In this document: positions 1-64,000 of the stretch, in pieces | Numbering within the stretch: the first letter of the stretch is position 1 | Layout of the letters: every line of letters starts with the position of its first letter | DNA from: Candidatus Woesearchaeota archaeon | GTDB lineage: Archaea > Nanobdellota > Nanobdellia > SCGC-AAA011-G17 > GW2011-AR20 | DNA: 64,000 bases | NCBI GenBank assembly: GCA_964419925.1 | Contig: CAYQPR010000002.1 | Coordinates: 2,002-66,001 of the forward strand | Reading direction: 5' to 3' | Made by a program: the position numbers and the translations under genes | The notes under the pieces: generated by a model | Seen by the model: only the letters and a program-made list of their open reading frames with translations | Told to the model about the DNA's origin: nothing | The model's database searches: none

Positions 1-104
1 AAAAAAATGTTAGATAATTAAAAGTTTATCGTCGGAAAAATAATAAATAGATATGTTTAAATATTTGTTAATCATTTAAAGATTATAAAAAAGGAGGGAT
101 TCTC

Positions 105-191
105 ATGGCAACAAGAAGAAAAGCTGCTAGCACAAAAAAAAGGACGACAAAAAGAAAATCTACCAGCTCAACAAAAAGAAAAAGAAGATAA
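105..191 (+). CDS. 28-aa very basic peptide (MATRRKAASTKKRTTKRKSTSSTKRKRR). It is not in the ORF track. It may be a small ribosomal or nucleic-acid-binding protein.
   Basis: GGAGGG Shine-Dalgarno sits 6 nt upstream of the ATG. The composition is Lys/Arg/Thr-rich with no hydrophobic core. Confidence 0.3.
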   Translation: MATRRKAASTKKRTTKRKSTSSTKRKRR

Positions 192-228
192 ATTTTAATA
201 AAAAATTTTGATTCTTTTTTTTATTTTT

Positions 229-732
229 TTAAATTTCTTCAATCATATCATGAATTGTTTTATATTCATGTAATTCTTTTTCATCAAACCATAAAGGAAT
301 TTCAAATTTAGCTTCTTCTAAACTTCCAGATGAGTGAACTAAATTTTTAACTTTTAATTCATGAAAGTTTGCATAATCTTTAGAAGTATGAGAATAGTCT
401 CCCCTAATTGTTCCGGAAATAGCTTCACCGCCATAAGTACTTCCAGCAATCTTTCTAACAACTTTAACTGCATCAACGCCCTCTAAAACAAAAGCAACAA
501 CTGGGCCTTCAGTAATGTATTGAACTAAATTATTCCTTACTCTTTCTCCATGTCTTTTAGAAATATCATCAGTATAGTGCCTTTGAGCAAAATCTTTGTC
601 AGCCCAAAACATTTTCATTCCAAGAATTTTTAATCCAACATTCTCAAATCTAGAAATAATTTCTCCAACAAGAGATCTTCTAACCCCATCAGGTTTTACC
701 AAAACTAGAGTTCTTTCTTTTTGCATGAACAA
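229..732 (-). CDS. ndk: nucleoside diphosphate kinase
   Basis: N-terminal LVLVKPDGV...FENVGLKILGMK and the HxS region are typical of NDK. The length fits with an insertion. Confidence 0.8.
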   Translation of the reverse strand: MFMQKERTLVLVKPDGVRRSLVGEIISRFENVGLKILGMKMFWADKDFAQRHYTDDISKRHGERVRNNLVQYITEGPVVAFVLEGVDAVKVVRKIAGSTYGGEAISGTIRGDYSHTSKDYANFHELKVKNLVHSSGSLEEAKFEIPLWFDEKELHEYKTIHDMIEEI

Positions 733-1232
733 ACGTCTAAATTAAGGTTTAAAAAGATTTTGCTAATAATTCATACTTCTTTCTTTTCCGCCACGTTTGT
801 AAACACGATCTCTTCTTTTTGCTAATTTATCCCTTTTACTTTTTCGTTTACCATAACTTGGTTCATCATCACTCATTCTAAATTAGTTAATAAATGGGTA
901 TATAAATTTTATCCTAAACAATCCGAACTAGAATAACCCTCATTAAAAAAATAATGATTACTACTTAATAAAATAATTCGTTTACGAATTAAATAAGAAA
1001 TACCGTTTTTGATATCATTAATTGGTATAGGTTTACAATCTAATTTAGTATTATCAGCAATATCTTCCAAATTTCCATTACCACCCATTTTCTCCAAAGA
1101 AATACCAATACAATGCCTTACAACTTCTTTATACGGAACACCGCCCCAAATTGCCATACAAATGACCATTATCGATAAACTAATAAATCTTTCCAAAGCA
1201 CAATTATTCAAGTAAAATTGAACACATTTTTC

Positions 1233-1517
1233 TCACTTTATTTCAAGAGCTTTTTTTATAGATTCTAAATCAAATCCAATTATAATCTTCCCATCAATAT
1301 CAATAACTGGAACTCCTAATTGTCCACTTTTCTTCACCATTTCTTGAGCCATCTTATGGTCTTTATCGACCCAAATACTTTCAAATTTAACTTTTTTCTG
1401 ATTAAAAAACTCTTCAGCCCTATGACACCAAATGCATGTACTTGTTCTATACAATAAAACTTTATGTTCTTTTGCCATAAATACTTCAATTAAAAAGAAA
1501 TTTATAAGCTTTTCCAA
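1233..1517 (-). CDS. glutaredoxin/NrdH-like thiol-disulfide oxidoreductase. The real start is probably the internal Met at 1478.
   Basis: CIWC (CxxC) active site. GVPVIDIDGKIIIGFD matches the thioredoxin-fold glutaredoxin signature. Confidence 0.7.
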   Translation of the reverse strand: MEKLINFFLIEVFMAKEHKVLLYRTSTCIWCHRAEEFFNQKKVKFESIWVDKDHKMAQEMVKKSGQLGVPVIDIDGKIIIGFDLESIKKALEIK

Positions 1518-1579
1518 AAAAGCAACCTCATTTTGGATTTTAAAAATATTACATAAGATTCAAAAAAATAAAAAAAAGA

Positions 1580-1939
1580 TTAGATTTGAGTTAAGTATAA
1601 ACCAAATTTATTATCTTTTACCAAATCATACAACAAAGTTTCTCCATTTTCACCAAGCACCCTTTCACGAGTATTTCTTACTGCATCCTCAAAGACTTGT
1701 TTTGTTGATTTACTGGTTTCATTTCCTAAATCAAAATCATAACCATATCCAATATAACGTTGATACATTGTCCTGAACTTATACTTTTTGTCAACCCCCA
1801 CAGTTCCCATTGATTGAATTACTGCTTTTGCCATATCAATCTCGCCATCTGCAATAAGATTCAAAGCAGGGTCTCTCTCTAATAATTGTTCGGCCATCAT
1901 TACTAAAACCACATCCTCAAGTTGTTGATTTTTTGCCAT
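1580..1939 (-). CDS. hypothetical protein
   Basis: Clean 119-aa ORF with no recognised motif. Confidence 0.4.
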   Translation of the reverse strand: MAKNQQLEDVVLVMMAEQLLERDPALNLIADGEIDMAKAVIQSMGTVGVDKKYKFRTMYQRYIGYGYDFDLGNETSKSTKQVFEDAVRNTRERVLGENGETLLYDLVKDNKFGLYLTQI

Positions 1940-2071
1940 TATATTCTCCTACATCACCTTAAGAATAATAGAAACGTAAACATTTAAAAGACTTTTCCAA
2001 AATCTTTATAAACCCTCTTCTGATAACACATAACTGAAAGAAAAGAAAGAAAAGCTTCTTTCTCAGGATAA

Positions 2072-2395
2072 ATGAAGCCAATATTACCAACATTACGTGA
2101 AAATAACAGATATCTTTCGTTTGAAATCAAAACTGAAGACAAAATTGAAAGAAAAGAGATAGAAAATAAGCTACAAGAAAGCTTCCTTGAATTTTTAGGA
2201 AGTTTAGAATTGGCAAAAAGTTCATTTAAATTAATCGATATTAGAAAAGATAAAGGAATAATAAAAGTAAATGCAAAGTATTTAAATAAACTAAAAGCAA
2301 TGTTCACACTAACAAAAATGATAAATAATAAAAAAATAGGTTTAAAAAGTTTAAAAACTTCAGGTTTATTAAATAAGTTAAAAGAGGAGGAATAA
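2072..2395 (+). CDS. rnp2: RNase P protein component 2 (Pop5 homolog)
   Basis: N-terminus MKPILPTLRENNRYLSFEI matches the archaeal Pop5 LPPTLRExxRYxxFEI signature. It lies immediately upstream of psmA, as in the conserved superoperon. Confidence 0.7.
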   Translation: MKPILPTLRENNRYLSFEIKTEDKIERKEIENKLQESFLEFLGSLELAKSSFKLIDIRKDKGIIKVNAKYLNKLKAMFTLTKMINNKKIGLKSLKTSGLLNKLKEEE

Positions 2396-2397
2396 AA

Positions 2398-3111
2398 ATG
2401 GAACCAATGCAACATCAAATGATGGGTTATGATCGTGCTTCAACTATGTTTAGTCCAGATGGAAGGTTATTACAAGTTGAATATGCAAAAAAAACAGTTA
2501 AACAAGGTAGCACCACACTAGGAATAGTTTGTAAGGATGGAGTTGTCTTAATTGCAGATAAAAGAGTTACAGAACCTTTGATTGTTCCTGCTTCTGTAGA
2601 AAAAGTATTTCAAATTGATGAACACATAGGAGCAACTGCTTCTGGAATTTTAAGCGATGGAAGAATTTTAATTGATAGAGCAAGATTAGTTGCTCAACAA
2701 CACAGAGTAACATACGATGAACCTATAGACACCGGATCATTAGTAAAAGACATATGTGATTTAAAACAACAGTTTACACAATTTGGAGGAGCTCGTCCTT
2801 TTGGAGTTTCAATATTATTTGCAGGTGTTAATTCTGAGCCTGAATTATATCTAACAGACCCTACTGGAATTTATTTTCAATACAAGGCAACGGCTATAGG
2901 TGAAGCTGAAAATGAAATAAAAGAAATTTTAGTCAAAGAATATAAAGAATCCATGGATGTAGATGAAGGTGCTTCTCTTGCATTAAGAGCTTTAAGAAAA
3001 GTTCTTGGAAAAGAATTTGATATTAAAAGAATAGATGGTGCTTACATAAAAACTACTGAAAAACAGTTTAAAAGAATGGACATGAAATATCTTCAAAAAC
3101 TAACAAAATGA
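2398..3111 (+). CDS. psmA: proteasome subunit alpha
   Basis: YDRASTMFSPDGRLLQVEYA alpha-subunit N-terminal signature. An SD (GAGGAGG) lies upstream. Confidence 0.9.
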   Translation: MEPMQHQMMGYDRASTMFSPDGRLLQVEYAKKTVKQGSTTLGIVCKDGVVLIADKRVTEPLIVPASVEKVFQIDEHIGATASGILSDGRILIDRARLVAQQHRVTYDEPIDTGSLVKDICDLKQQFTQFGGARPFGVSILFAGVNSEPELYLTDPTGIYFQYKATAIGEAENEIKEILVKEYKESMDVDEGASLALRALRKVLGKEFDIKRIDGAYIKTTEKQFKRMDMKYLQKLTK

Positions 3112-3806
3112 ATATAAAAGATGCTGTAGTAGCAAAATTGAGCAAACAGGGATTAAATTTTGAAATTTTAGTAGATTGTGAAAAAGCAATCGAATTTAAA
3201 CAAGGAAAAAACATTCCTTTGGAAGATGTTACCGTTACACTTGAAATTTATAGCGATGTAAAAAAAGGAGAACATGCTCCAGAAAATGTGTTCAAAAAAA
3301 TATTTAATACAGAAGATAAACAAGAAATAATAAAAAGAATAATCAAAGATGGTGAAGTTCAGTTAACAAAAGAATATCGCGATAAGCTAAGAGAAGAAAA
3401 AAAACTAAAGATTATAACTTTAATTCATAGGAATGCTATCAATCCAACAACTAATCTTCCTCATCCAGCACAAAGAATTCAGGCAGCTTTAGATGAAGCT
3501 AAGGTAAAAATAGATGAATTTAAAAATGCCGAAGATCAAATTAAAGAAATTGTTGATAAAATAAGAGCAATTCTTCCAATAAAATTTGAAGTAAGAGAAT
3601 TGGAAATAAGAATTCCTGCGAAGCATGCAGGGAAGTCATACTCTACTTTAAAGCAATACGGAACCTTAATAAAGGATGAATGGCAGAACGATGGAAGCCT
3701 AAAGGCAATTTTAGAAATTCCTGCGGGACTACAATCCGAATTATTTGATAAGTTAAACTCATTAACTCATGGAGAAGTTGAAAGCAAAATAATAAAAGTA
3801 AAATGA
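3108..3806 (+). CDS. sdo1: SBDS (Shwachman-Bodian-Diamond) family ribosome maturation protein
   Basis: The N-terminal domain pattern AVVAKLSKQGLNFEILVD...VFKKIFNTED is typical of archaeal SBDS. The gene is in the exosome superoperon context. Confidence 0.7.
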   Translation: MNIKDAVVAKLSKQGLNFEILVDCEKAIEFKQGKNIPLEDVTVTLEIYSDVKKGEHAPENVFKKIFNTEDKQEIIKRIIKDGEVQLTKEYRDKLREEKKLKIITLIHRNAINPTTNLPHPAQRIQAALDEAKVKIDEFKNAEDQIKEIVDKIRAILPIKFEVRELEIRIPAKHAGKSYSTLKQYGTLIKDEWQNDGSLKAILEIPAGLQSELFDKLNSLTHGEVESKIIKVK

Positions 3807-4492
3807 ATGAATTATTAGTTAAAGACAAAGAAATTGTAATTCCGGGACAAGAATTAGCAGATAGTATGGAATATCTTCCAAGCCACGGAGCATTTAGAGA
3901 AGGAAATAAAATAATCTCAAATTATTTAGGATTAGTAAGTATCAATGAAAGATTCATAAGGGTTATTCCATTAACAGGAAAATATGTTCCAAAAGTTAAT
4001 GATACGGTTGTAGGAAGGGTAGTTGATATCGGATTTTATGGATGGACAATTGATCTCGGATGTGCATATAATGGGGTTCTAAGCATAAGAGAAACCGCAG
4101 ATTTCATTGAAAAAAATGATGATTTAACAAAATATTATGATTATGGGGATTTAGTCGTTGCTAAAATTGTCAAAGTGACAAGACAAAAATCTGTTGATTT
4201 AAGTACAAGAGGACCTGGATTAAGAAAATTAATTGGAGGAAAAGTAATTGAAGTTACTCCAAGCAAAGTTCCAAGAATGATTGGAAAACAAGGAAACATG
4301 ATTGGGATGATTAAAGAAAAAACAGGTTGCAATATGTTAATAGGACAAAATGGAAGAGTTTGGTTAAAAGGAGAAAATACTGAAAAAGAAATTTTCGTTA
4401 CAAAGATTATTTTAAAAATAGAACAAGAGTCACATACAGAAGGATTAACAGATAAAATAAAAAATATGCTCGAGGAAAAAAATGACGGATAA
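3803..4492 (+). CDS. rrp4: exosome complex RNA-binding protein Rrp4 (S1 + KH)
   Basis: S1 domain (VVGRVVDIGFYGWTIDLG) followed by a KH motif (IGKQGNMIGMIKEKTGC). Start and stop overlap with neighbours. Confidence 0.8.
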   Translation: MNELLVKDKEIVIPGQELADSMEYLPSHGAFREGNKIISNYLGLVSINERFIRVIPLTGKYVPKVNDTVVGRVVDIGFYGWTIDLGCAYNGVLSIRETADFIEKNDDLTKYYDYGDLVVAKIVKVTRQKSVDLSTRGPGLRKLIGGKVIEVTPSKVPRMIGKQGNMIGMIKEKTGCNMLIGQNGRVWLKGENTEKEIFVTKIILKIEQESHTEGLTDKIKNMLEEKNDG

Positions 4493-5177
4493 AAGAGTAG
4501 ACGGAAGAAAGCACGACGAAATGAGGGAGATTGAAGCTAAGGTCGGAATAATTAAAAGAGCAGATGGAAGTGCAATGTTTAAGATAGGAGATACAATCGC
4601 AATTGCAGCTGTCTATGGTCCTAGAGAACTACATCCAAAATATTTACAAAATCCTGAAACAGGAATTTTAAGATGCAATTATGATATGATTACATTTTCG
4701 GTTCCAGAAAGAAAACGTCCTGGACCAAGCAGAAGAGGTGTAGAGATTTCATTGGTTACAGAAAAAGCATTGCTTCCAGCAGTTGATTTAGTTCAGTTTC
4801 CAAATGCAGTCGTAGATGTTTTTATACAAATAATTCAAGCAAATGCCGGAACGAGATGTGCAGGTATATCTGCAGCTTCATTAGCATTGGCTCACGCGGG
4901 TATTCCAATGAAAGATATGGTTGCAGCAGTTTCTGTTGGAAGAATAAATGGAAAAATTTATGTTGATTTAAATAAGGACGAAGAAGATGTTGAAGATGCA
5001 ACAGACATCCCGGTTGCGTTTACTTCAAGAGGTCAAAAACTAACATTATTACAATTAGATGGAAACATTACAAAAAAAGAATTAATTGAAGCCTTAAAAC
5101 TTGGACAAGAAAGTTGTAAAAAAATAAATGATATACAAGAAAAGGCATTAAAGGAGTTTTACAAGAAAAATGAATAA
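4482..5177 (+). CDS. rrp41: exosome complex exonuclease Rrp41 (RNase PH)
   Basis: RVDGRKHDEMREI...ADGSAMF...AVYGPRE is an RNase PH-type motif. Confidence 0.85.
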   Translation: MTDKRVDGRKHDEMREIEAKVGIIKRADGSAMFKIGDTIAIAAVYGPRELHPKYLQNPETGILRCNYDMITFSVPERKRPGPSRRGVEISLVTEKALLPAVDLVQFPNAVVDVFIQIIQANAGTRCAGISAASLALAHAGIPMKDMVAAVSVGRINGKIYVDLNKDEEDVEDATDIPVAFTSRGQKLTLLQLDGNITKKELIEALKLGQESCKKINDIQEKALKEFYKKNE

Positions 5178-5931
5178 TGAATATATAATTTCCCTGATAA
5201 AAGAAGGTAAAAGAGTAGACGGAAGAGGATTAGATGATTTTAGGGAAGTTAGTTTAGAATATAATATAAGTAAAAATGCAGAAGGAAGTGCTAAATGCAA
5301 GATTGGAGAAACTGAGGTAATTGTTGGTGTAAAGATGAATGTTGGAGAACCTTATTCAGATTCGCCTGATGAGGGAGTAATTACAGTAACTGCAGAATTA
5401 AGTCCAGTTGCAAGTCCTTTATTTGAACTTGGTCCTCCAAATTCTTGGGCTACAGAATTAGCAAGGGTTGTTGATAGAGGAATCAGAGAAAGTAAATGCA
5501 TTGATTTCAAAAAATTATGCATAAGAGAAAATGAAAAAGTTTGGATGATATTTTTAGATATTTATCCAATAAATGATGATGGAAATTTAATTGATGCAAG
5601 TGTTTTAGCTGCGTTAGCTGCATTAAAAAGTGTAAGAATTCCAAGATTAGAAAATGATAAAGTTATTTTTGGTGAACTTACAAATGAAAAATTAAAATTA
5701 AATAAAACCCCAATAACATTTACTTTCGGAAAAGTTGAAGATAAAATTATATTAGATCCAAATTCAAAAGAAGAATCCATTTTAAATGCTAGAGTAAGTA
5801 TTTCAGTTTATGAAGGAAATATTCATGCGATGCAAAAGGGCGGAGACGATGGAATTGAAATAGGCGACGTTGAAAAGATGGTTGATATTGCAATCAAAAA
5901 AGAAAAAGAATTAAGGAGTTTATTAAAATGA
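5170..5931 (+). CDS. rrp42: exosome complex subunit Rrp42 (inactive RNase PH)
   Basis: RNase PH-like fold motifs (RVDGRGLDDFREV, EGSAKCKIGETEVIVGVK). It directly follows rrp41. Confidence 0.8.
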   Translation: MNNEYIISLIKEGKRVDGRGLDDFREVSLEYNISKNAEGSAKCKIGETEVIVGVKMNVGEPYSDSPDEGVITVTAELSPVASPLFELGPPNSWATELARVVDRGIRESKCIDFKKLCIRENEKVWMIFLDIYPINDDGNLIDASVLAALAALKSVRIPRLENDKVIFGELTNEKLKLNKTPITFTFGKVEDKIILDPNSKEESILNARVSISVYEGNIHAMQKGGDDGIEIGDVEKMVDIAIKKEKELRSLLK

Positions 5932-6137
5932 ATCCTGAACTTTTTACTAAATACGAAAAAGCAAGAATAATTGGAGCAAGAGCATTGCAATTGGCAATGG
6001 GTGCACCATTAATATTAGATTTAAAAGAAGGAAAGTTAGAAGAGATAAGATTTAATCCAATTTCAATAGCAAGAATGGAATTTGAAAAAGGAATTCTACC
6101 AATAACAATTAAAAGACCTTTGCCAGTAAAAAATTAA
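5928..6137 (+). CDS. rpoK: DNA-directed RNA polymerase subunit K (Rpb6/omega family)
   Basis: FTKYEKARIIGARALQLAMGAPL...EFEKGILPITIKRP matches the RpoK consensus closely. Confidence 0.85.
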   Translation: MNPELFTKYEKARIIGARALQLAMGAPLILDLKEGKLEEIRFNPISIARMEFEKGILPITIKRPLPVKN

Positions 6138-6141
6138 TTTC

Positions 6142-7137
6142 TTACAACATTAAAGAAACAACAATAAAGTAAATTATAATTGATAAAACATCAGATATTA
6201 TCGTTGCAAATGGTCCACTACCTAAAGCAGGATCTTGTTTAAATACTTTAAATAAATAAGTTATAAGCAAAGACATAAAACTTGATAAAACTAAAGTGAT
6301 AAGCATCGCTAAAGAAATAACAAGAGCAATATATGGCTCTCCCCAAAATAAATCAATAATAATATAAGCAATAAAACCGATTAAAACACCTAAAATGATT
6401 CCAATAAAAGTTTGTCTAAAAAAATATGGAACTATCTTGAATTCTTTTCCAAAAATTGTCAAATCCCTAATTAATAATGTTTGTTGCTGTATTCCAAGAG
6501 CACTGCTCATATAAACAACCGCAGGAACAAAAAAAGCTAATATCAAATGTTGATTTAATATACTTTCATATTTGCCAATAAAACCTGCAGCAAGTAAAAC
6601 ACCGATTAAACCAACAATTAACCATGGAATTCTATGTTCTAAATTTAATAATAAAGGAACATGCATCGTATCTTCATATTCCAAATGACCTTTATGAATA
6701 CCTGCAGAATAAAGAAGCCTTTTATGTAAAGCATGATGTAATATAGATAAAATTTTATTTGTTAAAATAACTCCAATTAATTTTCCTTCTTCAACAATTG
6801 GAATTGCTTTTAAATTATGTTTCAAAGCTAAATTTGCAATTTTTTGTTCTTCAGCATCAGGAGAAACGGAAATAATATTTTTCTCCATAATATCTTTAAT
6901 CTTAGTTTTTTTAGGAAGTTCAAAAACTTTTTTTATAGAAGTAACCCCATTTAAATTACTTTTATCATCAATAACATAAATATAATCTATTGTTTCAAAA
7001 TCTTTAACGTTTTTATTAATAAATTTTTGAATATCGCCAATTAAATAAGAATCTGGAACAACAGGAACATTTTTAGTAATGTAATCAACAGCAAAATTTA
7101 CCTTACCTTCTTTTTTAATAGAACTTTCAATCACCAT
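6142..7137 (-). CDS. mgtE: magnesium transporter MgtE
   Basis: N-terminal CBS-pair region followed by the C-terminal multi-TM MgtE channel domain. Confidence 0.7.
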   Translation of the reverse strand: MVIESSIKKEGKVNFAVDYITKNVPVVPDSYLIGDIQKFINKNVKDFETIDYIYVIDDKSNLNGVTSIKKVFELPKKTKIKDIMEKNIISVSPDAEEQKIANLALKHNLKAIPIVEEGKLIGVILTNKILSILHHALHKRLLYSAGIHKGHLEYEDTMHVPLLLNLEHRIPWLIVGLIGVLLAAGFIGKYESILNQHLILAFFVPAVVYMSSALGIQQQTLLIRDLTIFGKEFKIVPYFFRQTFIGIILGVLIGFIAYIIIDLFWGEPYIALVISLAMLITLVLSSFMSLLITYLFKVFKQDPALGSGPFATIISDVLSIIIYFIVVSLML

Positions 7138-7173
7138 CTGAAAAACAAAAGAAATAGAAGTATTTAAATCTTA

Positions 7174-8466
7174 TTAAGGAACATATCTTAGCATCGTTCT
7201 AGGGTAAGGTATTGCATCCTTGATATTGTCTAAACCACAAATCCAAGATATAATTCTTTCAACACCCATTCCAAATCCACCATGAGGAACACTTCCATAT
7301 TTTCTTGTATCCAAATAAAATTCATAATTCTTTGGATTTTCTCCCTGCTCTTTTAATCTAGAAATTATTTTATCTTTATCGGGCTCTCTTTCACTTCCAC
7401 CTATAATCTCACCATAACCTTCAGGAGCAATAAAATCACAACCAAAAACAACTTTCGTATCTTTTGGATCTTCTTTCATATAAAATGCTTTAACAACTTT
7501 AGGATAATGTGTTACAATTATTGGAGTATCGTATAACTTACTTAATTCATCCTCTTCAATTGTCCTTAAATCTTTTCCCCAATCAATTTTGATTTTACAT
7601 TTTTCTTTTAATATTTTTAAAGCATCAGTATAAGTCATTCTTGGAAAAGGTTTTTTTAATATTGGTTCCAATTTCTTAACATCTCTTTCTAAAAGTTTCA
7701 ATTCTTCTTTATTATTTTCCAAAACTTCTTTAACAATATTTTTAATTAAATTTTCGCCATGATCTTGAATATCTTTAAAGGAAGCCCAAGCCTGTTCCAT
7801 TTCAGCATGCCAGTACTCCGTCAAATGTCTAGACGTCTTAGATTTTTCAGCTCTAAAACTTGGTGCGATGCAATACACTTTTTCTAAAGCAAAAATAGCT
7901 GGCTCAGCATACAACTGCCATGTTTGTGCCAAAAATAATTTTTTTCCAAAATAATCTACATTAAATAGCGTGCTTCCACCTTCACACTGAACACTTTGTA
8001 TTATGGGACTTTGAAATTCATAAAAACCTTCATTTCTAAAATAATCATGTATTGCTTTAAAAATAGTACTCCTTATCTTTAATATAGAGGTCATCTTTCT
8101 GCTTCTTAACCATAGATGTCTATTATCTAATAATAGTTCAGGACTTTGATCTTTATTTATTGGAAATATCTCTGCAAATTGAATAACATTTATTTTACTA
8201 ACCTGAATTTCATATCCTGTTGGAGCTCTTTTATCTTCCTTTATTTCTCCTTCAATTTCTAAAGAGCTTTCAATTAAAATTTTATTAGAATCTTCCCATT
8301 CTTTCTTTGTAACTTTATCTTGTTTAATTACACATTGAATAATATTTGTAGAATCTCTAACCACTAAAAAAATCATGTCTTTCTGTTTTCTTTCACGATG
8401 AACCCATCCGTGAATACTTACATTACCTTTTCCCTTTTCAATTGCTTCTTGTATTTGAATAAACAT
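7174..8466 (-). CDS. asnS: asparaginyl-tRNA synthetase (class IIb)
   Basis: N-terminal OB anticodon-binding domain (GWVHRER). Class II motifs FRAE...RHLTEYWHAE and GGSER are present. The HLTE(F/Y) region favours AsnRS over AspRS. Confidence 0.65.
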   Translation of the reverse strand: MFIQIQEAIEKGKGNVSIHGWVHRERKQKDMIFLVVRDSTNIIQCVIKQDKVTKKEWEDSNKILIESSLEIEGEIKEDKRAPTGYEIQVSKINVIQFAEIFPINKDQSPELLLDNRHLWLRSRKMTSILKIRSTIFKAIHDYFRNEGFYEFQSPIIQSVQCEGGSTLFNVDYFGKKLFLAQTWQLYAEPAIFALEKVYCIAPSFRAEKSKTSRHLTEYWHAEMEQAWASFKDIQDHGENLIKNIVKEVLENNKEELKLLERDVKKLEPILKKPFPRMTYTDALKILKEKCKIKIDWGKDLRTIEEDELSKLYDTPIIVTHYPKVVKAFYMKEDPKDTKVVFGCDFIAPEGYGEIIGGSEREPDKDKIISRLKEQGENPKNYEFYLDTRKYGSVPHGGFGMGVERIISWICGLDNIKDAIPYPRTMLRYVP

Positions 8467-8518
8467 ACTTTTACGTATTTTGGTATATTAAAAAGATTTT
8501 GGTTTAGTTAGTTTAAAA

Positions 8519-8827
8519 TTAAGTTCTGATTAGAGAGTCAAATTCTTTAATCCAATAAGGAATTATATTTGATTCTTCCATCCTAATTTTTTTACCATTT
8601 TCATAACAATCAATATGATTTCTTTCAGGATGATTAGGTATAATATGCATCCCGGATACAATTGTTACTCCTTTCTTAATCTCTTTGAAATTTGGTTTTT
8701 CCATCATTTGTTTAACATTTCCTTCTTCATCTTTTTCTACTAAAATATAAAAAGGATTACCCCATAAATCTATTTGGTATCTTAGATAGTTCCTCTTCTT
8801 TTTTACAAATAAATTGGATTTTATCAT
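8519..8827 (-). CDS. hypothetical protein
   Basis: 102-aa ORF with no motif recognised. Confidence 0.35.
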   Translation of the reverse strand: MIKSNLFVKKKRNYLRYQIDLWGNPFYILVEKDEEGNVKQMMEKPNFKEIKKGVTIVSGMHIIPNHPERNHIDCYENGKKIRMEESNIIPYWIKEFDSLIRT

Positions 8828-8869
8828 TTTAACACCAAAATGTTAAAGTTTATTAGAATTTAAATTTAA

Positions 8870-9406
8870 CTAATTAAAGTCTAATACTTCAAAATCAGTT
8901 AAATCTTCCTTTTTATATGGAATGCCATTATAAGTCCAGTTTAAATAAACATGAATCTTATTTTCTCCAACTTTTTTATTAGGATAATACCAAATAATAT
9001 AATTATCTGTAATGTTGTTAAAGAAAGTTTTAGAGTGATATTTTTTTGAATTGTGTATGAATTCTAAAGTAAAACTATAAGGAATTTTCAGACCTTCTTT
9101 TACCAAAACCTGCCAAGTCGTGGTTGTATTACCATCATAAGGATAAACTAAGTTCTTTGGTCTTAATTCTTTAATAGACAAAAAATCTTCTTCGTTAACC
9201 CCTATTGGTATTTCAGAAGTTAAATTTGTAGAGTTACTTTCATTATCTTCAAAAGGATTACTTATCCAACCATTAATCATAATTACGAAAGATGGAATGG
9301 CCATTAAGAATGCTAAAACTCCAACAACTCCAATGATTACATTAAACTGCTGCAATTTCCCTAAGTTCTTAAACCAGAAATATTGTTTTTTAAACCAATT
9401 GGTCAT
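8870..9406 (-). CDS. hypothetical membrane-anchored protein (N-terminal TM helix, extracytoplasmic domain with several N-x-S/T sites)
   Basis: Hydrophobic segment VIIGVVGVLAFLMAIPSFVIMI near the N-terminus. Confidence 0.45.
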   Translation of the reverse strand: MTNWFKKQYFWFKNLGKLQQFNVIIGVVGVLAFLMAIPSFVIMINGWISNPFEDNESNSTNLTSEIPIGVNEEDFLSIKELRPKNLVYPYDGNTTTTWQVLVKEGLKIPYSFTLEFIHNSKKYHSKTFFNNITDNYIIWYYPNKKVGENKIHVYLNWTYNGIPYKKEDLTDFEVLDFN

Positions 9407-9417
9407 TTTTTCTCGTT

Positions 9418-10695
9418 TTATGGTGTTAACCTATCTCGATCCCTTGCAAACAAAACCGCTTCCCTAATATTATCTAACTTTAATAATGTCATAGTAAATC
9501 TTTCTAAACCAATTGACCATCCAGAATGCATCGGAGCTCCTGTTCTAAAGCTATCAACATAAAATTCAAAATTATCCGGATTTAATTTTTTATCTTTTAA
9601 TTGTTTTATTAAAATCTCGGGAATGTGAACGCGTTGTCCTCCAGAACTTATTTCAACTCCACCATACAAAGCATCAAATCCCTTACTCAACCTCTCTCTT
9701 TTATCTAAACTTTTTGGAAAAATATAGAATGGTTTTAATGTAGAAGGCCAAGAATGGGTAAATACAATCATATCCGGATACATTTCACATAATTTTCTTT
9801 CAGATTCAGGTGTAAAATCTTCTCCAATTTTTAAACCAACAAGTTTAATTGCTTCATCATAACTTAAGTATTTTGCTTTTGGAATTTTCAATTTTAAATT
9901 TAAATTTTCTAATTCATCTTTACATTTTTCAATTACATTTTTAACAATAAATGCAACACAATCTTCTAAATATTTCATAACTTTAAAATCATCTGCAAAG
10001 GCAACTTCAATATCCATTTGTCTTGATTCATTCAAGTGTCTTATTGTATTATGTTTCTCCGCTCTCCAAACGGGAGTTATTGTAAATACCCTTTCTAAAG
10101 AAATTGCACATAATTGTTTATATAATTGAGGACTTTGTGCTAGATAAGCTTTTTTCTCAAAATACTTAACTTCAAATAACTCAGTTCCACCCTCGGAAGC
10201 ACTTGCAATAATGCTTGGAGGTTGTATCTCAATAAAATTTAATTTTCTAAAAAATTCTCTAAAAGAACTTGAAATTTCGCTTTGAATTTTAAATATTGCC
10301 TTAACCTTTTTCTTCCTTAAATCTAAACTCCTATGTTCTAATCTCGTGCTTAAATCAGTAATGATATCTTTATCTTTTTCATAAACTTGTATTGGAAGAT
10401 TTTCAGCCTTATTCAATAACTCTAATTCATCAACACTGATTTCAAAATTATTAATTGTTAATTCAGAAGATGTTAATTTAGCTTCTTTTATTTTTCCCCT
10501 AATTGAAATAACACTTTCTAATGTTAATTTCTCATCAAAACCTTTAGCTTCATTTTTTATAACACATTGAACGATTCCAGTTATATCTCTTAAAAGAATA
10601 AACTTGGCTTTGGGTAATTCTCTAATATCATGAACCCAACCTTTCAATAAAACTTCCTTTTTATCTTTAAGTTCATTAACGTAGCTTCTTTCCAT
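9418..10695 (-). CDS. aspS: aspartyl-tRNA synthetase (archaeal type, class IIb)
   Basis: GWVHDIRE OB domain, then WRAEKHNTIRHLNE...DIEVAF and GGQR class II motifs. The HNTxRHLNE region is typical of archaeal AspRS. Confidence 0.7.
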   Translation of the reverse strand: MERSYVNELKDKKEVLLKGWVHDIRELPKAKFILLRDITGIVQCVIKNEAKGFDEKLTLESVISIRGKIKEAKLTSSELTINNFEISVDELELLNKAENLPIQVYEKDKDIITDLSTRLEHRSLDLRKKKVKAIFKIQSEISSSFREFFRKLNFIEIQPPSIIASASEGGTELFEVKYFEKKAYLAQSPQLYKQLCAISLERVFTITPVWRAEKHNTIRHLNESRQMDIEVAFADDFKVMKYLEDCVAFIVKNVIEKCKDELENLNLKLKIPKAKYLSYDEAIKLVGLKIGEDFTPESERKLCEMYPDMIVFTHSWPSTLKPFYIFPKSLDKRERLSKGFDALYGGVEISSGGQRVHIPEILIKQLKDKKLNPDNFEFYVDSFRTGAPMHSGWSIGLERFTMTLLKLDNIREAVLFARDRDRLTP

Positions 10696-10791
10696 AAAAT
10701 AAAGTTAAAATCAAATTATATAAAGTTTTCTTTAATTAAGTATTTAGAAAAACACCAAAACTTATATAAAGAATGACCAATTTCTAAGCAT

Positions 10792-13302
10792 ATGAAAAAA
10801 GAGAATCCTTACAGTTTACCAAATCACATTATTCCTTTAATTTATAATATAGAACTAACCCCTAATTTTAAAGAGCTAACATTCAAAGGCGAAGAAAAAA
10901 TAAAAATAAATGTTTTAAAAGATACAAAAGAAATTTCTTTAAATATAAAGGGGTTAGAGATAAATTCAGTTTCTCTTCAAAATAATTCAATAAAAAAGAT
11001 GAAAGAAGATAAAGAAAAGCAAATTATTATATTTTATTTTGAAAAAATTATTAAAAAAGGAGAGTATAATTTAATAGTTAATTTCGGAGGAAAGGTTGCA
11101 GAAAATCTACGAGGATTTTACAAAAGCATGTATATTGTTGGAGAAGAAAAAAGAACAATGTTAACAACTCAGTTTGAGCCTAATGATGCGAGAAAATGTT
11201 TTCCTTCTTTTGATCAGCCAGATATGAAAGCAAAATTCAATATCTCATTAACCATTCCGGATAATTTAAATGCAGTTTCAAATATGCCTATAAAAAGCGA
11301 AAGTCTATTTAGCAATTTAAAAAAAGTTACATTTGAAGAAACTCCAATAATGTCTACATATTTAGTTGCATTTGTAATCGGAGAATTAGAATATTTGGAA
11401 TCAAAAACAAAAGATAATGTTTTAGTTAGGGTTATAACAACTCCAGGAAAAAAACATAAAGCAAAATTTGCTTTAGATTTTGCAATAAAAGCATTAGAAT
11501 ATTATAATGATTATTTCAAAATTCCTTATCCCCTACCAAAATTAGATCTAATTGAAATTCCAGATTTTGAATCTGGTGCAATGGAAAATTGGGGTTTGAT
11601 AACATATAGAGAAACACAAATTCTTTTTGATGAGAATGAATCTTCAGTCGGAATAAAACAAGCGGTTGCAACAACAATAAGCCATGAATTAGCACATCAG
11701 TGGTTTGGAAATCTGGTAACAATGAAATGGTGGAATGATTTATGGTTAAATGAAGGTTTTGCTTCTTGGATAGAATACAAAGCAACAAATAAGATACATC
11801 CTGAATTTGAGATGTGGACCCAGTATATCGGTGATGAAAAAATAGGTGCGTTATATTTAGATAGTTTGAACAATACTCATCCAATTGAAGTTGATGTAAA
11901 AAATCCTGAAGAGATCAATGAAATTTTTGATGCAATAAGTTACAATAAAGGTTCTTGTATAATAAGGATGCTTGAAGAATATTTAGGAGAAGAAATTTTT
12001 AGAGAAGGATTAAAGCATTACATGAACAAATTTAAATATGATAATGCAGACACAGATGATTTATGGAATTCTATGGAAGAAATTTCAAAAAAGCCGGTTA
12101 AAAAATTAATGCATTCATGGACAAAACAAGAGGGTTATCCAATTATTTCTGCAACCTATAAAGATAATAAGTTAATACTTGAACAAGAAAGATTTTCTTA
12201 TATAAAAAACAAAGATAATAAATTATGGACCATCCCCGTTTCAATTTTAGATAATAATAAAATAAAATATTACGAAATGAGTAAAAAGAAATTAGAAATA
12301 AATATAAATAAAGATATTATAATAAATCATAATCAAGTTGGATTTTACAGAATAAAATATGATGAAGAATTTTTTAAAGAAGTTATTAATTACAAATTAA
12401 ACATAATTGATAAGATCGGGTTAGAAAACGATGTTTTTGCTTTAGCACGAGGATCTCACGTTCCAGTTAAAAACTTTTTAAAATTAGCTCTAAAGTTAAA
12501 AAAAGAAACTGATCAAGAAATTTGGAATGATTTATCATCAAGTTTAGGAAAAATAAGTCAGCTTTTTTCAGATAAATATGAAAAAGAAATGGACGAATAT
12601 ATAAAAAATTTATATTCTGAGATTTATAAAAAAGTTGGGTGGGAAGAAAAGACGAAGGAAAGTCATACTGAAAAACTACTAAGGTCAAATGTGATTGCCA
12701 CTTTAGGTTTTAGTAATCATAAAGAAGTTTTAGATAAAGCAAAAAAAATGTTTAATGAATATCTAAAAGGCAAAAAAATAAATCCAAATTTAAGAACATT
12801 AATCTATAATTTAACGGCATTTACAGGTGATAGAAAAATATATGAAAAATTAAAAGAGTTATATTTAAAAGAAAAATCTTCTGAAGAAAAAATAAGATTC
12901 CTTGGATCTTTAGGAATTTTTAAAGATAAAACAATTTTACAAGATGCTTTAAAGTTTAGTTTATCAAAAGAGGTTAAATCTCAAGATGCAATGTATGTTC
13001 TTGCAACGGTTGGAAGCAATGAGCATGCAGATGATTTAGCATGGAAATTTTTAAGAGAAAATTGGAAAGTTTATTATGAAAAATATGGCGAAGGACATGT
13101 TCTTCCAAGTTTAATTAAATCTGTACTATCTAAATTTAGCTCTTTAGATAGAATCAAAGAGATTCAAGATTTTTTTAGCAAACACAAATTAAAAGGTGCA
13201 CAAAGGTCAATCCAACAATCTATTGAAATGATAAGAATTAATCATAATTTTGTTAATTATAATGAAAAAGATTTGAAAGAATTCTTTAAGAAAGACTTTT
13301 AA
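10792..13302 (+). CDS. pepN: M1-family aminopeptidase N (tricorn-interacting factor F2/F3-like)
   Basis: GAMENWG exopeptidase motif and HELAHQWFGNLVTMKWWNDLWLNEGFA (HEXXH-18-E zinc motif). Confidence 0.9.
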   Translation: MKKENPYSLPNHIIPLIYNIELTPNFKELTFKGEEKIKINVLKDTKEISLNIKGLEINSVSLQNNSIKKMKEDKEKQIIIFYFEKIIKKGEYNLIVNFGGKVAENLRGFYKSMYIVGEEKRTMLTTQFEPNDARKCFPSFDQPDMKAKFNISLTIPDNLNAVSNMPIKSESLFSNLKKVTFEETPIMSTYLVAFVIGELEYLESKTKDNVLVRVITTPGKKHKAKFALDFAIKALEYYNDYFKIPYPLPKLDLIEIPDFESGAMENWGLITYRETQILFDENESSVGIKQAVATTISHELAHQWFGNLVTMKWWNDLWLNEGFASWIEYKATNKIHPEFEMWTQYIGDEKIGALYLDSLNNTHPIEVDVKNPEEINEIFDAISYNKGSCIIRMLEEYLGEEIFREGLKHYMNKFKYDNADTDDLWNSMEEISKKPVKKLMHSWTKQEGYPIISATYKDNKLILEQERFSYIKNKDNKLWTIPVSILDNNKIKYYEMSKKKLEININKDIIINHNQVGFYRIKYDEEFFKEVINYKLNIIDKIGLENDVFALARGSHVPVKNFLKLALKLKKETDQEIWNDLSSSLGKISQLFSDKYEKEMDEYIKNLYSEIYKKVGWEEKTKESHTEKLLRSNVIATLGFSNHKEVLDKAKKMFNEYLKGKKINPNLRTLIYNLTAFTGDRKIYEKLKELYLKEKSSEEKIRFLGSLGIFKDKTILQDALKFSLSKEVKSQDAMYVLATVGSNEHADDLAWKFLRENWKVYYEKYGEGHVLPSLIKSVLSKFSSLDRIKEIQDFFSKHKLKGAQRSIQQSIEMIRINHNFVNYNEKDLKEFFKKDF

Positions 13303-13324
13303 ATTTTGTTAATAAGAAAAGTTT

Positions 13325-13771
13325 ATGAAAGAACCATTTTTATTTGATTTAGTTAATAAATTATATCACACTGCAACTGATAATTTTTCAGATGAATTAA
13401 AAGAGCAAAGTGAACTAAATGCTTTTGTTCTTGGATTTATTGGAAGCGAAGCAGTAATTAGATCTATTCAATTTGCTTCTGAAAAAATACTTCCTAAGAA
13501 ATTTAATGATGAAATTCTTCCATACATAGAAAAGGGATGTAGAATTGGAATAACTACAGCACCGATTATTTATGCTGCACTAAATCCTTATGATTTTTTT
13601 CAGGTTATCAAAGAACATCCAACATATTCTTCTGGAATGATTGGAGCATATCTTGGTTTAATGGACTCTTCAAATATCCATATAAAAGAAAAACTAAAAG
13701 AAGAAAGTTTATTTAAAAAAATTAAAAAAGGTGTAAAAGAACTAGATCAAACAATTGAAGATATATTTTAA
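13325..13771 (+). CDS. hypothetical protein
   Basis: 148-aa ORF with no motif. Confidence 0.4.
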   Translation: MKEPFLFDLVNKLYHTATDNFSDELKEQSELNAFVLGFIGSEAVIRSIQFASEKILPKKFNDEILPYIEKGCRIGITTAPIIYAALNPYDFFQVIKEHPTYSSGMIGAYLGLMDSSNIHIKEKLKEESLFKKIKKGVKELDQTIEDIF

Positions 13772-14622
13772 ATTTTTTTTAATTCAATTAAATCATGTTT
13801 CGCTTTTGGCAGATGCAAACTTCTAACAAAATAATACATTGCAAATAATTCAAAAGCAAAAGGTCCATATCCTAAATACCCTAGAATAGGCATTTCAAAT
13901 ATTTTAAAAAATCCAACAAAAGGAATCTCGTAATACCATTTAACAACCGCATAATAATTCCAAAATTCCCATAAAATTCCACAAACAGTTCCTGCAACAA
14001 ATAGTAATATTGGAATTTTAGTATTCCCATTTTTCCAGTAACTAATAATACTTGGCTGTTTATGTAGATAATTAATCGGATCAAGAATAAAAAAGAAAGC
14101 CATCCAAACAAAAGGGAAAAAATATTTTGGATAAATGATGCTTAACAAAATCATTAAAACTCCAATTAGAGTCATTGAATTTAAAAAAGAAGGTGTAATA
14201 TTACGATGCTTTTTTAATTTAAGTTTATCAAATAGATTAAACGTCTTAAACAATTCATAAGTTTCAATTATCGCAGGAAGAACTGTTGAAAATGCAATCG
14301 TTCTAAAAATATAAAACCTAAACCAAGAAGGTTCAGAATAAAAAGTAGAACTTTGATAGTTCCAATTTCCAGTCTTAAAGTTTATAATCTCAAATAGCCA
14401 CCAAATCAATGCAGATAAGATTAAAGATTTAACAAACTGTTCTTTCCTTGACATTATTAAAGAATGTTCTTTTAATTTGTAAATAATTGCGTCAATTAAT
14501 AAGATATATCCAAACCAAACTATCGGAAAATACCAAGAAGCAAAAGGTTCAATTTTAAGATAAAAATTTAATTCAGTAAATAATATCATTATTATTCCAA
14601 GTAAACCATACCACTTAAACAT
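13768..14622 (-). CDS. polytopic membrane protein of unknown function
   Basis: About eight hydrophobic helices with aromatic-rich loops. Its start/stop overlaps the downstream PAP2-like gene. Confidence 0.5.
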   Translation of the reverse strand: MFKWYGLLGIIMILFTELNFYLKIEPFASWYFPIVWFGYILLIDAIIYKLKEHSLIMSRKEQFVKSLILSALIWWLFEIINFKTGNWNYQSSTFYSEPSWFRFYIFRTIAFSTVLPAIIETYELFKTFNLFDKLKLKKHRNITPSFLNSMTLIGVLMILLSIIYPKYFFPFVWMAFFFILDPINYLHKQPSIISYWKNGNTKIPILLFVAGTVCGILWEFWNYYAVVKWYYEIPFVGFFKIFEMPILGYLGYGPFAFELFAMYYFVRSLHLPKAKHDLIELKKI

Positions 14623-15185
14623 TATATCACCTCTTCAAATCTTTTGCTTATTTTTATACTAACTAAAGCAAGTAAAACTCCAAAAATCAAATCAGCAAGA
14701 TGATGTTGTTTAATGAATAACGTTGAAACCAAACTAAAGATCATTAAAGGAGCAAGTTGGTAAGCCAATTTTTTTTTATATTGAAAGATTAAAATAAAGG
14801 AGAGGGTAAGTAATGTAGCATGCAAACTTGGAAATAGATTATATTGAAGGTCTAGAGAATGGATAAGATTTATCAAATAGTTGCTTAAATTATTATTTTC
14901 TATTAAAGGTCTATAGATACTAGTCGGTAAAAAAATGAAAAAGAAATCAGCAATGATTACCGGAACAGAATAATAGAAAGCTACTTTCTTATTATCCATT
15001 ATAAAAAAAGGTATTAAAATAATAAAAAAATAAGCTAAATAAAAATAAACCATCCAGTTTAAGAAAGGAATTGAGTTTTCAAATGCAAATCCTAAATCAT
15101 AAACTTCTCGGCCATAATTAAATTGGTTAATTACAAAGTAAGTAGAGATTACCACTAAAAAAATAAAAAAGTATTTAAGTTTCAT
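14622..15185 (-). CDS. PAP2-superfamily-like membrane phosphatase
   Basis: Degenerate PAP2 motifs: SIYRPL (KxxxxxxRP-like), FPSLHAT (PSGH-like) and QHHLADLIFG (SRxxxxxHxxxD-like). Confidence 0.45.
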   Translation of the reverse strand: MKLKYFFIFLVVISTYFVINQFNYGREVYDLGFAFENSIPFLNWMVYFYLAYFFIILIPFFIMDNKKVAFYYSVPVIIADFFFIFLPTSIYRPLIENNNLSNYLINLIHSLDLQYNLFPSLHATLLTLSFILIFQYKKKLAYQLAPLMIFSLVSTLFIKQHHLADLIFGVLLALVSIKISKRFEEVI

Positions 15186-15288
15186 AAGATTAACATAAAA
15201 ATTTAATTATTAAATCTAATCATTCATTTAAGAGTAATAATAACTAGAATAATAAAATATATAAACCTTAGTCTACCTTGGTTAATAA

Positions 15289-15750
15289 ATGAAATTAAGG
15301 AAAAGTTTTGTTTTAAGTGTAATTTTTTTGCTTGTTTTATTTGTAGTGAGTTCTTGTAAAACACCTGTTGGTGGTTTAGAAAAATCAAATGATGTTAGAT
15401 TATTAAGCACTTCAGAGAACAGTGCTAATTTTGAAATATTTGTTAATAAGTATCCAAAAGGAAATGAATTTGAAAAACAGGTTAATAGTTTTGGATTTTA
15501 TGAGATTTACTTAGAGATTTATGGAAATTTATATGAACAGAGTTTTTTAACTGAACCTTATAAATTAGTTTTAGGGAGAATTTATGTAAATGATAAATAT
15601 CCATTAAAAAAAGAATTCTTGCTTGGTGATCCAATAATAAAATTAAATTCCAACTCTCATTATAATCTCAAGTTTTATTTAAAAGAAAAATCTTCTGAAA
15701 CTCTAACAAATAAAGTTTTTATAAAGGAAATTGAGTTTGATACAAAATAA
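15289..15750 (+). CDS. secreted protein / putative lipoprotein
   Basis: Signal peptide MKLRKSFVLSVIFLLVLFVVSSC, with a Cys immediately after the hydrophobic core. Confidence 0.5.
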   Translation: MKLRKSFVLSVIFLLVLFVVSSCKTPVGGLEKSNDVRLLSTSENSANFEIFVNKYPKGNEFEKQVNSFGFYEIYLEIYGNLYEQSFLTEPYKLVLGRIYVNDKYPLKKEFLLGDPIIKLNSNSHYNLKFYLKEKSSETLTNKVFIKEIEFDTK

Positions 15751-15822
15751 ATAAAATATCAATTGTGTGGGATAACCAATTTATTATTCGAGGATTATAA
15801 AGGTTTGCGTTGCTAATGAACA

Positions 15823-17229
15823 CTATTTTTTATTTATTAATTCTATTAACTTCTTGCCATCAATTTTACCTTTATATTTTGACATTAACATCCCCATCAA
15901 GGCATTTACGCTTAGTTCTTTATTTTTAGATTTAAGTTCTTTAATTTCTTTTTCAATTTCATTTAAACTAACAGATTTATAATCTTCAAGATTAATTTTT
16001 TCATTTTTACTTAATTTAACAAAAATTTCATTAACAACATCTTTTGTTATTTTACCTTTATCCAATAAATCTAAAACATAATCTAAACGTTTATTATTAA
16101 AATTACTAACTAAAATACTTGCTAATAAACCAGAACTAATCTCATTATACTTTTTAGAATAATCATTAAAATCTATCTTACTATGGATCATTTCAGAAGC
16201 CAGTTCATTACTTAATCCATATCTTTCTTTTAATTTATTTATCTTATCTTCAATCAGTTCAGGGATTTTAACATTCTCCAATAATTCTTTACTAACCTCT
16301 ATAGTTGGAATATCCGTATCCGGGTACATCCTTGCACTTCCGGGCAAAGGTCTCAAAAATGAGGTTGTCCCGTTTTCATTCGCCTTTCTTACCTCTTCTT
16401 CAACTTTTTTATCTTTTTCAACTAAACTAAACTGCCTTTGAATTTCATAATCAATTATCTTAGGCATTGTTCTTAAATCCTGAAAACCTTTTATCTCAAC
16501 CCTTGATCCATCTAAAATACTTAAATTAACATCCTGTCTTATTGTTCCAATTCCCCTTAAAATATCAGAAAAACTTCTTAAGATCATTCCTAATTTTTCA
16601 GCAGTTTCCTTTGCACCATCAGGGGTTTTAATGTCTGGCTTAGTCATTATCTCAATTAAAGGAATTCCCTGCCTTGATAAAGAATAATAAGTTTTATTTT
16701 CTTCATTTTTCTCAATTTTACATGCATCTTCCTCTAAACATAGACTTGCAATCTTAACCTTTCCAAAAGAAGTTTCAATAAACGAATCTTCACTTTCATA
16801 ACCAACTAACATTGTTCTTTGAAAAGCGCTACAAGCACTCCCATCCGTAATTATCTTTCTCATAACATAAATTTCTTTAGGAATGTTTAATCTAAACAAT
16901 TTAGCTAAAGATAAAGCCGTAACTAGTGCATCTTGATTAACCTGATATGGTGGCTGTTCATCACAATCGACTAAACAATATTCTCCTTTATAACCGTGAT
17001 AAATAAAATCTTTATTTTTAGATTCTTCAAATTTAGCTGCAACATCAACTTTTCCAGTTTCACCTGAAGAAGCTCTTAATTTCCTTTTAAATTCGATATC
17101 CAATTCTTTTTCTTCAAATTTAGTAGAGCAGTTGCAGAATAACTTTTTATCTGAAAGTTGCTGATGAATCTCAAGTCCAATCTTCAAGTTTAAATCCTTA
17201 TAGTCAAACATTTTCAATATCCTCATCAA
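15823..17229 (-). CDS. gatE: Glu-tRNA(Gln) amidotransferase subunit E/B-family (GatE-like, short form). The likely start is the Met at 17211.
   Basis: N-terminus YKDLNLKIGLEIHQQL...KLFCNC is the GatB/E signature. It is paired with gatD on the same strand. Confidence 0.7.
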   Translation of the reverse strand: MMRILKMFDYKDLNLKIGLEIHQQLSDKKLFCNCSTKFEEKELDIEFKRKLRASSGETGKVDVAAKFEESKNKDFIYHGYKGEYCLVDCDEQPPYQVNQDALVTALSLAKLFRLNIPKEIYVMRKIITDGSACSAFQRTMLVGYESEDSFIETSFGKVKIASLCLEEDACKIEKNEENKTYYSLSRQGIPLIEIMTKPDIKTPDGAKETAEKLGMILRSFSDILRGIGTIRQDVNLSILDGSRVEIKGFQDLRTMPKIIDYEIQRQFSLVEKDKKVEEEVRKANENGTTSFLRPLPGSARMYPDTDIPTIEVSKELLENVKIPELIEDKINKLKERYGLSNELASEMIHSKIDFNDYSKKYNEISSGLLASILVSNFNNKRLDYVLDLLDKGKITKDVVNEIFVKLSKNEKINLEDYKSVSLNEIEKEIKELKSKNKELSVNALMGMLMSKYKGKIDGKKLIELINKK

Positions 17230-17710
17230 TAATTTTAACTATTTTAGTAATATTATTTACAAAAAGTTTTGCATTTTTTAATGAATCTTCAGCATATTCC
17301 TTATTTGCCTGCGAAATTGTTTGATAAGTAAATAAACCTCTTTTAAATTTCAAATCTTTAAAAATTTCAAGCAAATGATCTGCCCTTATAATCATCTTTT
17401 GATAAATTTCAAGAAGTTTCACATCTATGATTCTGGTCTTAACAAAATTATTATCAAATTCATCATAAGTCTTTTTATGAACTTCAGGAAATGTTGTTTT
17501 AATATCTTTAGTTAATAAAATTGCCTTTGCTGAGTAAAATATCGCATAATAAGAATGAGAAATAACTGCACTGTAAAAACTAATCTCTAAAGGTATTTTC
17601 AAAAATTCTTTTTTCTTGTTATCATTACTTATATCTCTAAGCGTTTCAGCGATTATTAATTCATTTTCAGATCGATCAAGAAAATTTTTTGTTGTTAAAT
17701 CCATTCTCAA
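17204..17710 (-). CDS. HEPN-domain protein (toxin of a HEPN/MNT pair)
   Basis: All-helical 168-aa protein with the ISHSYYAIFYSAKAILL helix typical of HEPN. It overlaps the MNT gene and the gatE start. Confidence 0.55.
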   Translation of the reverse strand: MRMDLTTKNFLDRSENELIIAETLRDISNDNKKKEFLKIPLEISFYSAVISHSYYAIFYSAKAILLTKDIKTTFPEVHKKTYDEFDNNFVKTRIIDVKLLEIYQKMIIRADHLLEIFKDLKFKRGLFTYQTISQANKEYAEDSLKNAKLFVNNITKIVKIIDEDIENV

Positions 17711-18305
17711 TAACCTCTTGCATTAATTTAATATAAATCTGTCCTCCAGTTAATATAATGAAGTTTCTTACTATCCCTTTACCATAATTAGCTTCATTAT
17801 TTAAAAGCATTTCCTTAAACTCAGAATATTTAAAAACATATAAATGTATTTGTGGAATATTCATTTCTGCCTTAAAGGATAGTTCAGCATAAACTCTTTT
17901 AGGTTCAAACAAATCATTGATAAGCACAACAACATCAAGATCAGATGTTTTTGTAAATTTTCCGTTTGCATAACTACCAGTTATAATAAAAACATAATCC
18001 TTATAAGAAATATTGCTCATAAACTCTTGTAAATCTCGATAAGGTAAACTATCCTTATGCCAACCATAATACTCTAAAACAAAACCTGCAAAAATTCTTG
18101 ATTTTACTATAAAATTTAATGAGTAAACCGAGAGATTACCTACTTTTTCTAATAGTAATATTTTTTCTTTTAATAAATTCTTAATTACCTTATCAACATA
18201 GCTTTTTGATTTCTTTTTTGAAGAATTTTTTAATTCTGTAAAAGTATATTTTTTCCAAGGTTCTTTTGCAAATAAATATAATAATTCTGAATCTTTTTTT
18301 AGCAT
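17676..18305 (-). CDS. minimal nucleotidyltransferase (MNT) with N-terminal winged-helix domain (antitoxin partner of HEPN)
   Basis: GSYANGKFTKTSDLDVVVL is the GS...DxD polymerase-beta-type nucleotidyltransferase motif. It overlaps the HEPN gene. Confidence 0.7.
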   Translation of the reverse strand: MLKKDSELLYLFAKEPWKKYTFTELKNSSKKKSKSYVDKVIKNLLKEKILLLEKVGNLSVYSLNFIVKSRIFAGFVLEYYGWHKDSLPYRDLQEFMSNISYKDYVFIITGSYANGKFTKTSDLDVVVLINDLFEPKRVYAELSFKAEMNIPQIHLYVFKYSEFKEMLLNNEANYGKGIVRNFIILTGGQIYIKLMQEVIENGFNNKKFS

Positions 18306-18309
18306 AGTA

Positions 18310-18351
18310 ATTCCCTATTTTTAGGATTACTATTCCCTATTTTTAGGGTTA
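18310..18351. promoter_or_regulatory. Tandem operator-like repeat: two 20-nt units (attccctatttttagg[a/g]tta), each holding the palindrome CCCTA-TTTT-TAGG(G). Unit spacing is 22 bp, and they sit between a TATA-like box (atataaatat, 18351..18360) and the MNT start codon.
   Basis: Read directly in the sequence. Unit 2 is a perfect palindrome. Confidence 0.6.
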
Positions 18352-18373
18352 TATAAATATTTCGATTCAAAAA

Positions 18374-19666
18374 CTAATCTAAAAACTCTTTTGTTAAATG
18401 ATCATTAATTTCGCCACGTAAATTTTTACCAATTAAACCTTTAACTTCTTTAGGATTATAATTTCCTAACAACCAAGCTAACTTAACAAAAGCAACTTCT
18501 GGTAACATATCTTCTCCAGAAATAATCCCAATTTCTTGTAAATCCCTCCCTTTAGAGTAAACATTCATGTTAACCCGACCAAATAAACATTGAGAAGTCA
18601 TCACCACAACCATACTTTTATTTAAATCTTGCAAAGCTTTCTTAATCTTAGCATGTTCCTTAGTTTCATTATCAATAACATCTCCAGGGGTATGACCCAA
18701 TCCGGTTCCTTCAATGATCAAACCCTTATAACCCTTGTAAGCTAAAAATTGATTAGCGGTCATATTAATCGTAATTTTAATCAAAGCAACTTTTTCTTCA
18801 AATTTATCTTTAATTACTAACTTTTCTCCCTTTCGTTTATAATCTTCCTTAATGAAATTTATATTTTTAGTTCTATAATCAACTTGTGCAATTACATTAT
18901 CATTAATTGGCTTAAAGGCATCTCTTCTAGAGGTATGCATCTTACGAGTTTTACATGCTGGAAAAATTGAACAGGTTTTATCATTTATTGAATCATGCAT
19001 ACATATTGCAACTCCAGAAAAATCAGTTTTAGTTATAAACAAAGAAGCACAAACTAAATTCATCGCAGCATCACTTGAACCCCTATCAGAACTTCTTTGA
19101 GATGCCACCAAGATTACAGGAACCGGACAAGATTCTAAAACAAAACTCAAAGCAGCACTTGCAACAGCTAAATTATCAGTTCCCATTCCAACAATTACGC
19201 CCTCAACCCCAGATTTAATTTCATTTTCAATCTCCTTAGCAAGAACACCAAAATGTTTAAATCTTAAATCATCACTCCACATTTTTCTAACAAGTTTACT
19301 TTTAAAGTTTGCAATCTCCTTAAGTTCAGGAAAAATAGATAAAAATTCTTCAGGAGTAAACTTTGAAATTACCCCTCCGGTCTCATAATCTACCTTAGAA
19401 GCTATCGTTCCACCGGTGTGTAAAATAGAAATGGTTTTTAATCCTTTTTTAAAATCAACTTTTTCTTGATTTTCTTTTTTTTCAGAAATTTTTTTTATTA
19501 AATTAATTTTTTTTATTTTATTTTTTTCAATTCCTAAATTGTATCCAGAATTTAATTTTAAAGTTAAAATTTCTTTATTTGTCGACGGCAAAATTGTTCC
19601 TTTCAAATTTTCTTTTTCAGAAAAAATTTCAACGTAATCACCGATTTTATAATTTTCTTTTTTCAT
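18374..19666 (-). CDS. gatD: Glu-tRNA(Gln) amidotransferase subunit D
   Basis: C-terminal L-asparaginase-like domain (HTGGTIAS, GMGTDNLA). The N-terminal small domain is typical of GatD. Confidence 0.8.
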   Translation of the reverse strand: MKKENYKIGDYVEIFSEKENLKGTILPSTNKEILTLKLNSGYNLGIEKNKIKKINLIKKISEKKENQEKVDFKKGLKTISILHTGGTIASKVDYETGGVISKFTPEEFLSIFPELKEIANFKSKLVRKMWSDDLRFKHFGVLAKEIENEIKSGVEGVIVGMGTDNLAVASAALSFVLESCPVPVILVASQRSSDRGSSDAAMNLVCASLFITKTDFSGVAICMHDSINDKTCSIFPACKTRKMHTSRRDAFKPINDNVIAQVDYRTKNINFIKEDYKRKGEKLVIKDKFEEKVALIKITINMTANQFLAYKGYKGLIIEGTGLGHTPGDVIDNETKEHAKIKKALQDLNKSMVVVMTSQCLFGRVNMNVYSKGRDLQEIGIISGEDMLPEVAFVKLAWLLGNYNPKEVKGLIGKNLRGEINDHLTKEFLD

Positions 19667-19803
19667 TAATTAAACTAAAATTTTCAAATTAAATAAGATT
19701 TATATTCTGCGAAATATATTTTCCATTTCAAAAGTATTTAAATATAAGTTTAGATAATAAAAGAACTAATTTGACACAAAGTTCATCATTTAACTGATTT
19801 TTG

Positions 19804-19875
19804 TTTGGCGACAAAATCGGTTTTGGCGATCGATGAAACTTTTATTGGTATTAGTCCAGAGATTATTTTTGGCGA
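19804..19875. promoter_or_regulatory. Three copies of TTTGGCGA in the gatD/ftsZ divergent intergenic region. One copy overlaps a GCGATCGATG palindrome.
   Basis: Copies at 19804..19811, 19822..19829 and 19868..19875. They are GC-rich islands in an AT-rich spacer. Confidence 0.4.
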
Positions 19876-19993
19876 AATAAACTCTTTCTTAAAGTAAGGT
19901 ATATGTTAACTTATATATAAAGCTTACGCTTAAAAAAACATATACTCATAATCAAAAAAATAAAAAAGGAGAAAAAAGTAGGGGGAACAAAAA

Positions 19994-21073
19994 ATGGATT
20001 TTATAATACAAAATGCTCTCGAAGGAGCAAAGAGTACAAAATACAACGATGTTAAAGTTGGACAAGCAAACATTAAAGTTTGTGGTGTTGGTGGTGCTGG
20101 AAATAATATGGTTTCTTGGTTATACAGAAAAGGTATCCAAGGTGCAGAAATCGTTGCATGTAATACTGATAAACAACACTTAGATATAAGTGAAGCAGAT
20201 CATAAGATTTTAATCGGTGTTGAATTAAACAGAGGATTAGGATGTGGAGGATTCCCACAAAAAGGACAAGAATCTGCAAAAGAAAGTTTGCATGAATTAA
20301 AAGAAGCATTGAAAGATTCTGATATGATATTTATCTGTGCTGGTATGGGTGGAGGAACAGGAACAGGAGCTGCTCCAGTAGTAGCAAGGGTTGGAAAAGA
20401 AATGGGTTCAATCGTTATTGGAACTGTAACCATGCCATTAGATATTGAAAAAGCAAGGGTAGACAAAGCAGAATTTGGATTGCAACAATTAAGACAAGCT
20501 TCTGATACAGTTATCGTAATTGATAACAATAGATTAGTACAGATTGCTGGAAACCTTCCTCTAAAACAAGCATTTGCTGTAGCAAATGAATTAGTAAGTA
20601 CAATGATTAAAGGAATTGTAGAGACAATTGCAGTTCCAAGTTTAGTTAACTTAGACTATGCAGATGTCAAAGCAATTATGACCTCAGGCGGAGTAAGCGT
20701 CATTGGGATTGGAGAGAGTGATACAGAACATAGAGTAGAAGAAGCCGTAAAAAGAGCATTAAGTAATCCTTTACTAGATGTTACCTACAACGGTGCAACA
20801 GGTGCTTTAATCCATATTACCGGTGGAGATGACTTAACATTAGATGAAGTAAACAAAGTCGGAGAGATTGTAACTCAAGCATTAGATCCAGATGCACAAG
20901 TTATCTGGGGTGCAAGAATCTCAGAAGACATGAATAACAGACTAAGGGTAATGACAATAATTACCGGAGTCAACTCACCATATGTAATTGGAAAAGTAGA
21001 CCACAACAAGCAATCATCAGAGTCTCGCAGACTTAGTGATGAGCTTGGAATAGAAATGGTGCATAGGAGATAA
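19994..21073 (+). CDS. ftsZ: cell division GTPase FtsZ
   Basis: GVGGAGNNMV and GMGGGTGTGAAPVVA (tubulin/FtsZ GGGTGTG signature). Confidence 0.95.
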   Translation: MDFIIQNALEGAKSTKYNDVKVGQANIKVCGVGGAGNNMVSWLYRKGIQGAEIVACNTDKQHLDISEADHKILIGVELNRGLGCGGFPQKGQESAKESLHELKEALKDSDMIFICAGMGGGTGTGAAPVVARVGKEMGSIVIGTVTMPLDIEKARVDKAEFGLQQLRQASDTVIVIDNNRLVQIAGNLPLKQAFAVANELVSTMIKGIVETIAVPSLVNLDYADVKAIMTSGGVSVIGIGESDTEHRVEEAVKRALSNPLLDVTYNGATGALIHITGGDDLTLDEVNKVGEIVTQALDPDAQVIWGARISEDMNNRLRVMTIITGVNSPYVIGKVDHNKQSSESRRLSDELGIEMVHRR

Positions 21074-21093
21074 GTTTCCCATCTCCTTTTTTA
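21067..21093 (+). terminator. Hairpin ggagat-aagtttccc-atctcc followed by TTTTTT. It overlaps the ftsZ stop codon.
   Basis: Perfect 6-bp stem plus T-tract, read in the sequence. Confidence 0.55.
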
Positions 21094-21147
21094 TTTCATG
21101 TTTTAGGGCAAAGTAGAATTCTTTAACCCCCTTGAAATGCCCTTTCC

Positions 21148-21177
21148 GGCTGGGTAAAACCAGCCTTTTTTCTTTTT
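21148..21177. terminator. Hairpin ggctgg-gtaaaa-ccagcc flanked by T-tracts. It is a likely bidirectional terminator between ftsZ (+) and the nucleotidase gene (-).
   Basis: Perfect 6-bp stem with T-runs on both sides. Confidence 0.5.
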
Positions 21178-21751
21178 ATATTTTTTCTAAAATTTCTTTC
21201 CAGTTATTAACTCTTTCAACATTAGGATAAGACTTTCCTTTATTCCAAGGCTGAGTCATAAGCAAAACTCTTATTCCAACATCAGCACACTGAACTGCGG
21301 TCTCAAAATTATCATCAACTATCAATTCAATTTCATTTTTCAAACAAATATCTGATTTTTTTAGACTAATTAATTTATTGGAGTTAGAATAATTATTTGT
21401 AAAAAAGAATTCTAAAAACTTATCTCCAAAATGATATAATAACTGTTCTTTTGTCTTTTCAGTAAAATAATTGCTTCTTGAAGTTAAAACATAAAGTTCG
21501 TGATCCTTAGATAATTTATTAATTCCTTCAATTGCCCCTTTCATTGGTTTAATTTTGTTAAAATAATCACTTTCTTGGAAATCATGAATTTTTTTAATTG
21601 CTTCTTCCCTTGTTCCACCCCAAGATTTCCATAAGTTATAAGAAACAATATCACTTTTCTTTAAACTAGTATTATAAGTTATGTTATGCCATTTACATAA
21701 AACAGAAACATAATCCAATGAAGTATCATCAACATCAAGGCCAATTCTCAT
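21176..21751 (-). CDS. HAD-superfamily 5'(3')-deoxyribonucleotidase-like phosphatase
   Basis: HAD motif I IGLDVDDT (DxD) at the N-terminus. Size and pattern match the 5'-nucleotidase NT5C-like family. Confidence 0.55.
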   Translation of the reverse strand: MRIGLDVDDTSLDYVSVLCKWHNITYNTSLKKSDIVSYNLWKSWGGTREEAIKKIHDFQESDYFNKIKPMKGAIEGINKLSKDHELYVLTSRSNYFTEKTKEQLLYHFGDKFLEFFFTNNYSNSNKLISLKKSDICLKNEIELIVDDNFETAVQCADVGIRVLLMTQPWNKGKSYPNVERVNNWKEILEKI

Positions 21752-21787
21752 AAAATAAACGTTTAAGAAAAATTAATAAATCTATTT

Positions 21788-22150
21788 TTATTTTACAAAT
21801 TCTACATTCTTCATACTTTTGAATTCCTTATCTCCAGTTAAGAATTTCATTTCATTTTCTGTAGCAATAATATATCCCAAAGCATCAACATATGAAATAT
21901 TATTTTTCTTATTCTTTAATTTAAAATCTGAGGCTAAAAAAATCCATTCATCTTTTATTCTAATCAACAAAGAATAAAAAGTATAAAAAACTTCTTTAGC
22001 TTTATTTCCATCATTCTCTTTTAATATATTATAATATAGTTCATATAAATTAAGCAATGTTGTAAAAACCTCGTGATCAAGATATTTTTTATAACTTTCA
22101 TTGCCCTTAACAATCTCAATCAAAGCATAAGTATCAAGAAAGAATCTCAT
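21788..22150 (-). CDS. vapC: PIN-domain toxin VapC
   Basis: FFLDTYALIE (first catalytic Asp) ... VDALGYIIATENEMKFLTGDKEF. The start overlaps the vapB stop (ATGA). Confidence 0.75.
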   Translation of the reverse strand: MRFFLDTYALIEIVKGNESYKKYLDHEVFTTLLNLYELYYNILKENDGNKAKEVFYTFYSLLIRIKDEWIFLASDFKLKNKKNNISYVDALGYIIATENEMKFLTGDKEFKSMKNVEFVK

Positions 22151-22362
22151 TTAGTCCACTCCTTTCTTAATTCATCCTTTACATCTTGAGCGTTAATCTT
22201 CCATTTTTTTAAAAGCCCAAATGCATTTTTAACAAGAATCTTTTTTCTCAATTCAAACATCACTTCTTCACCAGGTTTTAAATTTTCTCTGACCATAATC
22301 TCTCGAGGAACCACTATTCCAAATGAATTTCCCCACCTTTTCAATTTAGTTCTGAATTCCAT
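22147..22362 (-). CDS. vapB: AbrB/SpoVT-type antitoxin VapB
   Basis: KRWGNSFGIVVPREI swapped-hairpin barrel motif. 71 aa, directly upstream of vapC. Confidence 0.75.
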   Translation of the reverse strand: MEFRTKLKRWGNSFGIVVPREIMVRENLKPGEEVMFELRKKILVKNAFGLLKKWKINAQDVKDELRKEWTK

Positions 22363-22383
22363 AGTTATACTTAATGTATAACT
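22363..22383. promoter_or_regulatory. Perfect palindrome AGTTATAC-TTAAT-GTATAACT. It abuts the vapB start codon and is a candidate operator.
   Basis: 8-bp inverted repeat with a 5-nt spacer, 1 nt upstream of the vapB ATG. Confidence 0.5.
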
Positions 22384-22388
22384 AATAT

Positions 22389-22862
22389 TTAAGCTTTTTC
22401 ATTTACAATAAACAAAACATCATTATAACAATCAATTTCTTTAAATTTAAAATATTTTTTTAATATTTTTCTAAATTCATCTAATTTTTTAGATTTTTTC
22501 AAAAAAGTTATCGCAATATTCTCATTACTAGAAACTCTTTTAATTTCTAACAAAGCTTTTTCCATATTCTCAAAATTATGAAAAGCAGTTACACTTATTA
22601 CAGTATTAAAACTTTTATCTAAAAACGGCAGTTTCTCAGCGTTTCCATAAATCAAATTTCCATATCTTCCTTCCTTAATCATTTCTTTAGAACTATCAAT
22701 TCCAATACTTACAACATCAAAGTAATTTGTACTTATTCCGGTTCCACATCCAACATCTAATAAAGGTGGAATCATCTTAAGGTTTTTCTTAATAATCTCT
22801 AATTTCTTAATTTGTTCTTCCTCATGAAGTTCATTATAACTTTTAGCTATTTTATTGTACAT
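22389..22862 (-). CDS. small class I SAM-dependent methyltransferase
   Basis: LLDVGCGTGIST (motif I) and an acidic residue at the end of beta-2. Confidence 0.65.
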   Translation of the reverse strand: MYNKIAKSYNELHEEEQIKKLEIIKKNLKMIPPLLDVGCGTGISTNYFDVVSIGIDSSKEMIKEGRYGNLIYGNAEKLPFLDKSFNTVISVTAFHNFENMEKALLEIKRVSSNENIAITFLKKSKKLDEFRKILKKYFKFKEIDCYNDVLFIVNEKA

Positions 22863-22884
22863 AAAGAGATAAAAAGAAAGCAGG

Positions 22885-23793
22885 TTATAAATTTAACTCC
22901 AATCCATCTCTTGCAATAATAATTTTTGAATTAAGTTTCATTTGTCTAGCATAAACCAAAAGCCGATCATGCATCTCGTCTAACTTATCATCATCATGTA
23001 TCGGATCGTGATGGGTCAATACAAGTGTGCTTGGTTGAATATCTAACAAAAAATCAACAACTTGCTCATAATCAGAATGTCCCCATCCTCTTTTTGAAAC
23101 TGATTTTAGATTATACTTTACAGGATTTGTTTCTTCAGGAAAATATTGTGCATCCATAACCAACAAGTTTACATTGTTAAAAAATCGTTTTAAATTACAA
23201 TCTATAAAATCATTTCCACATTCATGATCGCCACCAAAAACAAAAATTTTTCCATTTTCTTCAAATTTATATGCAATACAGCCGTTAGGATGATTTGTAA
23301 ACTCATATGTAACTTTTGTCCCATTTTTTCCATTAACAACTTTATTGTTAATGCTATGGTGAAATTTCTTTGCCATCATTACAGGTTCATCATTTTGATC
23401 TCCTTTCAGATAACGAACAGGAAATACTCCAGAACCTTGTCTAGCGGATAAAATTTCTTCCAATCTCCTAGGTTCTTCTCTTGAATAAATATCAAATTCA
23501 TTTTTTGGATTATAAAACGGAAAAAATCCAGGAATTCCCTCAATATGATCTTGATGTAGATGGGTAAGCAAAATTTTTATTCTATCGTTTCCTTTTGATA
23601 ATTCCCCTTTTGAAATTAAATCTTGTCCCAATAATCTCATACCGGATCCAGCATCAATAATGAATCTTTCATCAGAATCTGTAGCTAAGTACAAAGAAGT
23701 TGTATGTCCCCCATATTTATTTGTATAAAAGTTTCTTTCAGGAATGGATGGCGTTGGAAAGCTTCCCCTGGTTCCATAAAATTTTATTTTCAT
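22885..23793 (-). CDS. metallo-beta-lactamase-fold hydrolase (possibly a short-form RNase Z-like nuclease)
   Basis: LTHLHQDHIEG (HxHxDH) and the N-terminal FYGTRGSFP. Length about 300 aa. Confidence 0.55.
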   Translation of the reverse strand: MKIKFYGTRGSFPTPSIPERNFYTNKYGGHTTSLYLATDSDERFIIDAGSGMRLLGQDLISKGELSKGNDRIKILLTHLHQDHIEGIPGFFPFYNPKNEFDIYSREEPRRLEEILSARQGSGVFPVRYLKGDQNDEPVMMAKKFHHSINNKVVNGKNGTKVTYEFTNHPNGCIAYKFEENGKIFVFGGDHECGNDFIDCNLKRFFNNVNLLVMDAQYFPEETNPVKYNLKSVSKRGWGHSDYEQVVDFLLDIQPSTLVLTHHDPIHDDDKLDEMHDRLLVYARQMKLNSKIIIARDGLELNL

Positions 23794-23905
23794 TTTTTCC
23801 TCCTCAACATTGAAATATTAGGAGATTACAAAATATAAAAAAGATTTGATTGAATATTTTGTTTAAACAGGAAGATTTATATATTTTATCATAAATATCA
23901 TAAAA

Positions 23906-24943
23906 ATGAAGGTATTAAACAAAAACGAATTTAAAGAAAAGATCGATTTAGATCTTAAAGATAAAAAAATTCTAAAATTATTAAGTATAAATTCAAGATT
24001 TCCATTAACTAAAATCTGTAAATATATAAGGTTAACAAGAGATGCAGTAAATTATAGAATAAAGGGGTTGGAAGAGAAAAATATAATAACTGGATACAGA
24101 ACTTTAATTAATTTAAAAAAACTAGGCTATTCCTCTTATCATATTTTTATAGAATTACATCCAAATCGTGAAAAAGAAAAAGAGTTAATTGATTTTTTTA
24201 AAAAAAATGAAAATATAAATGCAATAATAAAATATTCTGGAAAATTAGACTATGAAATAGCCTTAGTTTGTAAAACATTTGAAGAATTTGATAACGTCTT
24301 TAATAAAATAATCAATAAATATGAAGTTAAAAACTATGAAATCCTAATAATATTAAATACAATAAAGAGTTCATCATTTCCAGAAAGTTTATTGAATGAA
24401 AAGATACCTATTGAAAATAAAAAAAATGACGGAAGTTTTTTTAAAAATTTTATCAATGCAAAAAACACAGATTTTAAACTAGATAAGGCCGATATAAAAA
24501 TTCTTAATCTAATTTCAAATGATGCAAAAATCTCTTTAACCGAATTAAGCAAAAATACAAGCTTGAGCTTGGATGTAATTTCTTATAGAATTAAGAAAAT
24601 GATAGAAAGTAAAATAATTCTCGAATTCCGTCCAGTAATAAATTACAATAATTTAGGTTTTTCAGTTTATACACTTTTATTAAGTTTACAAAATCTAAAC
24701 GATAAAAAAGAAATCGAACTTATTGAATTTTTTAAAAACAATAAGAATATTTTATGGGGTGTTAAAACAATAGGCAAATGGAACCTATTAATATATATTC
24801 TAACAAAAGACGAGCAAGAGTTTCATTCAACAATTTCAGAAATTAAAAATAAATTTTCAAGCATAATCAAAACATATGAAACACTATTAGCAGATGAGGA
24901 ATACAAATACACTTATTTCCCGGAAGTTTTAAGTAAAATCTAG
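23906..24943 (+). CDS. tandem-duplicated Lrp/AsnC-family transcriptional regulator (two HTH + RAM-like repeats in one chain)
   Basis: Repeat 1 is KKILKLLSINSRFPLTKICKYIRLTRDAVNYRIKGLEE. Repeat 2 is IKILNLISNDAKISLTELSKNTSLSLDVISYRIKKMIE. Confidence 0.6.
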   Translation: MKVLNKNEFKEKIDLDLKDKKILKLLSINSRFPLTKICKYIRLTRDAVNYRIKGLEEKNIITGYRTLINLKKLGYSSYHIFIELHPNREKEKELIDFFKKNENINAIIKYSGKLDYEIALVCKTFEEFDNVFNKIINKYEVKNYEILIILNTIKSSSFPESLLNEKIPIENKKNDGSFFKNFINAKNTDFKLDKADIKILNLISNDAKISLTELSKNTSLSLDVISYRIKKMIESKIILEFRPVINYNNLGFSVYTLLLSLQNLNDKKEIELIEFFKNNKNILWGVKTIGKWNLLIYILTKDEQEFHSTISEIKNKFSSIIKTYETLLADEEYKYTYFPEVLSKI

Positions 24944-25860
24944 TTTTTCTTCAAAACCTCAACAATTTTACAAGTCTGACAAATTTCTTGAGAACACGGT
25001 TCACCACAGGATTTACATTCTTTTAAAGATGTAATATTTTTATAATTTTCTTTTAATAAAGGTAATAATTCCAAAAAACTAGTTATAATACTATGTTTAG
25101 TACCAGGGTATTTTGATTCAAAACTATTCAAAAGATCTCTAACATCTCCACGATAAGCATCTGTGTTGTAAGGACATTCTTTAAAATCTGGAATTAATTT
25201 TTTTAAAAAAGCATAAGTAGCAACCTCTTTTTCGGTCATTAAATACAAAGGCTTTATTCTCCTAACAAATTTCTTATCGTTTACAATTCCAGTAATCGGT
25301 CCAAGTCTAGCCGAAGTTTCTAAATTCCTTCTAAAATAATTCATCATTATTGTCTGAGATTCATCATCTAGATTATGTCCAGTAGCTAATTTAGTGAATC
25401 CTAATTCTTTTGATTTTTTATTTAAAATATATCTTCTAAAAGGCCCGCACATTGAGCAAGCTTTCATTTTACTTTTTTTAAGAAAATTATCTAGAGTATT
25501 CCCAAATTCTTCTTTATATGAAAAGATACTTAATTTAATATTATTTTCTTTGCAGAATTTTTTAGCATTTTCTAAAGTCTCATCCCTATATCCTTTAATC
25601 CCTTCGTTTACAGCAATTGCTTCCAAAGTAAATCTTCTTGTTTTACTCTTTAAATCATTTAAAATATTTAAAACAGTTAAAGAATCTTTTCCACCAGAAA
25701 CGGCAACTCCAATTTTATCATTTTTATCAATTAGTTTATATTTTCTAATTAAATTCAAAACTTTTTTCTCAAAGTATTTAATAAAATGCTGCTTACATAG
25801 TTGGATATTCACATTTGTAAGTTTTATTACAGGATTATCTAAACAATTCTTGCACACCAT
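24940..25860 (-). CDS. ncsA: PP-loop ATPase of the NcsA/TtuA/TtcA tRNA-thiolation family
   Basis: SGGKDS PP-loop, N-terminal CxxC...C and C-terminal CKSCGEPCSQEICQTC zinc/Fe-S cysteines. Confidence 0.75.
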   Translation of the reverse strand: MVCKNCLDNPVIKLTNVNIQLCKQHFIKYFEKKVLNLIRKYKLIDKNDKIGVAVSGGKDSLTVLNILNDLKSKTRRFTLEAIAVNEGIKGYRDETLENAKKFCKENNIKLSIFSYKEEFGNTLDNFLKKSKMKACSMCGPFRRYILNKKSKELGFTKLATGHNLDDESQTIMMNYFRRNLETSARLGPITGIVNDKKFVRRIKPLYLMTEKEVATYAFLKKLIPDFKECPYNTDAYRGDVRDLLNSFESKYPGTKHSIITSFLELLPLLKENYKNITSLKECKSCGEPCSQEICQTCKIVEVLKKN

Positions 25861-25943
25861 ATTAATATGGATTGTATATCATTTATAAAGATAATTTATT
25901 CTAAATTAGATAATTTTATAAAAGTTTTAGTATTATCAATTCA

Positions 25944-27047
25944 ATGAGTGATAAAGTGTTAAATGAAGAACTCGTTCTTGAACATGCCTTTGAAATTAAG
26001 AAGGTTAAACACAATTATAGTCCTGAAGAAAAACTTATAGTAGATCGTGCAAATGCAATTTTAAGTTATAGAAATGGTATTGTTAGAAATTTAGAAGATT
26101 ATGTTGAATCATTACTAAAGACAAGGTTAAATGAAGTCGGTAATGAAAGAAACTGGCAACCCTCTGATTTTTTACCTGATTTTTCATTAGGAAATTGGAA
26201 ACAAGAAGTTGAAAGACTTCAAAAACAATCCAAAGGAATATCCGATGAATTAATGGTAGTATTGATTGGAAATTTAGTAACAGAAGAAGCACTTCCAACT
26301 TATCAGACATTTCTTAATAAATTTGATGGCATTAAAGATTTGACCGGAGCACAGAACACTGCTTGGGCTAAGTGGACAAAGGGTTGGACCGCTGAAGAAA
26401 ATAGACACGGAGATTTACTGCACTGTTATTCATTTTTATCCGGGCGTTTTAATATGAGAACAGTGTATGACACTATTCAACTTTTAATAATGAATGGTTT
26501 TGATGCCGGAGCCGGAGAAGATCCATTTAAAGTATTTGAATATACAAGTTTTCAGGAAAGAGCAACTAGAATTTCTCATACAAATACTGGTAAAATTGCA
26601 AAGCAACAAGGAGATGAATTATTATACAAGATATGTACTATGATTGCTAAAGATGAAACAAGACATGAAAGTTTTTATACTCTCTGTATGAAAAAAATTT
26701 TTGATATAGATCCAAATGGGGCAATGACCTCTTATGCTTGGATGATGAAAAAAAATATATCTATGCCTGCAAAATTAATAAGTGATAATAAGAATCCAAA
26801 TTTGTTTAAAGATTTTTCAGCCGCTGCCGAGCGTGTAGGAGTTTACACAGCAAGAGACTATGCGGAGATAATAAACCATCTAAACAATGAATGGGAAATA
26901 GCTGAAGTAAAGGTAACAACTATAGAAGCAAGTCAAGCTCAAGAATATTTATTAAATCTACCAGAAAGATACTTAAAACTTTCAGATAGAAAAAGAAGTT
27001 CCGAAAGAACATTTGATCCAAAATATTTTTCCTGGTTAAAAAATTAA
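25944..27047 (+). CDS. soluble acyl-ACP desaturase-family di-iron protein (DesA-like)
   Basis: The two di-iron motifs TAEENRHGD and AKDETRHE sit in a ferritin-like four-helix context. Local GC looks slightly above neighbours. Confidence 0.75.
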   Translation: MSDKVLNEELVLEHAFEIKKVKHNYSPEEKLIVDRANAILSYRNGIVRNLEDYVESLLKTRLNEVGNERNWQPSDFLPDFSLGNWKQEVERLQKQSKGISDELMVVLIGNLVTEEALPTYQTFLNKFDGIKDLTGAQNTAWAKWTKGWTAEENRHGDLLHCYSFLSGRFNMRTVYDTIQLLIMNGFDAGAGEDPFKVFEYTSFQERATRISHTNTGKIAKQQGDELLYKICTMIAKDETRHESFYTLCMKKIFDIDPNGAMTSYAWMMKKNISMPAKLISDNKNPNLFKDFSAAAERVGVYTARDYAEIINHLNNEWEIAEVKVTTIEASQAQEYLLNLPERYLKLSDRKRSSERTFDPKYFSWLKN

Positions 27048-27049
27048 AA

Positions 27050-27244
27050 TTAACCACCAGAAATAACACTTAATAATTTTAGTTCATCGCTATCTTTTAA
27101 TTCAGTGTTTTCTAAAATAAGTTCATTGTTTCTTGAAAATAAAACAGTTTCAGAATTAATTTTTAATTTACTTAAAACTTCTTTTGGGTTCTTAGCTTTT
27201 AAATTTATGATTCTATCTTCTTTTTCAATAAAAATTTTAACCAT
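27050..27244 (-). CDS. ThiS/MoaD-like ubiquitin-fold sulfur-carrier protein ending in Gly-Gly. The start is the internal Met MVKIF; the track ORF 27050..27328 is N-extended.
   Basis: C-terminal ...LSVISGG-stop. About 64 aa of beta-grasp size. Its ATG overlaps the stop of the upstream ORF (TATGGTTAA). Confidence 0.65.
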   Translation of the reverse strand: MVKIFIEKEDRIINLKAKNPKEVLSKLKINSETVLFSRNNELILENTELKDSDELKLLSVISGG

Positions 27245-27572
27245 AATAAATAACCTCTGATTCAATTGGAGTCTTAGAAGAATCTTGTAAAAATAATTTA
27301 TTTTCTGGAATTTCATTTTTAAGATCAAGTTCTAAAAAACAATAAGAGGGGATTTTTAATTTATTGTTTTCAAAAGAACAACCAACCGAGTTAATTCTTA
27401 AATAATAAAAAGTATGATTAATATGGTTTTTTATGAATTCTAAAGAAATGGGGGTTTTTCTATATAAAGTGTATTCGTCTCCGTTAAATCCAAAAGGTTC
27501 GCCTTCAATATTAACTACATCACCTAAATTAAGTAAATTATTTACAGATTTATTTTTATTTAATTCGTCCAT
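27237..27572 (-). CDS. hypothetical protein, translationally coupled to the Ubl gene
   Basis: 111-aa ORF with no motif. It sits between the ThiI-like and Ubl genes. Confidence 0.45.
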   Translation of the reverse strand: MDELNKNKSVNNLLNLGDVVNIEGEPFGFNGDEYTLYRKTPISLEFIKNHINHTFYYLRINSVGCSFENNKLKIPSYCFLELDLKNEIPENKLFLQDSSKTPIESEVIYYG

Positions 27573-27596
27573 AAAAACTCATTGAACTAAAATGAT

Positions 27597-28205
27597 TTAT
27601 AAAACTTTCTTTAAGTTTTTTAAAGAACTTTCAACCAGTTTATTTACGTTAATCTTATTTTCTTCCTTTAATAAAATTTCTTCATTAGATCTAGTTGCAG
27701 GATGTTTTGGTCCAAGAATATTACACATCTCTGGTCCTTTAGAAGTTTCAAAAGTATCTATTTTTCTGGCAATTTTAATAATTTCATCTTTATCATAACA
27801 CAACAAAGGACTTATGATTGGGATTTCAACAGCCTTTCTAATACTAACTAAATTTGATAAGGTTTGACTTGAAACTTGTCCGATATTACATCCGTCTAAT
27901 AAAAAATCACACTTCAATTTTTCAGCCAATTTCTCTGCTACTTTGTACATTAATCTTCTAGAAAGGACATAATAATATTTATTATCGCACTTTTTTGTAA
28001 TTTCAGAATGTTCTTCAGAATGGTTAATAACATAAAATTCTTTTATTTTTAACTTTTTACAAATTTCTAAAGATTTCTTTTCAGGAGTATTATCTGTAAA
28101 TGGTTCTAAAGAAAAATGCAATGCAACTATTTCCATCTTAGGCTTCATTAAGTAAATTGCAATGGGTGAATCAAATCCGCCAGATAACAATGCTAAAGCT
28201 TTCAT
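27597..28205 (-). CDS. ThiI-type PP-loop ATPase domain protein (no THUMP domain)
   Basis: LALLSGGFDSPIA PP-loop at the N-terminus. 202 aa. Confidence 0.65.
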   Translation of the reverse strand: MKALALLSGGFDSPIAIYLMKPKMEIVALHFSLEPFTDNTPEKKSLEICKKLKIKEFYVINHSEEHSEITKKCDNKYYYVLSRRLMYKVAEKLAEKLKCDFLLDGCNIGQVSSQTLSNLVSIRKAVEIPIISPLLCYDKDEIIKIARKIDTFETSKGPEMCNILGPKHPATRSNEEILLKEENKINVNKLVESSLKNLKKVL

Positions 28206-28558
28206 TTCACTTCAAAGAAATTTAGTTTACCTTTTAAAGGAATTGGTTTAATCCTATGATTATTTTTTAGTCTAAAACCATATCTTACGAAAATTTTTGC
28301 AAAATGTTTATTATAGTCTTTATCAAATTCTTCTTTAGATTTATATTCCTTAACATCTACTAATTCAGCTTTTCCAATCAAACAACCAGTAACTAAATCT
28401 TTCAAATTAATTTCATCACAATACTCTAAATCAGAATTCTTAGAAGAATGTATAAAAAATTCCCCTCTAAAATTAGTTTTCCATTTTCTAGTTTCAATTG
28501 TTTTCTTTCCTGAAACAATCAATTCTGCCCAAGGCTGTTTTAGAGATAAAGCTTTCAT
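28202..28558 (-). CDS. ASCH/PUA-like domain protein
   Basis: LSLKQPWAELIVSGKKTIETR is the characteristic ASCH N-terminal beta-strand motif. Confidence 0.6.
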   Translation of the reverse strand: MKALSLKQPWAELIVSGKKTIETRKWKTNFRGEFFIHSSKNSDLEYCDEINLKDLVTGCLIGKAELVDVKEYKSKEEFDKDYNKHFAKIFVRYGFRLKNNHRIKPIPLKGKLNFFEVK

Positions 28559-29505
28559 TTTCCAGCTTCATAAATTTCATCAGCAATTTCCATAACTTTA
28601 TTCTCATCTCTTAAAGTCTTAAAAATAATTTCACCTTCTTTATTAATAATAACTTGCTCATTATCAACTTCAATCAAAATTGTATTTCCTGCATCTCTTA
28701 ATTCACCAAATTTTTTCTTAATCTTCTCAAGATTCAACTTTTTATGAGTCTTAACAGTTAATGTAGTTTTAGTTCTGCACAATTCAAGTTTAAATTTTTT
28801 CTCAACCATTTTACCGTTACAAACTTCGCAATCTGTATTTTTATTAACTTTTATTTTTTCAAATAAATTCTTATCTAAATTTATCCTTATTAAACTTTCT
28901 TCATAGTCTTTATTCAACAAGATCTTAAAAGCCTCACTAACTTGCAAACTTGAAATTAAAGTAGTAATTGTATTCAAAACTCCTATGTCTTCACATCTGT
29001 CAAATTCTTTTATGTTTCTGTAAATACAGTTAAAACATGCTTTTCCAGGCATAACATTAAAAATTAATCCATGATTTTGAATAGCTGCAGCATGAACCCA
29101 AGGGATCTTATTTTTTGAACAAAAATCATTTATCAAAAACCTTACTTCTAAATTATCGGTACAATCTAAGACTAAGTCGGATTTAATTAAATTAATATTT
29201 TCTTGATTTAGTTTAACATTATACCTTTTAATCTTAATCTTAGAATTAACTTTTTTTAAATAATCGCAAGCAACATCAGATTTAAACAACCCAATATTCC
29301 CTTCAGTGTAAATATTTTGTCTTTGCAAATTGCTTAATTCAACTTTATCTTTATCTACTAAAATTAAATTTACACCAGATCTTGTTAATAAATTACTAGA
29401 GTTACTTCCTAAAGCTCCTAATCCAACTACACAAACGGTTTTTCGATTAAGTAATTCTTGATTCTCTTTTTCAATCAAAATCTCCTGTCTTGAATATCTC
29501 ATCAT
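28555..29505 (-). CDS. E1-like ThiF/MoeB/UbaA-family adenylyltransferase with zinc CxxC pairs and an extra roughly 70-aa C-terminal region
   Basis: RYSRQ...VCVVGLGALGS...LILVDKDKVELSNLQRQ Rossmann/adenylation motif, plus CFNC and CEVC. Confidence 0.8.
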   Translation of the reverse strand: MMRYSRQEILIEKENQELLNRKTVCVVGLGALGSNSSNLLTRSGVNLILVDKDKVELSNLQRQNIYTEGNIGLFKSDVACDYLKKVNSKIKIKRYNVKLNQENINLIKSDLVLDCTDNLEVRFLINDFCSKNKIPWVHAAAIQNHGLIFNVMPGKACFNCIYRNIKEFDRCEDIGVLNTITTLISSLQVSEAFKILLNKDYEESLIRINLDKNLFEKIKVNKNTDCEVCNGKMVEKKFKLELCRTKTTLTVKTHKKLNLEKIKKKFGELRDAGNTILIEVDNEQVIINKEGEIIFKTLRDENKVMEIADEIYEAGK

Positions 29506-29553
29506 TCTAGAGTTTAAATAAAGGTTTTTAAACTTTTATAACCTTAGTAAATT

Positions 29554-31440
29554 ATGAGTTTTAAAGACCTAATTAAAGTAATTAAGAAATATAATCCTGA
29601 ATCAAACATTGAGCTAATAATGAAAGCTTACAGTTTTGCTTCAAAAAAACATCTTAAACAAATTAGAGAATCAGGACATCCTTACATTACCCATCTTGTT
29701 GGAGCTGCTGGAATCTTAGCCAACTTAAAAACAGATGACGAAACAATTGCAGCTTGCTTATTGCACGATACCTTAGAAGATACGAATACAGCCGAAGAAG
29801 AATTAAAAGAAAATTTTGGAGAGGATATTCTAAATCTAATAAAAGGAGTCACAAAAATTAGTAAATTAGTTCTTCCAGATTTTAAAGAAAGACAAGTAGA
29901 GAGTATAAGAAAAATGTTAATTGCAAGCACAAAAGATATTCGAGTTATTTTAATAAAATTAGCCGATAGATTAAACAACATGTATTCTCTTAAATATTTT
30001 CGTGAAGAAAAACAAAAAAGAATAGCAAAAGAAACATTAGAAATTTATGCGCCTTTAGCTTATAGGTTAGGTTTGTTTAATATAAAATGGCAGTTAGAGG
30101 ATTTATCTTTTAGATATTTAGAACCTAAAATTTATCAAGAAATAAAATCAAAAGTTGTTAAAACAAGAAATGAAAGGGAATCAGAGATTAAAAAGATTAA
30201 ATCAATAATAGAAAGAGAGTTAGCAAAACGCAATATAAATGCACAAGTATTTGGAAGAGCAAAAAGTTTCTACAGTATTTACAAAAAAATAACTGAAAGA
30301 AATAAAACAATAGAAGGTATGTATGATTTAATTGCATTAAGGATATTGGTAGAAAAAAAACAACAATGTTATGAAGTTTTAGGAATAATTCATAATTTGT
30401 TTAAACCTGTAGAAGGGAAGATTCAAGATTATATTGCAAACCCAAAACCAAACATGTACCAAAGCTTACATACAATTATTCTTTACAATGAAGATCAAGT
30501 AGAAATCCAAATATTAACAAAAGATATGCATTTGATAAATGAAGAAGGAATTGCGGCACATTGGAGATATAAAGATAAAAAATCTATAAATGATCCTGAA
30601 TTTGAGAAAAAGTTAGGATGGATTAAAGAAGTAATTAACCTAAAATCAAATATGGGAGAAGATTTTCTTGAAAGATTAAAGATTGATTTATTTTTAGACC
30701 ATATCTTTGTTTTTACTCCAAAAAATGATATTGTTGAGCTTCCAAAAGGAGCGACATTACTTGATTTTGCCTATGCCGTACATAGTGATTTAGGAAATTC
30801 ATGTATAGGTGGAAAAGTAAATGATAAATTTGTAAATTTAAAGCACGAACTAAAAAATACTGACCAAGTTGAGATATTAGTTTCAAAAAATCAAAAACCG
30901 AGCAGAGAATGGTTAAAATTTGTTATTTCTCAAAGAACAAAGGAAAAAATTGCACACTATTTAAGAATGCAAAATGAAATTCCAATATCAAATCTAAGAA
31001 AGATGATTAATGAAAAAAATAGTTTAATAAAAAGCGAAACAAAGTCAACTTTTATTAAGATTTCCGAATGTTGTGACCCAATTCCAAATGATCCGATTAT
31101 TGGATTAAGCACAAAAAATAACAAAATTACAGTGCATAAAACAAATTGTAGCAAACTAAATACATTTAGCTTAAAAAAAGTAAAAGTATTTTGGAATGAT
31201 GAAATTGGGTTAACCGTAAATATCAAAGTTATAGCTTCAGATAGATTAGGGTTATTTGCAGACGTTTTAAAAAATATATCTTCATTATATCTAAACATTG
31301 AAAAAGCAAGTGCAAAAACAATCAATAAAGAATTAGGAGAATGCAACATTAAAATTAAAGTAAATTCTTTAGAAGATATAAAAAAAATTGTTGATCAAAT
31401 AAAAAAAATAAATGATGTTAGAAAAGTTAGTTTGAGTTAA
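29554..31440 (+). CDS. long RelA/SpoT homolog (HD hydrolase + (p)ppGpp synthetase + TGS + ACT)
   Basis: HD motif HPYITHLVGAAGILA...LLHDTLEDT. Synthetase motif RAKSFYSIYKKI...YDLIALRILV. TGS IFVFTPKNDIVELPKGATLLDFAYAVHSDLG. C-terminal ACT-like region. Confidence 0.85.
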   Translation: MSFKDLIKVIKKYNPESNIELIMKAYSFASKKHLKQIRESGHPYITHLVGAAGILANLKTDDETIAACLLHDTLEDTNTAEEELKENFGEDILNLIKGVTKISKLVLPDFKERQVESIRKMLIASTKDIRVILIKLADRLNNMYSLKYFREEKQKRIAKETLEIYAPLAYRLGLFNIKWQLEDLSFRYLEPKIYQEIKSKVVKTRNERESEIKKIKSIIERELAKRNINAQVFGRAKSFYSIYKKITERNKTIEGMYDLIALRILVEKKQQCYEVLGIIHNLFKPVEGKIQDYIANPKPNMYQSLHTIILYNEDQVEIQILTKDMHLINEEGIAAHWRYKDKKSINDPEFEKKLGWIKEVINLKSNMGEDFLERLKIDLFLDHIFVFTPKNDIVELPKGATLLDFAYAVHSDLGNSCIGGKVNDKFVNLKHELKNTDQVEILVSKNQKPSREWLKFVISQRTKEKIAHYLRMQNEIPISNLRKMINEKNSLIKSETKSTFIKISECCDPIPNDPIIGLSTKNNKITVHKTNCSKLNTFSLKKVKVFWNDEIGLTVNIKVIASDRLGLFADVLKNISSLYLNIEKASAKTINKELGECNIKIKVNSLEDIKKIVDQIKKINDVRKVSLS

Positions 31441-31939
31441 TTTTACTTAATATTTTTTTAACTGTTTCTTCTATGCTTAATCCCCCAGTATTAATTATAA
31501 TATTGTAAAGTTTTTTGTTTCTATAATCAACATGATAATGTTTTTTGTAATGTTCCAATTCCAATCTTTCCCTAGACAATATTTTTTTCACCGTTTCTTT
31601 ATAATCCAATTTTTCCCTTTTCATTATTCTTTTAACTCTTTCTTTTAAACTACAAGATAAATAAATTTTATAATCTGCATTTTTTATCAAATAAGCTCCT
31701 AATCTTGAATCGATAATTGCATTTTTCTTCTTAGCAATAACCTTCTGTTTTTTATCTAATAAATCAACCAATTTAGGATTTTCTTTCATTAATTTAATAA
31801 CATCTTCATGTTTTTTTCTCGCAAATTTTCTAAAGATATCACCAATAGAATAATGTTTAATATGTAAGTGTTTTGCAAGTTCTTTAGAAACACTTGTCTT
31901 TCCAGAACCAGGTAATCCCGTAATCGTAATAATCATCAA
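31427..31939 (-). CDS. cmk: cytidylate kinase, archaeal type
   Basis: ITITGLPGSGKTSVSKELA P-loop. The overall pattern matches archaeal CMP kinases of about 175 aa. Confidence 0.75.
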   Translation of the reverse strand: MMIITITGLPGSGKTSVSKELAKHLHIKHYSIGDIFRKFARKKHEDVIKLMKENPKLVDLLDKKQKVIAKKKNAIIDSRLGAYLIKNADYKIYLSCSLKERVKRIMKREKLDYKETVKKILSRERLELEHYKKHYHVDYRNKKLYNIIINTGGLSIEETVKKILSKINSN

Positions 31940-32024
31940 AACAACGTTTATTAGAAAGATTATAAATGTTATAATACCATTTCAAAATAGTAACTTTTAA
32001 AAAGGAGAGAATTTTGAGAGAATC

Positions 32025-32345
32025 ATGAAAAAAGTTAAAAAAGAAACTAAAATTGCTAAAGAAAAGGTTTCAGACAAGATAATGCAAGGGCATTTAACTA
32101 AATATTTTAACGTAACTAGAGAAGCTTTAGAAAAAGCAATGAAATCTCGTTCAAGATTCAATGAACAGATTAGGAATGATTTTCTTGATATGATTCAAAG
32201 ATATTATGAAGATGCAGTATATTTTCAAACCAAAGGTAATTTTGTAAATGCATTTGCAGCTTTAAATTATGCACATGGTTGGCTCGATGCAGGAGCAAGA
32301 ATTGGAGTATTTTTAGTTAAAGATTCTAGATTGTTTGCTGCTTAA
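32025..32345 (+). CDS. conserved archaeal hypothetical protein (DUF357-like)
   Basis: Helical, with the YAHGWLDAG motif. Assigned by recall only. Confidence 0.35.
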   Translation: MKKVKKETKIAKEKVSDKIMQGHLTKYFNVTREALEKAMKSRSRFNEQIRNDFLDMIQRYYEDAVYFQTKGNFVNAFAALNYAHGWLDAGARIGVFLVKDSRLFAA

Positions 32346-32646
32346 AATGTATAGAATAGAAACTTTCAACGCTGGAAATTATCTTATTGAAACTTATTGG
32401 AATTTCTTAAGAATGGTTTCTCCAGATGATGAGTTATTAAAATATTATAGTGAGGGAAAATTAGATATTCAAGGAATAAAAAAATTAATTGGTGAAGAAA
32501 TAGACACAAGCGAATTAATAGGAGAGTATTATGCAAGAATGTCATTGAAATATCAAGAGATTACTGGAAAATATAAGGATCCTTTATCTGATTTAGAAGC
32601 TATAAAAAGTTTGGAAGAATTTCTAAATAAAGGAACTTATAATTGA
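32335..32646 (+). CDS. hypothetical protein
   Basis: 103-aa ORF overlapping the previous gene by 11 nt. Confidence 0.35.
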   Translation: MLLKMYRIETFNAGNYLIETYWNFLRMVSPDDELLKYYSEGKLDIQGIKKLIGEEIDTSELIGEYYARMSLKYQEITGKYKDPLSDLEAIKSLEEFLNKGTYN

Positions 32647-33161
32647 TTCTTAATAACTTTCTTACCTTTTTCAACAGGAACTATTTTTAAATTAGCATCT
32701 TTAAATTCATGTTTCAATTCTTTTCCATTATTAAGTAAATGCAAGAATATTGCTAAAGCAGAAACTTCTGAAATGGGTTGTTGAGTTATGCTTAAATTAT
32801 AATCTGCTAAATGATAATAAACTGGCTCGACTTTTTCTCCGCCAACAACGATAATTAAATTCTTCTTTTTTTTAATCTCTTTAATTTTATCCTCGACATT
32901 TAAACCATAACAAGTTAAGTGAACTATAGAAAATTTATCTTTATTTTGTTTAATAAAATTTACAGGATTTTCTAAATAATTAATGGTAAACTTGCTTCCA
33001 AATTTCGCCGTAACTTTATTTATGCTTAGTTCGTATCCTGAATCTTTTTCACCAGAATAGTACAATTTATCAGCCAAAAATGCCCTTGCAGTTAACGCAA
33101 CATGGGTGCTTAATCTTTTATCTCGATTAATTCTGTGATTTAGTCTTAAAATAATTATCAT
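32637..33161 (-). CDS. trm56: tRNA (cytidine56-2'-O)-methyltransferase aTrm56 (SPOUT)
   Basis: MIIILRLNHRINRDKRLSTHVALTARAF matches the aTrm56 N-terminal consensus (LRLGHRxxRDxRxTTHVxLxARAF). Confidence 0.75.
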   Translation of the reverse strand: MIIILRLNHRINRDKRLSTHVALTARAFLADKLYYSGEKDSGYELSINKVTAKFGSKFTINYLENPVNFIKQNKDKFSIVHLTCYGLNVEDKIKEIKKKKNLIIVVGGEKVEPVYYHLADYNLSITQQPISEVSALAIFLHLLNNGKELKHEFKDANLKIVPVEKGKKVIKNQL

Positions 33162-33236
33162 GAAGTTACCTAATATTTACTCTATAAAAAAGTTTTCAAT
33201 GCAAATATTTATAATTTTAACTAATTCTATAAACTT

Positions 33237-33638
33237 ATGTTTGGAAAAGAAAAATTTAATCAAGAAGAATTAGAAACTTTAAAAGGAAAAGAGTTTTTCT
33301 TAAAAGTTAATCAAATAAATAAAGAAAATTATATGTTTTTAATTTACCTTGAATCAAGAGAAAAAGGTTCGATGACAGGATATCCAATAGGCGATGTTTC
33401 TTTAGTCAAAACAATAGATAACAAAGAAATTTACGATGAAAATAAAAAATCTGATTACTTATTTACTTTAAATAAAATAACTTACTTGAGGAGCATTGAA
33501 GGATACATTTTGAACGGAAAAACTTTAGAATTTGATCTAACGAAAAATGAAACAAGTGGACTAGAAAAAGAAGTTAACATTTCTATAGAAAACTTAGCAA
33601 AACATAAAGAACACGGAACAATAAAGGCAGACGGCTAA
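33237..33638 (+). CDS. hypothetical protein
   Basis: 133-aa ORF with no motif. Confidence 0.4.
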   Translation: MFGKEKFNQEELETLKGKEFFLKVNQINKENYMFLIYLESREKGSMTGYPIGDVSLVKTIDNKEIYDENKKSDYLFTLNKITYLRSIEGYILNGKTLEFDLTKNETSGLEKEVNISIENLAKHKEHGTIKADG

Positions 33639-33678
33639 CATAAAAACATTTTTAAAGTGATATTTAACTAAAATAAGG

Positions 33679-34560
33679 ATGGGTAGATTTGAAGATTTTT
33701 ACGAAAGAAACTATAAAAAGTTAATTGTAATCTCATATTCAATCTTGTTTCTAAGTCTAATTGTAATCGGAGTTCACTATTTTAAAACCGGAGAGTTTTT
33801 TGATAAAGACATTTCATTAAAAGGGGGTGTAAGTGTAACCATATACAAAGAAGATTTAAATGTTAATGATGTTAAAGAACTCCTTAAGCAAAATTTCAAA
33901 GACTATAGTGTAAGAGAATTAACTGATTTTAATACTAATCAAAACATAGGGGTTATAATAGAAGTAGCAGATATTCAAGAGTCACAATTAAGAGACGTTT
34001 TAAAAACAAAATATAATCTCAATTTTAATAATAAAGAAGAATATGATCCAGGATTAACAAATTCTAGTTTTAGTCAAAGTTTTTACAAAGGATTAATCAT
34101 TGCAATAATTTTCTCATTTGTCTTGATGTCATTAGTTGTTTTTCTATCCTTCAAAACATTTATACCTAGCATCGCAGTAATATTTGCAGCATTAACAGAT
34201 ATTCTTGGAGCACTTGCCGTAATAGATATTATTGGAATGAAACTATCTGCAGCAGGAATTGTTGCATTTTTATTAATTATTGGATATTCGATTGATACGG
34301 ATATCTTGCTTACAACAAGGATGTTAAAAAGACATGACCATCCATTGCTAGAAAGAATGAAAGCAAGCATGATTACAGGAATGACGATGACGATAGCAGC
34401 AATTGCAGCATTAATGACCGGATATTTTATAGCAATTCCAGAAGAACTAAAACAAATTTTCTTAATAGTCTCAATTGCATTATTATTTGACATTCCATCA
34501 ACTTATTTTGGAAATGGAGGAATATTACTCCATTACTGTAAAAAGAAAAACATAACATGA
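33679..34560 (+). CDS. secF: protein-export membrane protein SecF
   Basis: N-terminal TM, a small periplasmic domain, then 5 C-terminal TM helices. It overlaps secD. Confidence 0.65.
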   Translation: MGRFEDFYERNYKKLIVISYSILFLSLIVIGVHYFKTGEFFDKDISLKGGVSVTIYKEDLNVNDVKELLKQNFKDYSVRELTDFNTNQNIGVIIEVADIQESQLRDVLKTKYNLNFNNKEEYDPGLTNSSFSQSFYKGLIIAIIFSFVLMSLVVFLSFKTFIPSIAVIFAALTDILGALAVIDIIGMKLSAAGIVAFLLIIGYSIDTDILLTTRMLKRHDHPLLERMKASMITGMTMTIAAIAALMTGYFIAIPEELKQIFLIVSIALLFDIPSTYFGNGGILLHYCKKKNIT

Positions 34561-36119
34561 ACCTAAAAAAATTTTTAAAGATTAGAATATTAATTTTGAT
34601 ATTTTGTTTGATAATTAGTGTAGTAGCAATAAATCCAAAGTTTGATGCTGAGGGGGTTGTAATAAAAGGTGTTGAAAAAAATAGCACTGCTGCATCAGCA
34701 GGGATGATATTTAATCCCGATGTAACTCCAACAAATTTAGAAAAAATTCTTGAGATAAATAATAATAAAATAATAAGTATTCAAGATTATAATAATGCTA
34801 TAGATAAAATAAATAATTCTGGAATTTTAAAGATAAAGACAAATAAGCAAGAATATGCTATGATTAAAACAGGTAACATCGGAATAAATATAGGTGAAGC
34901 AGCTGGAAGCAATTTAAGAAAAGGTTTAGATTTACAAGGTGGAACAAGGGTTGTTCTTCAGCCAGAAGGAATTTTAAACGATAAAGATACTTCCGATATA
35001 ATAAAAATAATTGAATCGAGATTAAATGTTTATGGGTTAAGTGATATTAAAGTAAGGCAAAGCAAAGATTTGTTTGGAGGCAATTTTATTGTAGCTGAAG
35101 TCGCAGGAGTATCCAAACAGGAAGTTAAGGAATTAATTGCAAGTCAGGGTAAATTTGAAGCAAAAATAGGAAATGATGTTGTATTCATTGGAGGAAAGAA
35201 AGATATTACTTTTGTCGGAAGAGACGACGCTAGATATTCAAGAATAACCCAATGTGGTCAAACAGAATCGGTTTCATATCAATGTCAGTTTGAGTTTGCA
35301 ATAAAATTAAGTCCTGAAGCTGCAAAAAGGCATGCACAGATAACAGATAAACTTGATGTAAATTTAAGTTCAAGCGGAAACAATTATTTAAGCAAACCTT
35401 TAGATTTATACTTAGATGACAATCTTGTAGATAGTCTTCAGATTTCTAGCAACTTAAAGGGAAAAGAAGCAATAGATATTGCAATTTCAGGAGCCGGAAT
35501 AGGGGAAACGCTAAAGGATGCTGAAAAAGATGCCCAGAAAAATATGAATAAATTACAAACTGTTTTAATAACAGGAAGTTTGCCTATAAAATTAAATATT
35601 GTAAAAATAGATACTATAAGTCCAAGTTTAGGAAAATCATTTGCAAATAATGCAATTTGGGTAATACTTGGAGCAATTATCGCAGTTTCAATTGTAATTT
35701 TTATCAGATACCGAGATTTAAAAATCTCCGTTCCAGTAATAATCTTTTCATTCAGTGAAATATTAATATTGTTAGGATTTGCAGCATTAATAAGGTATAA
35801 TTTAGATTTAGCGGCCATCGCAGGAATATTAGCCGCGGTTGGAACGGGAGTTGACGATCAGATTGTTATTGTAGATGAAATCTTAAAAGGAAAGAAAGAA
35901 GAAAAAATTAATGTTGGATTTAAAGATAAAATAAAGAGAGCTTTCTTTGTTATAATGGTTGCTTGGGTAACGGGCGTTGCTTCAATGTTGCCTTTATTCT
36001 GGGCAGGTGCAGGATTGTTTACAGGATTTGCATTAACAACAATTGCAGGAATCTCAATAGGGGTATTTATAACAAGACCAGCATTTGCAGCAGTTGTAGA
36101 AATTCTTGAAGAAAATTAA
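34557..36119 (+). CDS. secD: protein-export membrane protein SecD
   Basis: N-terminal TM, a large periplasmic P1 domain with KGLDLQGGTRVVLQ, and a C-terminal 5-TM bundle. Confidence 0.7.
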   Translation: MNLKKFLKIRILILIFCLIISVVAINPKFDAEGVVIKGVEKNSTAASAGMIFNPDVTPTNLEKILEINNNKIISIQDYNNAIDKINNSGILKIKTNKQEYAMIKTGNIGINIGEAAGSNLRKGLDLQGGTRVVLQPEGILNDKDTSDIIKIIESRLNVYGLSDIKVRQSKDLFGGNFIVAEVAGVSKQEVKELIASQGKFEAKIGNDVVFIGGKKDITFVGRDDARYSRITQCGQTESVSYQCQFEFAIKLSPEAAKRHAQITDKLDVNLSSSGNNYLSKPLDLYLDDNLVDSLQISSNLKGKEAIDIAISGAGIGETLKDAEKDAQKNMNKLQTVLITGSLPIKLNIVKIDTISPSLGKSFANNAIWVILGAIIAVSIVIFIRYRDLKISVPVIIFSFSEILILLGFAALIRYNLDLAAIAGILAAVGTGVDDQIVIVDEILKGKKEEKINVGFKDKIKRAFFVIMVAWVTGVASMLPLFWAGAGLFTGFALTTIAGISIGVFITRPAFAAVVEILEEN

Positions 36120-36124
36120 TAATC

Positions 36125-36406
36125 TTATTTTTTATGAAGTTCTTCCCTAATTATATTAAATAAATTTTCAACCAAACTCCTTTCTAAATTATTTAAATTA
36201 GAATCATCTAATATTACTTTTGGTCCATCTTTTAATAAAGTTATATTTAACCAACTCCTTTCAGGATTTCGTTTAAATGATATAATCGTATCATATTTAT
36301 TAGGATCGCTAGAAAATTCGTAAGCTGAATTTATTAAATTGGTTTTATTCAGTTCTAATCTTTTATATTCATCTAAAGTACAAAACAAAGTATAAGGTTT
36401 ACTCAT
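36125..36406 (-). CDS. hypothetical protein
   Basis: 93-aa ORF. Confidence 0.35.
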   Translation of the reverse strand: MSKPYTLFCTLDEYKRLELNKTNLINSAYEFSSDPNKYDTIISFKRNPERSWLNITLLKDGPKVILDDSNLNNLERSLVENLFNIIREELHKK

Positions 36407-36444
36407 AAAAATAGATATTAAAAAAGATTTATAAAAGCTTTGAA

Positions 36445-37174
36445 TTAAAACTCAATTCTAGCCCTTTCTAAATCTGGGTAAGTTCCAATATCAAAAAATT
36501 TACCTTTTATTTCATAAGCATAAACATCTCCAGAATTAACTAAATGTTTTATTAAATCACCCGTATTTTCTTTTAAATTATTCTTATCATTTAAATAATG
36601 TAAGTCATTTTTAGATAAAATATAACATAATGTACTTATCAAAGAGGATTCTGGGTTGCTTGGTTTCTCATCAAATTTAACAACTTTATTTTTTTCATCA
36701 ACACTAACACATCCAAATCTATTTGCAACTTCATCCTTATTTCCAAGATCATAAACTGCTATAGATGTTTTTTTATTCATTAAATAATAAAAGCTAATGA
36801 ATTCATCAATATCAAAATCAAATAGATTATCTCCTCCTAAAATAAGTAAGTCATCATTTATTTTTTTAAGATTAACAACATAAGAGATCCCCCCAACGGA
36901 ACCGGGCATTTCGTGAACTATCCTTTCTTTATCACTTATCATTTCAATTTTTTTATTATACTTATAATATTTTGAGTACTCCTGAAATTGATATTCAAAA
37001 AGACTCGGATACATAACAAAAATTTCTTTAATATATATAATTAGACGAATCGAGGTTGCTTACAATGTGATCAAGTACAGGTCTTCCCTTAACATCGAGT
37101 AAAGGTTTTGGTAATAACCTCGTAAGAGGATATAATCTGCTTCCAGAACCGGCAGTTAATATTAATGATTTCAT
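36445..37174 (-). pseudogene. Sugar-phosphate nucleotidyltransferase (glucose-1-phosphate thymidylyl/uridylyltransferase family), interrupted by a frameshift.
   Basis: An N-terminal 47-codon fragment (37174..37031, MKSLILTAGSGSRLYPLTRLLPKPLL, stop TAA) lies in a different frame from the C-terminal ORF 36445..37014 (VYAYEIKGKFFDIGTYPDLERA). The junction is at a TATATATA run. Confidence 0.6.
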
Positions 37175-37209
37175 AATCAACTTATGTTGTTGACACTTTA
37201 TAAAGGTAA

Positions 37210-37321
37210 CGCCAAGGCTAGGATTTGAACCTAGAAGTCCTTGCGGACAGCAGTTTTCTTTACGGTATTCGAGATTCGGCCTTATTTTGACTGCCGCAAT
37301 ACCGGATTATGCGACCTTGGC
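37210..37321 (-). tRNA. Intron-containing class II tRNA with a long variable arm. The G73 discriminator suggests tRNA-Ser. The anticodon is unresolved; a candidate CGA lies within CTCGAAT.
   Basis: Acceptor GCCAAGG/CCTTGGC, D-arm GCA-TAATCCGGTAT-TGC, stem GCAGT...ACTGC enclosing 35 nt, variable arm TGTCCGCAAGGACTT, T-arm CTAGG-TTCAAAT-CCTAG. Confidence 0.6.
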
Positions 37322-37357
37322 ACAACATTTATAAGAATTATCTAAAATAAAAAGGTT

Positions 37358-37771
37358 ATGTATTTGAAATATCATTTCATATCTTGTATTATCTTATCAA
37401 TAATCCTATTCCCGTTTTTCAATTATTTAAGTTTATTAGTTTTTGTTTTAGGATTTTTTATTGATGCTGACCATTACTTCTATGATGTCTTGACAACAAG
37501 AAAATTAAGTATAAAAAATTCATATAATCTACATATGGATAAAAGTATCATAAGAAAAGATCAGCTTCATATTTTTCACACATTAGAGTTTATAGTCTCA
37601 TTCATTTTTTTAACAATAACCTCAAAGAATACTTATCTAATATTGTTATCAATTGGATTAATTCTTCATTTGATATTAGATGTTTTACATGGAATTATAT
37701 TAATCAAAAAAAGAGTTAAGATGAATCAAACAAGAGCTTACTCATTTTTATTTTGGATAATGAGAAATTAA
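37358..37771 (+). CDS. small membrane protein, possibly a membrane-bound metal-dependent hydrolase (YdjM/DUF457-like)
   Basis: 3-4 TM helices with FFIDADHYFYD and HLILDVLHG His/Asp clusters. Confidence 0.35.
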   Translation: MYLKYHFISCIILSIILFPFFNYLSLLVFVLGFFIDADHYFYDVLTTRKLSIKNSYNLHMDKSIIRKDQLHIFHTLEFIVSFIFLTITSKNTYLILLSIGLILHLILDVLHGIILIKKRVKMNQTRAYSFLFWIMRN

Positions 37772-38706
37772 TTTTTATCTAATAAATGTTTCAAAAAAGT
37801 AATAAATGTAACCAAAATTAATGGACCAAAAAATATTCCAATGAATCCAAGCAAAGCAATTCCACCAAAAACTCCAACAACAACAAGTGTAGGATGAATA
37901 TCGGATTTATAACTTATCAATTTTGGCTTAAATAAAACTTCAAATCCACTTACAAAAATAAAACCATAAATAAATAATCCAATACCAGAAGAATAATCTC
38001 CTTGAATTATTCTCAAAATTGCTATAGGTGCCCAAATGATGCTTGTTCCTATTCCAGGCAAAACACTAACTAGTATTGTTAAAAGTCCAAGCAAAATTGG
38101 ATTCGAAACCTTAAAAATATAAAAACCAAGAACTGAAAAAGCCCCAACAATTATTCCAATTAATATTAAACCATAAACAACAGCTGAAGTAACCCTTCGA
38201 AATTCCTTAAAAACAATCTCTTTATGTTTATTATCTAAAGGGGTTAAGTTTTTCAAACTAATAATTATTTTTTCTCCTTCCTTTAAAAAATAATAAAATA
38301 GAAAGAAAGTAATAAATACATGAATTAAAAAACTTGGAATTGATTTGATCAAAGACTGAGATTCCTGCAAGACAAACTTTAGAAAATTATCAAGAATATT
38401 ATCAAACAATGGAGCAATGGAAGAATTTTTTATAATATTATAAAGTCCAATCGATTCCTTAACTAAAGATTGAGTTATAAAGAAAAAAGGTACAACAAAT
38501 AATAGAATTGCAATCAATAAAACAATCACCGCCGAGAATGTTTTGTTTAATTTTTTATTTAAAAGTTGATAAAGTGGGTAAAACAAGTATGCGAGAACAA
38601 TACTTGTTAAAATTGATGTAATGAACGGTTTAATTACAAAGAAAGACAGTACTAACAGAATAATAAAAACAGCAAAAAAAATATATTTTGAACGAGATTT
38701 ATCCAT
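37768..38706 (-). CDS. AI-2E/PerM (UPF0118) family transporter
   Basis: Eight-TM topology with the family-typical N-terminal FITSIL..LAYLFYPL and C-terminal G-rich helices. Confidence 0.55.
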   Translation of the reverse strand: MDKSRSKYIFFAVFIILLVLSFFVIKPFITSILTSIVLAYLFYPLYQLLNKKLNKTFSAVIVLLIAILLFVVPFFFITQSLVKESIGLYNIIKNSSIAPLFDNILDNFLKFVLQESQSLIKSIPSFLIHVFITFFLFYYFLKEGEKIIISLKNLTPLDNKHKEIVFKEFRRVTSAVVYGLILIGIIVGAFSVLGFYIFKVSNPILLGLLTILVSVLPGIGTSIIWAPIAILRIIQGDYSSGIGLFIYGFIFVSGFEVLFKPKLISYKSDIHPTLVVVGVFGGIALLGFIGIFFGPLILVTFITFLKHLLDKN

Positions 38707-38740
38707 AATAAACTAAAGTTTAAAATGTTTATAAAACTAA

Positions 38741-38938
38741 CTATAGAACACTTTTAATTTCAGTTTCCTTTGCAATTGCCATTATCGAAAGTAAGACTAA
38801 AATAAAAAAAGATAATTTGTATATTGCTGAAAATGAGAAGATTGATTTAAATAAGGGATAAATAAATGAGGTTCCTAAAATTATTAGAGAAATAATCATA
38901 ATTACAGATACTGGTCCATCTAAACTTGCTTTTGACAT
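38741..38938 (-). CDS. small two-TM membrane protein
   Basis: 65 aa, two hydrophobic helices. Confidence 0.35.
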   Translation of the reverse strand: MSKASLDGPVSVIMIISLIILGTSFIYPLFKSIFSFSAIYKLSFFILVLLSIMAIAKETEIKSVL

Positions 38939-38986
38939 AAACCCTTTTTAATTTTATTTAATTTATAAAACTTTTGAAGAAAAAAT

Positions 38987-39355
38987 CTAAACAGAAACTT
39001 CATTTTCCAAACCAACTGAAGAGGTACATCTTGATAAATCATCGATAGTAAGCAAAGATAACTCCGGATATTTAAGATTATCAGAAGTAGCAATTATTTT
39101 ATGAACTTGACCTTCATGATAAGAAACATCTTTATCATCCTTTTTACCATAATAATAACCATTTTGCCAGTGGGTATATTTCTGAATGGTATCATCGGGA
39201 GATAAATAATAACTTCCCTCACTAATTTTAAGTTTTTCCCAGGTTTTTCTTCCACCTTCAATATTATTACAAGAAATACAAAAATCATAATCATTCAAAG
39301 ATAAATATTCGATAATTGTATTCTCTACTTTTTTAAAACTAGTTGAAAACTTCAT
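38987..39355 (-). CDS. hypothetical protein
   Basis: 122-aa ORF. Confidence 0.4.
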   Translation of the reverse strand: MKFSTSFKKVENTIIEYLSLNDYDFCISCNNIEGGRKTWEKLKISEGSYYLSPDDTIQKYTHWQNGYYYGKKDDKDVSYHEGQVHKIIATSDNLKYPELSLLTIDDLSRCTSSVGLENEVSV

Positions 39356-39481
39356 GAAAAAGAATTAAGAACAAAACATTTTTAATACTTCTCACAAAAA
39401 TTTCAAAAATCGCTATCTTTATAAATACTTAATTTCAAATCCAATTATCCCGTTATACTACGCAAGTAGGAGGGGCATGAA

Positions 39482-40132
39482 ATGGATAAAAATACAATAC
39501 TAGAAGCAATAAAAAAAGTAAAAGAAAGTTCTAAAAAAAACTTTGTACAAAAAGTTGATTTAATAATTAATCTAAAAGGTTTGAATTTAAAAAAACCTGA
39601 AGAAAATGTTGATTTGTTTATTAGCCTCCCACATTCTCCGGGTAAAAAAATAAAAATTTGTGCTTTAGTCGGAAAAGAAATGTCTGAACAAGCTTCCGTT
39701 TTTGATAAAGTAATTAAAAAAGAAGAATTCATGGATTATCAAGATAAAAAATTAATAAAAAACCTTGCAAAAGAATATAACTTATTTGTAGCTCAAGGAA
39801 ACTTAATGACGGATGTGGCTAAAGTTTTTGGTAAGACCCTTGGTCCAAGAAACAAAATGCCTAATCCAAAATATAATGGAGTAGTTGTTCCAGGAACAAA
39901 TTTAGTAGAACTAAAATCAAAACTAGAAAAGATGGTAAGGGCAAAAACAAAAAGTGAGCCAATAATAAAAACATTCATTGGAAATCAAAATATGTCGGAT
40001 AATGAGCTTTTTGAAAATATGATGGCAATATATAATGCAATAATCCGAACATTGCCTCAAGAAGAAGCAAATATTAATGAAATAATTTTAAAATTAACAA
40101 TGGGACCTCCGATAAAGGTAAACAAAAAATGA
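39482..40132 (+). CDS. rpl1: 50S ribosomal protein L1
   Basis: Family pattern (VDLIINLKG, FDKVIK...AKEYNLFVAQGNLM, KTLGPRNKMPNP). SD AGGAGGGG upstream. Confidence 0.9.
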   Translation: MDKNTILEAIKKVKESSKKNFVQKVDLIINLKGLNLKKPEENVDLFISLPHSPGKKIKICALVGKEMSEQASVFDKVIKKEEFMDYQDKKLIKNLAKEYNLFVAQGNLMTDVAKVFGKTLGPRNKMPNPKYNGVVVPGTNLVELKSKLEKMVRAKTKSEPIIKTFIGNQNMSDNELFENMMAIYNAIIRTLPQEEANINEIILKLTMGPPIKVNKK

Positions 40133-41076
40133 TGCGCGCAAAAGACATAAGGGTTAGAGAACTTGAAAACGTAAAGGTATTACTTGAAAAATATTCTAAT
40201 ATCACGGTTGCAGATTTAACAGGATTACCAAGTGCAACATTGCAAAAATTAAGAAAAAAATTAAAAGACAAAATATATGTTAAAGTCGCAAAAAAATCTT
40301 TAATAAATATAGCAATAGATCAGATTAAAGGAAAAGACTTAACTGGATTAAAACCTAGTTTAGATAAATCAATTCCAGTTTTAATTTTAAGCGAAGAAGA
40401 TCCTTTCAAATTATATAAATTAATCAAAGAAAATAAATCAACCGCATTAGCAAAACCGGGTCAAATTGCACCAAGAGATATAATAATTCCAGCAGGACCA
40501 ACAAACTTTCCACCAGGTCCAATAATTGGAGAATTAGGGGCAGTAGGATTACAAACTGGTGTTGAAGCGGGAAAGATTGCAATCAAAAAAGAAAAATTAA
40601 TTGTCAAAGCAAACGAACCAATAAAAGCAGAGGTAGCAGCTGTTTTGGCAAAACTGGGCATTGAACCTGTTGAAATTGGAATAAATGTTGTAGCAGCATA
40701 TAAAGACAAAGTCGTATATCTGAAAGAAGATTTAGATGTTGATGAAGAAAAATACATAAACGACTTAAGACTAGCTAACGCACAAGCTTTAGCTTTAGCA
40801 GAAAAAATAGGCTACATTACAAAAGAAAACATTAAGCTATTATTAGCAAAGATATATTTATTAAGCCTAAACTTTGGAAAGAAGTTAAACTTAGAACTTG
40901 ATCTTGAGATAAAACCTCAAGAGAAAAAACATGAAGTAAAAGAACACGTTAAAAGTGAAAATGTTGTAGGCTATCAAGAAGACATTGTAAAAAAAGCCCA
41001 AAGCATCTTGCAGGATTTGCAGGATAAAAAAATAAGAGAACAGGAAAAACCAAAACAAAAGAGTATGTGGGACTAA
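40129..41076 (+). CDS. rpl10: 50S ribosomal protein L10 (acidic ribosomal protein P0)
   Basis: The N-terminal L10 domain is followed by a helical spine and a Lys/Glu-rich tail. It sits between L1 and L12. Confidence 0.85.
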   Translation: MMRAKDIRVRELENVKVLLEKYSNITVADLTGLPSATLQKLRKKLKDKIYVKVAKKSLINIAIDQIKGKDLTGLKPSLDKSIPVLILSEEDPFKLYKLIKENKSTALAKPGQIAPRDIIIPAGPTNFPPGPIIGELGAVGLQTGVEAGKIAIKKEKLIVKANEPIKAEVAAVLAKLGIEPVEIGINVVAAYKDKVVYLKEDLDVDEEKYINDLRLANAQALALAEKIGYITKENIKLLLAKIYLLSLNFGKKLNLELDLEIKPQEKKHEVKEHVKSENVVGYQEDIVKKAQSILQDLQDKKIREQEKPKQKSMWD

Positions 41077-41097
41077 TATTCATAGGAGGAAAACAAA

Positions 41098-41388
41098 ATG
41101 GAGTTAATTCATAGCGCTTTATTGCTGAATAAAGCTGGCAAAGAAATAAATGAAGTAAATGTAAAAAAAGTGCTGGAATCGGTTGGATTACATACGGAAG
41201 AAGGCAAAATAAAAGCATTGATAACAGCATTAGAAAACGTAAATATTGAAGAAATAATAAAAGAAGCTTCAGTAATGCCAGTTCATACTCAAGCAGTACA
41301 ACAGCAAGACGTAAAGAAGGAAGAAAAGAAGGAAGAAAAGAAAGCAGACGATAGTGCAGCTGTTGGATTAGGTAGCTTATTTGGCTAA
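41098..41388 (+). CDS. rpl12: 50S ribosomal protein L12 (P1, archaeal/eukaryotic type)
   Basis: MELIHSALLLNKAGKEINEVNVKKVLESVGL...KEEKKEEKKADDSAAVGLGSLFG C-terminal P-protein tail. Confidence 0.9.
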   Translation: MELIHSALLLNKAGKEINEVNVKKVLESVGLHTEEGKIKALITALENVNIEEIIKEASVMPVHTQAVQQQDVKKEEKKEEKKADDSAAVGLGSLFG

Positions 41389-41435
41389 ATAATCCTTTTT
41401 TTATTTAAAATGACAAACAGTAATCTAGACACAGT

Positions 41436-42302
41436 ATGGAAAAGAACGATTTATTTAGAAAGATTAGTGAACTAAGAGGAGAAATAAATACCCTCAGAAA
41501 TAATTTAAATGAGCTCGATAAAGAAAAGGAGCTATTCTTTAATAAAAAAGAACAGTTAAAAAAAGAGCTTAATTCTTTGGTTTTAGATATAAAAAAAATT
41601 AAATCAAGTTCAGATACGTTTAATGAAGATGTTTCTAAAGTAAGAACAGAAAGAGACGAGAATAATCAAAAAGTCAAAGTTCTAGTTGAAGAAATTAAGA
41701 AATTAAATGAAGAGAAAAAAGAACTTTTAAAGAAGAGTAAATTAAAATTTGATCCTGAAGAAATTAAAAGAAAAATAGAACAATTAGAGTATAAAGTTGA
41801 GACCGAAGCATTGAAATTTGACAAAGAAAAAAAATTAATGAAAGAGATTAATAATCTTAAAAAGATTTATCAAGAAAATTTTGAAATTAAAGAAGTTTTT
41901 GAAAAAATATCTGAATTGGATAAGAAGATTAAAGAATTCAGAAAAAAAGCAGATAATGCTCATAAAAGTTTGAATGAAACATTTAGTTCTAATCGTGAAG
42001 AGATTAGTCATTTTAAGGATTTATCTAAAAAAATTTATGAAACAAGAAAATCCCAGCAAGAGTCTTTTGATAAGTTTATTGAATTTAAAAATAAATTTCT
42101 TGAAACTAATAATAAATTAAAAGATAAACTAAATGAGATAAATAAACTTCAAAAAGACGTTGAAGAAGTAAAGAAAAATGTTTTTGTAGAGAAAGAAGCA
42201 TTAAAAGAAAAAAGATTGGAAGAAAGGGAAAAAATCATTGAAGAAAAGTTGATGTCAAAAAAGAAACTAACAAAAGACGATTTAATTATGCTACAAGGTT
42301 AA
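41436..42302 (+). CDS. coiled-coil protein of unknown function
   Basis: 288 aa, almost entirely heptad-like Lys/Glu-rich sequence. Confidence 0.45.
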   Translation: MEKNDLFRKISELRGEINTLRNNLNELDKEKELFFNKKEQLKKELNSLVLDIKKIKSSSDTFNEDVSKVRTERDENNQKVKVLVEEIKKLNEEKKELLKKSKLKFDPEEIKRKIEQLEYKVETEALKFDKEKKLMKEINNLKKIYQENFEIKEVFEKISELDKKIKEFRKKADNAHKSLNETFSSNREEISHFKDLSKKIYETRKSQQESFDKFIEFKNKFLETNNKLKDKLNEINKLQKDVEEVKKNVFVEKEALKEKRLEEREKIIEEKLMSKKKLTKDDLIMLQG

Positions 42303-42334
42303 ATTTATATAAACAAACTTTAATTTATTATTTT

Positions 42335-42898
42335 ATGAAAAAATCTTATTATTTTATTGGGATTTTATTTTTAATAGTCTCGTTTATTTTTGATAAACAA
42401 ATCTCTATCTTTTTTACAAGTTATAGAAATCCAATTTTAAGTTCAATTTCAATTTTTATTGATGGATTTAAATGGTATTACTTGTTTGGAATTGTGTTAT
42501 TAATTTTATTATTAAGAAAAGAATACAAAAAACTTCCATCTTTAGTTTTGTCATTAATTTTATATTTATTTATTGTAAATGGTCTTAAAATCTTATTTTC
42601 TAGAGAAAGGCCATTTGTTAATTTAAAAAATGAATTAGTTGAAACAACAAACCCTTATAGAAGTTTTCCAAGTGGTCATGCAACCTCAATGTTTGTCTTG
42701 CTCCCCTTTCTTAACTTTTTTTATGGTTTCTGGTTTATATTAAGTATCGTTGTTGCATTTTCAAGAGTTTATCTAGGAGTTCATTACTTAAGTGATATTA
42801 TTGGAGGTGCTTTGTTAGGATTTTTAATACAAGATTTAAGTGAATTCTTAATGATTAGAGCTCAGAAAAGTAAAATTTTTACTCACCGAAAGGTTTAA
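42335..42898 (+). CDS. PAP2-family membrane phosphatase (polyprenyl/dolichyl diphosphate phosphatase-like)
   Basis: KILFSRERPF (KxxxxxxRP), SFPSGHAT (PSGH) and SRVYLGVHYLSD (SRxxxxxHxxxD). Confidence 0.8.
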   Translation: MKKSYYFIGILFLIVSFIFDKQISIFFTSYRNPILSSISIFIDGFKWYYLFGIVLLILLLRKEYKKLPSLVLSLILYLFIVNGLKILFSRERPFVNLKNELVETTNPYRSFPSGHATSMFVLLPFLNFFYGFWFILSIVVAFSRVYLGVHYLSDIIGGALLGFLIQDLSEFLMIRAQKSKIFTHRKV

Positions 42899-42949
42899 AT
42901 AGCTATAGTAACTTCAAAATAACAACACAATTTCAAGGGGGTTAAAACT

Positions 42950-45007
42950 ATGAAAAAATTATTATCATTAAGTATATTTTTATTTTTAATTAGTCTATTT
43001 ACATTAAGTTCAATAAATGTTGATGGTGCGATCACGGTTGGAACAATAACAACTGACAAATCAGGCTATAATCCTGGTGAAACTGCAACTATCACAATTA
43101 AAGATTTAACAAATACTGGAACAAATGCAGTTACAGTATCATTATCAAGTACAGAGTTAATTAAAGGTACAGATAAAATAGGTACGCCTGTTATCAGTTC
43201 AATAAGTCTATCTGCATCAGGCACAGTAGGCGATATAAAAAATCAAACATTCACTTTTGTTATTCCAAGTAAACTACTTGGAACTTATAGTGCAACAATA
43301 ACTGCACAAGACAGCGGAGACCTAAATAACAAAGACACTGAAGTCTATTCATTGACTATAAATTCAAAATCAGATTTAACTTTTGAAGGTTTGACAGATA
43401 ACAAATTAACAATTTCAGGTCAAAAAGATTTTAGTGCTAAAAGGAAATTCACATTAACAAATAAAGGGAGTACAGTTTTAACAATTCCAGTTACAACAGG
43501 AATAGTAGTTAAACAAACAGATAAAACCTTTACAAATTCTTTTGAAGATGATGATGGAGATAAAATCCAATTCACATTTGTAAACTCAGATAACACAAAT
43601 ATAGCTTTCCCATTAACATTAAATCCGGGGGAAAATAAAGAAGTTTATATAAAATCAAGTATAGATCAAGATTCTGATACTGGTTCATATTCTGGTACAG
43701 TAACTGTTACAGCAACAGAATTAACTACTCAATTATCACCTTTCAATTTAGAAGTTAACGTAGATCCAGAAATATGTGAAGCTGGAAGAGTTAAAGAAAA
43801 GGTAGAATTTGATAGCCATGACAGTGGAAACTTAATACTTGACTTAGACAATCCTGATTCAGGAGACAATTTTAATCCTGGAGAAAAAATTTCAATTGAA
43901 GGAAGCGTAGAGAATAAAGCAAATGAAGACAAAGATGTAATCGTTGAAGCAGTTCTTTACAACATAGATAGAAACAAGGTAGTTGAAAGAGTTGAAACAG
44001 ATTCTTTTGAAGTTGTAGAAAGTGAAGATGAGTCTTTTACTTTAGACTTAGAAGTTCCTGTAGATGATTCTTCATTAAAAGAAGGAGACAAATATAGGTT
44101 ATACATCAAAGTTTATGAAGATAGCAATGAAGATGAAAACTGTAACTATGACGACCTTGATATGGATTTTGATAGACAAGATCATCAAGTTGTAATAACT
44201 CGAGCAGAAGTAACACCAAGCGTAGCATCTTGTAATGCAAATGTAAATTTTGCAGTAGAAGTTCAAAACGCAGGTAAAAAAGTTGAAGAAAGAACTTCAA
44301 TAAAATTAAGAGAATCCGAATTGGGATTGAATTACGAAACTGATTATTTCAGTTTAGCAAAATTCGATAAGTCCGGAGACAATATAATCAAAACACTTAC
44401 ATATAAAATTCCAAATGGAATAGCTGAAAAAGATTATTTCGTTGAAGTTTTATCAATCTTTGACGGTGGAAAGAAAACTGATTCAGAGTTGGTAAAATTA
44501 ACAATTAAAGGATGTTCAGCAGTTCAAGACAGTTTACAATTGTCATTGGTTCAAGACAGTATAACTGCAACACCAGGAAAATTATTTGGATTCCCATTCA
44601 AATTAAGAAATACTGGAAGTACGGTTCAAACATATTCAGTTGAAATATCAACAGGAGTATGGGCAAATCAATTGCAAGATCAAACTGTAACATTACAACC
44701 TGGACAAGAAACAACTGTATATAGCTATTTAACACCTAAGTCTGATTTAACAAGCGGAAGCTATACATTAGACATAAAGGTAAAGCAGGATAATAAAGTA
44801 GTAAAAACGCAAACAGCAACTGTTCAAATACCTCAAGCAGGAAATAGCGGTGGAACACCAACAGGGGGTACAACATACCAACCAAGTGTATCATTAGATT
44901 CTATATGGAGAAATCTTGCAGGTAGTACAGCGTTCTGGATTATAGCAATTATAATTGTATTTGCTTTGGTTATATATATCTTAACTATTTTATTAAGGCC
45001 GAGGTAA
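42950..45007 (+). CDS. large cell-surface (S-layer-like) protein with signal peptide and a C-terminal TM anchor plus basic tail
   Basis: Signal peptide MKKLLSLSIFLFLISLFTLSS. Thr/Ser-rich beta-rich repeats. C-terminal GGTPTGGTTYQP...FWIIAIIIVFALVIYILTILLRPR. Confidence 0.6.
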   Translation: MKKLLSLSIFLFLISLFTLSSINVDGAITVGTITTDKSGYNPGETATITIKDLTNTGTNAVTVSLSSTELIKGTDKIGTPVISSISLSASGTVGDIKNQTFTFVIPSKLLGTYSATITAQDSGDLNNKDTEVYSLTINSKSDLTFEGLTDNKLTISGQKDFSAKRKFTLTNKGSTVLTIPVTTGIVVKQTDKTFTNSFEDDDGDKIQFTFVNSDNTNIAFPLTLNPGENKEVYIKSSIDQDSDTGSYSGTVTVTATELTTQLSPFNLEVNVDPEICEAGRVKEKVEFDSHDSGNLILDLDNPDSGDNFNPGEKISIEGSVENKANEDKDVIVEAVLYNIDRNKVVERVETDSFEVVESEDESFTLDLEVPVDDSSLKEGDKYRLYIKVYEDSNEDENCNYDDLDMDFDRQDHQVVITRAEVTPSVASCNANVNFAVEVQNAGKKVEERTSIKLRESELGLNYETDYFSLAKFDKSGDNIIKTLTYKIPNGIAEKDYFVEVLSIFDGGKKTDSELVKLTIKGCSAVQDSLQLSLVQDSITATPGKLFGFPFKLRNTGSTVQTYSVEISTGVWANQLQDQTVTLQPGQETTVYSYLTPKSDLTSGSYTLDIKVKQDNKVVKTQTATVQIPQAGNSGGTPTGGTTYQPSVSLDSIWRNLAGSTAFWIIAIIIVFALVIYILTILLRPR

Positions 45008-45034
45008 AAACTTTTTTTCTTTTTTTAATTTAAA

Positions 45035-45346
45035 ATGACATATAAGCATATAATTGCGGCAGGGTATTCTAAAGAAGTTTTAGCTAAAAATAAAGAAGAA
45101 GAGAAAAAAATTTCTTTGGAATTAAAAAAATATATACAAAATAAACTCACATTAGAGAGTATAGATCCAATGAGATTCCCAAAACCTTTAGTTTCGGGAG
45201 CAATTGGAGACCGAGAATATGTATTTAGTATATTTTTCGGATATCAAATTTCAAAAGAAGAATGGACTAATAGAATAATAAGGGGGCTTAGACGAAAAGG
45301 TTTTAAAATAAAGATTTTTGGATTAGAAGACATACTTGAAAAATAA
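45035..45346 (+). CDS. hypothetical protein (first of three co-transcribed small ORFs)
   Basis: 103 aa. Its start overlaps a TTTAAAATG promoter-like context. No motif. Confidence 0.45.
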   Translation: MTYKHIIAAGYSKEVLAKNKEEEKKISLELKKYIQNKLTLESIDPMRFPKPLVSGAIGDREYVFSIFFGYQISKEEWTNRIIRGLRRKGFKIKIFGLEDILEK

Positions 45347-45665
45347 ATTTAAAATGGTTAACGATGAAGATGAATATAATGGGTCAACTGCACTTATATT
45401 AGATCATTATTTTGGTAATTATATCCATGTGGTCTGGTTTTATTATAATAACAATATCCAAAAATCTTACGAAGAAATTGGAAAAATTAAAGAAGAATTC
45501 TGTAAAGGATTAGAGTTGAAAATTAAAAAAGATTTAAAAGAGTATGCAGGAATAACCAATCAGACATTAAAAAATTTTTTAGAACTTGGAAAATCTTTAG
45601 ATTGGCTAGTGAAGGAGAATTTAGATTTGCTAAGAGATAAATATAGCAAATTAAGGCAAGAATAG
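45336..45665 (+). CDS. hypothetical protein (second of three)
   Basis: 109 aa. Overlaps the upstream ORF by 11 nt. Confidence 0.45.
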   Translation: MKNKFKMVNDEDEYNGSTALILDHYFGNYIHVVWFYYNNNIQKSYEEIGKIKEEFCKGLELKIKKDLKEYAGITNQTLKNFLELGKSLDWLVKENLDLLRDKYSKLRQE

Positions 45666-45675
45666 TACTAAAAAA

Positions 45676-45972
45676 ATGAATGATTTACCTTACATAATTT
45701 CTGTATCAAATAGAAAACCATTAAAGGAAACTTTGAGAGATGGAGAAAAATTAGAAGAAAGGTTAAGGAAAATTTTAGGCCATATCACTAAATATAATGG
45801 ACTTCATTCGGATTTAAATCTGGTTGATCATGCAAACGACGAAAAAATTTACTTTGCAAGAATAGATCAACATAATTACAATGAAACAATGGAAGATTTA
45901 AGGAATCTTGAAGCAGAGTTGATAATAAAAGAAAAAGAATTGAAAATTTATCGTTTAGAAGAAGTTTTTTAA
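45676..45972 (+). CDS. hypothetical protein (third of three)
   Basis: 98 aa. 10 nt downstream of the previous ORF. Confidence 0.45.
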   Translation: MNDLPYIISVSNRKPLKETLRDGEKLEERLRKILGHITKYNGLHSDLNLVDHANDEKIYFARIDQHNYNETMEDLRNLEAELIIKEKELKIYRLEEVF

Positions 45973-46007
45973 GTTAATTTTATATAGGTTAATTTATTCT
46001 TAAAACC

Positions 46008-46733
46008 GTGGAATTAAAAGAAAGGATAAAAAACCATTCATTGTATAAGAAGACATTAGAAAATAGATATTTAGCAATATTTCTACTATTAGTGATAATT
46101 CTAATGACTTACAGTTATTTTAAAGAAGGAATCGTTTATCAAATAAGCGATGTAAATCTAGAGGGGGTTAAAAATTTTATTAATTCATTTGGAAATTTTT
46201 CATGGATAATTTATGTTCTTACTTTAATTTTAATATCAATATTTCCAGTTCCATCAACAATAATTAATGTTGCAGGAAGTTTATCTTTTGGGCCATTAAA
46301 TGCAGTATTTTTAACATTAATTGGAGCAGTTTTAGGAAACAGTATTGATTACTTCATTGCAAGAAGATATGGGTATGAGCACATTAAACAAATTATTAAT
46401 GAGAAAAGAAGAGAAAAATTTGATGATTACTCTAAAAAATATGGTTATTTGGTGTTGTTCATTTTAAGATTAAATCCCTTAACATCAACAGATATTTTTA
46501 GCTATTTATCGGGGTTAATTGGAATGCCATTTAAAAAATTTTTACTCAGTACCATTTTTGGAATACTTCCGGGGATTATTTTTGTCTCTTATTTTGGAAG
46601 TAGATTTATAAATGATAATAAACTATTTAGATTAACATTTGTTATTATAACGATGTTTTATGCATTAATAATGGTTTATTTGATTTTAAGATTTTTAAAA
46701 AAGAAAGTTAAAGAAAGATTTGTTAAGAAATAA
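46008..46733 (+). CDS. DedA/TVP38 (SNARE-associated) family membrane protein. Possible GTG start.
   Basis: FPVPSTIINVAGSLSFGP...GAVLGNSIDYFIARRYG is the DedA signature. Confidence 0.65.
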   Translation: MELKERIKNHSLYKKTLENRYLAIFLLLVIILMTYSYFKEGIVYQISDVNLEGVKNFINSFGNFSWIIYVLTLILISIFPVPSTIINVAGSLSFGPLNAVFLTLIGAVLGNSIDYFIARRYGYEHIKQIINEKRREKFDDYSKKYGYLVLFILRLNPLTSTDIFSYLSGLIGMPFKKFLLSTIFGILPGIIFVSYFGSRFINDNKLFRLTFVIITMFYALIMVYLILRFLKKKVKERFVKK

Positions 46734-46734
46734 G

Positions 46735-46842
46735 AGCGTGGAGCAGGATTCGAACCTGCGGAGTAATCGCTATCTCCCCGTGGTCTGCAGGTTGGACTTT
46801 CTTTTGGAAATCGATCCCCTTAGGCCACTTGGGTATCCACGC
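46735..46842 (-). tRNA. Intron-containing tRNA. The anticodon loop reads either TTTCCAA (Gly-TCC) or ATTTCCA (Glu-TTC) depending on the stem register. Roughly 33 nt of extra sequence lies in the anticodon region.
   Basis: Acceptor GCGTGGA/TCCACGC. D-arm with AGTGGCC. T-arm GCAGG-TTCGAAT-CCTGC. 108 nt between the acceptor ends. Confidence 0.6.
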
Positions 46843-47661
46843 TTATAGGGAATTAATATCAAGAATACCTTTTAATAACTTTCGTCTTTGTTCTAAGGTG
46901 GTGTGTATTGGGCAGAATCCAAACCTCTTCCATACAAAATATTTGCTGTAATGTTTTGGGTTGCTAAACCCAATAATGGTAATCCATTTTTCCAAATTTT
47001 TCTTGCCAACAATCACAACACGATAATGTTTAAACACCCTATTATTTCGCTTACGTTTTCCTTTCTCTAAATAACTATGTATTCCCAACTTGTTTAATAA
47101 CACCTTTAACTGTTTTGTTAATTTCTCTGAGGCAAATTGACCTCCAATTAATGGGTAATGATGTTTCTTAAATTTGGTATCTTTTCTTATTTTAAACACC
47201 AAATAAAAATCCGTATCAGCAATTCCCCTAATTAATGCAGAAATAATTTTATTATCCTTAGTTTCAAAAAAATATTTGGGTATTTTATAAGAATTATCCA
47301 ATTTATTTCCAGGTGTATATTTCATATTTTTAACGAAAAAATTAATTATAGATTTAGAGGTTACACAGATTTTTATTCCATTTGTTCCAGAAATTTTACG
47401 AATATATGGCCTTACGTTAAAAAGATTGTAAAATAAATCTGATATTATAATGTTATGATAATCTAAATCTTCTTGAGCATGTCCGTATACAAATAACTCA
47501 TATTTTCTTCTGTTAGATGGTTTTTCTTTTAAATGGATGCACCCGTCTCCAATCATTAAACCAAATAATTCTGCCAAATCAGAAGTTAATTTATTAGGCA
47601 AATGAACATCTCTTTTTATATCTGAATTACTGAATGAAATTTTTGAGTTATCAAATATCAT
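46843..47661 (-). CDS. double-motif LAGLIDADG homing endonuclease, free-standing
   Basis: Motif 1 LAELFGLMIGDGCI and motif 2 ISALIRGIADTDFY. 272 aa. A TATA-like TTTATAA lies about 30 nt upstream. The ORF ends exactly where the tRNA gene begins. Confidence 0.75.
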   Translation of the reverse strand: MIFDNSKISFSNSDIKRDVHLPNKLTSDLAELFGLMIGDGCIHLKEKPSNRRKYELFVYGHAQEDLDYHNIIISDLFYNLFNVRPYIRKISGTNGIKICVTSKSIINFFVKNMKYTPGNKLDNSYKIPKYFFETKDNKIISALIRGIADTDFYLVFKIRKDTKFKKHHYPLIGGQFASEKLTKQLKVLLNKLGIHSYLEKGKRKRNNRVFKHYRVVIVGKKNLEKWITIIGFSNPKHYSKYFVWKRFGFCPIHTTLEQRRKLLKGILDINSL

Positions 47662-47760
47662 TTTTATATCAAAAATCTCTTCTTACTTATAAAGTTGACC
47701 CGCGAGGTTGTCACTTGGACAGTTGGGAAAAAATGTATATTTTAAAGAATATAAATAAAA

Positions 47761-47835
47761 CGGGCCTGATGGGATTTGAACCCACGATCTTCAGCTTAGA
47801 AGGCTGACATCCAATCCAGGCTAGACGACAGGCCC
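47761..47835 (-). tRNA. tRNA-Arg (anticodon TCT), no intron
   Basis: Acceptor GGGCCTG/CAGGCCC. Anticodon arm TCAGC-CTTCTAA-GCTGA. T-arm GTGGG-TTCAAAT-CCCAT. Discriminator G. Confidence 0.75.
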
Positions 47836-47879
47836 ATAATAAAAACCACCTCTATGAAGATATTTAAACCTTTTCAAAA

Positions 47880-48485
47880 TTATTTTTTCCATTTAGAAAT
47901 CCATTTACCCATCTTAAAATGTAATAAAACGCTTCCAAAAAGGATACCTAAACTTCCATAAACCTTATCTAAAAAAGAATCAAAATCCGCATTTTGATAA
48001 AAATCATAATACATAATTGTTCCAAATATTTTATCCCCATAAAACTCATATTTCTCCCATAAAAAAACTCCAAAGATTAAAGTAAAAATAATTGAAAAAA
48101 TAATGGATTCATTAACATTGGTATCTTTTTTAGTTAAATATGTTTTAAGAATATAATAAAGAACGGCAAAGATTATGGTATAAAGAATTAAATTAAAAAA
48201 ATGAACATAGCTGTCAAAGTCGATTGAATTATCTAAAAATAATGTCAATATCATACTCATAACAAGTAAGAATAAAACAAATATTTCTAAGGTGTATAAT
48301 AAATTTTTATTATAATTTAATTTTATGTAATTTAAGCTAAATAAAAATTTTGGTATGAGCATCAATAAAGGAACAACAACTATCCACATAACCGTCAAAA
48401 AATAATTCTTTTGAAAAAATTTTAATATTCCCATAAGTATTACGATAAAAATAATTATGCGATAAATTAACTTGAATAGTTCCAT
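47880..48485 (-). CDS. polytopic membrane protein of unknown function
   Basis: About six hydrophobic helices. No motif. Confidence 0.45.
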   Translation of the reverse strand: MELFKLIYRIIIFIVILMGILKFFQKNYFLTVMWIVVVPLLMLIPKFLFSLNYIKLNYNKNLLYTLEIFVLFLLVMSMILTLFLDNSIDFDSYVHFFNLILYTIIFAVLYYILKTYLTKKDTNVNESIIFSIIFTLIFGVFLWEKYEFYGDKIFGTIMYYDFYQNADFDSFLDKVYGSLGILFGSVLLHFKMGKWISKWKK

Positions 48486-48554
48486 TGCTAGAAAAAGAAT
48501 AGAATAATTTTTAAAGATTTCTACCCAAATAAATAGTTATATATTAATAGGTTT

Positions 48555-49295
48555 ATGAAAAAAGAAAACTATACTTTTGTTGATATGCATGTTCATTCTA
48601 ATTACTCTTTAGATTCTTCAAATAAAATAAAAAATATTATTGAAAAAGCAAGAGAAAAAAATATAGGAATTTCTATAACCGACCATAATGAAATTGAAGG
48701 ATGTTTAGAGGCTTCAAAATATGATATCTTTCTGATTCCTGGAATAGAAATAACCTGTATGGAAGGTTGCCATATCCTAGTTTATTTTTATAAAATAAAA
48801 GACTTAGAAAGATTTTTCAATAAAGAAATAAAGAATAATATGTATAATAAAATGAGAACAAAGATACCTCAAGAAAACCTAATAGAAATAACAAATAAAT
48901 ACGAATGTTTGGTTAGTGCCGCACATCCATTTGGAGCCGGAAATTCTGGAATTTATAAATTAAAAAGATATAAGGATATGGAGACATTAGAGGGATTAAA
49001 CTCGGCTTTGACAAAAAATAAAAATAGTAAAACAATTTCTTTACGAAAAAAATTTTATACTGCAGGAAGCGACGCACATATAATCTCACATATCGGAAAA
49101 GGACTAGTTGGAGTAAAGGCAAGTAATGTAAAAGATTTTCTCAAAGGAATAAAGAATAATAAAAATATAATTAGAGGAAGGGAAATAAGTTTAATTGAAC
49201 AGATAAAACTGAATTTATTTAAAGAATTTTCTTTAATTAAAAAAATGAAATTAAAAGATTTTATAAATAACAGATTAATTCATATAATAAAATGA
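48555..49295 (+). CDS. PHP-domain phosphoesterase
   Basis: FVDMHVHSNYSLDSS...ISITDHNEIEG and later AAHPFG / GSDAHI are PHP metal-binding His/Asp motifs. Confidence 0.65.
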   Translation: MKKENYTFVDMHVHSNYSLDSSNKIKNIIEKAREKNIGISITDHNEIEGCLEASKYDIFLIPGIEITCMEGCHILVYFYKIKDLERFFNKEIKNNMYNKMRTKIPQENLIEITNKYECLVSAAHPFGAGNSGIYKLKRYKDMETLEGLNSALTKNKNSKTISLRKKFYTAGSDAHIISHIGKGLVGVKASNVKDFLKGIKNNKNIIRGREISLIEQIKLNLFKEFSLIKKMKLKDFINNRLIHIIK

Positions 49296-49789
49296 AATTA
49301 AGTTTGGCTGATAAGGTCTCATTATCAAGAATACCATTAACAATATTATTTATCCTGTTTATAGGAAATCAGTTTTTATCTTTAATTATACTGACTCTTG
49401 TAATAATTTCTGATATCTTAGATGGTTATTTAGCGAGAAAAAGTAAAACAACCAAATTTGGAGCAACCTTAGATCCGTTAATGGATAAATTTTTTATAGT
49501 AACAACATTTATCTTTTTTTTAACAAATCAAGAAATTAGTTTTATACAGTTTTTATTTTTAATAATAAGAGATATTTATAGCATTTCAGAGATGACATTG
49601 ATTCAATTATTAAAATCAGAAAAGTCGCACAAAGCAAACATATTTGGAAAAATAACAACAACTTTACAGTTCATAGCAATCGGATTTTTAATTTTAAGAA
49701 TAAATTTGGTGAATCCATTAGTAATTATTATATTAATTTCTTCATTAATAACAATAATAAGCTATATTAGATCGAGGTGGTTAAAATAA
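49292..49789 (+). CDS. CDP-alcohol phosphatidyltransferase (archaetidyl-head-group synthase family)
   Basis: DILDGYLARKSKTTKFGATLDPLMDK is the D-G-x2-A-R-x8-G-x3-D-x3-D signature. ATGA overlap with the upstream PHP gene. Confidence 0.75.
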   Translation: MKLSLADKVSLSRIPLTILFILFIGNQFLSLIILTLVIISDILDGYLARKSKTTKFGATLDPLMDKFFIVTTFIFFLTNQEISFIQFLFLIIRDIYSISEMTLIQLLKSEKSHKANIFGKITTTLQFIAIGFLILRINLVNPLVIIILISSLITIISYIRSRWLK

Positions 49790-50298
49790 TACTAGAGATT
49801 ATCTATCTTTTATTACCAGGGTATTTTGCAAACATGTCTCCTGCATTTTCAAGCAAAATAAATTTTCTTAATTATCCTGTAGATTTCAATAAAACAATAT
49901 TCGGAAAAAGAATTTTTGGTAAGAATAAAACTTTTAGAGGTTTTTTCTTTGCAATAATATTTGCAATAATTATTGCTTATGTTCAGAGTTTGCTAAACTT
50001 AAATGTTAACTTAATTGATTATAAAAACTTTATTTTAATCGGATTCTTAATGGGATTTGGGGCAATGTTTGGAGACTTAATAGAAAGCTTCTTCAAGAGA
50101 CAATTAAATATTCCGCCGGGTCATCGTTTTTTACCATTTGATCAAATAGACCATGTAATGGGTTCATTGCTCTTTCTTTCAATTAGTTATAGTATAAGTT
50201 TAAAAATATTTATTATTGCAATAATGATAACTTTTCCACTGCATTTAATTATAAACTATATTGCATATAAATTAAGGCTAAGAAATACTTACTGGTAG
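49777..50298 (+). CDS. carS: CDP-archaeol synthase (CTP:2,3-di-O-geranylgeranylglyceryl-phosphate cytidylyltransferase, CdsA/CarS family)
   Basis: GKRIFGKNKTFRG and GDLIESFFKRQLNIPPGHRFLPFDQIDH match the cytidylyltransferase C-terminal signature. About 170 aa and multi-TM. Confidence 0.65.
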   Translation: MVKIILEIIYLLLPGYFANMSPAFSSKINFLNYPVDFNKTIFGKRIFGKNKTFRGFFFAIIFAIIIAYVQSLLNLNVNLIDYKNFILIGFLMGFGAMFGDLIESFFKRQLNIPPGHRFLPFDQIDHVMGSLLFLSISYSISLKIFIIAIMITFPLHLIINYIAYKLRLRNTYW

Positions 50299-51305
50299 TT
50301 AAATTTATTCTTCATTTTTTTAAATATATTTTTAGCGTCTAAATGTCTTTTATTGAAATGTAATTTTGCGGGCAATCCGGTTTTAATGAATGTTTTTAGT
50401 AATCCTTTAAAAACATTTTTCATAAAGATATTATTTCTAACACTATCATTTAATATTGTTTTAACAAGCCAATCTGCTTTTTTATCGCTTTCTCCAAAAG
50501 TAAATCGATTTATTTCTGGTTTGGTATTAATCTTTAATTTAGAAAAGATATGATTCATCCTTGCATTAATTTCATTTACAAAACTAAATTTAGTTAAACT
50601 TCTTGCAACAATATAAGATTTTCCCATTGCAATATTTCTAAAGTATTCATCAAAATTATCTCCTTCAGCAAGCGTATAAACTCTTCCAATTCTGCCAATA
50701 TGACTATCTGTAGAAGCAATAACCCCCTTATTATATTTTTGAGCAAGAAATAAAGAAAATTTATTTAATGGTTTTATTATTCCCATGTTATACTCTAGAA
50801 CTGGGAAATGTTCAACAAGTTTTAAAACGGAGTCAACATTAAGTTCTTCATGGTTATAACACCAGTAGGGATGATTGTAAACATAATGAAGCTTATTCTT
50901 TTTAAGATATTTTAACAATGAAAATATATTTCTTTCATCAAGAGAGATTTCCCTTAAATCTCTAAATTGTTCTTTTGAAAGACCATAAACGTTTGTATGT
51001 ATTGTATGACCCACTCTCTTTTTATCAGTTATCTCAATTTCAACTCCAGTAACTAACTTATTCTTTTTCCATCCAATACTGTCATAAGCTGCCATTGTAT
51101 CATGATCTGTAAATGTAATAAAATCAAGATTTTTTCTCAAAGCTTTTTTATATAAATAATTAGGGTCTAATTTTTTAAATGGAAGAACATCATCAGAATA
51201 CCAAGTATGAACATGCAAATCTGCCTTTTTCCATCCTTGATTTACTAATTCTAAAGATCTCTTTTTAGAAATAATTTGGTCATAATTAATCTTTAATCCC
51301 ATGCC
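50289..51305 (-). CDS. PHP-domain phosphoesterase (second, larger). The track ORF extends to 51431, but the likely start is the Met at 51305.
   Basis: KADLHVHTWYSDD...ITFTDHDTMAAY and later STDSHIG are PHP motifs. Confidence 0.6.
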   Translation of the reverse strand, partial: GMGLKINYDQIISKKRSLELVNQGWKKADLHVHTWYSDDVLPFKKLDPNYLYKKALRKNLDFITFTDHDTMAAYDSIGWKKNKLVTGVEIEITDKKRVGHTIHTNVYGLSKEQFRDLREISLDERNIFSLLKYLKKNKLHYVYNHPYWCYNHEELNVDSVLKLVEHFPVLEYNMGIIKPLNKFSLFLAQKYNKGVIASTDSHIGRIGRVYTLAEGDNFDEYFRNIAMGKSYIVARSLTKFSFVNEINARMNHIFSKLKINTKPEINRFTFGESDKKADWLVKTILNDSVRNNIFMKNVFKGLLKTFIKTGLPAKLHFNKRHLDAKNIFKKMKNKFNYQ

Positions 51306-51395
51306 TAATATCAAATAAGAATGCTTTATTAAATTTATGATTGAAAGAATTTTCAAAATAAAAAAGTTTAAATAACGCCTTTCTAAAAGAATCTT

Positions 51396-53840
51396 ATGTA
51401 TAACTTTAAAGAAATAGAAGAAAAATGGCAAGATAAATGGGAAAAATCAAAAATATTTAAAGTTAAATTAGATAATAAAAAAAAGAAGTTCTATAATTTA
51501 GAAATGTTCCCGTACCCCTCAGGTGCCCTGCACATGGGTCATGTAAGAAATTATTCAATCGGTGATGCATATGCAAGATTCAAAAGAATGCAGGGTTATA
51601 ATGTTCTTTATCCAATGGGTTATGACGCTTTTGGTTTGCCAGCAGAGAATGCGGCTATAAAAAATAAAATAAATCCAAAAGATTGGACATTTAACAATAT
51701 AACGATAATGAAAGAACAGCAGATGCAATTAGGCTTAAGTTACGACTGGGATAAAGAATTAGCAACATGCACATCAGAATATTATAAATGGAATCAGTTT
51801 ATATTTCTAAAATTTTATGAAAAAAATCTTGTTTATAGAAAAGAAGCTTTAGTTAATTTCTGTAATTCATGTAAAACCGTTTTAGCAAATGAACAGGTTA
51901 TAAACGGAAAATGTTGGAGATGCAAAAACGAAATTGAGTTAAAAAATTTAGAACAATGGTTTTTGAAGATTACAGAATATGCTGAAGAATTATTAAACGA
52001 TTTAGACAAATTAGACTGGCCTGAAAAGGTTAAGATAATGCAAAAAAATTGGATTGGAAAAAGTGAAGGAACCCTAATTAAGTTTCAATTAGAAAATTCA
52101 AAAGAATATTTAGAAGTGTTCACAACGAGACCCGATACACTATACGGAGTAACATTCGTTACAATGGCTCCAGAAAATCCCAAAGTTGCTGAGTTAATTA
52201 AAAATCATAAAAACAAAGAAAGTATTGAAAATTTTATCAAAAAAGTTATCAACGAAGAAAAGTTTTCAAGAACAGCAGAAGATAAAGAAAAATATGGAAT
52301 TCCATTAAATAAAAATGTTATTCATCCATTAACCAATGAAAAAATTCCAATTTACTTAGCTAACTTTGTTTTACCCGATTATGGAACTGGAATTGTAATG
52401 GGTGTTCCAGCCCATGATCAAAGAGATTTTGAGTTTGCAAAAAAGTATAAGTTACCTGTTAAAGTTGTAATAACTCCAAAAGATAAAAAATTAACAGATT
52501 TAAAAGAAGCTTATTTAGGTGAAGGAATTTTAATTAATTCAAATAAATTTAATGATTTAGAAAACAAAAAAGGCGTTGAAGAGATCACTAAACATTTATC
52601 TGGATTAAAACTTGGAAAAAGAGAAATTCAATATAAATTACGTGATTGGTTAATTTCAAGACAAAGATATTGGGGAACGCCAATTCCTATAATTTACTGT
52701 AACAATTGCGGAATTCTTCCAGAAAAAAATCTTCCAGTTAAATTGCCTGAAAATGTTAAGTTTACTGGAGAAGGAAATCCACTTAGTTCCTCAAAAGAGT
52801 TTATTAATGTAAAATGTCCAAAATGTAATAAACAAGCCAGAAGAGAAACAGACACCATGGATACTTTTTTTGACTCCTCTTGGTATTATTTAAGATACTG
52901 CGATGTAGACAATGATAAACTACCTTTTTCTAAAAAAAATGTTAATTACTTTATGCCCGTAGATCAATACATCGGCGGAATAGAACATGCAATATTACAT
53001 TTACTTTATTCAAGATTTTTCACAAAAGCATTCAGAGATTTAAAACTATTAAATTTTAATGAACCGTTTAAAAAATTATTAACACAAGGGATGGTGCTAA
53101 AAGATGGAGAAGTGATGAGTAAGAGCAAAGGAAATGTTGTTGATCCTAGAACAATAATTGAAAAATACGGAAGCGATTCATTAAGAACTTTTATTTTATT
53201 TATAGCTTCTCCAGAAAAAGAATTCAATTGGAGTGATGATGGTATTGAAGGAATTTTTAAGTTTTTGAATAGAGTTTATTCCTTATTAGATAAGATAAAT
53301 AAAAAAAATGATTTAATTGTTGAAAGCAAATTAAATAAATTGATTAAAAAAGTTACAGAAGAAATTGAAAATTTCAAATATAATAACGCAATAATTTCCA
53401 TAATGGAATTTAGTGATTATATAAAAGACAAGAATTATGATAAAAATACTTTAACGAAATTAATTTTATTGTTTAGTCCATTTTCACCTCACCTTGCAGA
53501 AGAAATGTTTTCAAAATTAGGAAACAAAGGATTTGCTTCTTTAGAAAAATGGCCAAAATGCGACGAGAAGAAAATTAATGAAAACTTGGAGAAAGAAGAA
53601 GAAATTATTGAAAAATTAATTCAAGATATTAAAAATATTAAAAAATTAGCAAATATTGAAAATCCAGAAGTTTACCTTTATTGTATTCCAAAAGAAATTG
53701 ATTTGTATGAGAAAAATAAAGATAAAATTAAAGATTGTAAAAACATTAAAATTTATGCTGTTAACGACAAAAATAAGTTTGATCCAGAAAATAAATCTTC
53801 TAAAGCTAAATTAGGAAAACCTGCGATATATTTAAAATAA
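51396..53840 (+). CDS. leuS: leucyl-tRNA synthetase, bacterial-type
   Basis: FPYPSGALHMGHVRNYSIGDAYARFKRMQGYNVLYPMGYDAFGLPAENAA (bacterial LeuRS HMGH region) and VMSKSKGN (KMSKS). 814 aa. Confidence 0.85.
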   Translation: MYNFKEIEEKWQDKWEKSKIFKVKLDNKKKKFYNLEMFPYPSGALHMGHVRNYSIGDAYARFKRMQGYNVLYPMGYDAFGLPAENAAIKNKINPKDWTFNNITIMKEQQMQLGLSYDWDKELATCTSEYYKWNQFIFLKFYEKNLVYRKEALVNFCNSCKTVLANEQVINGKCWRCKNEIELKNLEQWFLKITEYAEELLNDLDKLDWPEKVKIMQKNWIGKSEGTLIKFQLENSKEYLEVFTTRPDTLYGVTFVTMAPENPKVAELIKNHKNKESIENFIKKVINEEKFSRTAEDKEKYGIPLNKNVIHPLTNEKIPIYLANFVLPDYGTGIVMGVPAHDQRDFEFAKKYKLPVKVVITPKDKKLTDLKEAYLGEGILINSNKFNDLENKKGVEEITKHLSGLKLGKREIQYKLRDWLISRQRYWGTPIPIIYCNNCGILPEKNLPVKLPENVKFTGEGNPLSSSKEFINVKCPKCNKQARRETDTMDTFFDSSWYYLRYCDVDNDKLPFSKKNVNYFMPVDQYIGGIEHAILHLLYSRFFTKAFRDLKLLNFNEPFKKLLTQGMVLKDGEVMSKSKGNVVDPRTIIEKYGSDSLRTFILFIASPEKEFNWSDDGIEGIFKFLNRVYSLLDKINKKNDLIVESKLNKLIKKVTEEIENFKYNNAIISIMEFSDYIKDKNYDKNTLTKLILLFSPFSPHLAEEMFSKLGNKGFASLEKWPKCDEKKINENLEKEEEIIEKLIQDIKNIKKLANIENPEVYLYCIPKEIDLYEKNKDKIKDCKNIKIYAVNDKNKFDPENKSSKAKLGKPAIYLK

Positions 53841-53887
53841 AATGATTATTTGGATAAGTTTAAATAGAAAGAGCGGGTTATACAACA

Positions 53888-55498
53888 ATGCAAAAAAACG
53901 TTGCTTTTTTAACATTTTCCTTGTTCGTAGTTCTAATTGTTGTAAACGCTTGTAGCAATGTAAAAGGAATAGAAATAAATCAGAAATTTGAGCCTAAGTC
54001 AGAATTAATAATAAATGAGGGATTAAATAAAGATAAAATCATTGAAGGGATTAGTTTTTATCAGAAATTAAAATATAATTCAGAATACCTATTGACTGAT
54101 GAAGGTGGTTTGATAATCTCTCAAAGTGAAAATGTTTCTCCAGTTCTTAAAAAAATATTTAACAAAGAAGGTAATCAAGGTGGAAAAGATTTACTCAAAT
54201 TGGTTATTCACGGAAAGAAGTTAGATTCTAAAAATTGGAGGAAAATAATTTCGGTTTTGATACTTAGAGACAATGTTCCAATAGCAAGTTATAGAAATGA
54301 TTTCAATAATCAAAATGATTTAACATTAGAGATACCAAATGTTAAAGGAAAAAATTTAGAAATTTATTACGTGACAAGAATTTTTGATTTAGACAATCCA
54401 AAAAATTCTAATATAATATTTTACGGCTCAAAACTGCCAGACGATCCTGAAGAATATGAAATATATGAAAAAGAATCAAAACCAATAAGAACAAATTTTA
54501 AAGAGATTTCAAAAAGTATAAACCTAAAAGAAATTTATGAATTTGAGATTGCAATAAAACCTCTTGACATTAATATGATTGATACATATTCTTTTTTAAA
54601 TGATTACTCAGCAACAGAAGCTTATTTTTATAATAATAATTTTTTTGAAGAAGTCTTTATTTCACAAACCGGAGGCGAAATAGGTAAATCAATCTCTAGA
54701 TCAAGGGGGTTAATTACTGCACAACACAAATTTATGGAATTAGAAAATTTAACGTATAATTATAGTTCTTCTGATTTCGAGAGACGTAGTATAAAGTGGT
54801 ATAAATCGTTTAATTTTAATCCAGATGGATATCCTGGACATTTAGATTTTGTGTTTAGCAATTTTTATGATACAGACTATGAAATAAATGGATTAGATAC
54901 AATGAAACCAATGTACCAAATTGGGTTTTCTGAGATCCCAAAGACAACAAAATTATACTACAATAAAGATTCAAACATTCTTACGGGTACTGGGGGCCAT
55001 TGGCCTAATAAACCGGATTATGAAATCACAAGAGGATTATCAGAAAGTTTTGTTTTCAATATTGAAAATGCTCCAAAACTTAATAAAGAAATTGCATTTT
55101 ATAAATCTCCTTTAAAACTTAAAATCAACGTTGCTTATCCGGAAAATCCAGAAGAATTAAAACAGATTTTTTATGGTTATTTTAAAAGCAATTATAATTA
55201 TTATTCTCCAATTCCTTTAGATTATGTTCTTGTTTTAGGTTATATTTATCCTTCCTTCAGATTCTATACTCAAACAAGTCTAAATCTTCCAGATAATACT
55301 ACTAAAGTGTCAGAAGGCTCTCCTTTAATAAATTGTAATTATCCAACAGAATCAAATCCACCAATTTCTTACTGCCAAAAAGGAATCTATCAAATAACTT
55401 GGGATGCTTCTGACATCGTAAAAAATGGTCAAAAAAAGATAACAAAAAAAGTTTGTTATACTGGAACGTACTTCTCAACAGATTTAGAACTATGTTAA
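53888..55498 (+). CDS. secreted protein of unknown function (signal peptide, Cys after the hydrophobic core)
   Basis: MQKNVAFLTFSLFVVLIVVNAC. 536 aa, Asn/Tyr-rich. Confidence 0.5.
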   Translation: MQKNVAFLTFSLFVVLIVVNACSNVKGIEINQKFEPKSELIINEGLNKDKIIEGISFYQKLKYNSEYLLTDEGGLIISQSENVSPVLKKIFNKEGNQGGKDLLKLVIHGKKLDSKNWRKIISVLILRDNVPIASYRNDFNNQNDLTLEIPNVKGKNLEIYYVTRIFDLDNPKNSNIIFYGSKLPDDPEEYEIYEKESKPIRTNFKEISKSINLKEIYEFEIAIKPLDINMIDTYSFLNDYSATEAYFYNNNFFEEVFISQTGGEIGKSISRSRGLITAQHKFMELENLTYNYSSSDFERRSIKWYKSFNFNPDGYPGHLDFVFSNFYDTDYEINGLDTMKPMYQIGFSEIPKTTKLYYNKDSNILTGTGGHWPNKPDYEITRGLSESFVFNIENAPKLNKEIAFYKSPLKLKINVAYPENPEELKQIFYGYFKSNYNYYSPIPLDYVLVLGYIYPSFRFYTQTSLNLPDNTTKVSEGSPLINCNYPTESNPPISYCQKGIYQITWDASDIVKNGQKKITKKVCYTGTYFSTDLELC

Positions 55499-55518
55499 AA
55501 TAAAAAAAAGAAAAAAAA

Positions 55519-57006
55519 TTATTGCAAAGCTAAAATTTGCCTTACAATTTCAAGAAGTTGTTTATACAACTCTTTCAACTTTATTTCTTTATTAACCGGT
55601 TCTGGTGTAGGTTCTGGAACAATTATTCCATTACCAACATTAACGGTCAATGAAGATTCAGCTGAGTTTCCTTGATCATCACTTACAGTAAATCGAACAT
55701 AATAAGTTCCAGGATTACTATAAGAATGTGTAAATGTAGCCTCTTGACTTCTTATCGATTCTGAATTACTTGAAGTTAAAGGAGCAAACCAATTTTTCTC
55801 TCCCCAATCAACAGAGTAATAAAGATTTTTTCCTTCGTCATGAGCTTTAACAACCCAAGTTGCTTTTTCATTTACATTTAGGTTTTGAGGCCCACTTACT
55901 CCATCAATTACAGGATTACTATTTAATGATTTTACGTTAACAATTTTAGTTAATACATTATTTTCTTTATTTATGTCGTTATTTGTACCAACTTTAACTG
56001 TAAATTTATAATCTCCTGCATTAAAGTAAGTATGTGAAGTTTTCAAAGTTATTTTTTCTCCAGCTTTAATTACTTGAGGAGTTGCATAACCTTGTCCTGC
56101 ACCTTCACCGTAATTATACTCAACACTATAACTATAAGCGTCTCCGCCATAATTTGCTACTGTAATCACAAAATCAACTTCTTTTCCAGCATAAGCTTGA
56201 TTAAAGTTAATATCTGAGATTGCTAAGTCAGGATAAGTATTTATCACATTTCCATTAACATCAACTGTTAATGTACTTTGAGTACTTTCTCCTTTTTCAT
56301 CACTTACTGTAAATGTAACTGTGTAAGTTCCAGAATTTTGATATGAATGAGTAAATGTTGAGGTTTGTGTTTTTGATGCAAATGCTTTTTCTTGAAGACC
56401 TTCATAAAGCCTTATTTTTTCTCCCCAATTAACAGAATAACTTAAGTAATTTCCATCAGGATCATAAGCATTTATTTGCCATTTTCCAACTTCATTTACA
56501 TTTAAGTTTTGAGGTCCTGAAACACCTGTAATAACTGGTGCTTGATTTTTAGGTTCAGTTTTATGTGCAATTTCATAACTGAATGTAACCCAACTTCCAG
56601 CATCTCCTCTAGTTACATATTTAGGAGTTAACTGTAATAAGTCTCCATTAACATCAATTTGTTCTAATGTTTTACCAATTTCAACATTTTGATAAGTTGC
56701 ACAATTTCTAAAAGACCATTCTGGCCAGTTCTTAGAACATATCTGTAAATCGACTGACGCCATTAAGTTAGCATCTGTAGGTCCATCTATAACATACCAA
56801 TCTCTAACTTTATTTAAAATTATATCAAAATTAGAGTCAGGAATACTATATTTACCACCTTCATTTAATTCGAATGAGTTATACGTTTTTATAACTCCAC
56901 TTGGATCATTAACAATCATTGGACTACCAAGTACATTTAATGGTAGTGTTAATACCGTTAAGATCATTAACATTGCAATTATTTTGTTTTTCATTTTATC
57001 CTCCAT
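55519..57006 (-). CDS. secreted protein with repeated PKD/Ig-like domains
   Basis: Signal peptide. Two copies of VSGPQNLNVNE...W.V.A.D..GN.L.YSV.WGE, the PKD-domain consensus. Confidence 0.6.
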   Translation of the reverse strand: MEDKMKNKIIAMLMILTVLTLPLNVLGSPMIVNDPSGVIKTYNSFELNEGGKYSIPDSNFDIILNKVRDWYVIDGPTDANLMASVDLQICSKNWPEWSFRNCATYQNVEIGKTLEQIDVNGDLLQLTPKYVTRGDAGSWVTFSYEIAHKTEPKNQAPVITGVSGPQNLNVNEVGKWQINAYDPDGNYLSYSVNWGEKIRLYEGLQEKAFASKTQTSTFTHSYQNSGTYTVTFTVSDEKGESTQSTLTVDVNGNVINTYPDLAISDINFNQAYAGKEVDFVITVANYGGDAYSYSVEYNYGEGAGQGYATPQVIKAGEKITLKTSHTYFNAGDYKFTVKVGTNNDINKENNVLTKIVNVKSLNSNPVIDGVSGPQNLNVNEKATWVVKAHDEGKNLYYSVDWGEKNWFAPLTSSNSESIRSQEATFTHSYSNPGTYYVRFTVSDDQGNSAESSLTVNVGNGIIVPEPTPEPVNKEIKLKELYKQLLEIVRQILALQ

Positions 57007-57068
57007 AAGTTTTAATTAAGAGATAGTAAACTAATGATGCCTATATACTTTGTTTAGACTTTAAGGTA

Positions 57069-57096
57069 GTTTGAAGTCAAAATAAAGGTTTATAAG
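57069..57096. repeat. 28-bp direct repeat, left copy (gtttgaagtcaaaataaaggtttataag)
   Basis: Identical to 57986..58013. Confidence 0.8.
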
Positions 57097-57163
57097 AGAA
57101 AATTTATAGATTAAGATTTTAAATCAGATTGAGTTTAAATCATAGAAAAGTTTATATACTACA

Positions 57164-57679
57164 TTGTGCACATTAAGATACATGATTATAGTAAAGGATG
57201 CAATGGTGTTAATACATTTAGCAAAACTCTCAATTCTAGAAAAGAGTTGTGAATATTTTAAAGACGTATTAATTCCAGAATTAGTTTATGAAGAAATTAA
57301 TAAATATCCCGATTATGATGACACCAAAATAATAAATAGTTTAATAGAAAAAAAGAAAATTACAAAAAAACAAATAAAAAACATATCTTTAATAAAAAAA
57401 GCAAACGAACTTAATATAAACCACGGAGAAGCTGAAGCTGTCTCATTGTATTGGCAAGAAAATGCAGATTTACTAGCCACAGATGACGATAACGTAAGAA
57501 AAAGAGCAATGATATTAGATATAAAGATTATTGGGACATTAAGTATAATCCTAAGTCTCTACAACAAAAATAAAATAACAAAGGATAAAATAATTTCAAG
57601 TTTAGAAAAATTAAAAGAAATTGGTTGGTTCAACGATTTTATTATTGATAATATTTTAATGGAGGTTAACAGAAAATGA
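57164..57679 (+). CDS. PIN-domain protein of the DUF3368/COG2405-like family (toxin). The track start is TTG; the likely ATG is at 57182.
   Basis: MIIVKDAMVLIHLAKLS...HGEAEAVSLYWQENADLLATDDDNVRKRA matches the family pattern GEAEAI..A......LLLDD..AR. Confidence 0.6.
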   Translation: MCTLRYMIIVKDAMVLIHLAKLSILEKSCEYFKDVLIPELVYEEINKYPDYDDTKIINSLIEKKKITKKQIKNISLIKKANELNINHGEAEAVSLYWQENADLLATDDDNVRKRAMILDIKIIGTLSIILSLYNKNKITKDKIISSLEKLKEIGWFNDFIIDNILMEVNRK

Positions 57680-57975
57680 ATAGACCGTTAGGTATAAGAT
57701 TAGATAGATCACTTTTACAAAGAGTAGATCAAATGGGCAAAGAAGAACTTGTTGATAGAAGTACAATAATAAGAAACCTAGTAAATATAGGCTATAAAGA
57801 AATGATTAAATCCAAAGCAGCAGAGAAATATGTTAAAGGAAAAATAACATTATCTGAAGCAGCAAGACAAGCAGAATTAAGTATATTCGAAATGGAAAAA
57901 TACTTAGTTGGACAAGGATTTAAATCTCAGTATTCTATGAAAGATTTAAAAGAAGAATTGAAAAATATACGATAA
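57676..57975 (+). CDS. UPF0175-family putative antitoxin
   Basis: 99 aa, helical, with the LSEAARQAELSIFEMEKYL motif. It overlaps the PIN gene by 4 nt (ATGA). Confidence 0.5.
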   Translation: MNRPLGIRLDRSLLQRVDQMGKEELVDRSTIIRNLVNIGYKEMIKSKAAEKYVKGKITLSEAARQAELSIFEMEKYLVGQGFKSQYSMKDLKEELKNIR

Positions 57976-57985
57976 CTTCAACCTG

Positions 57986-58013
57986 GTTTGAAGTCAAAAT
58001 AAAGGTTTATAAG
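57986..58013. repeat. 28-bp direct repeat, right copy
   Basis: Identical to 57069..57096. Confidence 0.8.
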
Positions 58014-58034
58014 TAATAAAATAATATCTAAACT

Positions 58035-58292
58035 ATGGAAATTTTTAAACCAAATAAAAATAAAATAATGATTACTTTTGTAATCTTAGTAGTTTATGAG
58101 ATAATTATTTTTATTCAAGGTTACAATTTTGGAAGCAGATTTGATTGTGGATTAAATCAAATATGTAAATCTTCAATTGAATACGGTTTTGAATATGTTA
58201 AAAATTCAGTATTTAATATAAACATAATTCCTACAATTATAATCTCTTATTTAATTTCATGTGCAATCTTTTCAATAGTTAAGAAAAAATGA
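58035..58292 (+). CDS. small membrane protein
   Basis: 85 aa, two hydrophobic helices. Confidence 0.35.
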   Translation: MEIFKPNKNKIMITFVILVVYEIIIFIQGYNFGSRFDCGLNQICKSSIEYGFEYVKNSVFNINIIPTIIISYLISCAIFSIVKKK

Positions 58293-58897
58293 ACGAAGAA
58301 AAATATATCCTAGTGAACTTAGAAGAAGATAAGTCAAAAGATTTAGCTAATGTAATCAGTAACTCGACTTCAAGAAAACTTTTAAATTTTCTAGCGGATA
58401 AAGAAGAAGCATCCGAAACAGAAATTTCTAAAGAATTAAAATTACCTCTATCAACAGTTCACTATAATTTACAGCAATTAAAAAAAAGTAAATTAGTTGA
58501 AACAAAACATTTTATGTATTCAGATAAAGGGAAAAAAATAGAATATTATAGTGTTGTAAAAAAATTTATTGTTATCGCACCAAAGTATTCTTCAAACTTA
58601 TTAAAGAAATTATTGCCTTTGTTTTTAATATCGGCAGGGGTATCATTGATTATTCAAAAATTTTATGGATTTACAACAAAAACATTAAGTTACACTCAAG
58701 ATGTTGTTAATAAAGTACCTGAAGGAACGCAGGGTGCAGCTTCAAGTTTAGCCGATAAAGCTACGGAAGAAACAACAAAACAAATAGTAAATATTGTAAC
58801 GCAAGTTCCAAATTATTATGGATATTGGTTTTTTATTGGTTCCTGGACAATTTTATTAGTTTATCTGATGATTAATTTAGTTAAAAAAAGAAGATAA
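58289..58897 (+). CDS. winged-helix (ArsR-like) transcriptional regulator with a C-terminal transmembrane anchor
   Basis: LLNFLADKEEASETEISKELKLPLSTVHYNLQQLKKSKLV wHTH. C-terminal TM YWFFIGSWTILLVYLMINLV. Confidence 0.5.
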   Translation: MNEEKYILVNLEEDKSKDLANVISNSTSRKLLNFLADKEEASETEISKELKLPLSTVHYNLQQLKKSKLVETKHFMYSDKGKKIEYYSVVKKFIVIAPKYSSNLLKKLLPLFLISAGVSLIIQKFYGFTTKTLSYTQDVVNKVPEGTQGAASSLADKATEETTKQIVNIVTQVPNYYGYWFFIGSWTILLVYLMINLVKKRR

Positions 58898-60091
58898 TTT
58901 TTTCTGAGTTAAACTTCTTAACAGTTTACTTTCTTTAAAAAGATTATCAACTTCATAATTAAACCTTAATTTTATTAATTCCCTAGTCTTGTTCAATAAC
59001 TCTTCTTTTGTATTAAAACTTAAAAAATTACTTTCCAAGGTTTTTCTAGCAGCATTCCGAACAACAAAAACACCTAAAGGAAGATTATATTCAGGGGTTT
59101 CAAATCTAATAACTAAACAAGAAGATTGTTTTTTTATTTTCTTTAAATATTCTAAAACTCCTAATCTTGAACTATAATATCCACCAACACAATTAGAAGC
59201 ATAAGTCTTTCTTCCATAATAACTCTCATCATCAGTTGAAAACTTTATATCCCTAGAATAATTCCATGCACTTCCAGGTAAATACCCTTCAAATAATTCG
59301 TATTGCCAATTTTCAGGAAACATCAAAATATAATAATAATTTCCTAAATAATTTCCAATGTAGATTCTATGCTCATTAATTTGATTATAATCCTTTATTT
59401 CTTCAATTAAATTCTTTCCCAAAGTGTCATCGGTTCCAGTTATGCTCCATTTAGTCGGAACTAATTTTCTATTTTTTTTCAAACCTAAAACACCAATGCT
59501 CAAAAATTTAGTTAAAACGTTTTCATCAAAACCATTTTCATATAGATAAATTAAAGCATCAGAAGCCTTCAAGTCAATATCATTAACAACTTTATCAACT
59601 TTATTTTCAACCTTAATGTTTTCAGTAATTTTAATCTGTTTTAAATTTCCTTTAGGACCAGAAGGCATTACAATTTTTTCAAAATCAAAACTAATATTCG
59701 GAGTTTTAGTTAAATTAATCTCAACATCAACAGGTTTAGAAGCAATAGCAATTTCTTTTGCAACATCTAAAAACTTCTCCTGTTTCAAAGCATCTTTAAT
59801 ATTAACTTGAAATCTAGAATTAACTAACGAAGCCCTTAACAAAGCAATTTGATTGATATCATAATTCTCTTTTTTCCAAAATCTAGGATCATCATACATC
59901 CAAGCATCTTCAACCTCATTTGGAGGACTTAATATTCCAACATTAGCTTGAGGATATAATTTACTTCCAACAAATACAGAAGGTGGTGAAGTTCCAAAGA
60001 AACTTTCTTTTTTTAACTCTTTAATCATCTTAAACATGATTCCAGATTCTGCTATTAATTTAGAAAAATCTCTTTTAGCTATGAATTCCAT
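58877..60091 (-). CDS. conserved archaeal hypothetical protein (possibly Nre-family)
   Basis: 404 aa with no catalytic motif recognised. The Nre family assignment is recall only. Confidence 0.3.
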   Translation of the reverse strand: MEFIAKRDFSKLIAESGIMFKMIKELKKESFFGTSPPSVFVGSKLYPQANVGILSPPNEVEDAWMYDDPRFWKKENYDINQIALLRASLVNSRFQVNIKDALKQEKFLDVAKEIAIASKPVDVEINLTKTPNISFDFEKIVMPSGPKGNLKQIKITENIKVENKVDKVVNDIDLKASDALIYLYENGFDENVLTKFLSIGVLGLKKNRKLVPTKWSITGTDDTLGKNLIEEIKDYNQINEHRIYIGNYLGNYYYILMFPENWQYELFEGYLPGSAWNYSRDIKFSTDDESYYGRKTYASNCVGGYYSSRLGVLEYLKKIKKQSSCLVIRFETPEYNLPLGVFVVRNAARKTLESNFLSFNTKEELLNKTRELIKLRFNYEVDNLFKESKLLRSLTQKKLSSFFN

Positions 60092-60203
60092 TATTGTACT
60101 AAGACGTTAAAATATTTAAAGATTTAGTTGATTTAAGGGTATAAATGAGTAGAAAACAAAGATTTAAAAAAGAAATTGTTTTAGCTTTAGAAAAGGGGTA
60201 GCT

Positions 60204-61481
60204 ATGGATATAAAACAATATCAAAATTATCTTAAAAAATTTAAAGTTTTAATCCAAGAGATTAGAAGGAATATTAATAAATCAGATAAAAAAGGATTTT
60301 TAGAATATATTGGGCTTCTGGTAAATTCTGCAGAACTACAAATATCAGAAATTATATCAAATCACATTTTTAAAACAGATTTTACACATAACACAATCTC
60401 CATACTATTAGATATCATGCGCAAATTTAAATCACTATCAGAATATTACGATTATAAAATAGAAATGACAGAAAAAGAATGTAAAATTAGTTTTTTAAGA
60501 AACATGGATGTTTTTGAAAGAAGTATAGATATAGAATTAAAAATAATAAAAGAGATTGCTGAAGATCACAATCCAAAAATCAGCCACGCCATGAATATTC
60601 AAGCATGGATGTATGAAAAAGAGTTTGATAAAGTTTTACAATTAATTGAAAAAGTAATTATAAATTACGAAGAACTCAAAAAAAATAAGTATCAATTAAA
60701 GAAATTGTTTCAAGAGGTTAATGATATCCTTAAAGAAATTCCAGATACACCCAATTCAGCAATAACCGGAGAAGTATGTACTGTAACTTCAAGCCCGGAT
60801 AAACATGCAATTCTTTTTTTAAGTAAATTAATTTCAAGAGGAGAACATAAAAAAATAAATGGAAAGGTTATCCTAGAACTTGGATGTGGGTTACATAACA
60901 CGATACCTTATTCAATTAAACAAAAATATTTTCCGGAAAGCAATTATATTGGAGTAGATGCCCATCCGCTGATCTCAATACTAAGATATCTATCAATAAA
61001 ATATCCAAACAAAAAAACAATAATATCCAATTTATTAATACATGTAAACTCAACTGAAAGAGAAGAGGGGGTAATCTATGACTTGGCAAGATTAGATACT
61101 TATGTTTATGGTTCAATATTTGATATTAAAATAAAAAAAGGAACAGTAGGTATTTTAATAATCGATAGCACAATAAGTTTAGACAATCGAGGTGTAGATG
61201 TCACAGAGAGTAAGGCGATGGAGATGGCAGAAAAATATTTGAATGAAGGAGGATATTATATAGATAGAGATTTTAATTATTTTACGGCATTTAAGTTGAT
61301 TAATGGAAAGTTAAGCCGAGTCGCATCATTAAAATTTGATAAAACCTACTATACCAAAGATCCATTTAGTTGGTATGGTGAATATGAAGAATTTAATAAT
61401 GATGAAGAATTCAAAGATGTGGAATCGGTAGAGGAATCAAAAGAAATAAACAAGATTTATCCAAGAAATATCTTTAATTAA
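60204..61481 (+). CDS. two-domain protein: N-terminal helical domain of unknown function fused to a class I SAM-dependent methyltransferase domain
   Basis: VILELGCGLHNT (motif I) ... YIGVDAHP (acidic residue at the end of beta-2). Confidence 0.5.
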   Translation: MDIKQYQNYLKKFKVLIQEIRRNINKSDKKGFLEYIGLLVNSAELQISEIISNHIFKTDFTHNTISILLDIMRKFKSLSEYYDYKIEMTEKECKISFLRNMDVFERSIDIELKIIKEIAEDHNPKISHAMNIQAWMYEKEFDKVLQLIEKVIINYEELKKNKYQLKKLFQEVNDILKEIPDTPNSAITGEVCTVTSSPDKHAILFLSKLISRGEHKKINGKVILELGCGLHNTIPYSIKQKYFPESNYIGVDAHPLISILRYLSIKYPNKKTIISNLLIHVNSTEREEGVIYDLARLDTYVYGSIFDIKIKKGTVGILIIDSTISLDNRGVDVTESKAMEMAEKYLNEGGYYIDRDFNYFTAFKLINGKLSRVASLKFDKTYYTKDPFSWYGEYEEFNNDEEFKDVESVEESKEINKIYPRNIFN

Positions 61482-61549
61482 TCCTAAATAAAAAGAAATT
61501 GTTAAATAAATTTTTTATATTTGAATTGCAACTAAAATATTTCACCTCA

Positions 61550-61822
61550 TTAATTATTATAGATTTTATCATGATGATCAAAATCAGTAAAATAAACAAA
61601 GTCATTCTTTTTATCATATTTGAATAATAAAACAAAACTTCCAACATGAATCCTTTTGTATTCCTTTAGATTGCCTCTCAAATTTTTATAATGCTCGATG
61701 TCTGTAATACTCAAAATTTCGTCCATCTTATTAATCAAGTTTTCACAAAGCTGTTTATCCTTCTTTTCTAATTTTTGAAGAATCCTATCAAAATTCTTAC
61801 TAGTTTTATAAGGTCTAGGCAT
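61550..61822 (-). CDS. relE: RelE/ParE-family toxin
   Basis: HYKNLRGNLKEYKRIHVGSFVLLFKYDKKNDFVYFTDFDHHDKIY is the RelE/StbE pattern. Confidence 0.65.
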   Translation of the reverse strand: MPRPYKTSKNFDRILQKLEKKDKQLCENLINKMDEILSITDIEHYKNLRGNLKEYKRIHVGSFVLLFKYDKKNDFVYFTDFDHHDKIYNN

Positions 61823-61824
61823 TT

Positions 61825-62085
61825 TTATTTTATTCGCAGATTTTTTCTTAATTCTTCAATAGAATTGAATGTTTTACCGTAACCTTCTTTTTCAATTTTT
61901 CTAATCTTCCTAAGATATTCGGGTCTTAACTCAGGTTCTAATTCATTCTCGCCATACTTTTTAAGAAACAATCGCAAAGCATCATTCTTATTCCTTAATC
62001 TATACTTAGCTTTCATAAGATTAAGGAGTTGATCCTCATCTTCATTAAACATTACCAAAGCTTTTATCATCTTATTACTTTCCAT
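61825..62085 (-). CDS. putative antitoxin partner of RelE
   Basis: 86-aa ORF ending 3 nt upstream of the relE start. Confidence 0.45.
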   Translation of the reverse strand: MESNKMIKALVMFNEDEDQLLNLMKAKYRLRNKNDALRLFLKKYGENELEPELRPEYLRKIRKIEKEGYGKTFNSIEELRKNLRIK

Positions 62086-62168
62086 AATATTTTATAACAT
62101 TTCATTATATTTAAACCTTTCCTTTTGATTTAAGTAAATTATATAAATCTTAATAAAAAATAAGTCAT

Positions 62169-63911
62169 ATGCAATCCTCAGAACTAAAGAAAAAATATTT
62201 AGAATTTTTTAAATCTAAAGGCCATAAAGTTATTCCAAGTTCTAGTTTAATTCCACAAAATGATCCCACAGTATTGTTCACAACCGCGGGAATGCATCCA
62301 TTAGTTCCTTATTTATTAGGACAAAAACATCCTCAAGGCAAAAGATTAGTTGATTGTCAAAAATGTCTAAGAACCGATGATATCGATGAAGTTGGTGATA
62401 GTTCTCACTTAACTTTTTTTCAAATGTTGGGAAACTGGTCATTAGGAGATTATTTCAAAGAAGACGCAATAAAATTCAGTTTTGAGTTTCTAACTAAAAA
62501 TCTAAAAATACCAAAAGAAAAATTGTTCATAAGCTGTTTCAAAGGAGATAAAGATGCTCCAAAAGATATTGAATCAGAAAGAGTTTGGTTAAGTTTAGGA
62601 ATTTCAAAGTACCATATTTTCTTTTTTGGAAAAGATAACAATTGGTGGCCTGCAGGTGGAAAGGGTTATGGTCCTCAAGGTCCAGATACAGAAATGTTCT
62701 ACGATACCGGAAAGAAAAAATGTTCTGTAGATTGTGATCTGAGTTGCAATTGCGGAAAATATATTGAAATATGGAATGATGTTTTTATGGAATTCAATAA
62801 AACCGAAAAAGGCTATGAAAAACTGAAACAACAAAATGTCGATACGGGAATGGGTTTAGAAAGAACAACAATGATTCTAGAAAATAAAGAAAGTGTCTTT
62901 GATACCGATTTATTTGAAGATGTGATAAAAAAAATTAATGAATTAAGCACTAAAAATGAAATTAAAAGTAAGAGAATAATAGCAGATCATCTAAGATCTT
63001 CTGTTTTTATCTTAGCGGAAAAAATTCCTCCAAGTAATGTAGAACATGGTTACATCCTAAGAAGATTAATTAGAAGAGCAATACGACATGGACATTTAAT
63101 TGGAATAAAAAATAAATTTACTTCAGAAGTTGCAGAGATTGTAATAAAGATTTATAAAAAAGATTATCCTGAACTAGAGATTAATAAAGAATTTATTTTA
63201 AATGAATTAGATTTAGAAGAAGAAAAGTTTGAAAAAACACTGATTTCTGGATTAAAAATATTAGAAAAAGAAATTCCAAAAATAAAAATAATTTCTAAAG
63301 AATTAGCATTTAATCTATTTACAACATTTGGATTTCCATTAGAAATGATAAAAGAAGTTGCTAAAGAAAACAACCTTAAAGTAGATGAAGAAGGATTCAA
63401 TTTATTATTTAAAGAACATCAAGAGATTTCAAAAAAAGGAAGTGAAAGTAAATTTAAAGGGGGATTAGCCGACAATAGTTCTGAAGTTATTAGAATGCAT
63501 ACTGCAACGCATCTATTGCAACAAGCTTTAAGAGATGTTCTAGGAAAACACGTTGGTCAGATGGGGAGTAATATTACAAAAGAAAGATTAAGATTTGATT
63601 TTAGTAATCCAAAGGCATTAACAAAAGATGAAATTAAAAAAGTTGAAGATATTGTTAATGAAAAAATAAAAGAAGGTTTAGTTGTGAAAAGAATAGAGAT
63701 GAAATATGATGATGCAATTAAACAAGGAGCAATAGCATTCTTCAAAGAAAAATATCCTGAAACTGTTTCAGTGTATAAAATTGGAAATTATAGCATGGAA
63801 CTTTGTGGTGGTCCTCACGTAAATAATACTTCTGAAATAAAACATTTTAAAATAATTAAGGAAGAAGCAGTTTCAGCCTGTGTAAGAAGAATTAAAGCAA
63901 TCGTAGGGTAA
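62169..63911 (+). CDS. alaS: alanyl-tRNA synthetase, short form (catalytic + tRNA-recognition + editing, no C-Ala domain), bacterial-like N-terminus
   Basis: NDPTVLFTTAGMHPLVPY, HLTFFQMLGNWSLGDYFK, WNDVFMEFN (catalytic). HTATHLLQQAL and CGGPHV (editing HxxxH/CxxxH). Confidence 0.85.
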   Translation: MQSSELKKKYLEFFKSKGHKVIPSSSLIPQNDPTVLFTTAGMHPLVPYLLGQKHPQGKRLVDCQKCLRTDDIDEVGDSSHLTFFQMLGNWSLGDYFKEDAIKFSFEFLTKNLKIPKEKLFISCFKGDKDAPKDIESERVWLSLGISKYHIFFFGKDNNWWPAGGKGYGPQGPDTEMFYDTGKKKCSVDCDLSCNCGKYIEIWNDVFMEFNKTEKGYEKLKQQNVDTGMGLERTTMILENKESVFDTDLFEDVIKKINELSTKNEIKSKRIIADHLRSSVFILAEKIPPSNVEHGYILRRLIRRAIRHGHLIGIKNKFTSEVAEIVIKIYKKDYPELEINKEFILNELDLEEEKFEKTLISGLKILEKEIPKIKIISKELAFNLFTTFGFPLEMIKEVAKENNLKVDEEGFNLLFKEHQEISKKGSESKFKGGLADNSSEVIRMHTATHLLQQALRDVLGKHVGQMGSNITKERLRFDFSNPKALTKDEIKKVEDIVNEKIKEGLVVKRIEMKYDDAIKQGAIAFFKEKYPETVSVYKIGNYSMELCGGPHVNNTSEIKHFKIIKEEAVSACVRRIKAIVG

Positions 63912-63944
63912 GTTTTATATATTCTTTTTATTATTTATTCTAGA

Positions 63945-64000
63945 TGAAAAAAAGGGTTATTTTAGTTTTCTTGATTACATTATTATTATTTTCAATAATT
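63945..64000 (+). CDS. 5' end of a gene encoding a signal-peptide protein (MKKRVILVFLITLLLFSII...), truncated by the window
   Basis: An ATG, then basic residues, then a hydrophobic core. Confidence 0.35.

Follow-up and report, generated by a model that had tools for sequence, protein, structure and literature searches.

A putative self-regulated Class II HEPN/MNT module directly upstream of gatE in a Woesearchaeota archaeon

Described HEPN/MNT systems and the position of this locus

Class II HEPN/MNT modules, which pair a PF05168 HEPN protein with a PF01909 nucleotidyltransferase (MNT), were first predicted by Makarova et al. in 2009 (PMC2701414) and were defined by Yao et al. in 2020 (PMC7641770), the source also for the Class I/II definitions and for tyrosine AMPylation. 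As of 2020, there was no biochemical characterisation of the Class II modules (PMC7641770). Among the MntA/HepT systems, Shewanella MntA binds and represses its own promoter, which has two palindromes, and MqsRA is an autoregulated type II toxin–antitoxin (TA) operon with tandem palindromic operators (both PMC4621449).

We analysed a 64,000-nucleotide stretch of DNA from a Woesearchaeota archaeon (the window) and consider it probable that a self-regulated two-gene Class II HEPN/MNT module lies directly upstream of gatE, in the co-directional gatD–gatE unit of this Woesearchaeota/Nanoarchaeota genome. Shared with described Class II modules are (i) the Pfam families, (ii) an MNT gene that is upstream of and overlaps the HEPN gene, (iii) the GS-X10-DXD motif of the MNT, (iv) a HEPN that lacks RX4HXY and keeps the conserved tyrosine and (v) abundance in archaea. 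The locus differs from them in that its MNT has an N-terminal winged-helix (wHTH) domain of about 67 aa and in that the family has a conserved two-palindrome operator on an archaeal TATA/start-site promoter; we found neither feature described in the cited HEPN/MNT literature.

The MntA/HepT systems have the same MNT fold, GS-X10-DXD motif and gene order, the same four-helix HEPN fold and an R-containing loop in the equivalent place. However, the HEPN here belongs to PF05168 rather than PF01934/PF08780 and has Y at the position of the catalytic H, and bacterial MntA has no recognisable DNA-binding domain and two dissimilar palindromes, whereas a dedicated wHTH domain and two near-identical units are present here. 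By sequence as by structure, the HEPN comes closest to the AF0298/UPF0332 family (PDB 2hsb; ST0689, 1wol; TT1696, 1ufb), from which it is set apart by about 35 additional aa and by a conserved EKWKRGxFTYxTIPQANKEPAE loop of its own. Features shared with autoregulated type II TA operons are a predicted DNA-binding domain in the first gene product, a pair of similar palindromes across the core promoter and an expected negative autoregulation by promoter occlusion, but the setting here is an archaeal TATA/BRE promoter and the DNA-binding domain is fused to an MNT enzyme instead of a disordered toxin-neutralising tail. Finally, MNT residues 7–172 (wHTH and MNT) match component A of the PADLOC candidate defence family PDC-M05 (PDC-M05A, E 2.8e-9). 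The HEPN partner has no PADLOC match and membership in PDC-M05 is therefore not established; PADLOC PDC systems are themselves phage-defence candidates only.

The genes and their products

On the minus strand, a 68-nt spacer separates gatD from wHTH-MNT, HEPN and gatE, in this order; the features are as follows:

18374–19666, minus strand: gatD, Glu-tRNA(Gln) amidotransferase subunit D, 430 aa (profile matches)
18369–18373, minus strand: T5 tract just 3′ of the gatD stop codon (sequence reading)
18350–18357, minus strand: TATA box TTTATATA of the MNT–HEPN promoter (match to the genome promoter consensus)
18335–18348, minus strand: predicted operator unit 1, CCCTAAAAATAGGG, CCCTA-AAAA-TAGGG, a perfect 5+4+5 inverted repeat
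18326–18328, minus strand: predicted transcription start of the MNT–HEPN(–gatE) transcript (promoter PWM/genome rule)
18313–18326, minus strand: predicted operator unit 2, TCCTAAAAATAGGG, TCCTA-AAAA-TAGGG, 5+4+5 with one outer mismatch
17676–18305, minus strand: wHTH-MNT gene, 209 aa (PF01909, fold searches)
17714–17717, minus strand: GAGG Shine–Dalgarno-like motif at −13 to −10 of the HEPN ATG, in the MNT 3′ end (sequence reading)
17204–17704, minus strand: HEPN gene of the UPF0332/AF0298 type, 166 aa (PF05168, alignments, fold)
17221–17224, minus strand: GAGG Shine–Dalgarno-like motif at −13 to −10 of the gatE ATG, in the HEPN 3′ end (sequence reading)
15823–17211, minus strand: gatE, Glu-tRNA(Gln) amidotransferase subunit E, 462 aa (profile matches)

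Profiles and coordinates confirm the description given in a first-pass annotation, an MNT and a HEPN gene between gatD and gatE on the same strand, with small corrections only. GatD matches NCBIfam NF003217 (E 1e-145; 486 bits, cut-off 310) and has the Pfam domains GatD_N, Asparaginase N and Asparaginase C. GatE matches NF003107 (E 1e-141, 473 bits against a cut-off of 456, split over two stretches) and has GatB_N and GatB_Yqey; it is the short form without the GAD insertion domain, PF02938 being absent from GatE homologues of 455–480 aa and present in forms of 605–633 aa. These two genes encode the subunits of GatDE, an essential archaeal tRNA amidotransferase. The gatE end at 15823 stands as first annotated, but its start is most likely the ATG at 17211 rather than the TTG at 17229; similarly, HEPN most likely starts at the ATG at 17704 rather than the TTG at 17710. 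Both of the gene overlaps that had been described are present: 29 nt between MNT and HEPN (17704–17676) and 8 nt between HEPN and gatE, where the HEPN stop TGA (17206–17204) falls within ATGTTTGA of the gatE start. Oligo-T tracts act as archaeal terminators and the T5 tract after gatD is a possible weak termination signal; in a genome with a GC content of 27.6%, the tract is not diagnostic.

Assignment of the first protein as an MNT is borne out by a PF01909 match above the Pfam threshold (34.7 bits, cut-off 21) and by fold matches. Its GS…DxD motif is G110-S111-X10-D122-L-D124 (residues 110–124, 17978–17934), with G110, D122 and D124 invariant in the family alignment. In Foldseek searches with the AlphaFold model (pLDDT 92), the C-terminal part matches MntA (7bxo), HI0073 (1no5) and the MNT 8xeo, and the N-terminal part matches the winged helices of MarR/ZitR, AspA and Sso10a. 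The predicted winged helix, residues 1–67 (18305–18105), is thus supported at the fold level, as first proposed. A PDB profile search gives a match to MntA 5yep (E 2e-4), and the score for NCBIfam MntA_antitoxin is below threshold (21 bits, cut-off 60).

The second protein is likewise a HEPN by Pfam (PF05168, 32.5 bits, cut-off 22) and by fold: the best Foldseek match of its model (pLDDT 87) is AF0298 (2hsb, TM 0.83), AMPylated HepT (7ae6) is also matched, and a profile search identifies UPF0332-family HEPN proteins (E 7e-4). Many of the homologues are labelled ‘UPF0332 family’ by JGI. In place of the RX4H(XY) RNase motif there is an R122-x4-Y127 loop (17341–17324), which alignments of 64 and 35 homologues show to be kept in 98–100% of sequences; H50, H76, R11 and R122 are invariant. 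The earlier designation as a toxin–antitoxin pair therefore stands for the HEPN and MNT families, but the toxin label is unproven because R-x4-Y replaces RX4H, and it is possible that the HEPN does not act as an RNase toxin.

The gatD–gatE interval and the history of the module

Comparison of gatD–gatE spacing shows gaps of only 1–27 nt in the relatives L018, L010, L105 and L108, and MNT–HEPN is therefore an insertion into a co-directional gatD–gatE unit. The two genes had been called usually adjacent, which is true of some relatives, but the gap commonly carries other cargo, including NUDIX, EamA transporter, isochorismatase and P-type ATPase genes and, in L016, a Class I MntA/HepT pair that is unrelated to the present one and accompanied by an ATPase. 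In many relatives, the gap holds a translationally coupled ORF of PF04457 (‘MJ1316 RNA cyclic group end recognition’).

MNT–HEPN directly adjoins gatE in six lineages (the window, L021, L047, L100, L101 and L103), and in four of these (the window, L100, L101 and L103) the ATGTTTGA gatE start and the 8-nt overlap are identical. The position beside gatE is thus not a one-off insertion, and because the arrangement is kept in several related uncultured archaea, the module is a real, inherited variant. None of 10 relatives sampled blind has the module in the gatD–gatE gap. Neighbours are unrelated in 56 of the 59 loci of an MNT-based search and are often other HTH-MNT/HEPN pairs; defence genes near homologous modules include MmeI-type RM, AbiE and Cas4-like genes. 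Among the lineages with an adjoining module, the GatE proteins differ by 30–48%.

The window's copy is a mosaic, with the C-terminal half of the HEPN closest to gatE-linked copies and the operator and wHTH part belonging to another branch of the family. Relative to L020, there are 3 differences in about 500 nt of HEPN DNA, compared with 21 in MNT and with 20 over the initial 222 nt of gatE; in MNT, synonymous changes outnumber non-synonymous ones by 13 to 7. In the likeliest history, the module was inserted beside gatE long ago, and operator/wHTH exchange and losses came later; alternatively, the cassette may have spread by recombination through conserved flanks.

These observations also bear on whether the pair is a TA system. 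It could instead be a domesticated two-subunit nucleotidyltransferase/regulator with working operators and no growth-arresting toxin, which we regard as unlikely. The wHTH-MNT would then be a ligand- or nucleotide-responsive transcription factor and the HEPN a non-catalytic substrate-binding or regulatory partner, in parallel with kanamycin-nucleotidyltransferase-like enzymes. Such a role is consistent with the near-universal replacement of the catalytic His, with the status of Class II modules as not validated TA systems as of 2020 (PMC7641770), with the recruitment of HEPN domains as substrate-binding or regulatory partners of MNTs (Anantharaman et al., PMC3710099), with the preponderance of synonymous over non-synonymous changes in the MNT and with retention of the module beside gatE across the observed GatE divergence, which is long for a purely selfish element. 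However, the MNT gene placed first and overlapping HEPN, and neighbours that vary from locus to locus, are hallmarks of mobile TA-like modules; the module clusters with other MNT/HEPN pairs and defence genes, and its MNT matches a candidate defence family. The invariant R122, H50 and H76 could make an alternative active site, and HEPN members in which the His is replaced keep a conserved His elsewhere (Anantharaman et al., PMC3710099).

Less likely still is a functional integration of the module with GatDE/tRNA(Gln), in which it would be no passenger. Either the regulated promoter and translational coupling would set the GatE level independently of GatD, or the HEPN/MNT proteins and the MJ1316 RNA-cyclic-end protein would act on transamidation-linked tRNA/RNA ends. 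The recurrence beside gatE in six lineages with a shared overlap, the unrelated MntA/HepT pair of L016, the coupled MJ1316 ORF, the near invariance of the HEPN DNA relative to L020 and the description of HEPN RNases as leaving 2′,3′-cyclic phosphate ends (PMC3710099) all point in this direction. On the other hand, 56 of 59 family loci are nowhere near gatD or gatE, the blind sample did not contain the arrangement, the gap also holds cargo as unrelated as transporter, NUDIX, isochorismatase and ATPase genes, and no functional link is needed to account for the recurrence if a single old insertion was passed on by descent or by recombination through the flanks.

Promoter, double operator and gatE expression

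In the gatD–MNT spacer, a GAAATA BRE-like stretch precedes the TATA box, and downstream of the box are two CCTA-N4-TAGG inverted repeats at a spacing of exactly 22 bp. Tandem CCCTA/TAGG units just downstream of a TATA-like box had been described at this position, and the sequence agrees: TTTATATA is one base upstream of unit 1, two exact 16-mers CCTAAAAATAGGGAAT (18347–18332 and 18325–18310) have a period of 22 bp, and the TAGGG of unit 2 stops 7 nt short of the MNT ATG. Within the 64 kb the double-unit pattern is found at this site only (in two overlapping registers), where shuffles expect 0.03.

Among 77 non-identical upstream regions of homologous loci, 63 have two units (at most one mismatch each) exactly 22 bp apart, compared with 0.005 in shuffles, and the repeats are therefore not due to chance. 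All 66 measured unit spacings are 22 bp, unit 1 is preceded at a distance of 1–9 nt by a TATA-like 8-mer in 43 of the 63 loci with the pair, and the TAGG half-site of the last unit is mostly 6–11 nt before the MNT ATG. At the sequence level, the promoter and double-operator layout is shown to be kept throughout the protein family, irrespective of the genes that surround it, and the earlier proposal of an autoregulated operator holds up, the pair being present at this exact spacing upstream of about 80% of homologous modules. When MNT alignment columns are ranked by their association with operator type (TAGGG or TAGGA), nine of the top 10 fall in the wHTH (residues 6, 11, 23, 34, 38, 40, 58, 59 and 60), a covariation confounded by phylogeny, as there are two main clades. 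In L001, the TATA-like sequence of a paralogous HTH-MNT/HEPN pair is also followed closely by a perfect palindrome, though a different one.

The window has 35 genes whose upstream gap is 60 nt or more; for about half of them, the distance from the end of the best TATA-like 8-mer to the ATG is 20–24 nt, which indicates leaderless mRNAs. The TATA box of the MNT gene ends 44 nt before the ATG, and the predicted start is therefore near 18326. Unit 1 would then lie between the TATA box and the start and unit 2 at about +1 to +14, as expected for a repressor-occlusion layout. MDR1, Phr and LrpA are examples of archaeal repressors with binding sites between TATA box and start site.

In our model of the self-regulated module, two wHTH-MNT dimers, possibly bridged by HEPN, would occupy the two units, which are two helical turns (22 bp) apart, from the same side of the double helix. 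With unit 1 taking up the TATA-to-start spacer and unit 2 lying over about +1, binding would block recruitment of TFB/RNA polymerase, and the operon would repress itself. If type VII MntA/HepT is a guide, the MNT domain may nucleotidylate the conserved HEPN tyrosine, for which Y127 in the R-x4-Y loop is the candidate, and this modification would keep the HEPN inactive.

It is very improbable that the 22-nt repeats act instead as RNA hairpins in a 5′ leader or gatD 3′ UTR with a role in translation, stability or termination. The 53-nt stretch is predicted to form two hairpins (−14.9 kcal/mol, z = −3.3 against shuffles), the second pairing right up to the MNT start codon, and the last-unit TAGG is mostly at a ribosome-binding-site position, but any palindrome folds as RNA, unit 1 is upstream of the predicted start and so outside the module's own transcript, the start-codon pairing is specific to the window and not conserved, units are kept in loci without a co-directional upstream gene, our Rfam search gave no family match, and protein–DNA recognition is indicated by the wHTH covariation, by the closeness of the units to the TATA box upstream and by their phasing at exactly 22 bp.

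For gatE, we found no promoter at the genome's canonical leaderless register (score −0.3). An internal promoter may be present within the HEPN gene, where promoter-like PWM matches predict starts close to 17234 and 17333; their scores, at the 99.5th percentile, are about what DNA of 27.6% GC yields by chance. Most of the gatE message may also come from polymerase that elongates through from gatD. Since gatE is preceded by GAGG and lacks a canonical promoter of its own, co-transcription with MNT–HEPN is likely; these two features and the overlap with the HEPN stop make translation from a polycistronic MNT–HEPN–gatE transcript begun at the module promoter, together with any gatD read-through, the most likely arrangement. 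Expression of gatE would to that extent depend on the module promoter, as we infer from sequence. In the gatE-linked loci L100, L101 and L103, AAGGTGAT is found at the place equivalent to the gatE GAGG.

Gene arrangement and the putative double operator

The minus strand of the window carries four co-directional genes, with a pair of inverted repeats in the spacer between the first two:

19666..18374 (-), gatD (NCBIfam GatD equivalog, 486 against a cut-off of 310)
18335..18348 (-), operator unit 1, CCTA-N4-TAGG
18313..18326 (-), operator unit 2, CCTA-N4-TAGG
18305..17676 (-), minimal nucleotidyltransferase (MNT), 209 aa (Pfam PF01909, 34.7 bits against 21)
17704..17204 (-), HEPN protein, 166 aa (Pfam PF05168, 32.5 bits against a gathering score of 22)
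17211..15823 (-), gatE (NF003107, 473 against 456; TIGR00134, 436 against 320)

The first-pass annotation had placed an overlapping HEPN/MNT pair between gatD and gatE, and both the arrangement and the two family assignments are upheld by the coordinates, the overlaps and the profile scores. MNT and HEPN overlap by 29 nt. HEPN and gatE overlap by 8 nt, with the HEPN stop falling within ATGTTTGA at the gatE start. The ORF listing extends the HEPN start to TTG 17710 and puts the gatE start at TTG 17229; the gatE ATG at 17211 yields MFDYKDL..., a start that is conserved among relatives. The encoded GatE (15823-17211) is a short form of 462 aa, where canonical GatE has ~620 aa and a GAD/AspRS-like insertion domain (PF02938). 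Pfam does not find PF02938 in the window GatE, and the NF003107 match is split into two stretches. Short GatE proteins (455-480 aa) are the norm among Nanoarchaeota and Woesearchaeota homologues, with the long form kept by some Woesearchaeota.

The 68-nt gatD-MNT spacer reads TAG-TTTTT-gaatcgaaata-TTTATATA-a-CCCTAAAAATAGGG-aatagtaa-TCCTAAAAATAGGG-aattact-ATG, and contains two exact copies of the 16-mer CCTAAAAATAGGGAAT, 22 bp apart. There is no second double-unit site elsewhere in the 64 kb (0.03 expected), and the only further match to the 16-mer in the window has three mismatches, which is at chance level. We surveyed the 110 nt 5' of the MNT start in 80 further loci from an MNT-profile scan of metagenome contigs, defining a unit as CCTA-N4-TAGG with at most one mismatch and counting 77 non-identical upstream regions. 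At least one unit is present in 74 of the 77 and two units in 63, and every one of the 66 measured spacings is exactly 22 bp; shuffled sequences of matched composition yield a unit pair in 0.005 loci. Of the 63 pair-bearing loci, 43 have a TATA-like 8-mer 1-9 nt 5' of unit 1. The last unit mostly ends 6-11 nt before the MNT ATG. The core is mostly flanked by C...G or T...A, and a few loci (L042, L080 and L091; L numbers denote homologous loci from other genomes or metagenome contigs) have three or four units. This upstream design is common to the MNT homologues despite quite different neighborhoods. The palindromic tandem operators of the first-pass annotation are thus borne out as a family-wide feature (pairs at 22 bp in 63/77 homologous loci); the putative operators overlap the predicted core promoter and are conserved together with the protein family.

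The AlphaFold model of the MNT (pLDDT 92) consists of an N-terminal three-helix and β-hairpin domain followed by a C-terminal nucleotidyltransferase domain. Residues 1-67 are modeled as H-H-H-β-β, a winged helix (wHTH), with pLDDT 90-96, and Foldseek matches this part to the MarR-family protein ZitR, the AspA centromere-binding protein and Sso10a, each with probability 1.0. The C-terminal part matches MntA (7bxo), HI0073 (1no5) and a Legionella MNT (8xeo). Its GS-X10-DXD motif is G110-S111-(YANGKFTKTS)-D122-L-D124; in an alignment of 33 MNT homologues (46-66% identical to the window protein), the invariant positions are G110, D122 and D124, with S111 conserved to at least 90%. The model thus predicts a DNA-binding domain in the product of the operon's first gene, as in autoregulated toxin-antitoxin-type operons.

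When the family is divided by operator type (TAGGG or TAGGA), nine of the ten most strongly associated MNT columns fall in the 67-residue wHTH: residues 34, 38 and 40 of the predicted recognition helix, residues 58, 59 and 60 of the wing, and residues 6, 11 and 23. This enrichment (p ~3e-4, a rough binomial estimate) is supportive rather than decisive, because the TAGGG/TAGGA split largely follows two clades. The covariation nonetheless lends indirect support to the idea that the wHTH-MNT binds the operator and represses transcription, and the operator hypothesis as a whole is strongly supported by the comparative sequence evidence.

The promoter geometry is consistent with such a role. Of the 35 window genes preceded by a gap of 60 nt or more, about half (e.g. 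9418-10695, 23906-24943 and 51396-53840) place the end of their best TTTAWAWA-like box 20-24 nt 5' of the ATG, so mRNAs in this organism are probably mostly leaderless, with a TATA-to-start distance of ~22 nt. Leadered genes of the window bear GGAGG-like motifs. The MNT TATA box stops 44 nt short of the ATG, and the transcription start is therefore predicted near 18326-18328; a weight matrix (PWM) trained on 17 of the window's own leaderless promoters places it at ~18326. Unit 1 would then fill the TATA-to-start spacer and unit 2 would cover about +1 to +14 of the predicted transcript. Proteins bound at both units would be expected to hinder recruitment of TFB and RNA polymerase, the usual mode of action of archaeal repressors. 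The 22-bp phasing corresponds to two helical turns and would put the two sites on the same side of the helix, an arrangement that would suit cooperative binding of two dimers.

An alternative is that the repeats operate as RNA hairpins rather than as a DNA operator. The repeat stretch does fold into two hairpins (z = -3.3), but this is expected of any palindrome, and unit 1 sits 5' of the predicted transcription start. The exact 22-bp phasing, the adjacency to the TATA box and the covariation with the wHTH all point to protein-DNA recognition, and the units are conserved even in loci without a co-directional upstream gene. Rfam has no match in the gatD-MNT-HEPN-gatE region; at gathering thresholds its only match in the whole window is one tRNA (47761..47835).

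Taken as a protein-binding operator, the element offers a testable regulatory design: a wHTH fused to a nucleotidyltransferase, and an archaeal core promoter bearing a 14-bp palindrome twice, exactly 22 bp apart. The natural operator and protein specificity variants of the family lend themselves to direct binding and specificity-swap experiments. We also note a paralogous HTH_24-MNT and HEPN pair beside a family member in one homologous locus (L001:4482-5604). It has its own perfect 16-bp palindrome, TATATCATATGATATA, which differs from CCTA-N4-TAGG and lies directly 3' of a TATA-like sequence. This suggests a general pattern in which every wHTH-MNT subfamily has its own operator.

Class of the HEPN/MNT module

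HEPN/MNT pairs rank among the most abundant archaeal two-gene modules. At E ≤ 1e-3 the HEPN family of the window comprises 771 clusters, and JGI labels many of them 'UPF0332 family'. The HEPN model (pLDDT 87) has AF0298 (2hsb, TM 0.83) as its top fold match, followed by ST0689 and TT1696, and Foldseek additionally matches it to AMPylated HepT (7ae6). HEPN RNases bear an Rx4-6H motif in the loop after helix 3 (PMC3710099). In the window HEPN family this loop is occupied by R122-G-x-F-T-Y127; alignments of 64 and 35 homologues show R122 and Y127 to be 98-100% conserved and R11, H50 and H76 to be invariant.

Yao et al. (2020; PMC7641770) distinguish Class I HEPN/MNT pairs, in which the HEPN belongs to PF01934 or PF08780 and has an RX4HXY motif, from Class II pairs, in which the HEPN belongs to PF05168, lacks RX4H and keeps the conserved tyrosine. 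The MNT of both classes retains GS-X10-DXD, and RX4HXY is the RNase/AMPylation motif of type VII HepT, where the MNT neutralizes the toxic HEPN by tyrosine AMPylation (PMC7641770). The window pair is like Class II in its PF05168 HEPN, its PF01909 MNT with GS-X10-DXD, the absence of RX4HXY and the conserved tyrosine. It differs from type VII (Class I) in having R-x4-Y without a histidine at the motif position. The Pfam search gives no match of the window HEPN to PF01934 or PF08780, and the MNT reaches 21 bits, restricted to the GS...DxD segment, against a cut-off of 60 for the type VII MntA equivalog NF047752. The element is a wHTH-fused Class II HEPN/MNT module. Class II had no biochemical characterization as of 2020 (PMC7641770), and a literature search found none of later date. 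The term toxin-antitoxin, as applied to this pair in the first-pass annotation, is therefore an analogy: the Class II features are present, whereas the RX4HXY motif that defines Class I (type VII) is not.

The gatD-gatE interval and the history of the module

A GatD-based scan of one-genome-per-species contigs yielded 11 loci, 10 of which have both gatD and gatE, co-directional in every case. The gaps between the two genes vary widely.

Gaps between gatD and gatE in related loci
L018: 4 nt
L010: 17 nt; apparent remnant of the 3' end of an MJ1316-domain ORF
L019: 174 nt
L011: 441 nt; NUDIX
L014 and L013: 524 and 561 nt; a 50-aa ORF and an MJ1316-domain ORF
L009 (AR20): 1110 nt; EamA and MJ1316
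L012: 1588 nt; NUDIX, EamA and MJ1316
L015: 1733 nt
L016: 3409 nt; Class I MntA/HepT pair with RDKLIHAY, and a P-type ATPase

Across the related Woesearchaeota and Nanoarchaeota (L009-L019 and L100-L110), the interval can be as short as 1-27 nt or as long as 3.4 kb, and its contents include NUDIX, an EamA transporter, isochorismatase, an MJ1316-domain ORF, an AsnC-like gene or a P-type ATPase. The expectation that gatD and gatE are usually adjacent thus holds for near-adjacent cases such as L018 and L010 but not for the loci that carry other genes. From the varying gap sizes and contents, the interval can be regarded as a tolerated cargo slot. In L016, a more distant Woesearchaeota MAG, an unrelated Class I pair (6386-6997; PF01909 and PF01934) directly follows gatD and precedes the P-type ATPase; its HEPN has the type VII motif (RDKLIHAY) and scores 100.8 bits to PF01934. 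Many relatives have between gatD and gatE an ORF of 75-81 aa with the PF04457 domain ('MJ1316 RNA cyclic group end recognition'; L047:3705-3932, L021:1-57, L103:1277-1504, L110:1161-1388, L009:8169-8396 and L012:6106-6342). It is often translationally coupled to gatD (by an ATGA overlap in L047), and in L012 it is coupled to gatE through the same 8-nt overlap as the window HEPN and gatE. The 64-kb window has no MJ1316-domain ORF (tblastn best E 0.4). In these relatives the RNA-end-binding domain has a conserved link to GatDE.

The module recurs beside gatE in several lineages. In the MNT-based sample, counting the 59 loci in which 300 nt or more of sequence follow HEPN, gatE is the next gene in only three lineages: the window (with L020, a 96.6%-identical strain variant), L021 and L047. 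The commonest neighbors of the other modules are further HTH-MNT/HEPN pairs. At one of the module copies (L032), the sequence at ~3890-3920, 5' of the MNT at 4001, resembles a tRNA-gene 3' end (GGTTCAAATCCCGG...), and from this resemblance at least that copy may adjoin such a gene. HEPN and GatE matches add three gatE-linked lineages: L100 (gatD-NUDIX-EamA-isochorismatase-MNT-HEPN-gatE), L101/L102, and L103/L104 (EamA-MJ1316-MNT-HEPN-gatE). All three have the 8-nt ATGTTTGA overlap of the window and a strong ribosome-binding motif, AAGGTGAT, within the HEPN 3' end. The module is absent from all five GatE relatives picked blind, in which gatD and gatE are adjacent (L105 and L108) or separated by NUDIX (L107), MJ1316 (L110) or other genes (L109). 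Within a group defined by GatE at least about 60% identical, plus L047 (GatE 52%, GatD 74-75% identical), the module is present in six lineages and missing from ten, and blind sampling of ten recovered it in none.

Sequence comparisons indicate a mosaic. The modules of L047, L100, L101 and L103 are mutually 79-94% (MNT) and 87-93% (HEPN) identical, and the window MNT is only 51-53% identical to theirs, grouping instead with the non-gatE-linked L022, L003 and L001 (65-66%). The best matches of the window HEPN anywhere are the gatE-linked copies (64-69%). In a sliding-window comparison with the gatE-linked clade, identity rises from ~40-50% in the wHTH to 75-82% in the HEPN C-terminal half, and against the window's MNT relatives it drops from 60-74% to 55-58%. 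L021 shows the same switch, with 85-92% in the HEPN C-terminal half. The module thus appears to have swapped its operator/wHTH half while the gatE-side half was kept. In a neighbor-joining (NJ) tree of GatE, module-bearing and module-free lineages are interleaved.

The simplest reading of these patterns is one old insertion before gatE, after which the module traded its operator and wHTH half with a different family member and was lost several times. Alternatively, the cassette may have spread among relatives through recombination at conserved flanks. At least two independent acquisitions of the gatE-linked copies, as a separate NJ tree had suggested, were dropped given the further linked loci and the mosaic pattern. 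Inspection for target-site duplications or short direct repeats around the module gave nothing past a 5-nt chance match, and IMG/VR viral contigs yielded no relatives when searched with the MNT alignment. L047 is 74-76% identical to other group members in GatD and 48-59% in GatE, with MNT-HEPN 79-90% identical to L100, L101 and L103; this suggests recombination breakpoints inside the locus or accelerated GatE evolution.

Comparison of the window with L020 indicates that the module genes and gatE are intact and constrained. Codon differences are 13 synonymous and 7 non-synonymous in MNT, and 12 synonymous and 4 non-synonymous in the first 222 nt of gatE; nucleotide differences number 21 in 552 nt of MNT and 20 in the same 222 nt of gatE. 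HEPN (17204-17704 against L020:554-1054) has only three in ~500 nt, a near-invariance that may stem from a recent recombination event or from additional constraint on the HEPN gene at the nucleotide level.

Expression of gatE and its possible link to the module

No TATA box is found at the leaderless register of the window gatE (PWM score -0.3). Some more distant relatives (L013, L014 and L019) have a gatE TATA box ~25 nt upstream, and the window has no such site. A GAGG lies at -13..-10 of the gatE ATG, with identical motif and spacing at the HEPN ATG, start contexts that match what would be expected of internal cistrons. The promoter-like PWM matches within HEPN, whose predicted starts lie near 17234 and 17333, fall at the 99.5th percentile; this is approximately chance density at 27.6% GC and counts neither for nor against an internal promoter. 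The T5 tract after the gatD stop is of a kind common in DNA of this composition. The lack of a gatE TATA box at either position, together with the GAGG motif, makes co-transcription from the module promoter, plus read-through from gatD, the most likely source of gatE mRNA, and control of gatE by the module is plausible.

The module lies directly before, and overlaps, an essential gene in several uncultured DPANN lineages, and presents a case for examining how selfish or defense modules gain a lasting place in core operons and whether they then come to control them. If it is a passenger only, the finding amounts to an ordinary insertion, though a well-documented one. A functional link to tRNA(Gln) amidation is kept open because of the recurrence before gatE, the L016 pair and the RNA-end-binding ORF in the same slot, although we consider such a link improbable. 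It could take two forms: (i) MNT-HEPN would be a regulatory front end of gatE, with an autorepressed promoter, perhaps responsive to nucleotides or stress via MNT/HEPN, and translational coupling, so that in a Woesearchaeota sub-clade GatE supply would be set independently of GatD and would gate Gln-tRNA(Gln) formation; or (ii) HEPN/MNT and the MJ1316 RNA-cyclic-end protein would act on tRNA(Gln) or RNA ends. Either would tie a toxin-antitoxin-like module to translational fidelity rather than leave it a passenger insertion.

Two features of the surrounding DNA may be mentioned. A few kb 3' of gatE, on the same strand, are two class-IIb aminoacyl-tRNA synthetase paralogues (tRNA_anti-codon and tRNA-synt_2, Asp/Asn/Lys-RS type), which may be relevant to indirect aminoacylation:

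9418-10695 (-), class-IIb synthetase paralogue
at or below ~8466 (-), second paralogue, the next gene downstream

The other, at 21788-22362 (-), is a MazE/AbrB-type antitoxin (71 aa) overlapping a PIN-domain protein (120 aa). This pair lies ~2 kb upstream of gatD, beyond ftsZ, and a similar pair is found directly downstream of gatE in L101 and L103.

Follow-up and report, generated by a model that had tools for sequence, protein, structure and literature searches.

The 64,000-nucleotide stretch of DNA analysed here (hereafter, the window) encodes a true soluble desaturase of the stearoyl-ACP type that is intact in sequence and is carried by a DPANN archaeon (Nanoarchaeota sensu GTDB). The best overall explanation, to which we give a probability of roughly 0.6, is that the gene encodes a competent soluble di-iron fatty-acyl desaturase that was acquired horizontally in a Nanoarchaeota lineage and is ultimately of bacterial origin. 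The enzyme family is known and the host is unusual; we expect ordinary chemistry from the enzyme.

Family membership and active site

A profile search matched the window protein to Pfam PF03405 (FA_desaturase_2; E=2e-121, 405.2 bits vs. a cut-off of 22.7) over nearly the full length of the profile (residues 45-364 onto profile positions 4-323 of 325), and the castor stearoyl-ACP desaturase 1oq4 matched across residues 16-365 (E=2.3e-97). Both matches are far above chance expectation. Six di-iron ligands (E114, E152, H155, E205, E238, and H241; Table 1), which make up two E...ExxH motifs, are present and invariant in 191 of 191 aligned sequences. The second-shell residues W71, W148, T208, H212, and D237 are likewise invariant (castor W62, W139, T199, H203, and D228); D237 is the first residue of the DETRHE motif, and T208, encoded 3' of E205 in the SFQERAT motif, is as invariant as E205 itself. 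An earlier sequence-only reading had placed this ORF in the stearoyl-ACP desaturase family because of its EENRHG and DETRHE motifs, and the profile match, the castor match, the ligands, and the fold bear this out; the iron ligands, whose loss it had named as the mark of a relic, are all intact in the castor alignment.

Table 1 Positions of the desaturase gene, its motifs, and associated features in the window
Feature	Position	Strand	Basis or remark
PP-loop ATPase (TIGR00269 / NcsA-TtuA-like tRNA thiolation enzyme), left flank of slot	24940..25860	-	Pfam
Divergent intergenic region between PP-loop gene and desaturase, 83 nt	25861..25943	.	Sequence and alignment
Soluble di-iron acyl-ACP-type desaturase gene, clade X member	25944..27047	+	Uninterrupted 367-aa ORF, ATG start
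Codon of E114 (castor iron ligand E105), TEEALP motif	26283..26285	+	Castor alignment
EENRHG motif within WTAEENRHGDLL, residues 151-156; E152/H155 correspond to castor ligands E143/H146	26394..26411	+	
Codon of E205 (castor ligand E196), SFQERAT motif	26556..26558	+	Castor alignment
DETRHE motif within IAKDETRHESFY, residues 237-242; E238/H241 correspond to castor ligands E229/H232	26652..26669	+	
ThiS-like sulfur carrier, 64 aa, right flank of slot	27050..27244	-	Convergent, 2 nt from desaturase stop
CDP-alcohol phosphatidyltransferase	49292..49789		In window
CarS	49777..50298		NCBIfam equivalog cut-off reached (149.5 vs. 148 bits)

Compared to plant stearoyl-ACP Δ9 desaturase (castor RcSAD1; 1afr, 1oq4, 2xz0/2xz1, 4v0j), the window protein shows ~44-50% identity across the mature enzyme, with E-values of 1e-97 to 1e-88 for castor, ivy Δ4-16:0 (2uw1), and Thunbergia Δ6 (7pp7/7t63) enzymes. 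The fold, the six ligands, and the second-shell residues listed above are those of RcSAD1. The lengths are also alike (367 aa vs. 363 aa), and this extends to an N-terminal region absent from most bacterial homologues, whereas the window protein differs from the plant enzymes in having no transit peptide and an archaeal host. Uncharacterised bacterial acyl-ACP desaturase homologues (FCB, PVC, Latescibacterota, Gemmatimonadota, and Elusimicrobiota; 45-52% identity) share the PF03405 architecture but are N-terminally shorter (~320-345 aa) and carry Gly, not Leu or Val, at castor position 188. The hosts of these homologues have ordinary type II fatty-acid synthesis. The "DesA-type" label given in the sequence-only reading does not hold: the plant and FCB/PVC-bacterial type is far closer (~50% identity), whereas Mycobacterium tuberculosis DesA1/DesA2 (1za0) share the superfamily and the di-iron four-helix bundle, with DesA2 being distant (E=2.1e-5 in a partial alignment over 115 residues; 16% identity and TMq 0.52 in the fold comparison). 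The window protein is not of the DesA type.

Predicted structure and substrate channel

The AF2 model of the desaturase (pLDDT 94, pTM 0.92) matched castor 4v0j_B in Foldseek (E=5e-26, TMt 0.94, rmsd 1.4 Å), and the next fold class after the castor-type desaturases was R2lox/RNR R2 (TM <0.5). The protein is thus predicted to share its all-helical di-iron carboxylate fold with castor. Channel-lining T104, L108, and Y111 are conserved in the window protein, and residues at the channel bottom are bulkier than in castor (F123, K126, F127, and V197 in the alignment; castor M114/T117/L118/P179/G188 vs. F/K/F/A/V). The bulky residues K126, F127, and V197, in place of castor T117, L118, and G188, suggest a substrate chain of C16 or shorter. 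Lys (K289) occupies the castor D280 position, as in the ivy Δ4 enzyme, so the double bond may be placed elsewhere than at Δ9; the castor D280K mutation moves regioselectivity from Δ9 to Δ4 (PMC8456182). Both the chain-length and the regiochemistry readings are drawn from plant mutants at ~50% identity. Castor K56, K60, and K230, which we take to be the ferredoxin-binding lysines, correspond to N63, R69, and T239 in the window protein, such that K56 and K230 are not conserved; castor position 230 is Ala in 90% of bacterial homologues.

The protein is predicted to be a catalytically competent member of the plant/bacterial acyl-ACP desaturase family. As in characterised relatives, it would draw on O2 and on two electrons supplied by a reduced ferredoxin-type donor to remove two hydrogens from a saturated acyl chain held on a phosphopantetheine thioester, and its product would be a cis-monoene. 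If ACP is encoded in the genome, the substrate would be acyl-ACP, and if not, acyl-CoA; the castor enzyme acts on stearoyl-CoA as well, although more slowly than on stearoyl-ACP (PMC8940945).

Archaeal host and locus structure

The desaturase is encoded on a 92.4-kb ENA/NCBI contig that carries archaeal markers on both sides of the gene (GatD/GatE, aTrm56, FtsZ, exosome Rrp41/42/Rrp4, proteasome alpha, Nre, CarS, RNase P Rpp14, Rpb6, and ribosomal L1/L10/P1). The nearest named relatives of the contig LeuRS are Nanoarchaeota and Woesearchaeota MAGs, and relatives of the PP-loop gene are annotated "TIGR00269 family protein [Nanoarchaeota archaeon]". Hence, the host is a DPANN archaeon. The archaeal lipid genes that had been reported in the same window, CarS and a CDP-alcohol phosphatidyltransferase, were both recovered (Table 1).

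The gene lies inside a tRNA-thiolation cluster, on the strand opposite to all of its neighbours. A second DPANN copy (L087), assembled independently from another sample, encodes a 74%-identical desaturase between the same PP-loop and ThiS genes. A 59-nt core of the divergent intergenic region (25876..25934) is 100% identical between the two copies, whereas their coding DNA is just 78-80% identical. This region contains two TATA-like boxes (TTTATAAA at ~25883, and TTTTATAAAA at ~25915, about 25 nt upstream of the start codon) and an inverted repeat (TAATTTA-TTC-TAAATTA), elements that we regard as putative archaeal promoters. A double Lrp/AsnC regulator is encoded in the adjacent region (23906..24943). 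The dN/dS ratio between the two desaturases is 0.22 (vs. ~0.09 for PP-loop, its neighbour), and the desaturase is under purifying selection. Given the syntenic copy in a second sample, the perfectly conserved core, and this ratio, the gene is not an assembly artefact. The idea that the desaturase cassette is younger than its flanks was also considered and set aside, as the pS values (0.46 vs. 0.65 for PP-loop and 0.36 for ThiS) have overlapping intervals and give no clear signal.

Phylogeny and lineage-specific acquisition

All trees were constructed by neighbour joining. Set against bacterial and plant enzymes, as the sequence-only reading had envisaged, the desaturase belongs to a distinct, low-GC clade (hereafter, clade X; bootstrap values of 100 and 98, the latter in the tree rooted with outgroups) that is nested within the bacterial and plant radiation, the bulk of which consists of the FCB, PVC, Latescibacterota, Gemmatimonadota, and Elusimicrobiota homologues. 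The sister-group node of clade X has a bootstrap value <20, so that any donor or polarity given here for the transfer is putative. The signature residues of clade X (N70, F244, T262, Y264, N314, and V324-T325-T326) are missing from other bacterial homologues. Among 593 matches to GTDB species genomes, the best 80 are all bacterial (identity ≤51%), and neither the genome of the window nor any archaeal genome is among these 80.

Clade X genes have a GC content of 32-39% regardless of the host. In the bacterium GCA_004124295.1 (57% GC), an assembly for which no mention was found in the literature searched, the clade X copy forms a sharp 38%-GC island covering just the gene and is placed deep within the clade; this copy was clearly imported. 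At least three clade X contigs look archaeal, and the contexts of the window, L087, and L003 are archaeal. Taken together with the imported bacterial copy, these contigs indicate that clade X could be archaeon-centred. With members in archaea and a recently arrived island in a high-GC bacterium, this low-GC clade is also a candidate for inter-domain traffic in the less common direction.

The insertion site, flanked by ThiS and PP-loop, varies among close relatives. Those with a PP-loop protein sharing 81-82% identity with that of the window, and thus at least as close as L087 (80%), have no desaturase between these genes; their slot contains either a B12-type radical-SAM/DUF4070 gene with a 144-aa ORF, or a 96-aa ORF. 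The presence of other cargo in equally close relatives marks the desaturase as a lineage-specific acquisition. Based on this patchy syntenic presence and the host-discordant phylogeny, the sequences argue that the gene was horizontally acquired.

Base composition contributes nothing to this case, which rests on the phylogeny and on the variable slot. The gene had been described as slightly GC-richer than its neighbours; this is numerically correct (31.9% vs. 27.6% for the window), but it is not significant (z=1.4 among 50 ORFs, in which FtsZ reaches 37%) and gives no hint of foreignness. We looked for a compositional anomaly relative to the host and found none in GC content, in GC3 (0.194 vs. 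a mean of 0.180, z=0.58), or in synonymous codon usage, which is typical of the window (z=-0.72), and compositional bias was ruled out as evidence of transfer. The gene has been ameliorated or came from a donor of similar composition. A viral vector was also rejected, the IMG/VR relatives being just 29-36% identical.

In the preferred scenario, the gene would not be ancestral to archaea, and would have come horizontally, ultimately from the bacterial radiation, via the low-GC clade X. It would have inserted, on the opposite strand, into the variable ThiS/PP-loop slot of the tRNA-thiolation cluster, within a single Nanoarchaeota (DPANN) lineage of groundwater type. After insertion, full amelioration, an archaeal-style conserved promoter, and purifying selection would have followed. 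Its likely role would be to tune the saturation of fatty-acyl chains that the archaeon, whose genome is reduced, either makes itself with other bacterial-type genes or takes from partners. Either of the candidate roles in the sequence-only reading, desaturation of scavenged host fatty acids or an unrelated di-iron oxidase function, may apply.

Fatty-acid context

Archaea are partly defined by isoprenoid ether membranes, and most are without ACP-based fatty-acid metabolism; DPANN archaea are generally unable to make their own lipids. Literature searches gave no relevant account of an acyl-ACP desaturase, or of PF03405, from archaea, DPANN included. The oddity that the sequence-only reading saw in such a gene in an archaeon stands insofar as the contig is archaeal, but its premise is weakened by Fab genes already reported in this group: FabG, FabI, FabZ, and cyclopropane-fatty-acid synthase have been described in DPANN MAGs (Zhang et al. 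2024, PMC10936187), in a paper that does not mention a desaturase (0 occurrences). These genes follow the same theme as the desaturase, with their nearest relatives in other DPANN and then in bacteria.

In the ~76 kb of the contig that was read, there is no gene for ACP, Fab, Pls, acyl-CoA/ACP synthetase, or ferredoxin. The absence of ACP near the desaturase is uninformative because none of ~110 loci, bacterial ones included, has an ACP gene within 10 kb of it. With this O2-dependent desaturase, the few bacterial fatty-acid genes seen so far in DPANN are joined by a further class of enzyme, and an intact gene under selection implies that the host cells meet oxygen and handle fatty-acyl thioesters. 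It is also a concrete, easily expressed protein with which the remodelling of scavenged lipids by DPANN archaea can be tested.

Alternative explanations

Two readings are very improbable. A misjoin of bacterial sequence to an archaeal contig (chimera or contamination) might be suspected, given that the family is overwhelmingly bacterial and plant and that the gene runs opposite to all its neighbours, but this is effectively refuted by the position of the gene ~52 kb into the contig between archaeal markers, by the independent assembly of the same three-gene arrangement from another sample, by native GC3 and codon usage, and by tight spacing, with a promoter region of 83 nt on one side and a gap of 2 nt before the ThiS stop on the other. 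The view that an old transfer has left a degenerating remnant with no enzymatic activity is largely refuted: the dN/dS value of the gene exceeds that of the PP-loop gene and no partner genes are visible in the part of the contig read, but the reading frame is complete, no ligand or second-shell residue has been lost, the fold is predicted with confidence, and the gene has purifying selection and a conserved promoter. A more serious, although still unlikely, alternative is that the window archaeon has kept the desaturase scaffold for a different chemistry or substrate, for example hydroxylation, diol or allylic-alcohol formation, oxidation of isoprenoid or ether lipids, or action on carrier-free acyl chains that are free or lipid-bound. 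It draws on K126, V197, and K289, which occupy castor positions 117, 188, and 280. The castor T117R/G188L/D280K mutant has an altered reaction outcome (PMC4396352), acting as an oxidase that forms an allylic alcohol, and either single change, T117R or D280K, leads to a diol. Further points in its favour are Asn at the castor D101 position (Asp in 80% of non-clade-X sequences), Phe at the castor E233 position in most of clade X, extra N-terminal helices in clade X that are confidently folded in the AF2 model (residues 8-21 and 27-48), and a host that makes CDP-archaeol-type lipids with no fatty-acid genes visible nearby. Position 117 is, however, not diagnostic, as Arg or Lys is the majority state in bacterial homologues, with Arg alone in 58%, and the overall similarity to true desaturases (~50% identity, rmsd 1.4 Å) also speaks against altered chemistry. 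So does T199: the castor enzyme becomes an oxidase when this residue is mutated (2j2f, the structure of T199D, is among the Foldseek matches), and it is invariant. Moreover, we know of no desaturase-family member that acts on isoprenoids.

The remaining alternative concerns history and not function. Clade X may be an old, vertically inherited DPANN lineage with many losses, from which bacteria such as GCA_004124295.1 received the gene; we consider this improbable. The uniformly low GC content of the clade, the island deep within it in a high-GC bacterium, the archaeal contexts of the window, L087, and L003, the native codon usage of the gene, and midpoint rooting, which separates clade X from everything else, are all consistent with it. 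In contrast, distant outgroups put clade X inside the bacterial and plant radiation, close relatives are without the gene at the syntenic slot, archaeal genomes are missing from the best 80 of the 593 GTDB matches, and several clade X contexts carry no domain assignment. A related proposal, on which we place similarly little weight, is that clade X is a DPANN-centred lineage that is free of canonical ACP, works on acyl-CoA or lipid-linked chains, and has also been exported to bacteria, to which the 38%-GC island in the 57%-GC bacterium would point. If this were true, ultra-small archaea would adjust the degree of unsaturation in fatty-acyl lipids of bacterial type, whether scavenged or built by themselves, with mixed or remodelled membranes and possibly bacterial hosts.

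Clade X in metagenomes

A clade-specific DNA pattern recovered only three short clade X contigs from JGI metagenomes (L102, L105, and L108). The neighbouring genes on these contigs (a Tag glycosylase, a Ser/Thr kinase, and an integrase fragment) are uninformative. At another locus, L090, a double-Lrp regulator resembles archaeal Lrp, LysM, and LrpA only weakly (NCBIfam on L088/L089 and L090/L091).

Host and lipid genes

Sequence comparisons identify the desaturase as a bona fide, selected, and horizontally acquired soluble acyl-ACP-type enzyme in a DPANN archaeon; it adds a new member to a family already known, the host being what is unusual, and is not a novel system type. The archaeal assignment of the host is based on gene content: the window (about 27.6% GC) encodes GatD, GatE, FtsZ, aTrm56, and SecDF, and the host contig carries an exosome operon (two RNase PH subunits and Rrp4), SBDS, proteasome alpha, RNase P Rpp14, Rpb6, ribosomal L1, L10, and P1, and Nre. 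The best match to the host LeuRS comes from a 'Nanoarchaeota archaeon' (75% identity); MAGs of Woesearchaeota, Aenigmarchaeota, and Pacearchaeota follow. A 92.4-kb ENA/NCBI contig encodes exactly this desaturase protein, about 52 kb in from its start.

Lipid genes in the window comprise two PAP2 phosphatases, a DedA/VTT-domain protein, a PgsA-like CDP-alcohol transferase, and CarS. The sequence-only reading had named CarS and a CDP-alcohol phosphatidyltransferase; both are there, the latter small, and CarS reaches the NCBIfam equivalog threshold for CDP-archaeol synthase. The lipid genes of the window are confined to late or remodelling steps, and no GGGP synthase, DGGGP synthase, or G1P dehydrogenase was seen in the 76 kb read. 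This gene set fits a lipid-scavenging lifestyle.

Positions of the features discussed (in the window unless a locus is named)
Feature	Position (strand)	Remark
Asp/Asn-type tRNA synthetases	7174..8466 (-); 9418..10695 (-)	430 aa; 425 aa
Lipid-related genes	14622..15185 (-); 42335..42898 (+); 46008..46733 (+); 49292..50298 (+)	
Toxin-antitoxin-like pairs	17204..18305 (-); 21788..22362 (-)	
Double Lrp/AsnC regulator	23906..24943 (+)	345 aa
Distant homologue of the regulator	L090:1490-2458 (-)	22% identity, E=3e-23
Slot between PP-loop and ThiS genes	25861..27049	
Slot, radical-SAM relatives	L092:3728-5967	also L093-L097
Slot, 96-aa ORF relatives	L098:4567-4857	also L099-L101
Intergenic core	25876..25934	59 nt
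Desaturase	25944..27047 (+)	367 codons, uninterrupted
Orphan ORF between ThiS and ThiI	27237..27572 (-)	111 aa
RelA/SpoT homologue	29554..31440 (+)	full length
RelA/SpoT in related Nanoarchaeota	L098:317-2197; L099:710-2590; L100:664-2586	
LAGLIDADG-like ORF	46843..47661 (-)	272 aa
tRNA-Arg(TCT)	47760..47836 (-)	sole tRNA gene in window
GC island at a bacterial clade X gene	L002:9850-11100	SCKI01000003.1; 35-43% GC

Identity, active site, and fold

The desaturase matches PF03405 (FA_desaturase_2) end to end (405 bits against a threshold of 22.7 in a Pfam profile search). An earlier assignment to the stearoyl-ACP (DesA-type) family was right about the family. Among solved structures, castor stearoyl-ACP Δ9 desaturase matches best (1oq4: E=2.3e-97, residues 16-365), followed by the ivy Δ4 and Thunbergia Δ6 enzymes. 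Mycobacterium DesA2, however, was matched at only E=2e-5, and the protein belongs with the plant and FCB/PVC-bacterial enzymes rather than with the mycobacterial DesA type. The motifs quoted in that reading, EENRHG (residues 151-156) and DETRHE (237-242), both occur in the ORF. In an alignment of 191 sequences with castor numbering, all six iron ligands (castor E105, E143, H146, E196, E229, and H232; E114, E152, H155, E205, E238, and H241 in the desaturase) are invariant, as are castor W62, W139, T199, H203, and D228. The AlphaFold2 model (57-sequence alignment as input; mean pLDDT 94, pTM 0.92) superimposes on castor 4v0j (TMt 0.94, rmsd 1.4 Å), with R2lox/RNR R2 as the next fold class, far lower. 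A non-enzymatic relic had been envisaged in case the iron ligands were lost; because all six are kept and the confident model is castor-like, the gene is structurally no relic.

Second copy, composition, and possible regulation

A 2.4-kb DPANN contig from another sample (L087) carries a 74%-identical desaturase, again flanked by PP-loop ATPase and ThiS genes and with all orientations as in the window, and dN/dS between the two desaturases is 0.22. The gene is genuine, not an assembly artefact, and in use. The impression that it is slightly GC-richer than its neighbours holds numerically (31.9% vs 27.6%), but the deviation is not significant (z=1.4), and the gene is typical of the window in GC3 (0.194 vs 0.180, z=0.58) as well as in synonymous codon usage (z=-0.72); the excess goes back to the amino acids that make up a conserved enzyme, and FtsZ (37%) is a parallel case.

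Within the 83-nt divergent intergenic region, a 59-nt core is 100% identical to L087, compared to 78-80% DNA identity in the three flanking coding regions. This core contains two TATA-like boxes, each about 25 nt before one start codon, and an inverted repeat with 7-nt arms (TAATTTA-TTC-TAAATTA), which we infer to be archaeal promoters and a possible regulator site. It also holds a direct repeat, AGATAATTT(T)AT. The core may be a regulatory element common to the divergent PP-loop and desaturase genes. At two genes' distance from the desaturase is a tandem double Lrp/AsnC-type regulator; in L090/L091, a distant homologue of it keeps the same distance to a clade X desaturase, and the desaturase-free relatives L092 and L098 lack the regulator at the syntenic place. 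It may be a dedicated desaturase regulator.

A variable slot in the thiolation cluster

The desaturase is the lone plus-strand gene in a minus-strand tRNA-thiolation cluster (PP-loop/TIGR00269, ThiS, ThiI, ASCH, and ThiF). The nearest database homologues of its PP-loop neighbour are 81-82% identical (80% for L087), at least as close as the L087 protein, and their regions are clearly syntenic across ThiF, ThiI, ThiS, PP-loop, methyltransferase, NT5C, FtsZ, GatD, GatE, and RelA/SpoT. In one group, the slot holds a 583-aa radical-SAM/DUF4070 gene and a 144-aa ORF on the opposite strand; in the other, only a 96-aa ORF. In every case, slot cargo and thiolation genes occupy opposite strands. Because cargo differs among syntenic relatives, comparative gene order identifies the slot as a variable insertion point and the desaturase as cargo of one lineage. 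The 583-aa protein shows weak likeness, far below cut-offs, to B12-dependent methyltransferase and 'lipid biosynthesis B12-binding/radical SAM' models. An orphan ORF between ThiS and ThiI has no Pfam or NCBIfam match; ThiI and ThiS directly adjoin in L092 and L098, so this ORF marks another small insertion, the second in this cluster, that is particular to the lineage.

Phylogeny and carriers of clade X

Neighbour-joining (distance-based) trees of 191 and 277 sequences place the window protein in clade X, a distinct mobile low-GC clade of 18 clusters (bootstrap 100 and 98, respectively), paired with the clade member P0002 (bootstrap 100). The clade has its own signature residues and an N-terminal extension of two confidently folded helices (AlphaFold2 model), and has one 50%-identity representative among 1.84 billion proteins (whole family: 1450 at E<=1e-3). 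Rooted with distant family members, it falls inside a radiation of plant enzymes and those of Bacteroidota, Ignavibacteriota, Latescibacterota, Planctomycetota, Verrucomicrobiota, and Gemmatimonadota, where the tree favours no one sister group; the best 80 of 593 GTDB species-genome matches are all bacterial, at <=51% identity.

Carriers include the two DPANN loci, L088/L089, L090/L091 (29% GC), and L003, whose host looks archaeal from NOG1, a TIGR00375/MJ0043-family protein, and TrmB. Another carrier, P0121, is encoded by a bacterial genome (GCA_004124295.1) with flagellin and FrdABCD. Its gene, located between OsmC and the fumarate-reductase operon, has 38% GC in 57% GC flanks, with a sharp dip covering exactly the gene; four assemblies have the same neighbourhood, and P0121 branches from deep within clade X. 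The bacterium seems to have acquired this gene very recently from a donor of low GC, which may have been an archaeon. Clade X genes have 32-39% GC in all hosts, implying that the clade's main hosts are low-GC organisms and that it crosses from one domain to another; its original home may be either archaea or an unsampled low-GC bacterial group. A search of viral sequences found no viral carrier.

Predicted function

By homology, the desaturase would act on acyl thioesters, dependent on O2 and ferredoxin. No ACP, Fab, Pls, or ferredoxin genes were found in the 76 kb of contig read, and the absence of ACP near the gene is uninformative, since bacterial loci also have no ACP gene within 10 kb of theirs. 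The castor enzyme takes stearoyl-CoA, more slowly than stearoyl-ACP (PMC8940945), so a route that dispenses with the carrier is plausible on chemical grounds. DPANN MAGs are on record as having FabG, FabI, FabZ, and cyclopropane-fatty-acid synthase (PMC10936187), which makes a fatty-acyl substrate credible inside such cells and lowers the surprise.

Castor T117, L118, and G188 at the channel bottom correspond to K126, F127, and V197 (clade X consensus: R, variable, and L), suggesting a shorter pocket than in castor, and D280 corresponds to K289. Changing castor D280 to Lys shifts regioselectivity from Δ9 to Δ4 (PMC8456182), and the triple mutant T117R/G188L/D280K makes allylic alcohols (PMC4396352; PMC8940945). 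With K126, V197, and K289 at these three positions, chemistry altered relative to ordinary desaturation is possible, although Arg at castor position 117 is the majority state in bacterial homologues too.

Other features of the window

A long RelA/SpoT homologue with HD, synthetase, TGS, and ACT domains (TIGR00691: 655 bits, cut-off 499) adjoins the ThiF gene, the same place as in related Nanoarchaeota. Such (p)ppGpp enzymes are usually considered bacterial or plastid, and the gene is therefore likely a further bacterial import, stably kept in the DPANN lineage. Core genes (GatD/GatE, FtsZ) are interspersed with two pairs resembling toxin-antitoxin systems, one of HEPN and a minimal nucleotidyltransferase, the other of PIN and a MazE-like antitoxin; L092 and L098 lack the PIN/MazE pair in their syntenic regions. 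A free-standing LAGLIDADG-like ORF (weak Pfam match) adjoins tRNA-Arg(TCT). Two paralogous class II Asp/Asn-type tRNA synthetases are encoded near each other, on a contig with GatD/GatE amidotransferase.

Follow-up and report, generated by a model that had tools for sequence, protein, structure and literature searches.

A cluster of five genes, all read from the minus strand of a 64-kb stretch of DNA (the window, meaning the whole stretch analysed), is best explained, with a probability of about 0.6, as one operon of a Woesearchaeota-like DPANN archaeon and a lineage-specific elaboration of a conserved four-part tRNA-thiolation set, made up of an E1 enzyme with a C-terminal TBP-like domain (E1-TBP), a PP-loop enzyme of ThiI type lacking THUMP, a ubiquitin-like protein (Ubl) with a GG end, and an NcsA/TtuA-type thiolase. 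The cluster's other two genes, encoding an ASCH protein and a 111-aa orphan (U111), are variable, lineage-specific additions or passengers and do not define a five-component system. More generally, what recurs is a TBP-like domain whose cysteine is invariant, found beside a ThiI enzyme lacking the usual RNA-binding domain.

The cluster occupies positions 27050–29505 in the order E1, ASCH, PP-loop, U111, Ubl. All five ORFs were recovered on the minus strand where an earlier note on this DNA had placed them, and the identities it assigned were borne out by Pfam, NCBIfam and motif comparisons. Reading the junctions from the sequence, the E1 and ASCH genes overlap by 4 nt (ATGA), as do the ASCH and PP-loop genes (again ATGA); a 24-nt gap separates the PP-loop gene from U111, and U111 overlaps the Ubl gene by 8 nt (ATGGTTAA).

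Comparison with related loci separates constant from variable genes. The E1, PP-loop, Ubl and NcsA genes are found together in L004, L085, L087, L089, L092, L174 and L176, with varying genes between them, and the set is partial in L005, L006, L009 and L175; at L089, E1, PP-loop, a 102-aa ORF, Ubl and NcsA follow one another, all co-directional. In related DPANN (Woesearchaeota-like) contigs, the slot between the E1 and PP-loop genes holds ASCH, HAD, GNAT, a DUF59-like ORF or Fic, or is empty, and the slot between the PP-loop and Ubl genes holds U111, a 76-aa ORF, a 102-aa Cys-rich ORF or nothing. The constant neighbours across these contigs are thus E1, PP-loop, Ubl and NcsA; ASCH, which the earlier note had grouped with the first three, is not among them. 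The impression that this gene combination was undescribed also has to be given up for the core genes, as Makarova & Koonin 2010 (PMC2948915) predicted a role in tRNA thiolation for E1-ThiI and ThiS-PP-loop neighbourhoods, and the E1-TBP pairing is likewise on record (PMC2948915, PMC3597702). Neighbourhoods of the relatives are rich in genes of nucleotide metabolism, encoding cytidylate kinase, thymidylate kinase, NT5C, HAD and NUDIX proteins.

The earlier note had envisaged a self-contained sulfur-relay or Ubl-conjugation system with two dedicated accessories, an RNA-binding ASCH protein and U111, the latter perhaps an adaptor, E2-like factor or stand-in for a deconjugase; in such a system ASCH would take the place of THUMP. 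The tight start/stop overlaps of the cluster genes imply co-translation and speak for such a system, as does the placement of the ASCH gene (28202–28558, minus strand, 118 aa) directly 5′ of the PP-loop gene with a 4-nt overlap in the window and in two related genomes, L087 and L175; the ASCH fold is moreover PUA-like, and some of its members bind tRNA. Among the loci examined, however, ASCH occurs in none but the window, L087/L088 and L175; it is absent from L085, L089, L174, L176, L004, L006 and every stand-alone ThiI locus that is more distant, and relatives keep E1, PP-loop, Ubl and NcsA while the two slots taken by ASCH and U111 in the window are empty or hold unrelated ORFs. The notion of two dedicated accessories finds no support in this comparison, which deflates the claim of a new five-component system; the ASCH gene is a clade-specific insert and not a core component, and we regard the self-contained system as distinctly unlikely.

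Several properties of the two proteins weigh in the same direction. The ASCH assignment stands (PF04266, 1.2e-10), but its description as an RNA binder falls short: the sequence SGKKTIETR carries the GKER octapeptide (GxKxxExR; G17, K19, E22 and R24), and GKER-type ASCH proteins have recently been reported as catalytic ac4C amidohydrolases/deacetylases with a catalytic Lys/Glu dyad (bioRxiv 10.64898/2026.02.27.708502). The best relatives in the PDB are the TRIP4 ASCH domain (2.4e-08) and TTHA0113; among virus proteins, the PHROG family phrog_3193 is a further match of the subtype (1.3e-35). By sequence, the protein shares the ASCH fold and the GKER octapeptide, with the Lys and Glu essential for tRNA ac4C removal, with the ac4C amidohydrolases E. 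coli YqfB, T. thermophilus TTHA0113, human EOLA1 and the TRIP4 ASCH domain, from which it differs by its placement in a thiolation operon, an arrangement not described in the literature searched. It is most likely an N4-acetylcytidine amidohydrolase that rides in the operon in this subclade.

U111 (27237–27572, minus strand, 111 aa) has three members among ~15 billion proteins, its homologues being P0002 (68% identity) and P0123. All three copies are followed by a 64-aa ThiS-like gene with an identical 8-nt overlap, a regularity that favours the self-contained system, and a dN/dS of 0.25–0.30 indicates purifying selection; with three conserved sequences, this marks U111 as a real gene and not an N-terminal extension of the Ubl. 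C65 and C78 are conserved. Its dN of 0.19, compared with 0.03 for the PP-loop protein, corresponds to evolution about six times faster, which argues against a dedicated component. As the earlier note had surmised, the protein is uncharacterised, with no significant match in Pfam, NCBIfam, PDB or PHROG, a result to be read in the light of only three sequences, from which remote homology could be missed. Comparison by hhalign with the cluster's own families gave probabilities below 2% (again from three sequences), the AF2 model had a pLDDT of 37 and was unusable, and nothing in the three sequences ties U111 to an E2, JAMM or other fold. U111 is a fast-evolving, lineage-restricted orphan, not a core component.

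Turning to the constant genes, the E1 (28555–29505, minus strand, 316 aa; Pfam ThiF 9.7e-57 over residues 4–228) has an adenylation core of the ThiF/MoeB/UbaA type (residues 1–237; 28795–29505, minus strand) with a GLGALGS nucleotide loop. It contains the two CxxC pairs noticed earlier, C157/C160 and C226/C229, which are of the Zn-binding type, and C171 aligns with MoeB Cys187 (...TCVEAGV, 1jw9) and ThiF Cys184 (...NCRTAGV, 1zud). Matches to the NCBIfam ThiF, MoeB and UbaA models range from 1e-43 to 1e-52, each under the equivalog cut-off, so that a specific orthologue name is unjustified. The Ubl (27050–27244, minus strand) fits its first description as a 64-aa ThiS/MoaD-like protein with a GG end: PF02597 (ThiS) matches at 4.2e-07, above the gathering score, NCBIfam ThiS matches at 9.4e-05, and the C-terminus LLSVISGG has an ending conserved in nine orthologous copies read. 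Orthologues of 64 aa are encoded in L084, L085, L087, L089, L174, L175 and L176. By family match and C-terminus, the Ubl is a ThiS/SAMP-like sulfur-carrier protein with a predicted ubiquitin (beta-grasp) fold. A 92-aa ORF with a TTG start had also been listed for the Ubl and was rejected; all examined homologues have 64 aa and an ATG start.

Read literally, the best NCBIfam names (ThiF/MoeB for the E1, ThiS for the Ubl and ThiI for the PP-loop enzyme) would make the cluster a rearranged thiamine (ThiF/ThiS/ThiI) or molybdopterin (MoeB/MoaD) operon, but all of these matches lie under the equivalog cut-offs. When window ORFs (the majority of those with at least 150 aa) were scanned with Pfam, no thiamine or Moco genes came up, with ThiG, ThiH, ThiC, ThiE, Thi4, MoaA, MoaC, MoaE and MoeA all missing, and the same genes are absent from the related loci; Rfam detected no TPP riboswitch in the window. 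Archaeal ThiS genes are also unlinked to thiamine genes (PMC2948915). We therefore give a cofactor operon, which the earlier note had raised as a possible outcome, next to no weight.

The NcsA/TtuA-type gene lies where the earlier note had located it, at 24940–25860 on the minus strand, and encodes 306 aa that match NCBIfam NcsA (1.6e-72), Pyrococcus TtuA (1.8e-66) and, in the PDB, TtuA PH0300 (1.3e-58). Its SGGKDS, CSMCG and ECPY motifs align with P. horikoshii TtuA, including the cluster-ligand motifs, and the terminal CxxC (zinc-finger) pairs are present. The protein falls under both NCBIfam equivalog cut-offs (NcsA 500, TtuA 450), and as to a U34 versus a U54 target, NCBIfam favours NcsA whereas the PDB search favours TtuA. 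These motifs and matches identify the gene as that of an NcsA/TtuA-type [4Fe-4S] tRNA 2-thiouridine synthetase, the fourth conserved member of the set. It directly adjoins the Ubl gene in L009, L089, L092 and L175; in the window an acyl-ACP desaturase gene (25944–27047), oriented opposite to the cluster, is inserted between the two. The window thus encodes all three parts of the route known from TtuA/TtuB/TtuC of Thermus thermophilus and NcsA/SAMP2/UbaA of Haloferax volcanii, in which an E1 acts on a GG carrier whose thiocarboxylate feeds a [4Fe-4S] PP-loop thiolase, upholding the earlier link between a Ubl/E1 sulfur-relay module and PP-loop thiolases.

The second PP-loop enzyme (27597–28205, minus strand, 202 aa; PF02568 6e-50), with SGGFDS at residues 8–13, belongs closest to the stand-alone NCBIfam subfamily PRK08349 (2.1e-45). 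It covers only positions 174–373 of the full-length ThiI model TIGR00342 and so lacks NFLD and THUMP, in agreement with the earlier description, the protein starting at the PP-loop. R84, G105, Q110 and Q114 align with R264, G286, Q291 and Q295 of T. maritima ThiI, K167 of the active-site loop aligns with Lys350, and C161 aligns with the catalytic Cys344 (alignment to 4kr6 and 2c5s) and is kept in 121/121 homologues, across which the ATP-binding and active-site loop residues of this stand-alone family are conserved. Other cysteines are partly conserved in the same homologues (C73 90%, C99 77%, C136 54%), and the enzyme has no rhodanese domain, no CXXC motif and no CXXC+C [4Fe-4S] site. Such THUMP-less ThiI proteins form a large archaeal family with 1156 matches, the best 120 of which are all 185–224 aa long.

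Canonical ThiI/TtuI s4U8 synthetases (E. coli, T. maritima, M. maripaludis) share with this enzyme the PP-loop catalytic domain, SGGxDS, the ATP-binding residues and the Cys344 equivalent; in contrast to them, it lacks NFLD, THUMP, rhodanese and CXXC+C, and its gene lies inside an E1/Ubl operon. In the canonical enzymes the N-terminal ferredoxin-like and THUMP domains take their measure from the 3′-CCA end, and a rhodanese Cys456 or a CXXC+C [4Fe-4S] site handles sulfur as a second element. He et al. 2022 (PMC9825150) describe all TtuI enzymes as built of NFLD, THUMP and a PP-loop domain, and flag for further investigation those enzymes that have no RHD and no CXXC+C; how ThiI enzymes without a rhodanese or CXXC+C site work is an acknowledged question (PMC9825150, PMC9957541) on which this locus bears. 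Replacement of THUMP by another RNA-binding domain has been predicted for the bacterial ThiI-NFACT-R (DUF814) fusion, part of a predicted 4-thiouridylation system with TusA (Burroughs & Aravind 2014, PMC4075521). That system resembles ours in the loss of THUMP and rhodanese and in a predicted small Cys carrier, but it keeps CxxC, has NFACT-R fused and uses TusA, whereas the window has a TBP-like partner (free or E1-fused) and an E1/Ubl route.

An HMM for NFLD-THUMP built from 121 ThiI N-termini gave zero matches within the 64-kb window, which encodes no THUMP or other proven tRNA-binding module. This absence of an RNA-docking domain from the enzyme and the rest of the window leaves room for a substrate other than tRNA, namely a free nucleotide, nucleoside or other small molecule, with the enzyme working in thionucleotide synthesis or in the salvage of modified nucleotides alongside ASCH, for ac4C deacetylation, and the HAD phosphatase of the relatives, the E1 and Ubl serving as sulfur source. 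A HAD and/or ASCH gene fills the slot upstream of the PP-loop gene in 6/7 closest relatives, and the abundance of nucleotide kinase, nucleotidase and NUDIX genes around the relatives means that the PP-loop enzyme may have a nucleotide substrate; DPANN archaea are also thought to depend on salvage. We nevertheless consider this unlikely, as the conserved active-site loop includes K167, whose counterpart in T. maritima ThiI, Lys350, makes contact with the bulge of the tRNA, and the recurrent partners are a TBP-like domain, a nucleic-acid-binding fold, and a tRNA thiolase. Moreover, we know of no ThiI-family member that acts on free nucleotides.

On the preferred reading of a tRNA-thiolation operon, the C-terminal glycine of the Ubl would first be adenylated by the E1, a reaction established for ThiF, MoeB, UbaA and TtuC. 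The acyl-adenylate would then be converted to the Ubl thiocarboxylate, with Cys243 of the TBP-like domain as a candidate persulfide relay; it sits where the E1-rhodanese fusions MoeZ, Uba4 and MOCS3 have the rhodanese Cys. The thiocarboxylate would supply the [4Fe-4S] NcsA/TtuA enzyme for 2-thiouridine, as is established for TtuA/TtuB, and probably the ThiI-type enzyme too, which would adenylate uridine O4 and resolve the intermediate through Cys161. The chemistry of this step is established for ThiI, and the substrate and sulfur donor are those we propose here; to our knowledge, no experiment has a Ubl thiocarboxylate feeding any ThiI-type enzyme, which counts against this explanation. As neither THUMP nor rhodanese is part of the PP-loop enzyme, RNA docking, the second cysteine, or both would most likely come from the TBP-like domain.

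The same E1 and Ubl could act mainly in protein conjugation of the SAMPylation/urmylation type, with the PP-loop enzymes as targets or partners and not sulfur acceptors. The GG end of the Ubl and the retained E1 cysteine aligned with MoeB Cys187 would suit this, and H. volcanii SAMP2 and UbaA do both, tRNA thiolation and conjugation to proteins including NcsA (cited in PMC2948915). Yet no JAMM/MPN, E2-like or E3-like gene was found among the window ORFs scanned with Pfam, and the conserved partners are two PP-loop thiolases, which makes a mainly conjugating role highly unlikely. Conjugation and sulfur transfer can coexist and are not mutually exclusive.

The C-terminal extension of the E1 seen in the earlier note exists, and is 79 aa (residues 238–316; 28558–28794, minus strand) instead of about 70. 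It is assigned the alpha/beta fold of a TBP half-repeat, with a curved beta-sheet packed against two helices, and contains Cys243 in an LCRT motif, the cysteine being family-invariant in the consensus P-C-[RK]-T. Among 120 free homologues, PC[RKS][TSN] is found in 119, the motif cysteine is the sole cysteine in 96, and none has a C-terminal GG. Basic positions flanking the cysteine and on the beta-strands are conserved in the free forms, which is no more than suggestive of nucleic-acid binding by their concave sheet; TBP, RNase HIII and DNA glycosylases are cases in which this fold does bind nucleic acids. Several of these basic residues are lost in the E1-fused domain of the window's clade, weakening the RNA-docking idea for this locus. 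A TBP-like C-terminus is probably carried by Bacillus ThiF and MoeB too. The E1-TBP architecture is common to most bacterial homologues (Makarova & Koonin 2010, PMC2948915) and was found in bacteria by Brindefalk et al. 2013 (PMC3597702) as well, so the domain cannot be specific to tRNA work.

The E1-rhodanese fusions resemble the window E1 in that a C-terminal domain with just one essential Cys follows the E1 core, for Ubl thiocarboxylation in tRNA thiolation; in the window this domain is of the TBP fold, not rhodanese, and Cys243 is a putative persulfide carrier. By architecture, the E1 extension and its free ~94-aa relatives have their closest counterparts in ThiF/MoeB proteins with a C-terminal TBP and in single-TBP proteins distinct from true TBP, among them those listed for the Thermococcales (PMC3597702, PMC2948915), whose function was left open, or for which a Ubl-like role was suggested in the case of GG-ended halobacterial forms. 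Neither the association with THUMP-less ThiI nor the invariant PC[RK]T cysteine is mentioned in those papers. What single TBP-domain proteins and the TBP-like tails of ThiF/MoeB enzymes do is an acknowledged question (PMC3597702).

A TBP-like gene or domain lies within 2.5 kb of ~13 of 26 distinct stand-alone PP-loop loci (E<1e-4), about half having none nearby at this threshold, and free TBP-like genes sampled independently lie directly 3′ of a stand-alone ThiI gene in 3/3 cases. We tentatively suggest, at less than even odds, that the invariant PC[RK]T TBP-like domain, fused to E1 or free at ~94 aa, may be the partner so far missing for a third class of ThiI enzymes across archaea, one that has neither THUMP nor rhodanese, docking RNA, carrying a persulfide or both, and coupling s4U synthesis to the E1/Ubl thiocarboxylate. 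If so, the free single-TBP-domain proteins of this family and the MoeB/ThiF-TBP architecture, without a function since 2010–2013, would gain one, and TBP-like/E1/Ubl/THUMP-less ThiI would be a new route to s4U. The locus and its relatives bring together in one operon an E1, a GG carrier, a TtuA/NcsA thiolase, a ThiI without THUMP and a TBP-like domain in which a single Cys is invariant, and thereby provide a concrete hypothesis testable by reconstitution. At L175, the E1 core is missing from the locus while an 84-aa free TBP-like gene is kept upstream of the ASCH and PP-loop genes.

The five co-directional genes claimed at 27050–29505 are present on the minus strand, as seen both in the ORF listing and by direct reading of the sequence. 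They encode an E1-like enzyme of 316 aa (E1; 28555–29505; Pfam ThiF, 9.7e-57, residues 4–228), an ASCH protein of 118 aa (28202–28558; PF04266, 1.2e-10), a stand-alone ThiI-type PP-loop protein of 202 aa with an SGGFDS motif (27597–28205; PF02568, 6e-50), an orphan of 111 aa without a significant family (U111; 27237–27572), and a ThiS-like protein of 64 aa with GG at its end (Ubl; 27050–27244; PF02597, 4.2e-07). The E1/ASCH and ASCH/PP-loop junctions read as ATGA overlaps, U111 is preceded by a 24-nt gap after the PP-loop gene, and the overlap between U111 and Ubl is ATGGTTAA. The NcsA/TtuA-type tRNA 2-thiolase reported at 24940–25860 was also confirmed; between it and Ubl lies a gene in the opposite orientation (25944–27047, plus strand) for a soluble acyl-ACP desaturase (PF03405, 2.1e-121), which ends 2 nt from the Ubl stop. 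Fatty-acid-type genes are unexpected for an archaeon. The possibility that the cluster is a rearranged thiamine/molybdopterin operon, raised in the earlier note, is very remote, because no thiamine or Moco biosynthesis gene turned up when most window ORFs of 150 aa or more were scanned with Pfam, and Rfam found no riboswitch in the window.

The window proteins, together with iterated HMMs, served as queries against the six-frame ORFs of more than 170 loci, and gene tables were read for close relatives. A metagenome scan, in which the matches listed were mostly bacterial full-length ThiI, added about six useful archaeal loci. Across these comparison loci the recurrent set consists of E1, the ThiI-type PP-loop gene, the 64-aa Ubl and NcsA/TtuA, and the genes in between vary. 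L089 (PP-loop protein 63% identical to that of the window) has E1, PP-loop, a 102-aa Cys-rich ORF, Ubl and NcsA, all co-directional; L174 and L176 (75–80%) have E1, HAD, PP-loop and Ubl, and L085 (80%) has the same order with a 76-aa ORF before Ubl. The order in L087 (77%) is E1, Fic on the opposite strand, an 81-aa ORF, HAD, ASCH, PP-loop and Ubl; in L175 (74%) it is a free TBP-like gene, ASCH, PP-loop, an opposite-strand gene, Ubl and NcsA. Among the more distant loci, L004 (57%) carries E1, an ORF for a 162-aa protein judged by eye from its sequence to be a GNAT-like acetyltransferase (5269–5757, plus strand), a free TBP-like gene, PP-loop, two opposite-strand lipoprotein-like ORFs and Ubl; L006 (53%) carries E1, three small ORFs, one of them for a 95-aa protein that looks DUF59/SufT-like by eye (2001–2288, plus strand), then PP-loop and Ubl; and in L009 (48%) PP-loop, Ubl and NcsA are contiguous. 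The Ubl-to-NcsA gap is filled by the desaturase in the window, by a radical-SAM gene in L085 and L087, by a KAS III/ACP_syn_III gene in L174 and L176, and by nothing in L089 and L175. Because this inter-gene content varies among relatives, the five genes of the window represent a single version of a core of four genes whose junctions are prone to insertion. Protein conjugation as the main role of E1 and Ubl, which recur here in the company of the PP-loop and NcsA/TtuA genes, is improbable.

On its other side, the cluster is flanked by a full-length RelA/SpoT gene (29554–31440, plus strand; 628 aa with HD, synthetase, TGS and ACT domains) that is transcribed divergently, 48 bp away from the start of E1, in a host that is apparently a DPANN archaeon. 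Few long RSH enzymes are known from archaea. L085, L087, L174 and L176 share this divergent arrangement, and in L175 the RelA/SpoT gene is in two pieces.

Short ORFs beside stand-alone PP-loop genes in several loci match only the last ~80 residues of E1, and one of them attains the Pfam TBP gathering score. A profile search with this TBP-like domain (E1 residues 238–316) returned 451 archaeal proteins, mostly of ~94 aa, and with 49 of these sequences as input AF2 modelled the E1 region at a pLDDT of 86. One Cys (C243 in E1) and one Gly are invariant in the family; PC[RKS][TSN] occurs in 119 of 120 free homologues, and the Cys is the only one in 96 of them. Basic positions around this Cys and on the strands are conserved in the free forms, several of which are lost in the E1-fused form of this clade. 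The suggestion by Makarova and Koonin that such proteins are analogues of GG-ended Ubls was rejected, with none of the 120 free homologues ending in GG.

The TBP-like domain, free or as the E1 tail, lies within 2.5 kb of about 13 of 26 distinct stand-alone PP-loop loci. All three free TBP-like proteins sampled on long contigs, including Iainarchaeum and Thermoplasmata MAGs, are encoded immediately after a stand-alone ThiI gene, with a 4-nt overlap in two cases, and L175, whose locus has no E1 core, keeps a free TBP-like gene closely resembling the window E1 tail upstream of ASCH and PP-loop. These three observations indicate that the domain is associated with the PP-loop enzyme no less closely than with E1. 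Parts of this arrangement have been described: E1-ThiI and ThiS-PP-loop neighbourhoods, an E1 with a TBP-like C-terminus and a predicted role in tRNA thiolation (Makarova & Koonin 2010, PMC2948915); the ThiF/MoeB-TBP architecture and monopartite TBP proteins, listed with function unknown (Brindefalk et al. 2013, PMC3597702); and a predicted THUMP-less ThiI with a different RNA-binding domain and TusA (Burroughs & Aravind 2014, PMC4075521). Full-text literature searches found no paper tying TBP-like domains to ThiI.

The PP-loop protein covers only positions 174–373 of the full-length ThiI model and also fits the uncharacterised stand-alone subfamily NCBIfam PRK08349 (2.1e-45); the family gave 1156 matches, the best 120 of which are all 185–224 aa long. 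Its C161, aligned with T. maritima ThiI Cys344, is invariant in the family, and the ATP ligands are conserved together with a loop lysine, K167, aligned to T. maritima Lys350, which touches the tRNA bulge. That the enzyme acts instead on a nucleotide or small-molecule substrate is unlikely. The protein has neither a CXXC motif nor a rhodanese domain, and without CXXC an identity as a TtuI of the CXXC+C iron-sulfur type was rejected. The scheme of He et al. 2022 (PMC9825150) places it among the enzymes left unexplained, "neither RHD nor CXXC+C"; NFLD and THUMP are missing from it as well. An NFLD-THUMP HMM found nothing within the 64-kb window, and the idea of a separate THUMP subunit nearby was rejected; one was found in L015 only, as a 307-aa protein (2860–3783, minus strand) with ThiI ferredoxin-like and THUMP domains and a mere trace of PP-loop, recalling P. 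horikoshii PH1313. A free TBP-like gene and a stand-alone PP-loop gene of the ThiI type are found ~2 kb from its gene, in what may be a split ThiI arrangement.

We favour the reading of the window cluster as a tRNA-thiolation operon, with a probability of roughly 0.6. A thiocarboxylate made by E1 and Ubl would be passed to the TtuA/NcsA enzyme and probably to the ThiI-type enzyme too, the TBP-like domain would stand in for the absent THUMP, the absent rhodanese, or both, and ASCH and U111 would be add-ons.

The window ASCH protein contains the GxKxxExR octapeptide (G17, K19, E22, R24), and among PDB structures it is closest to the TRIP4 ASCH domain (2.4e-08) and T. thermophilus TTHA0113. In a 2026 preprint (bioRxiv 10.64898/2026.02.27.708502), 19 of 19 ASCH proteins tested are reported to strip ac4C from tRNA, with the Lys and Glu essential in GKER-type members. 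In the window, L087 and L175 the ASCH gene immediately precedes the PP-loop gene and overlaps it; the other relatives lack it. The protein is best read as a putative ac4C amidohydrolase, recruited to the operon within a single subclade; that it serves as the tRNA-docking subunit is conceivable but lacks support. Its match to phrog_3193, a PHROG virus-protein family of unknown function (1.3e-35, positions 85–207 of a 269-position profile), indicates that viruses of bacteria or archaea carry this subtype too, there fused to another region or extended by one.

For U111, a word-indexed search returned only itself and P0002 (68% identity), and scanning 1.84 billion cluster representatives exhaustively with HMMER added one member, P0123. 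Both homologues come from Hainich groundwater contigs, where a 64-aa ThiS-like gene then follows with the same 8-nt overlap; an identical U111 protein is also encoded on an ENA metagenome contig. Pairwise dN/dS values of 0.25–0.30 and indels of whole codons show that U111 is a real gene under purifying selection and not the spurious ORF considered in the earlier note; it matched no known family in searches of Pfam, NCBIfam, PHROG and PDB profiles. Between the window and L003, dN is 0.19 for U111 and 0.03 for the PP-loop protein. The AF2 model has a pLDDT of 37 at an alignment depth of 2, and hhalign found no relation to the TBP-like, THUMP, Ubl, ASCH, PP-loop, E1 or NcsA alignments. The ORFs in the PP-loop-to-Ubl slot of L085 (76 aa) and L089 (102 aa) have no visible resemblance to U111 or to each other, were not among the matches when the cluster representatives were searched exhaustively with the U111 profile, and match no Pfam family. 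These comparative data argue against U111 as a general component. With three known U111 members and ASCH limited to three of the loci compared, the two proteins do not appear as dedicated accessories, and the dedicated five-part system is an unlikely account of the cluster.

The window has a G+C content of ~27% and encodes archaeal housekeeping proteins (proteasome alpha subunit, SBDS, exosome Rrp4/41/42, GatD/E, Trm56, Nre, and ribosomal proteins L1 and L10), and among named organisms the closest relatives of the PP-loop protein are from Woesearchaeota and other DPANN genomes from groundwater metagenomes. Two paralogous class II aminoacyl-tRNA synthetase genes (7174–8466 and 9418–10695, both minus strand), ~1 kb apart, each encode tRNA-synt_2 and an anticodon-binding OB fold (about 1e-76) and presumably form an AspRS/AsnRS-type pair, with the GatD/GatE genes alongside (15823–19666). 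Two toxin-antitoxin-like pairs lie on the minus strand, HEPN with a minimal nucleotidyltransferase (17204–18305) and MazE-like with PIN (21788–22362), the latter taken from the gene table of an identical contig. A free-standing LAGLIDADG-domain ORF (46843–47661, minus strand) adjoins the only tRNA gene of the window, tRNA-Arg(TCT) at 47760–47836.
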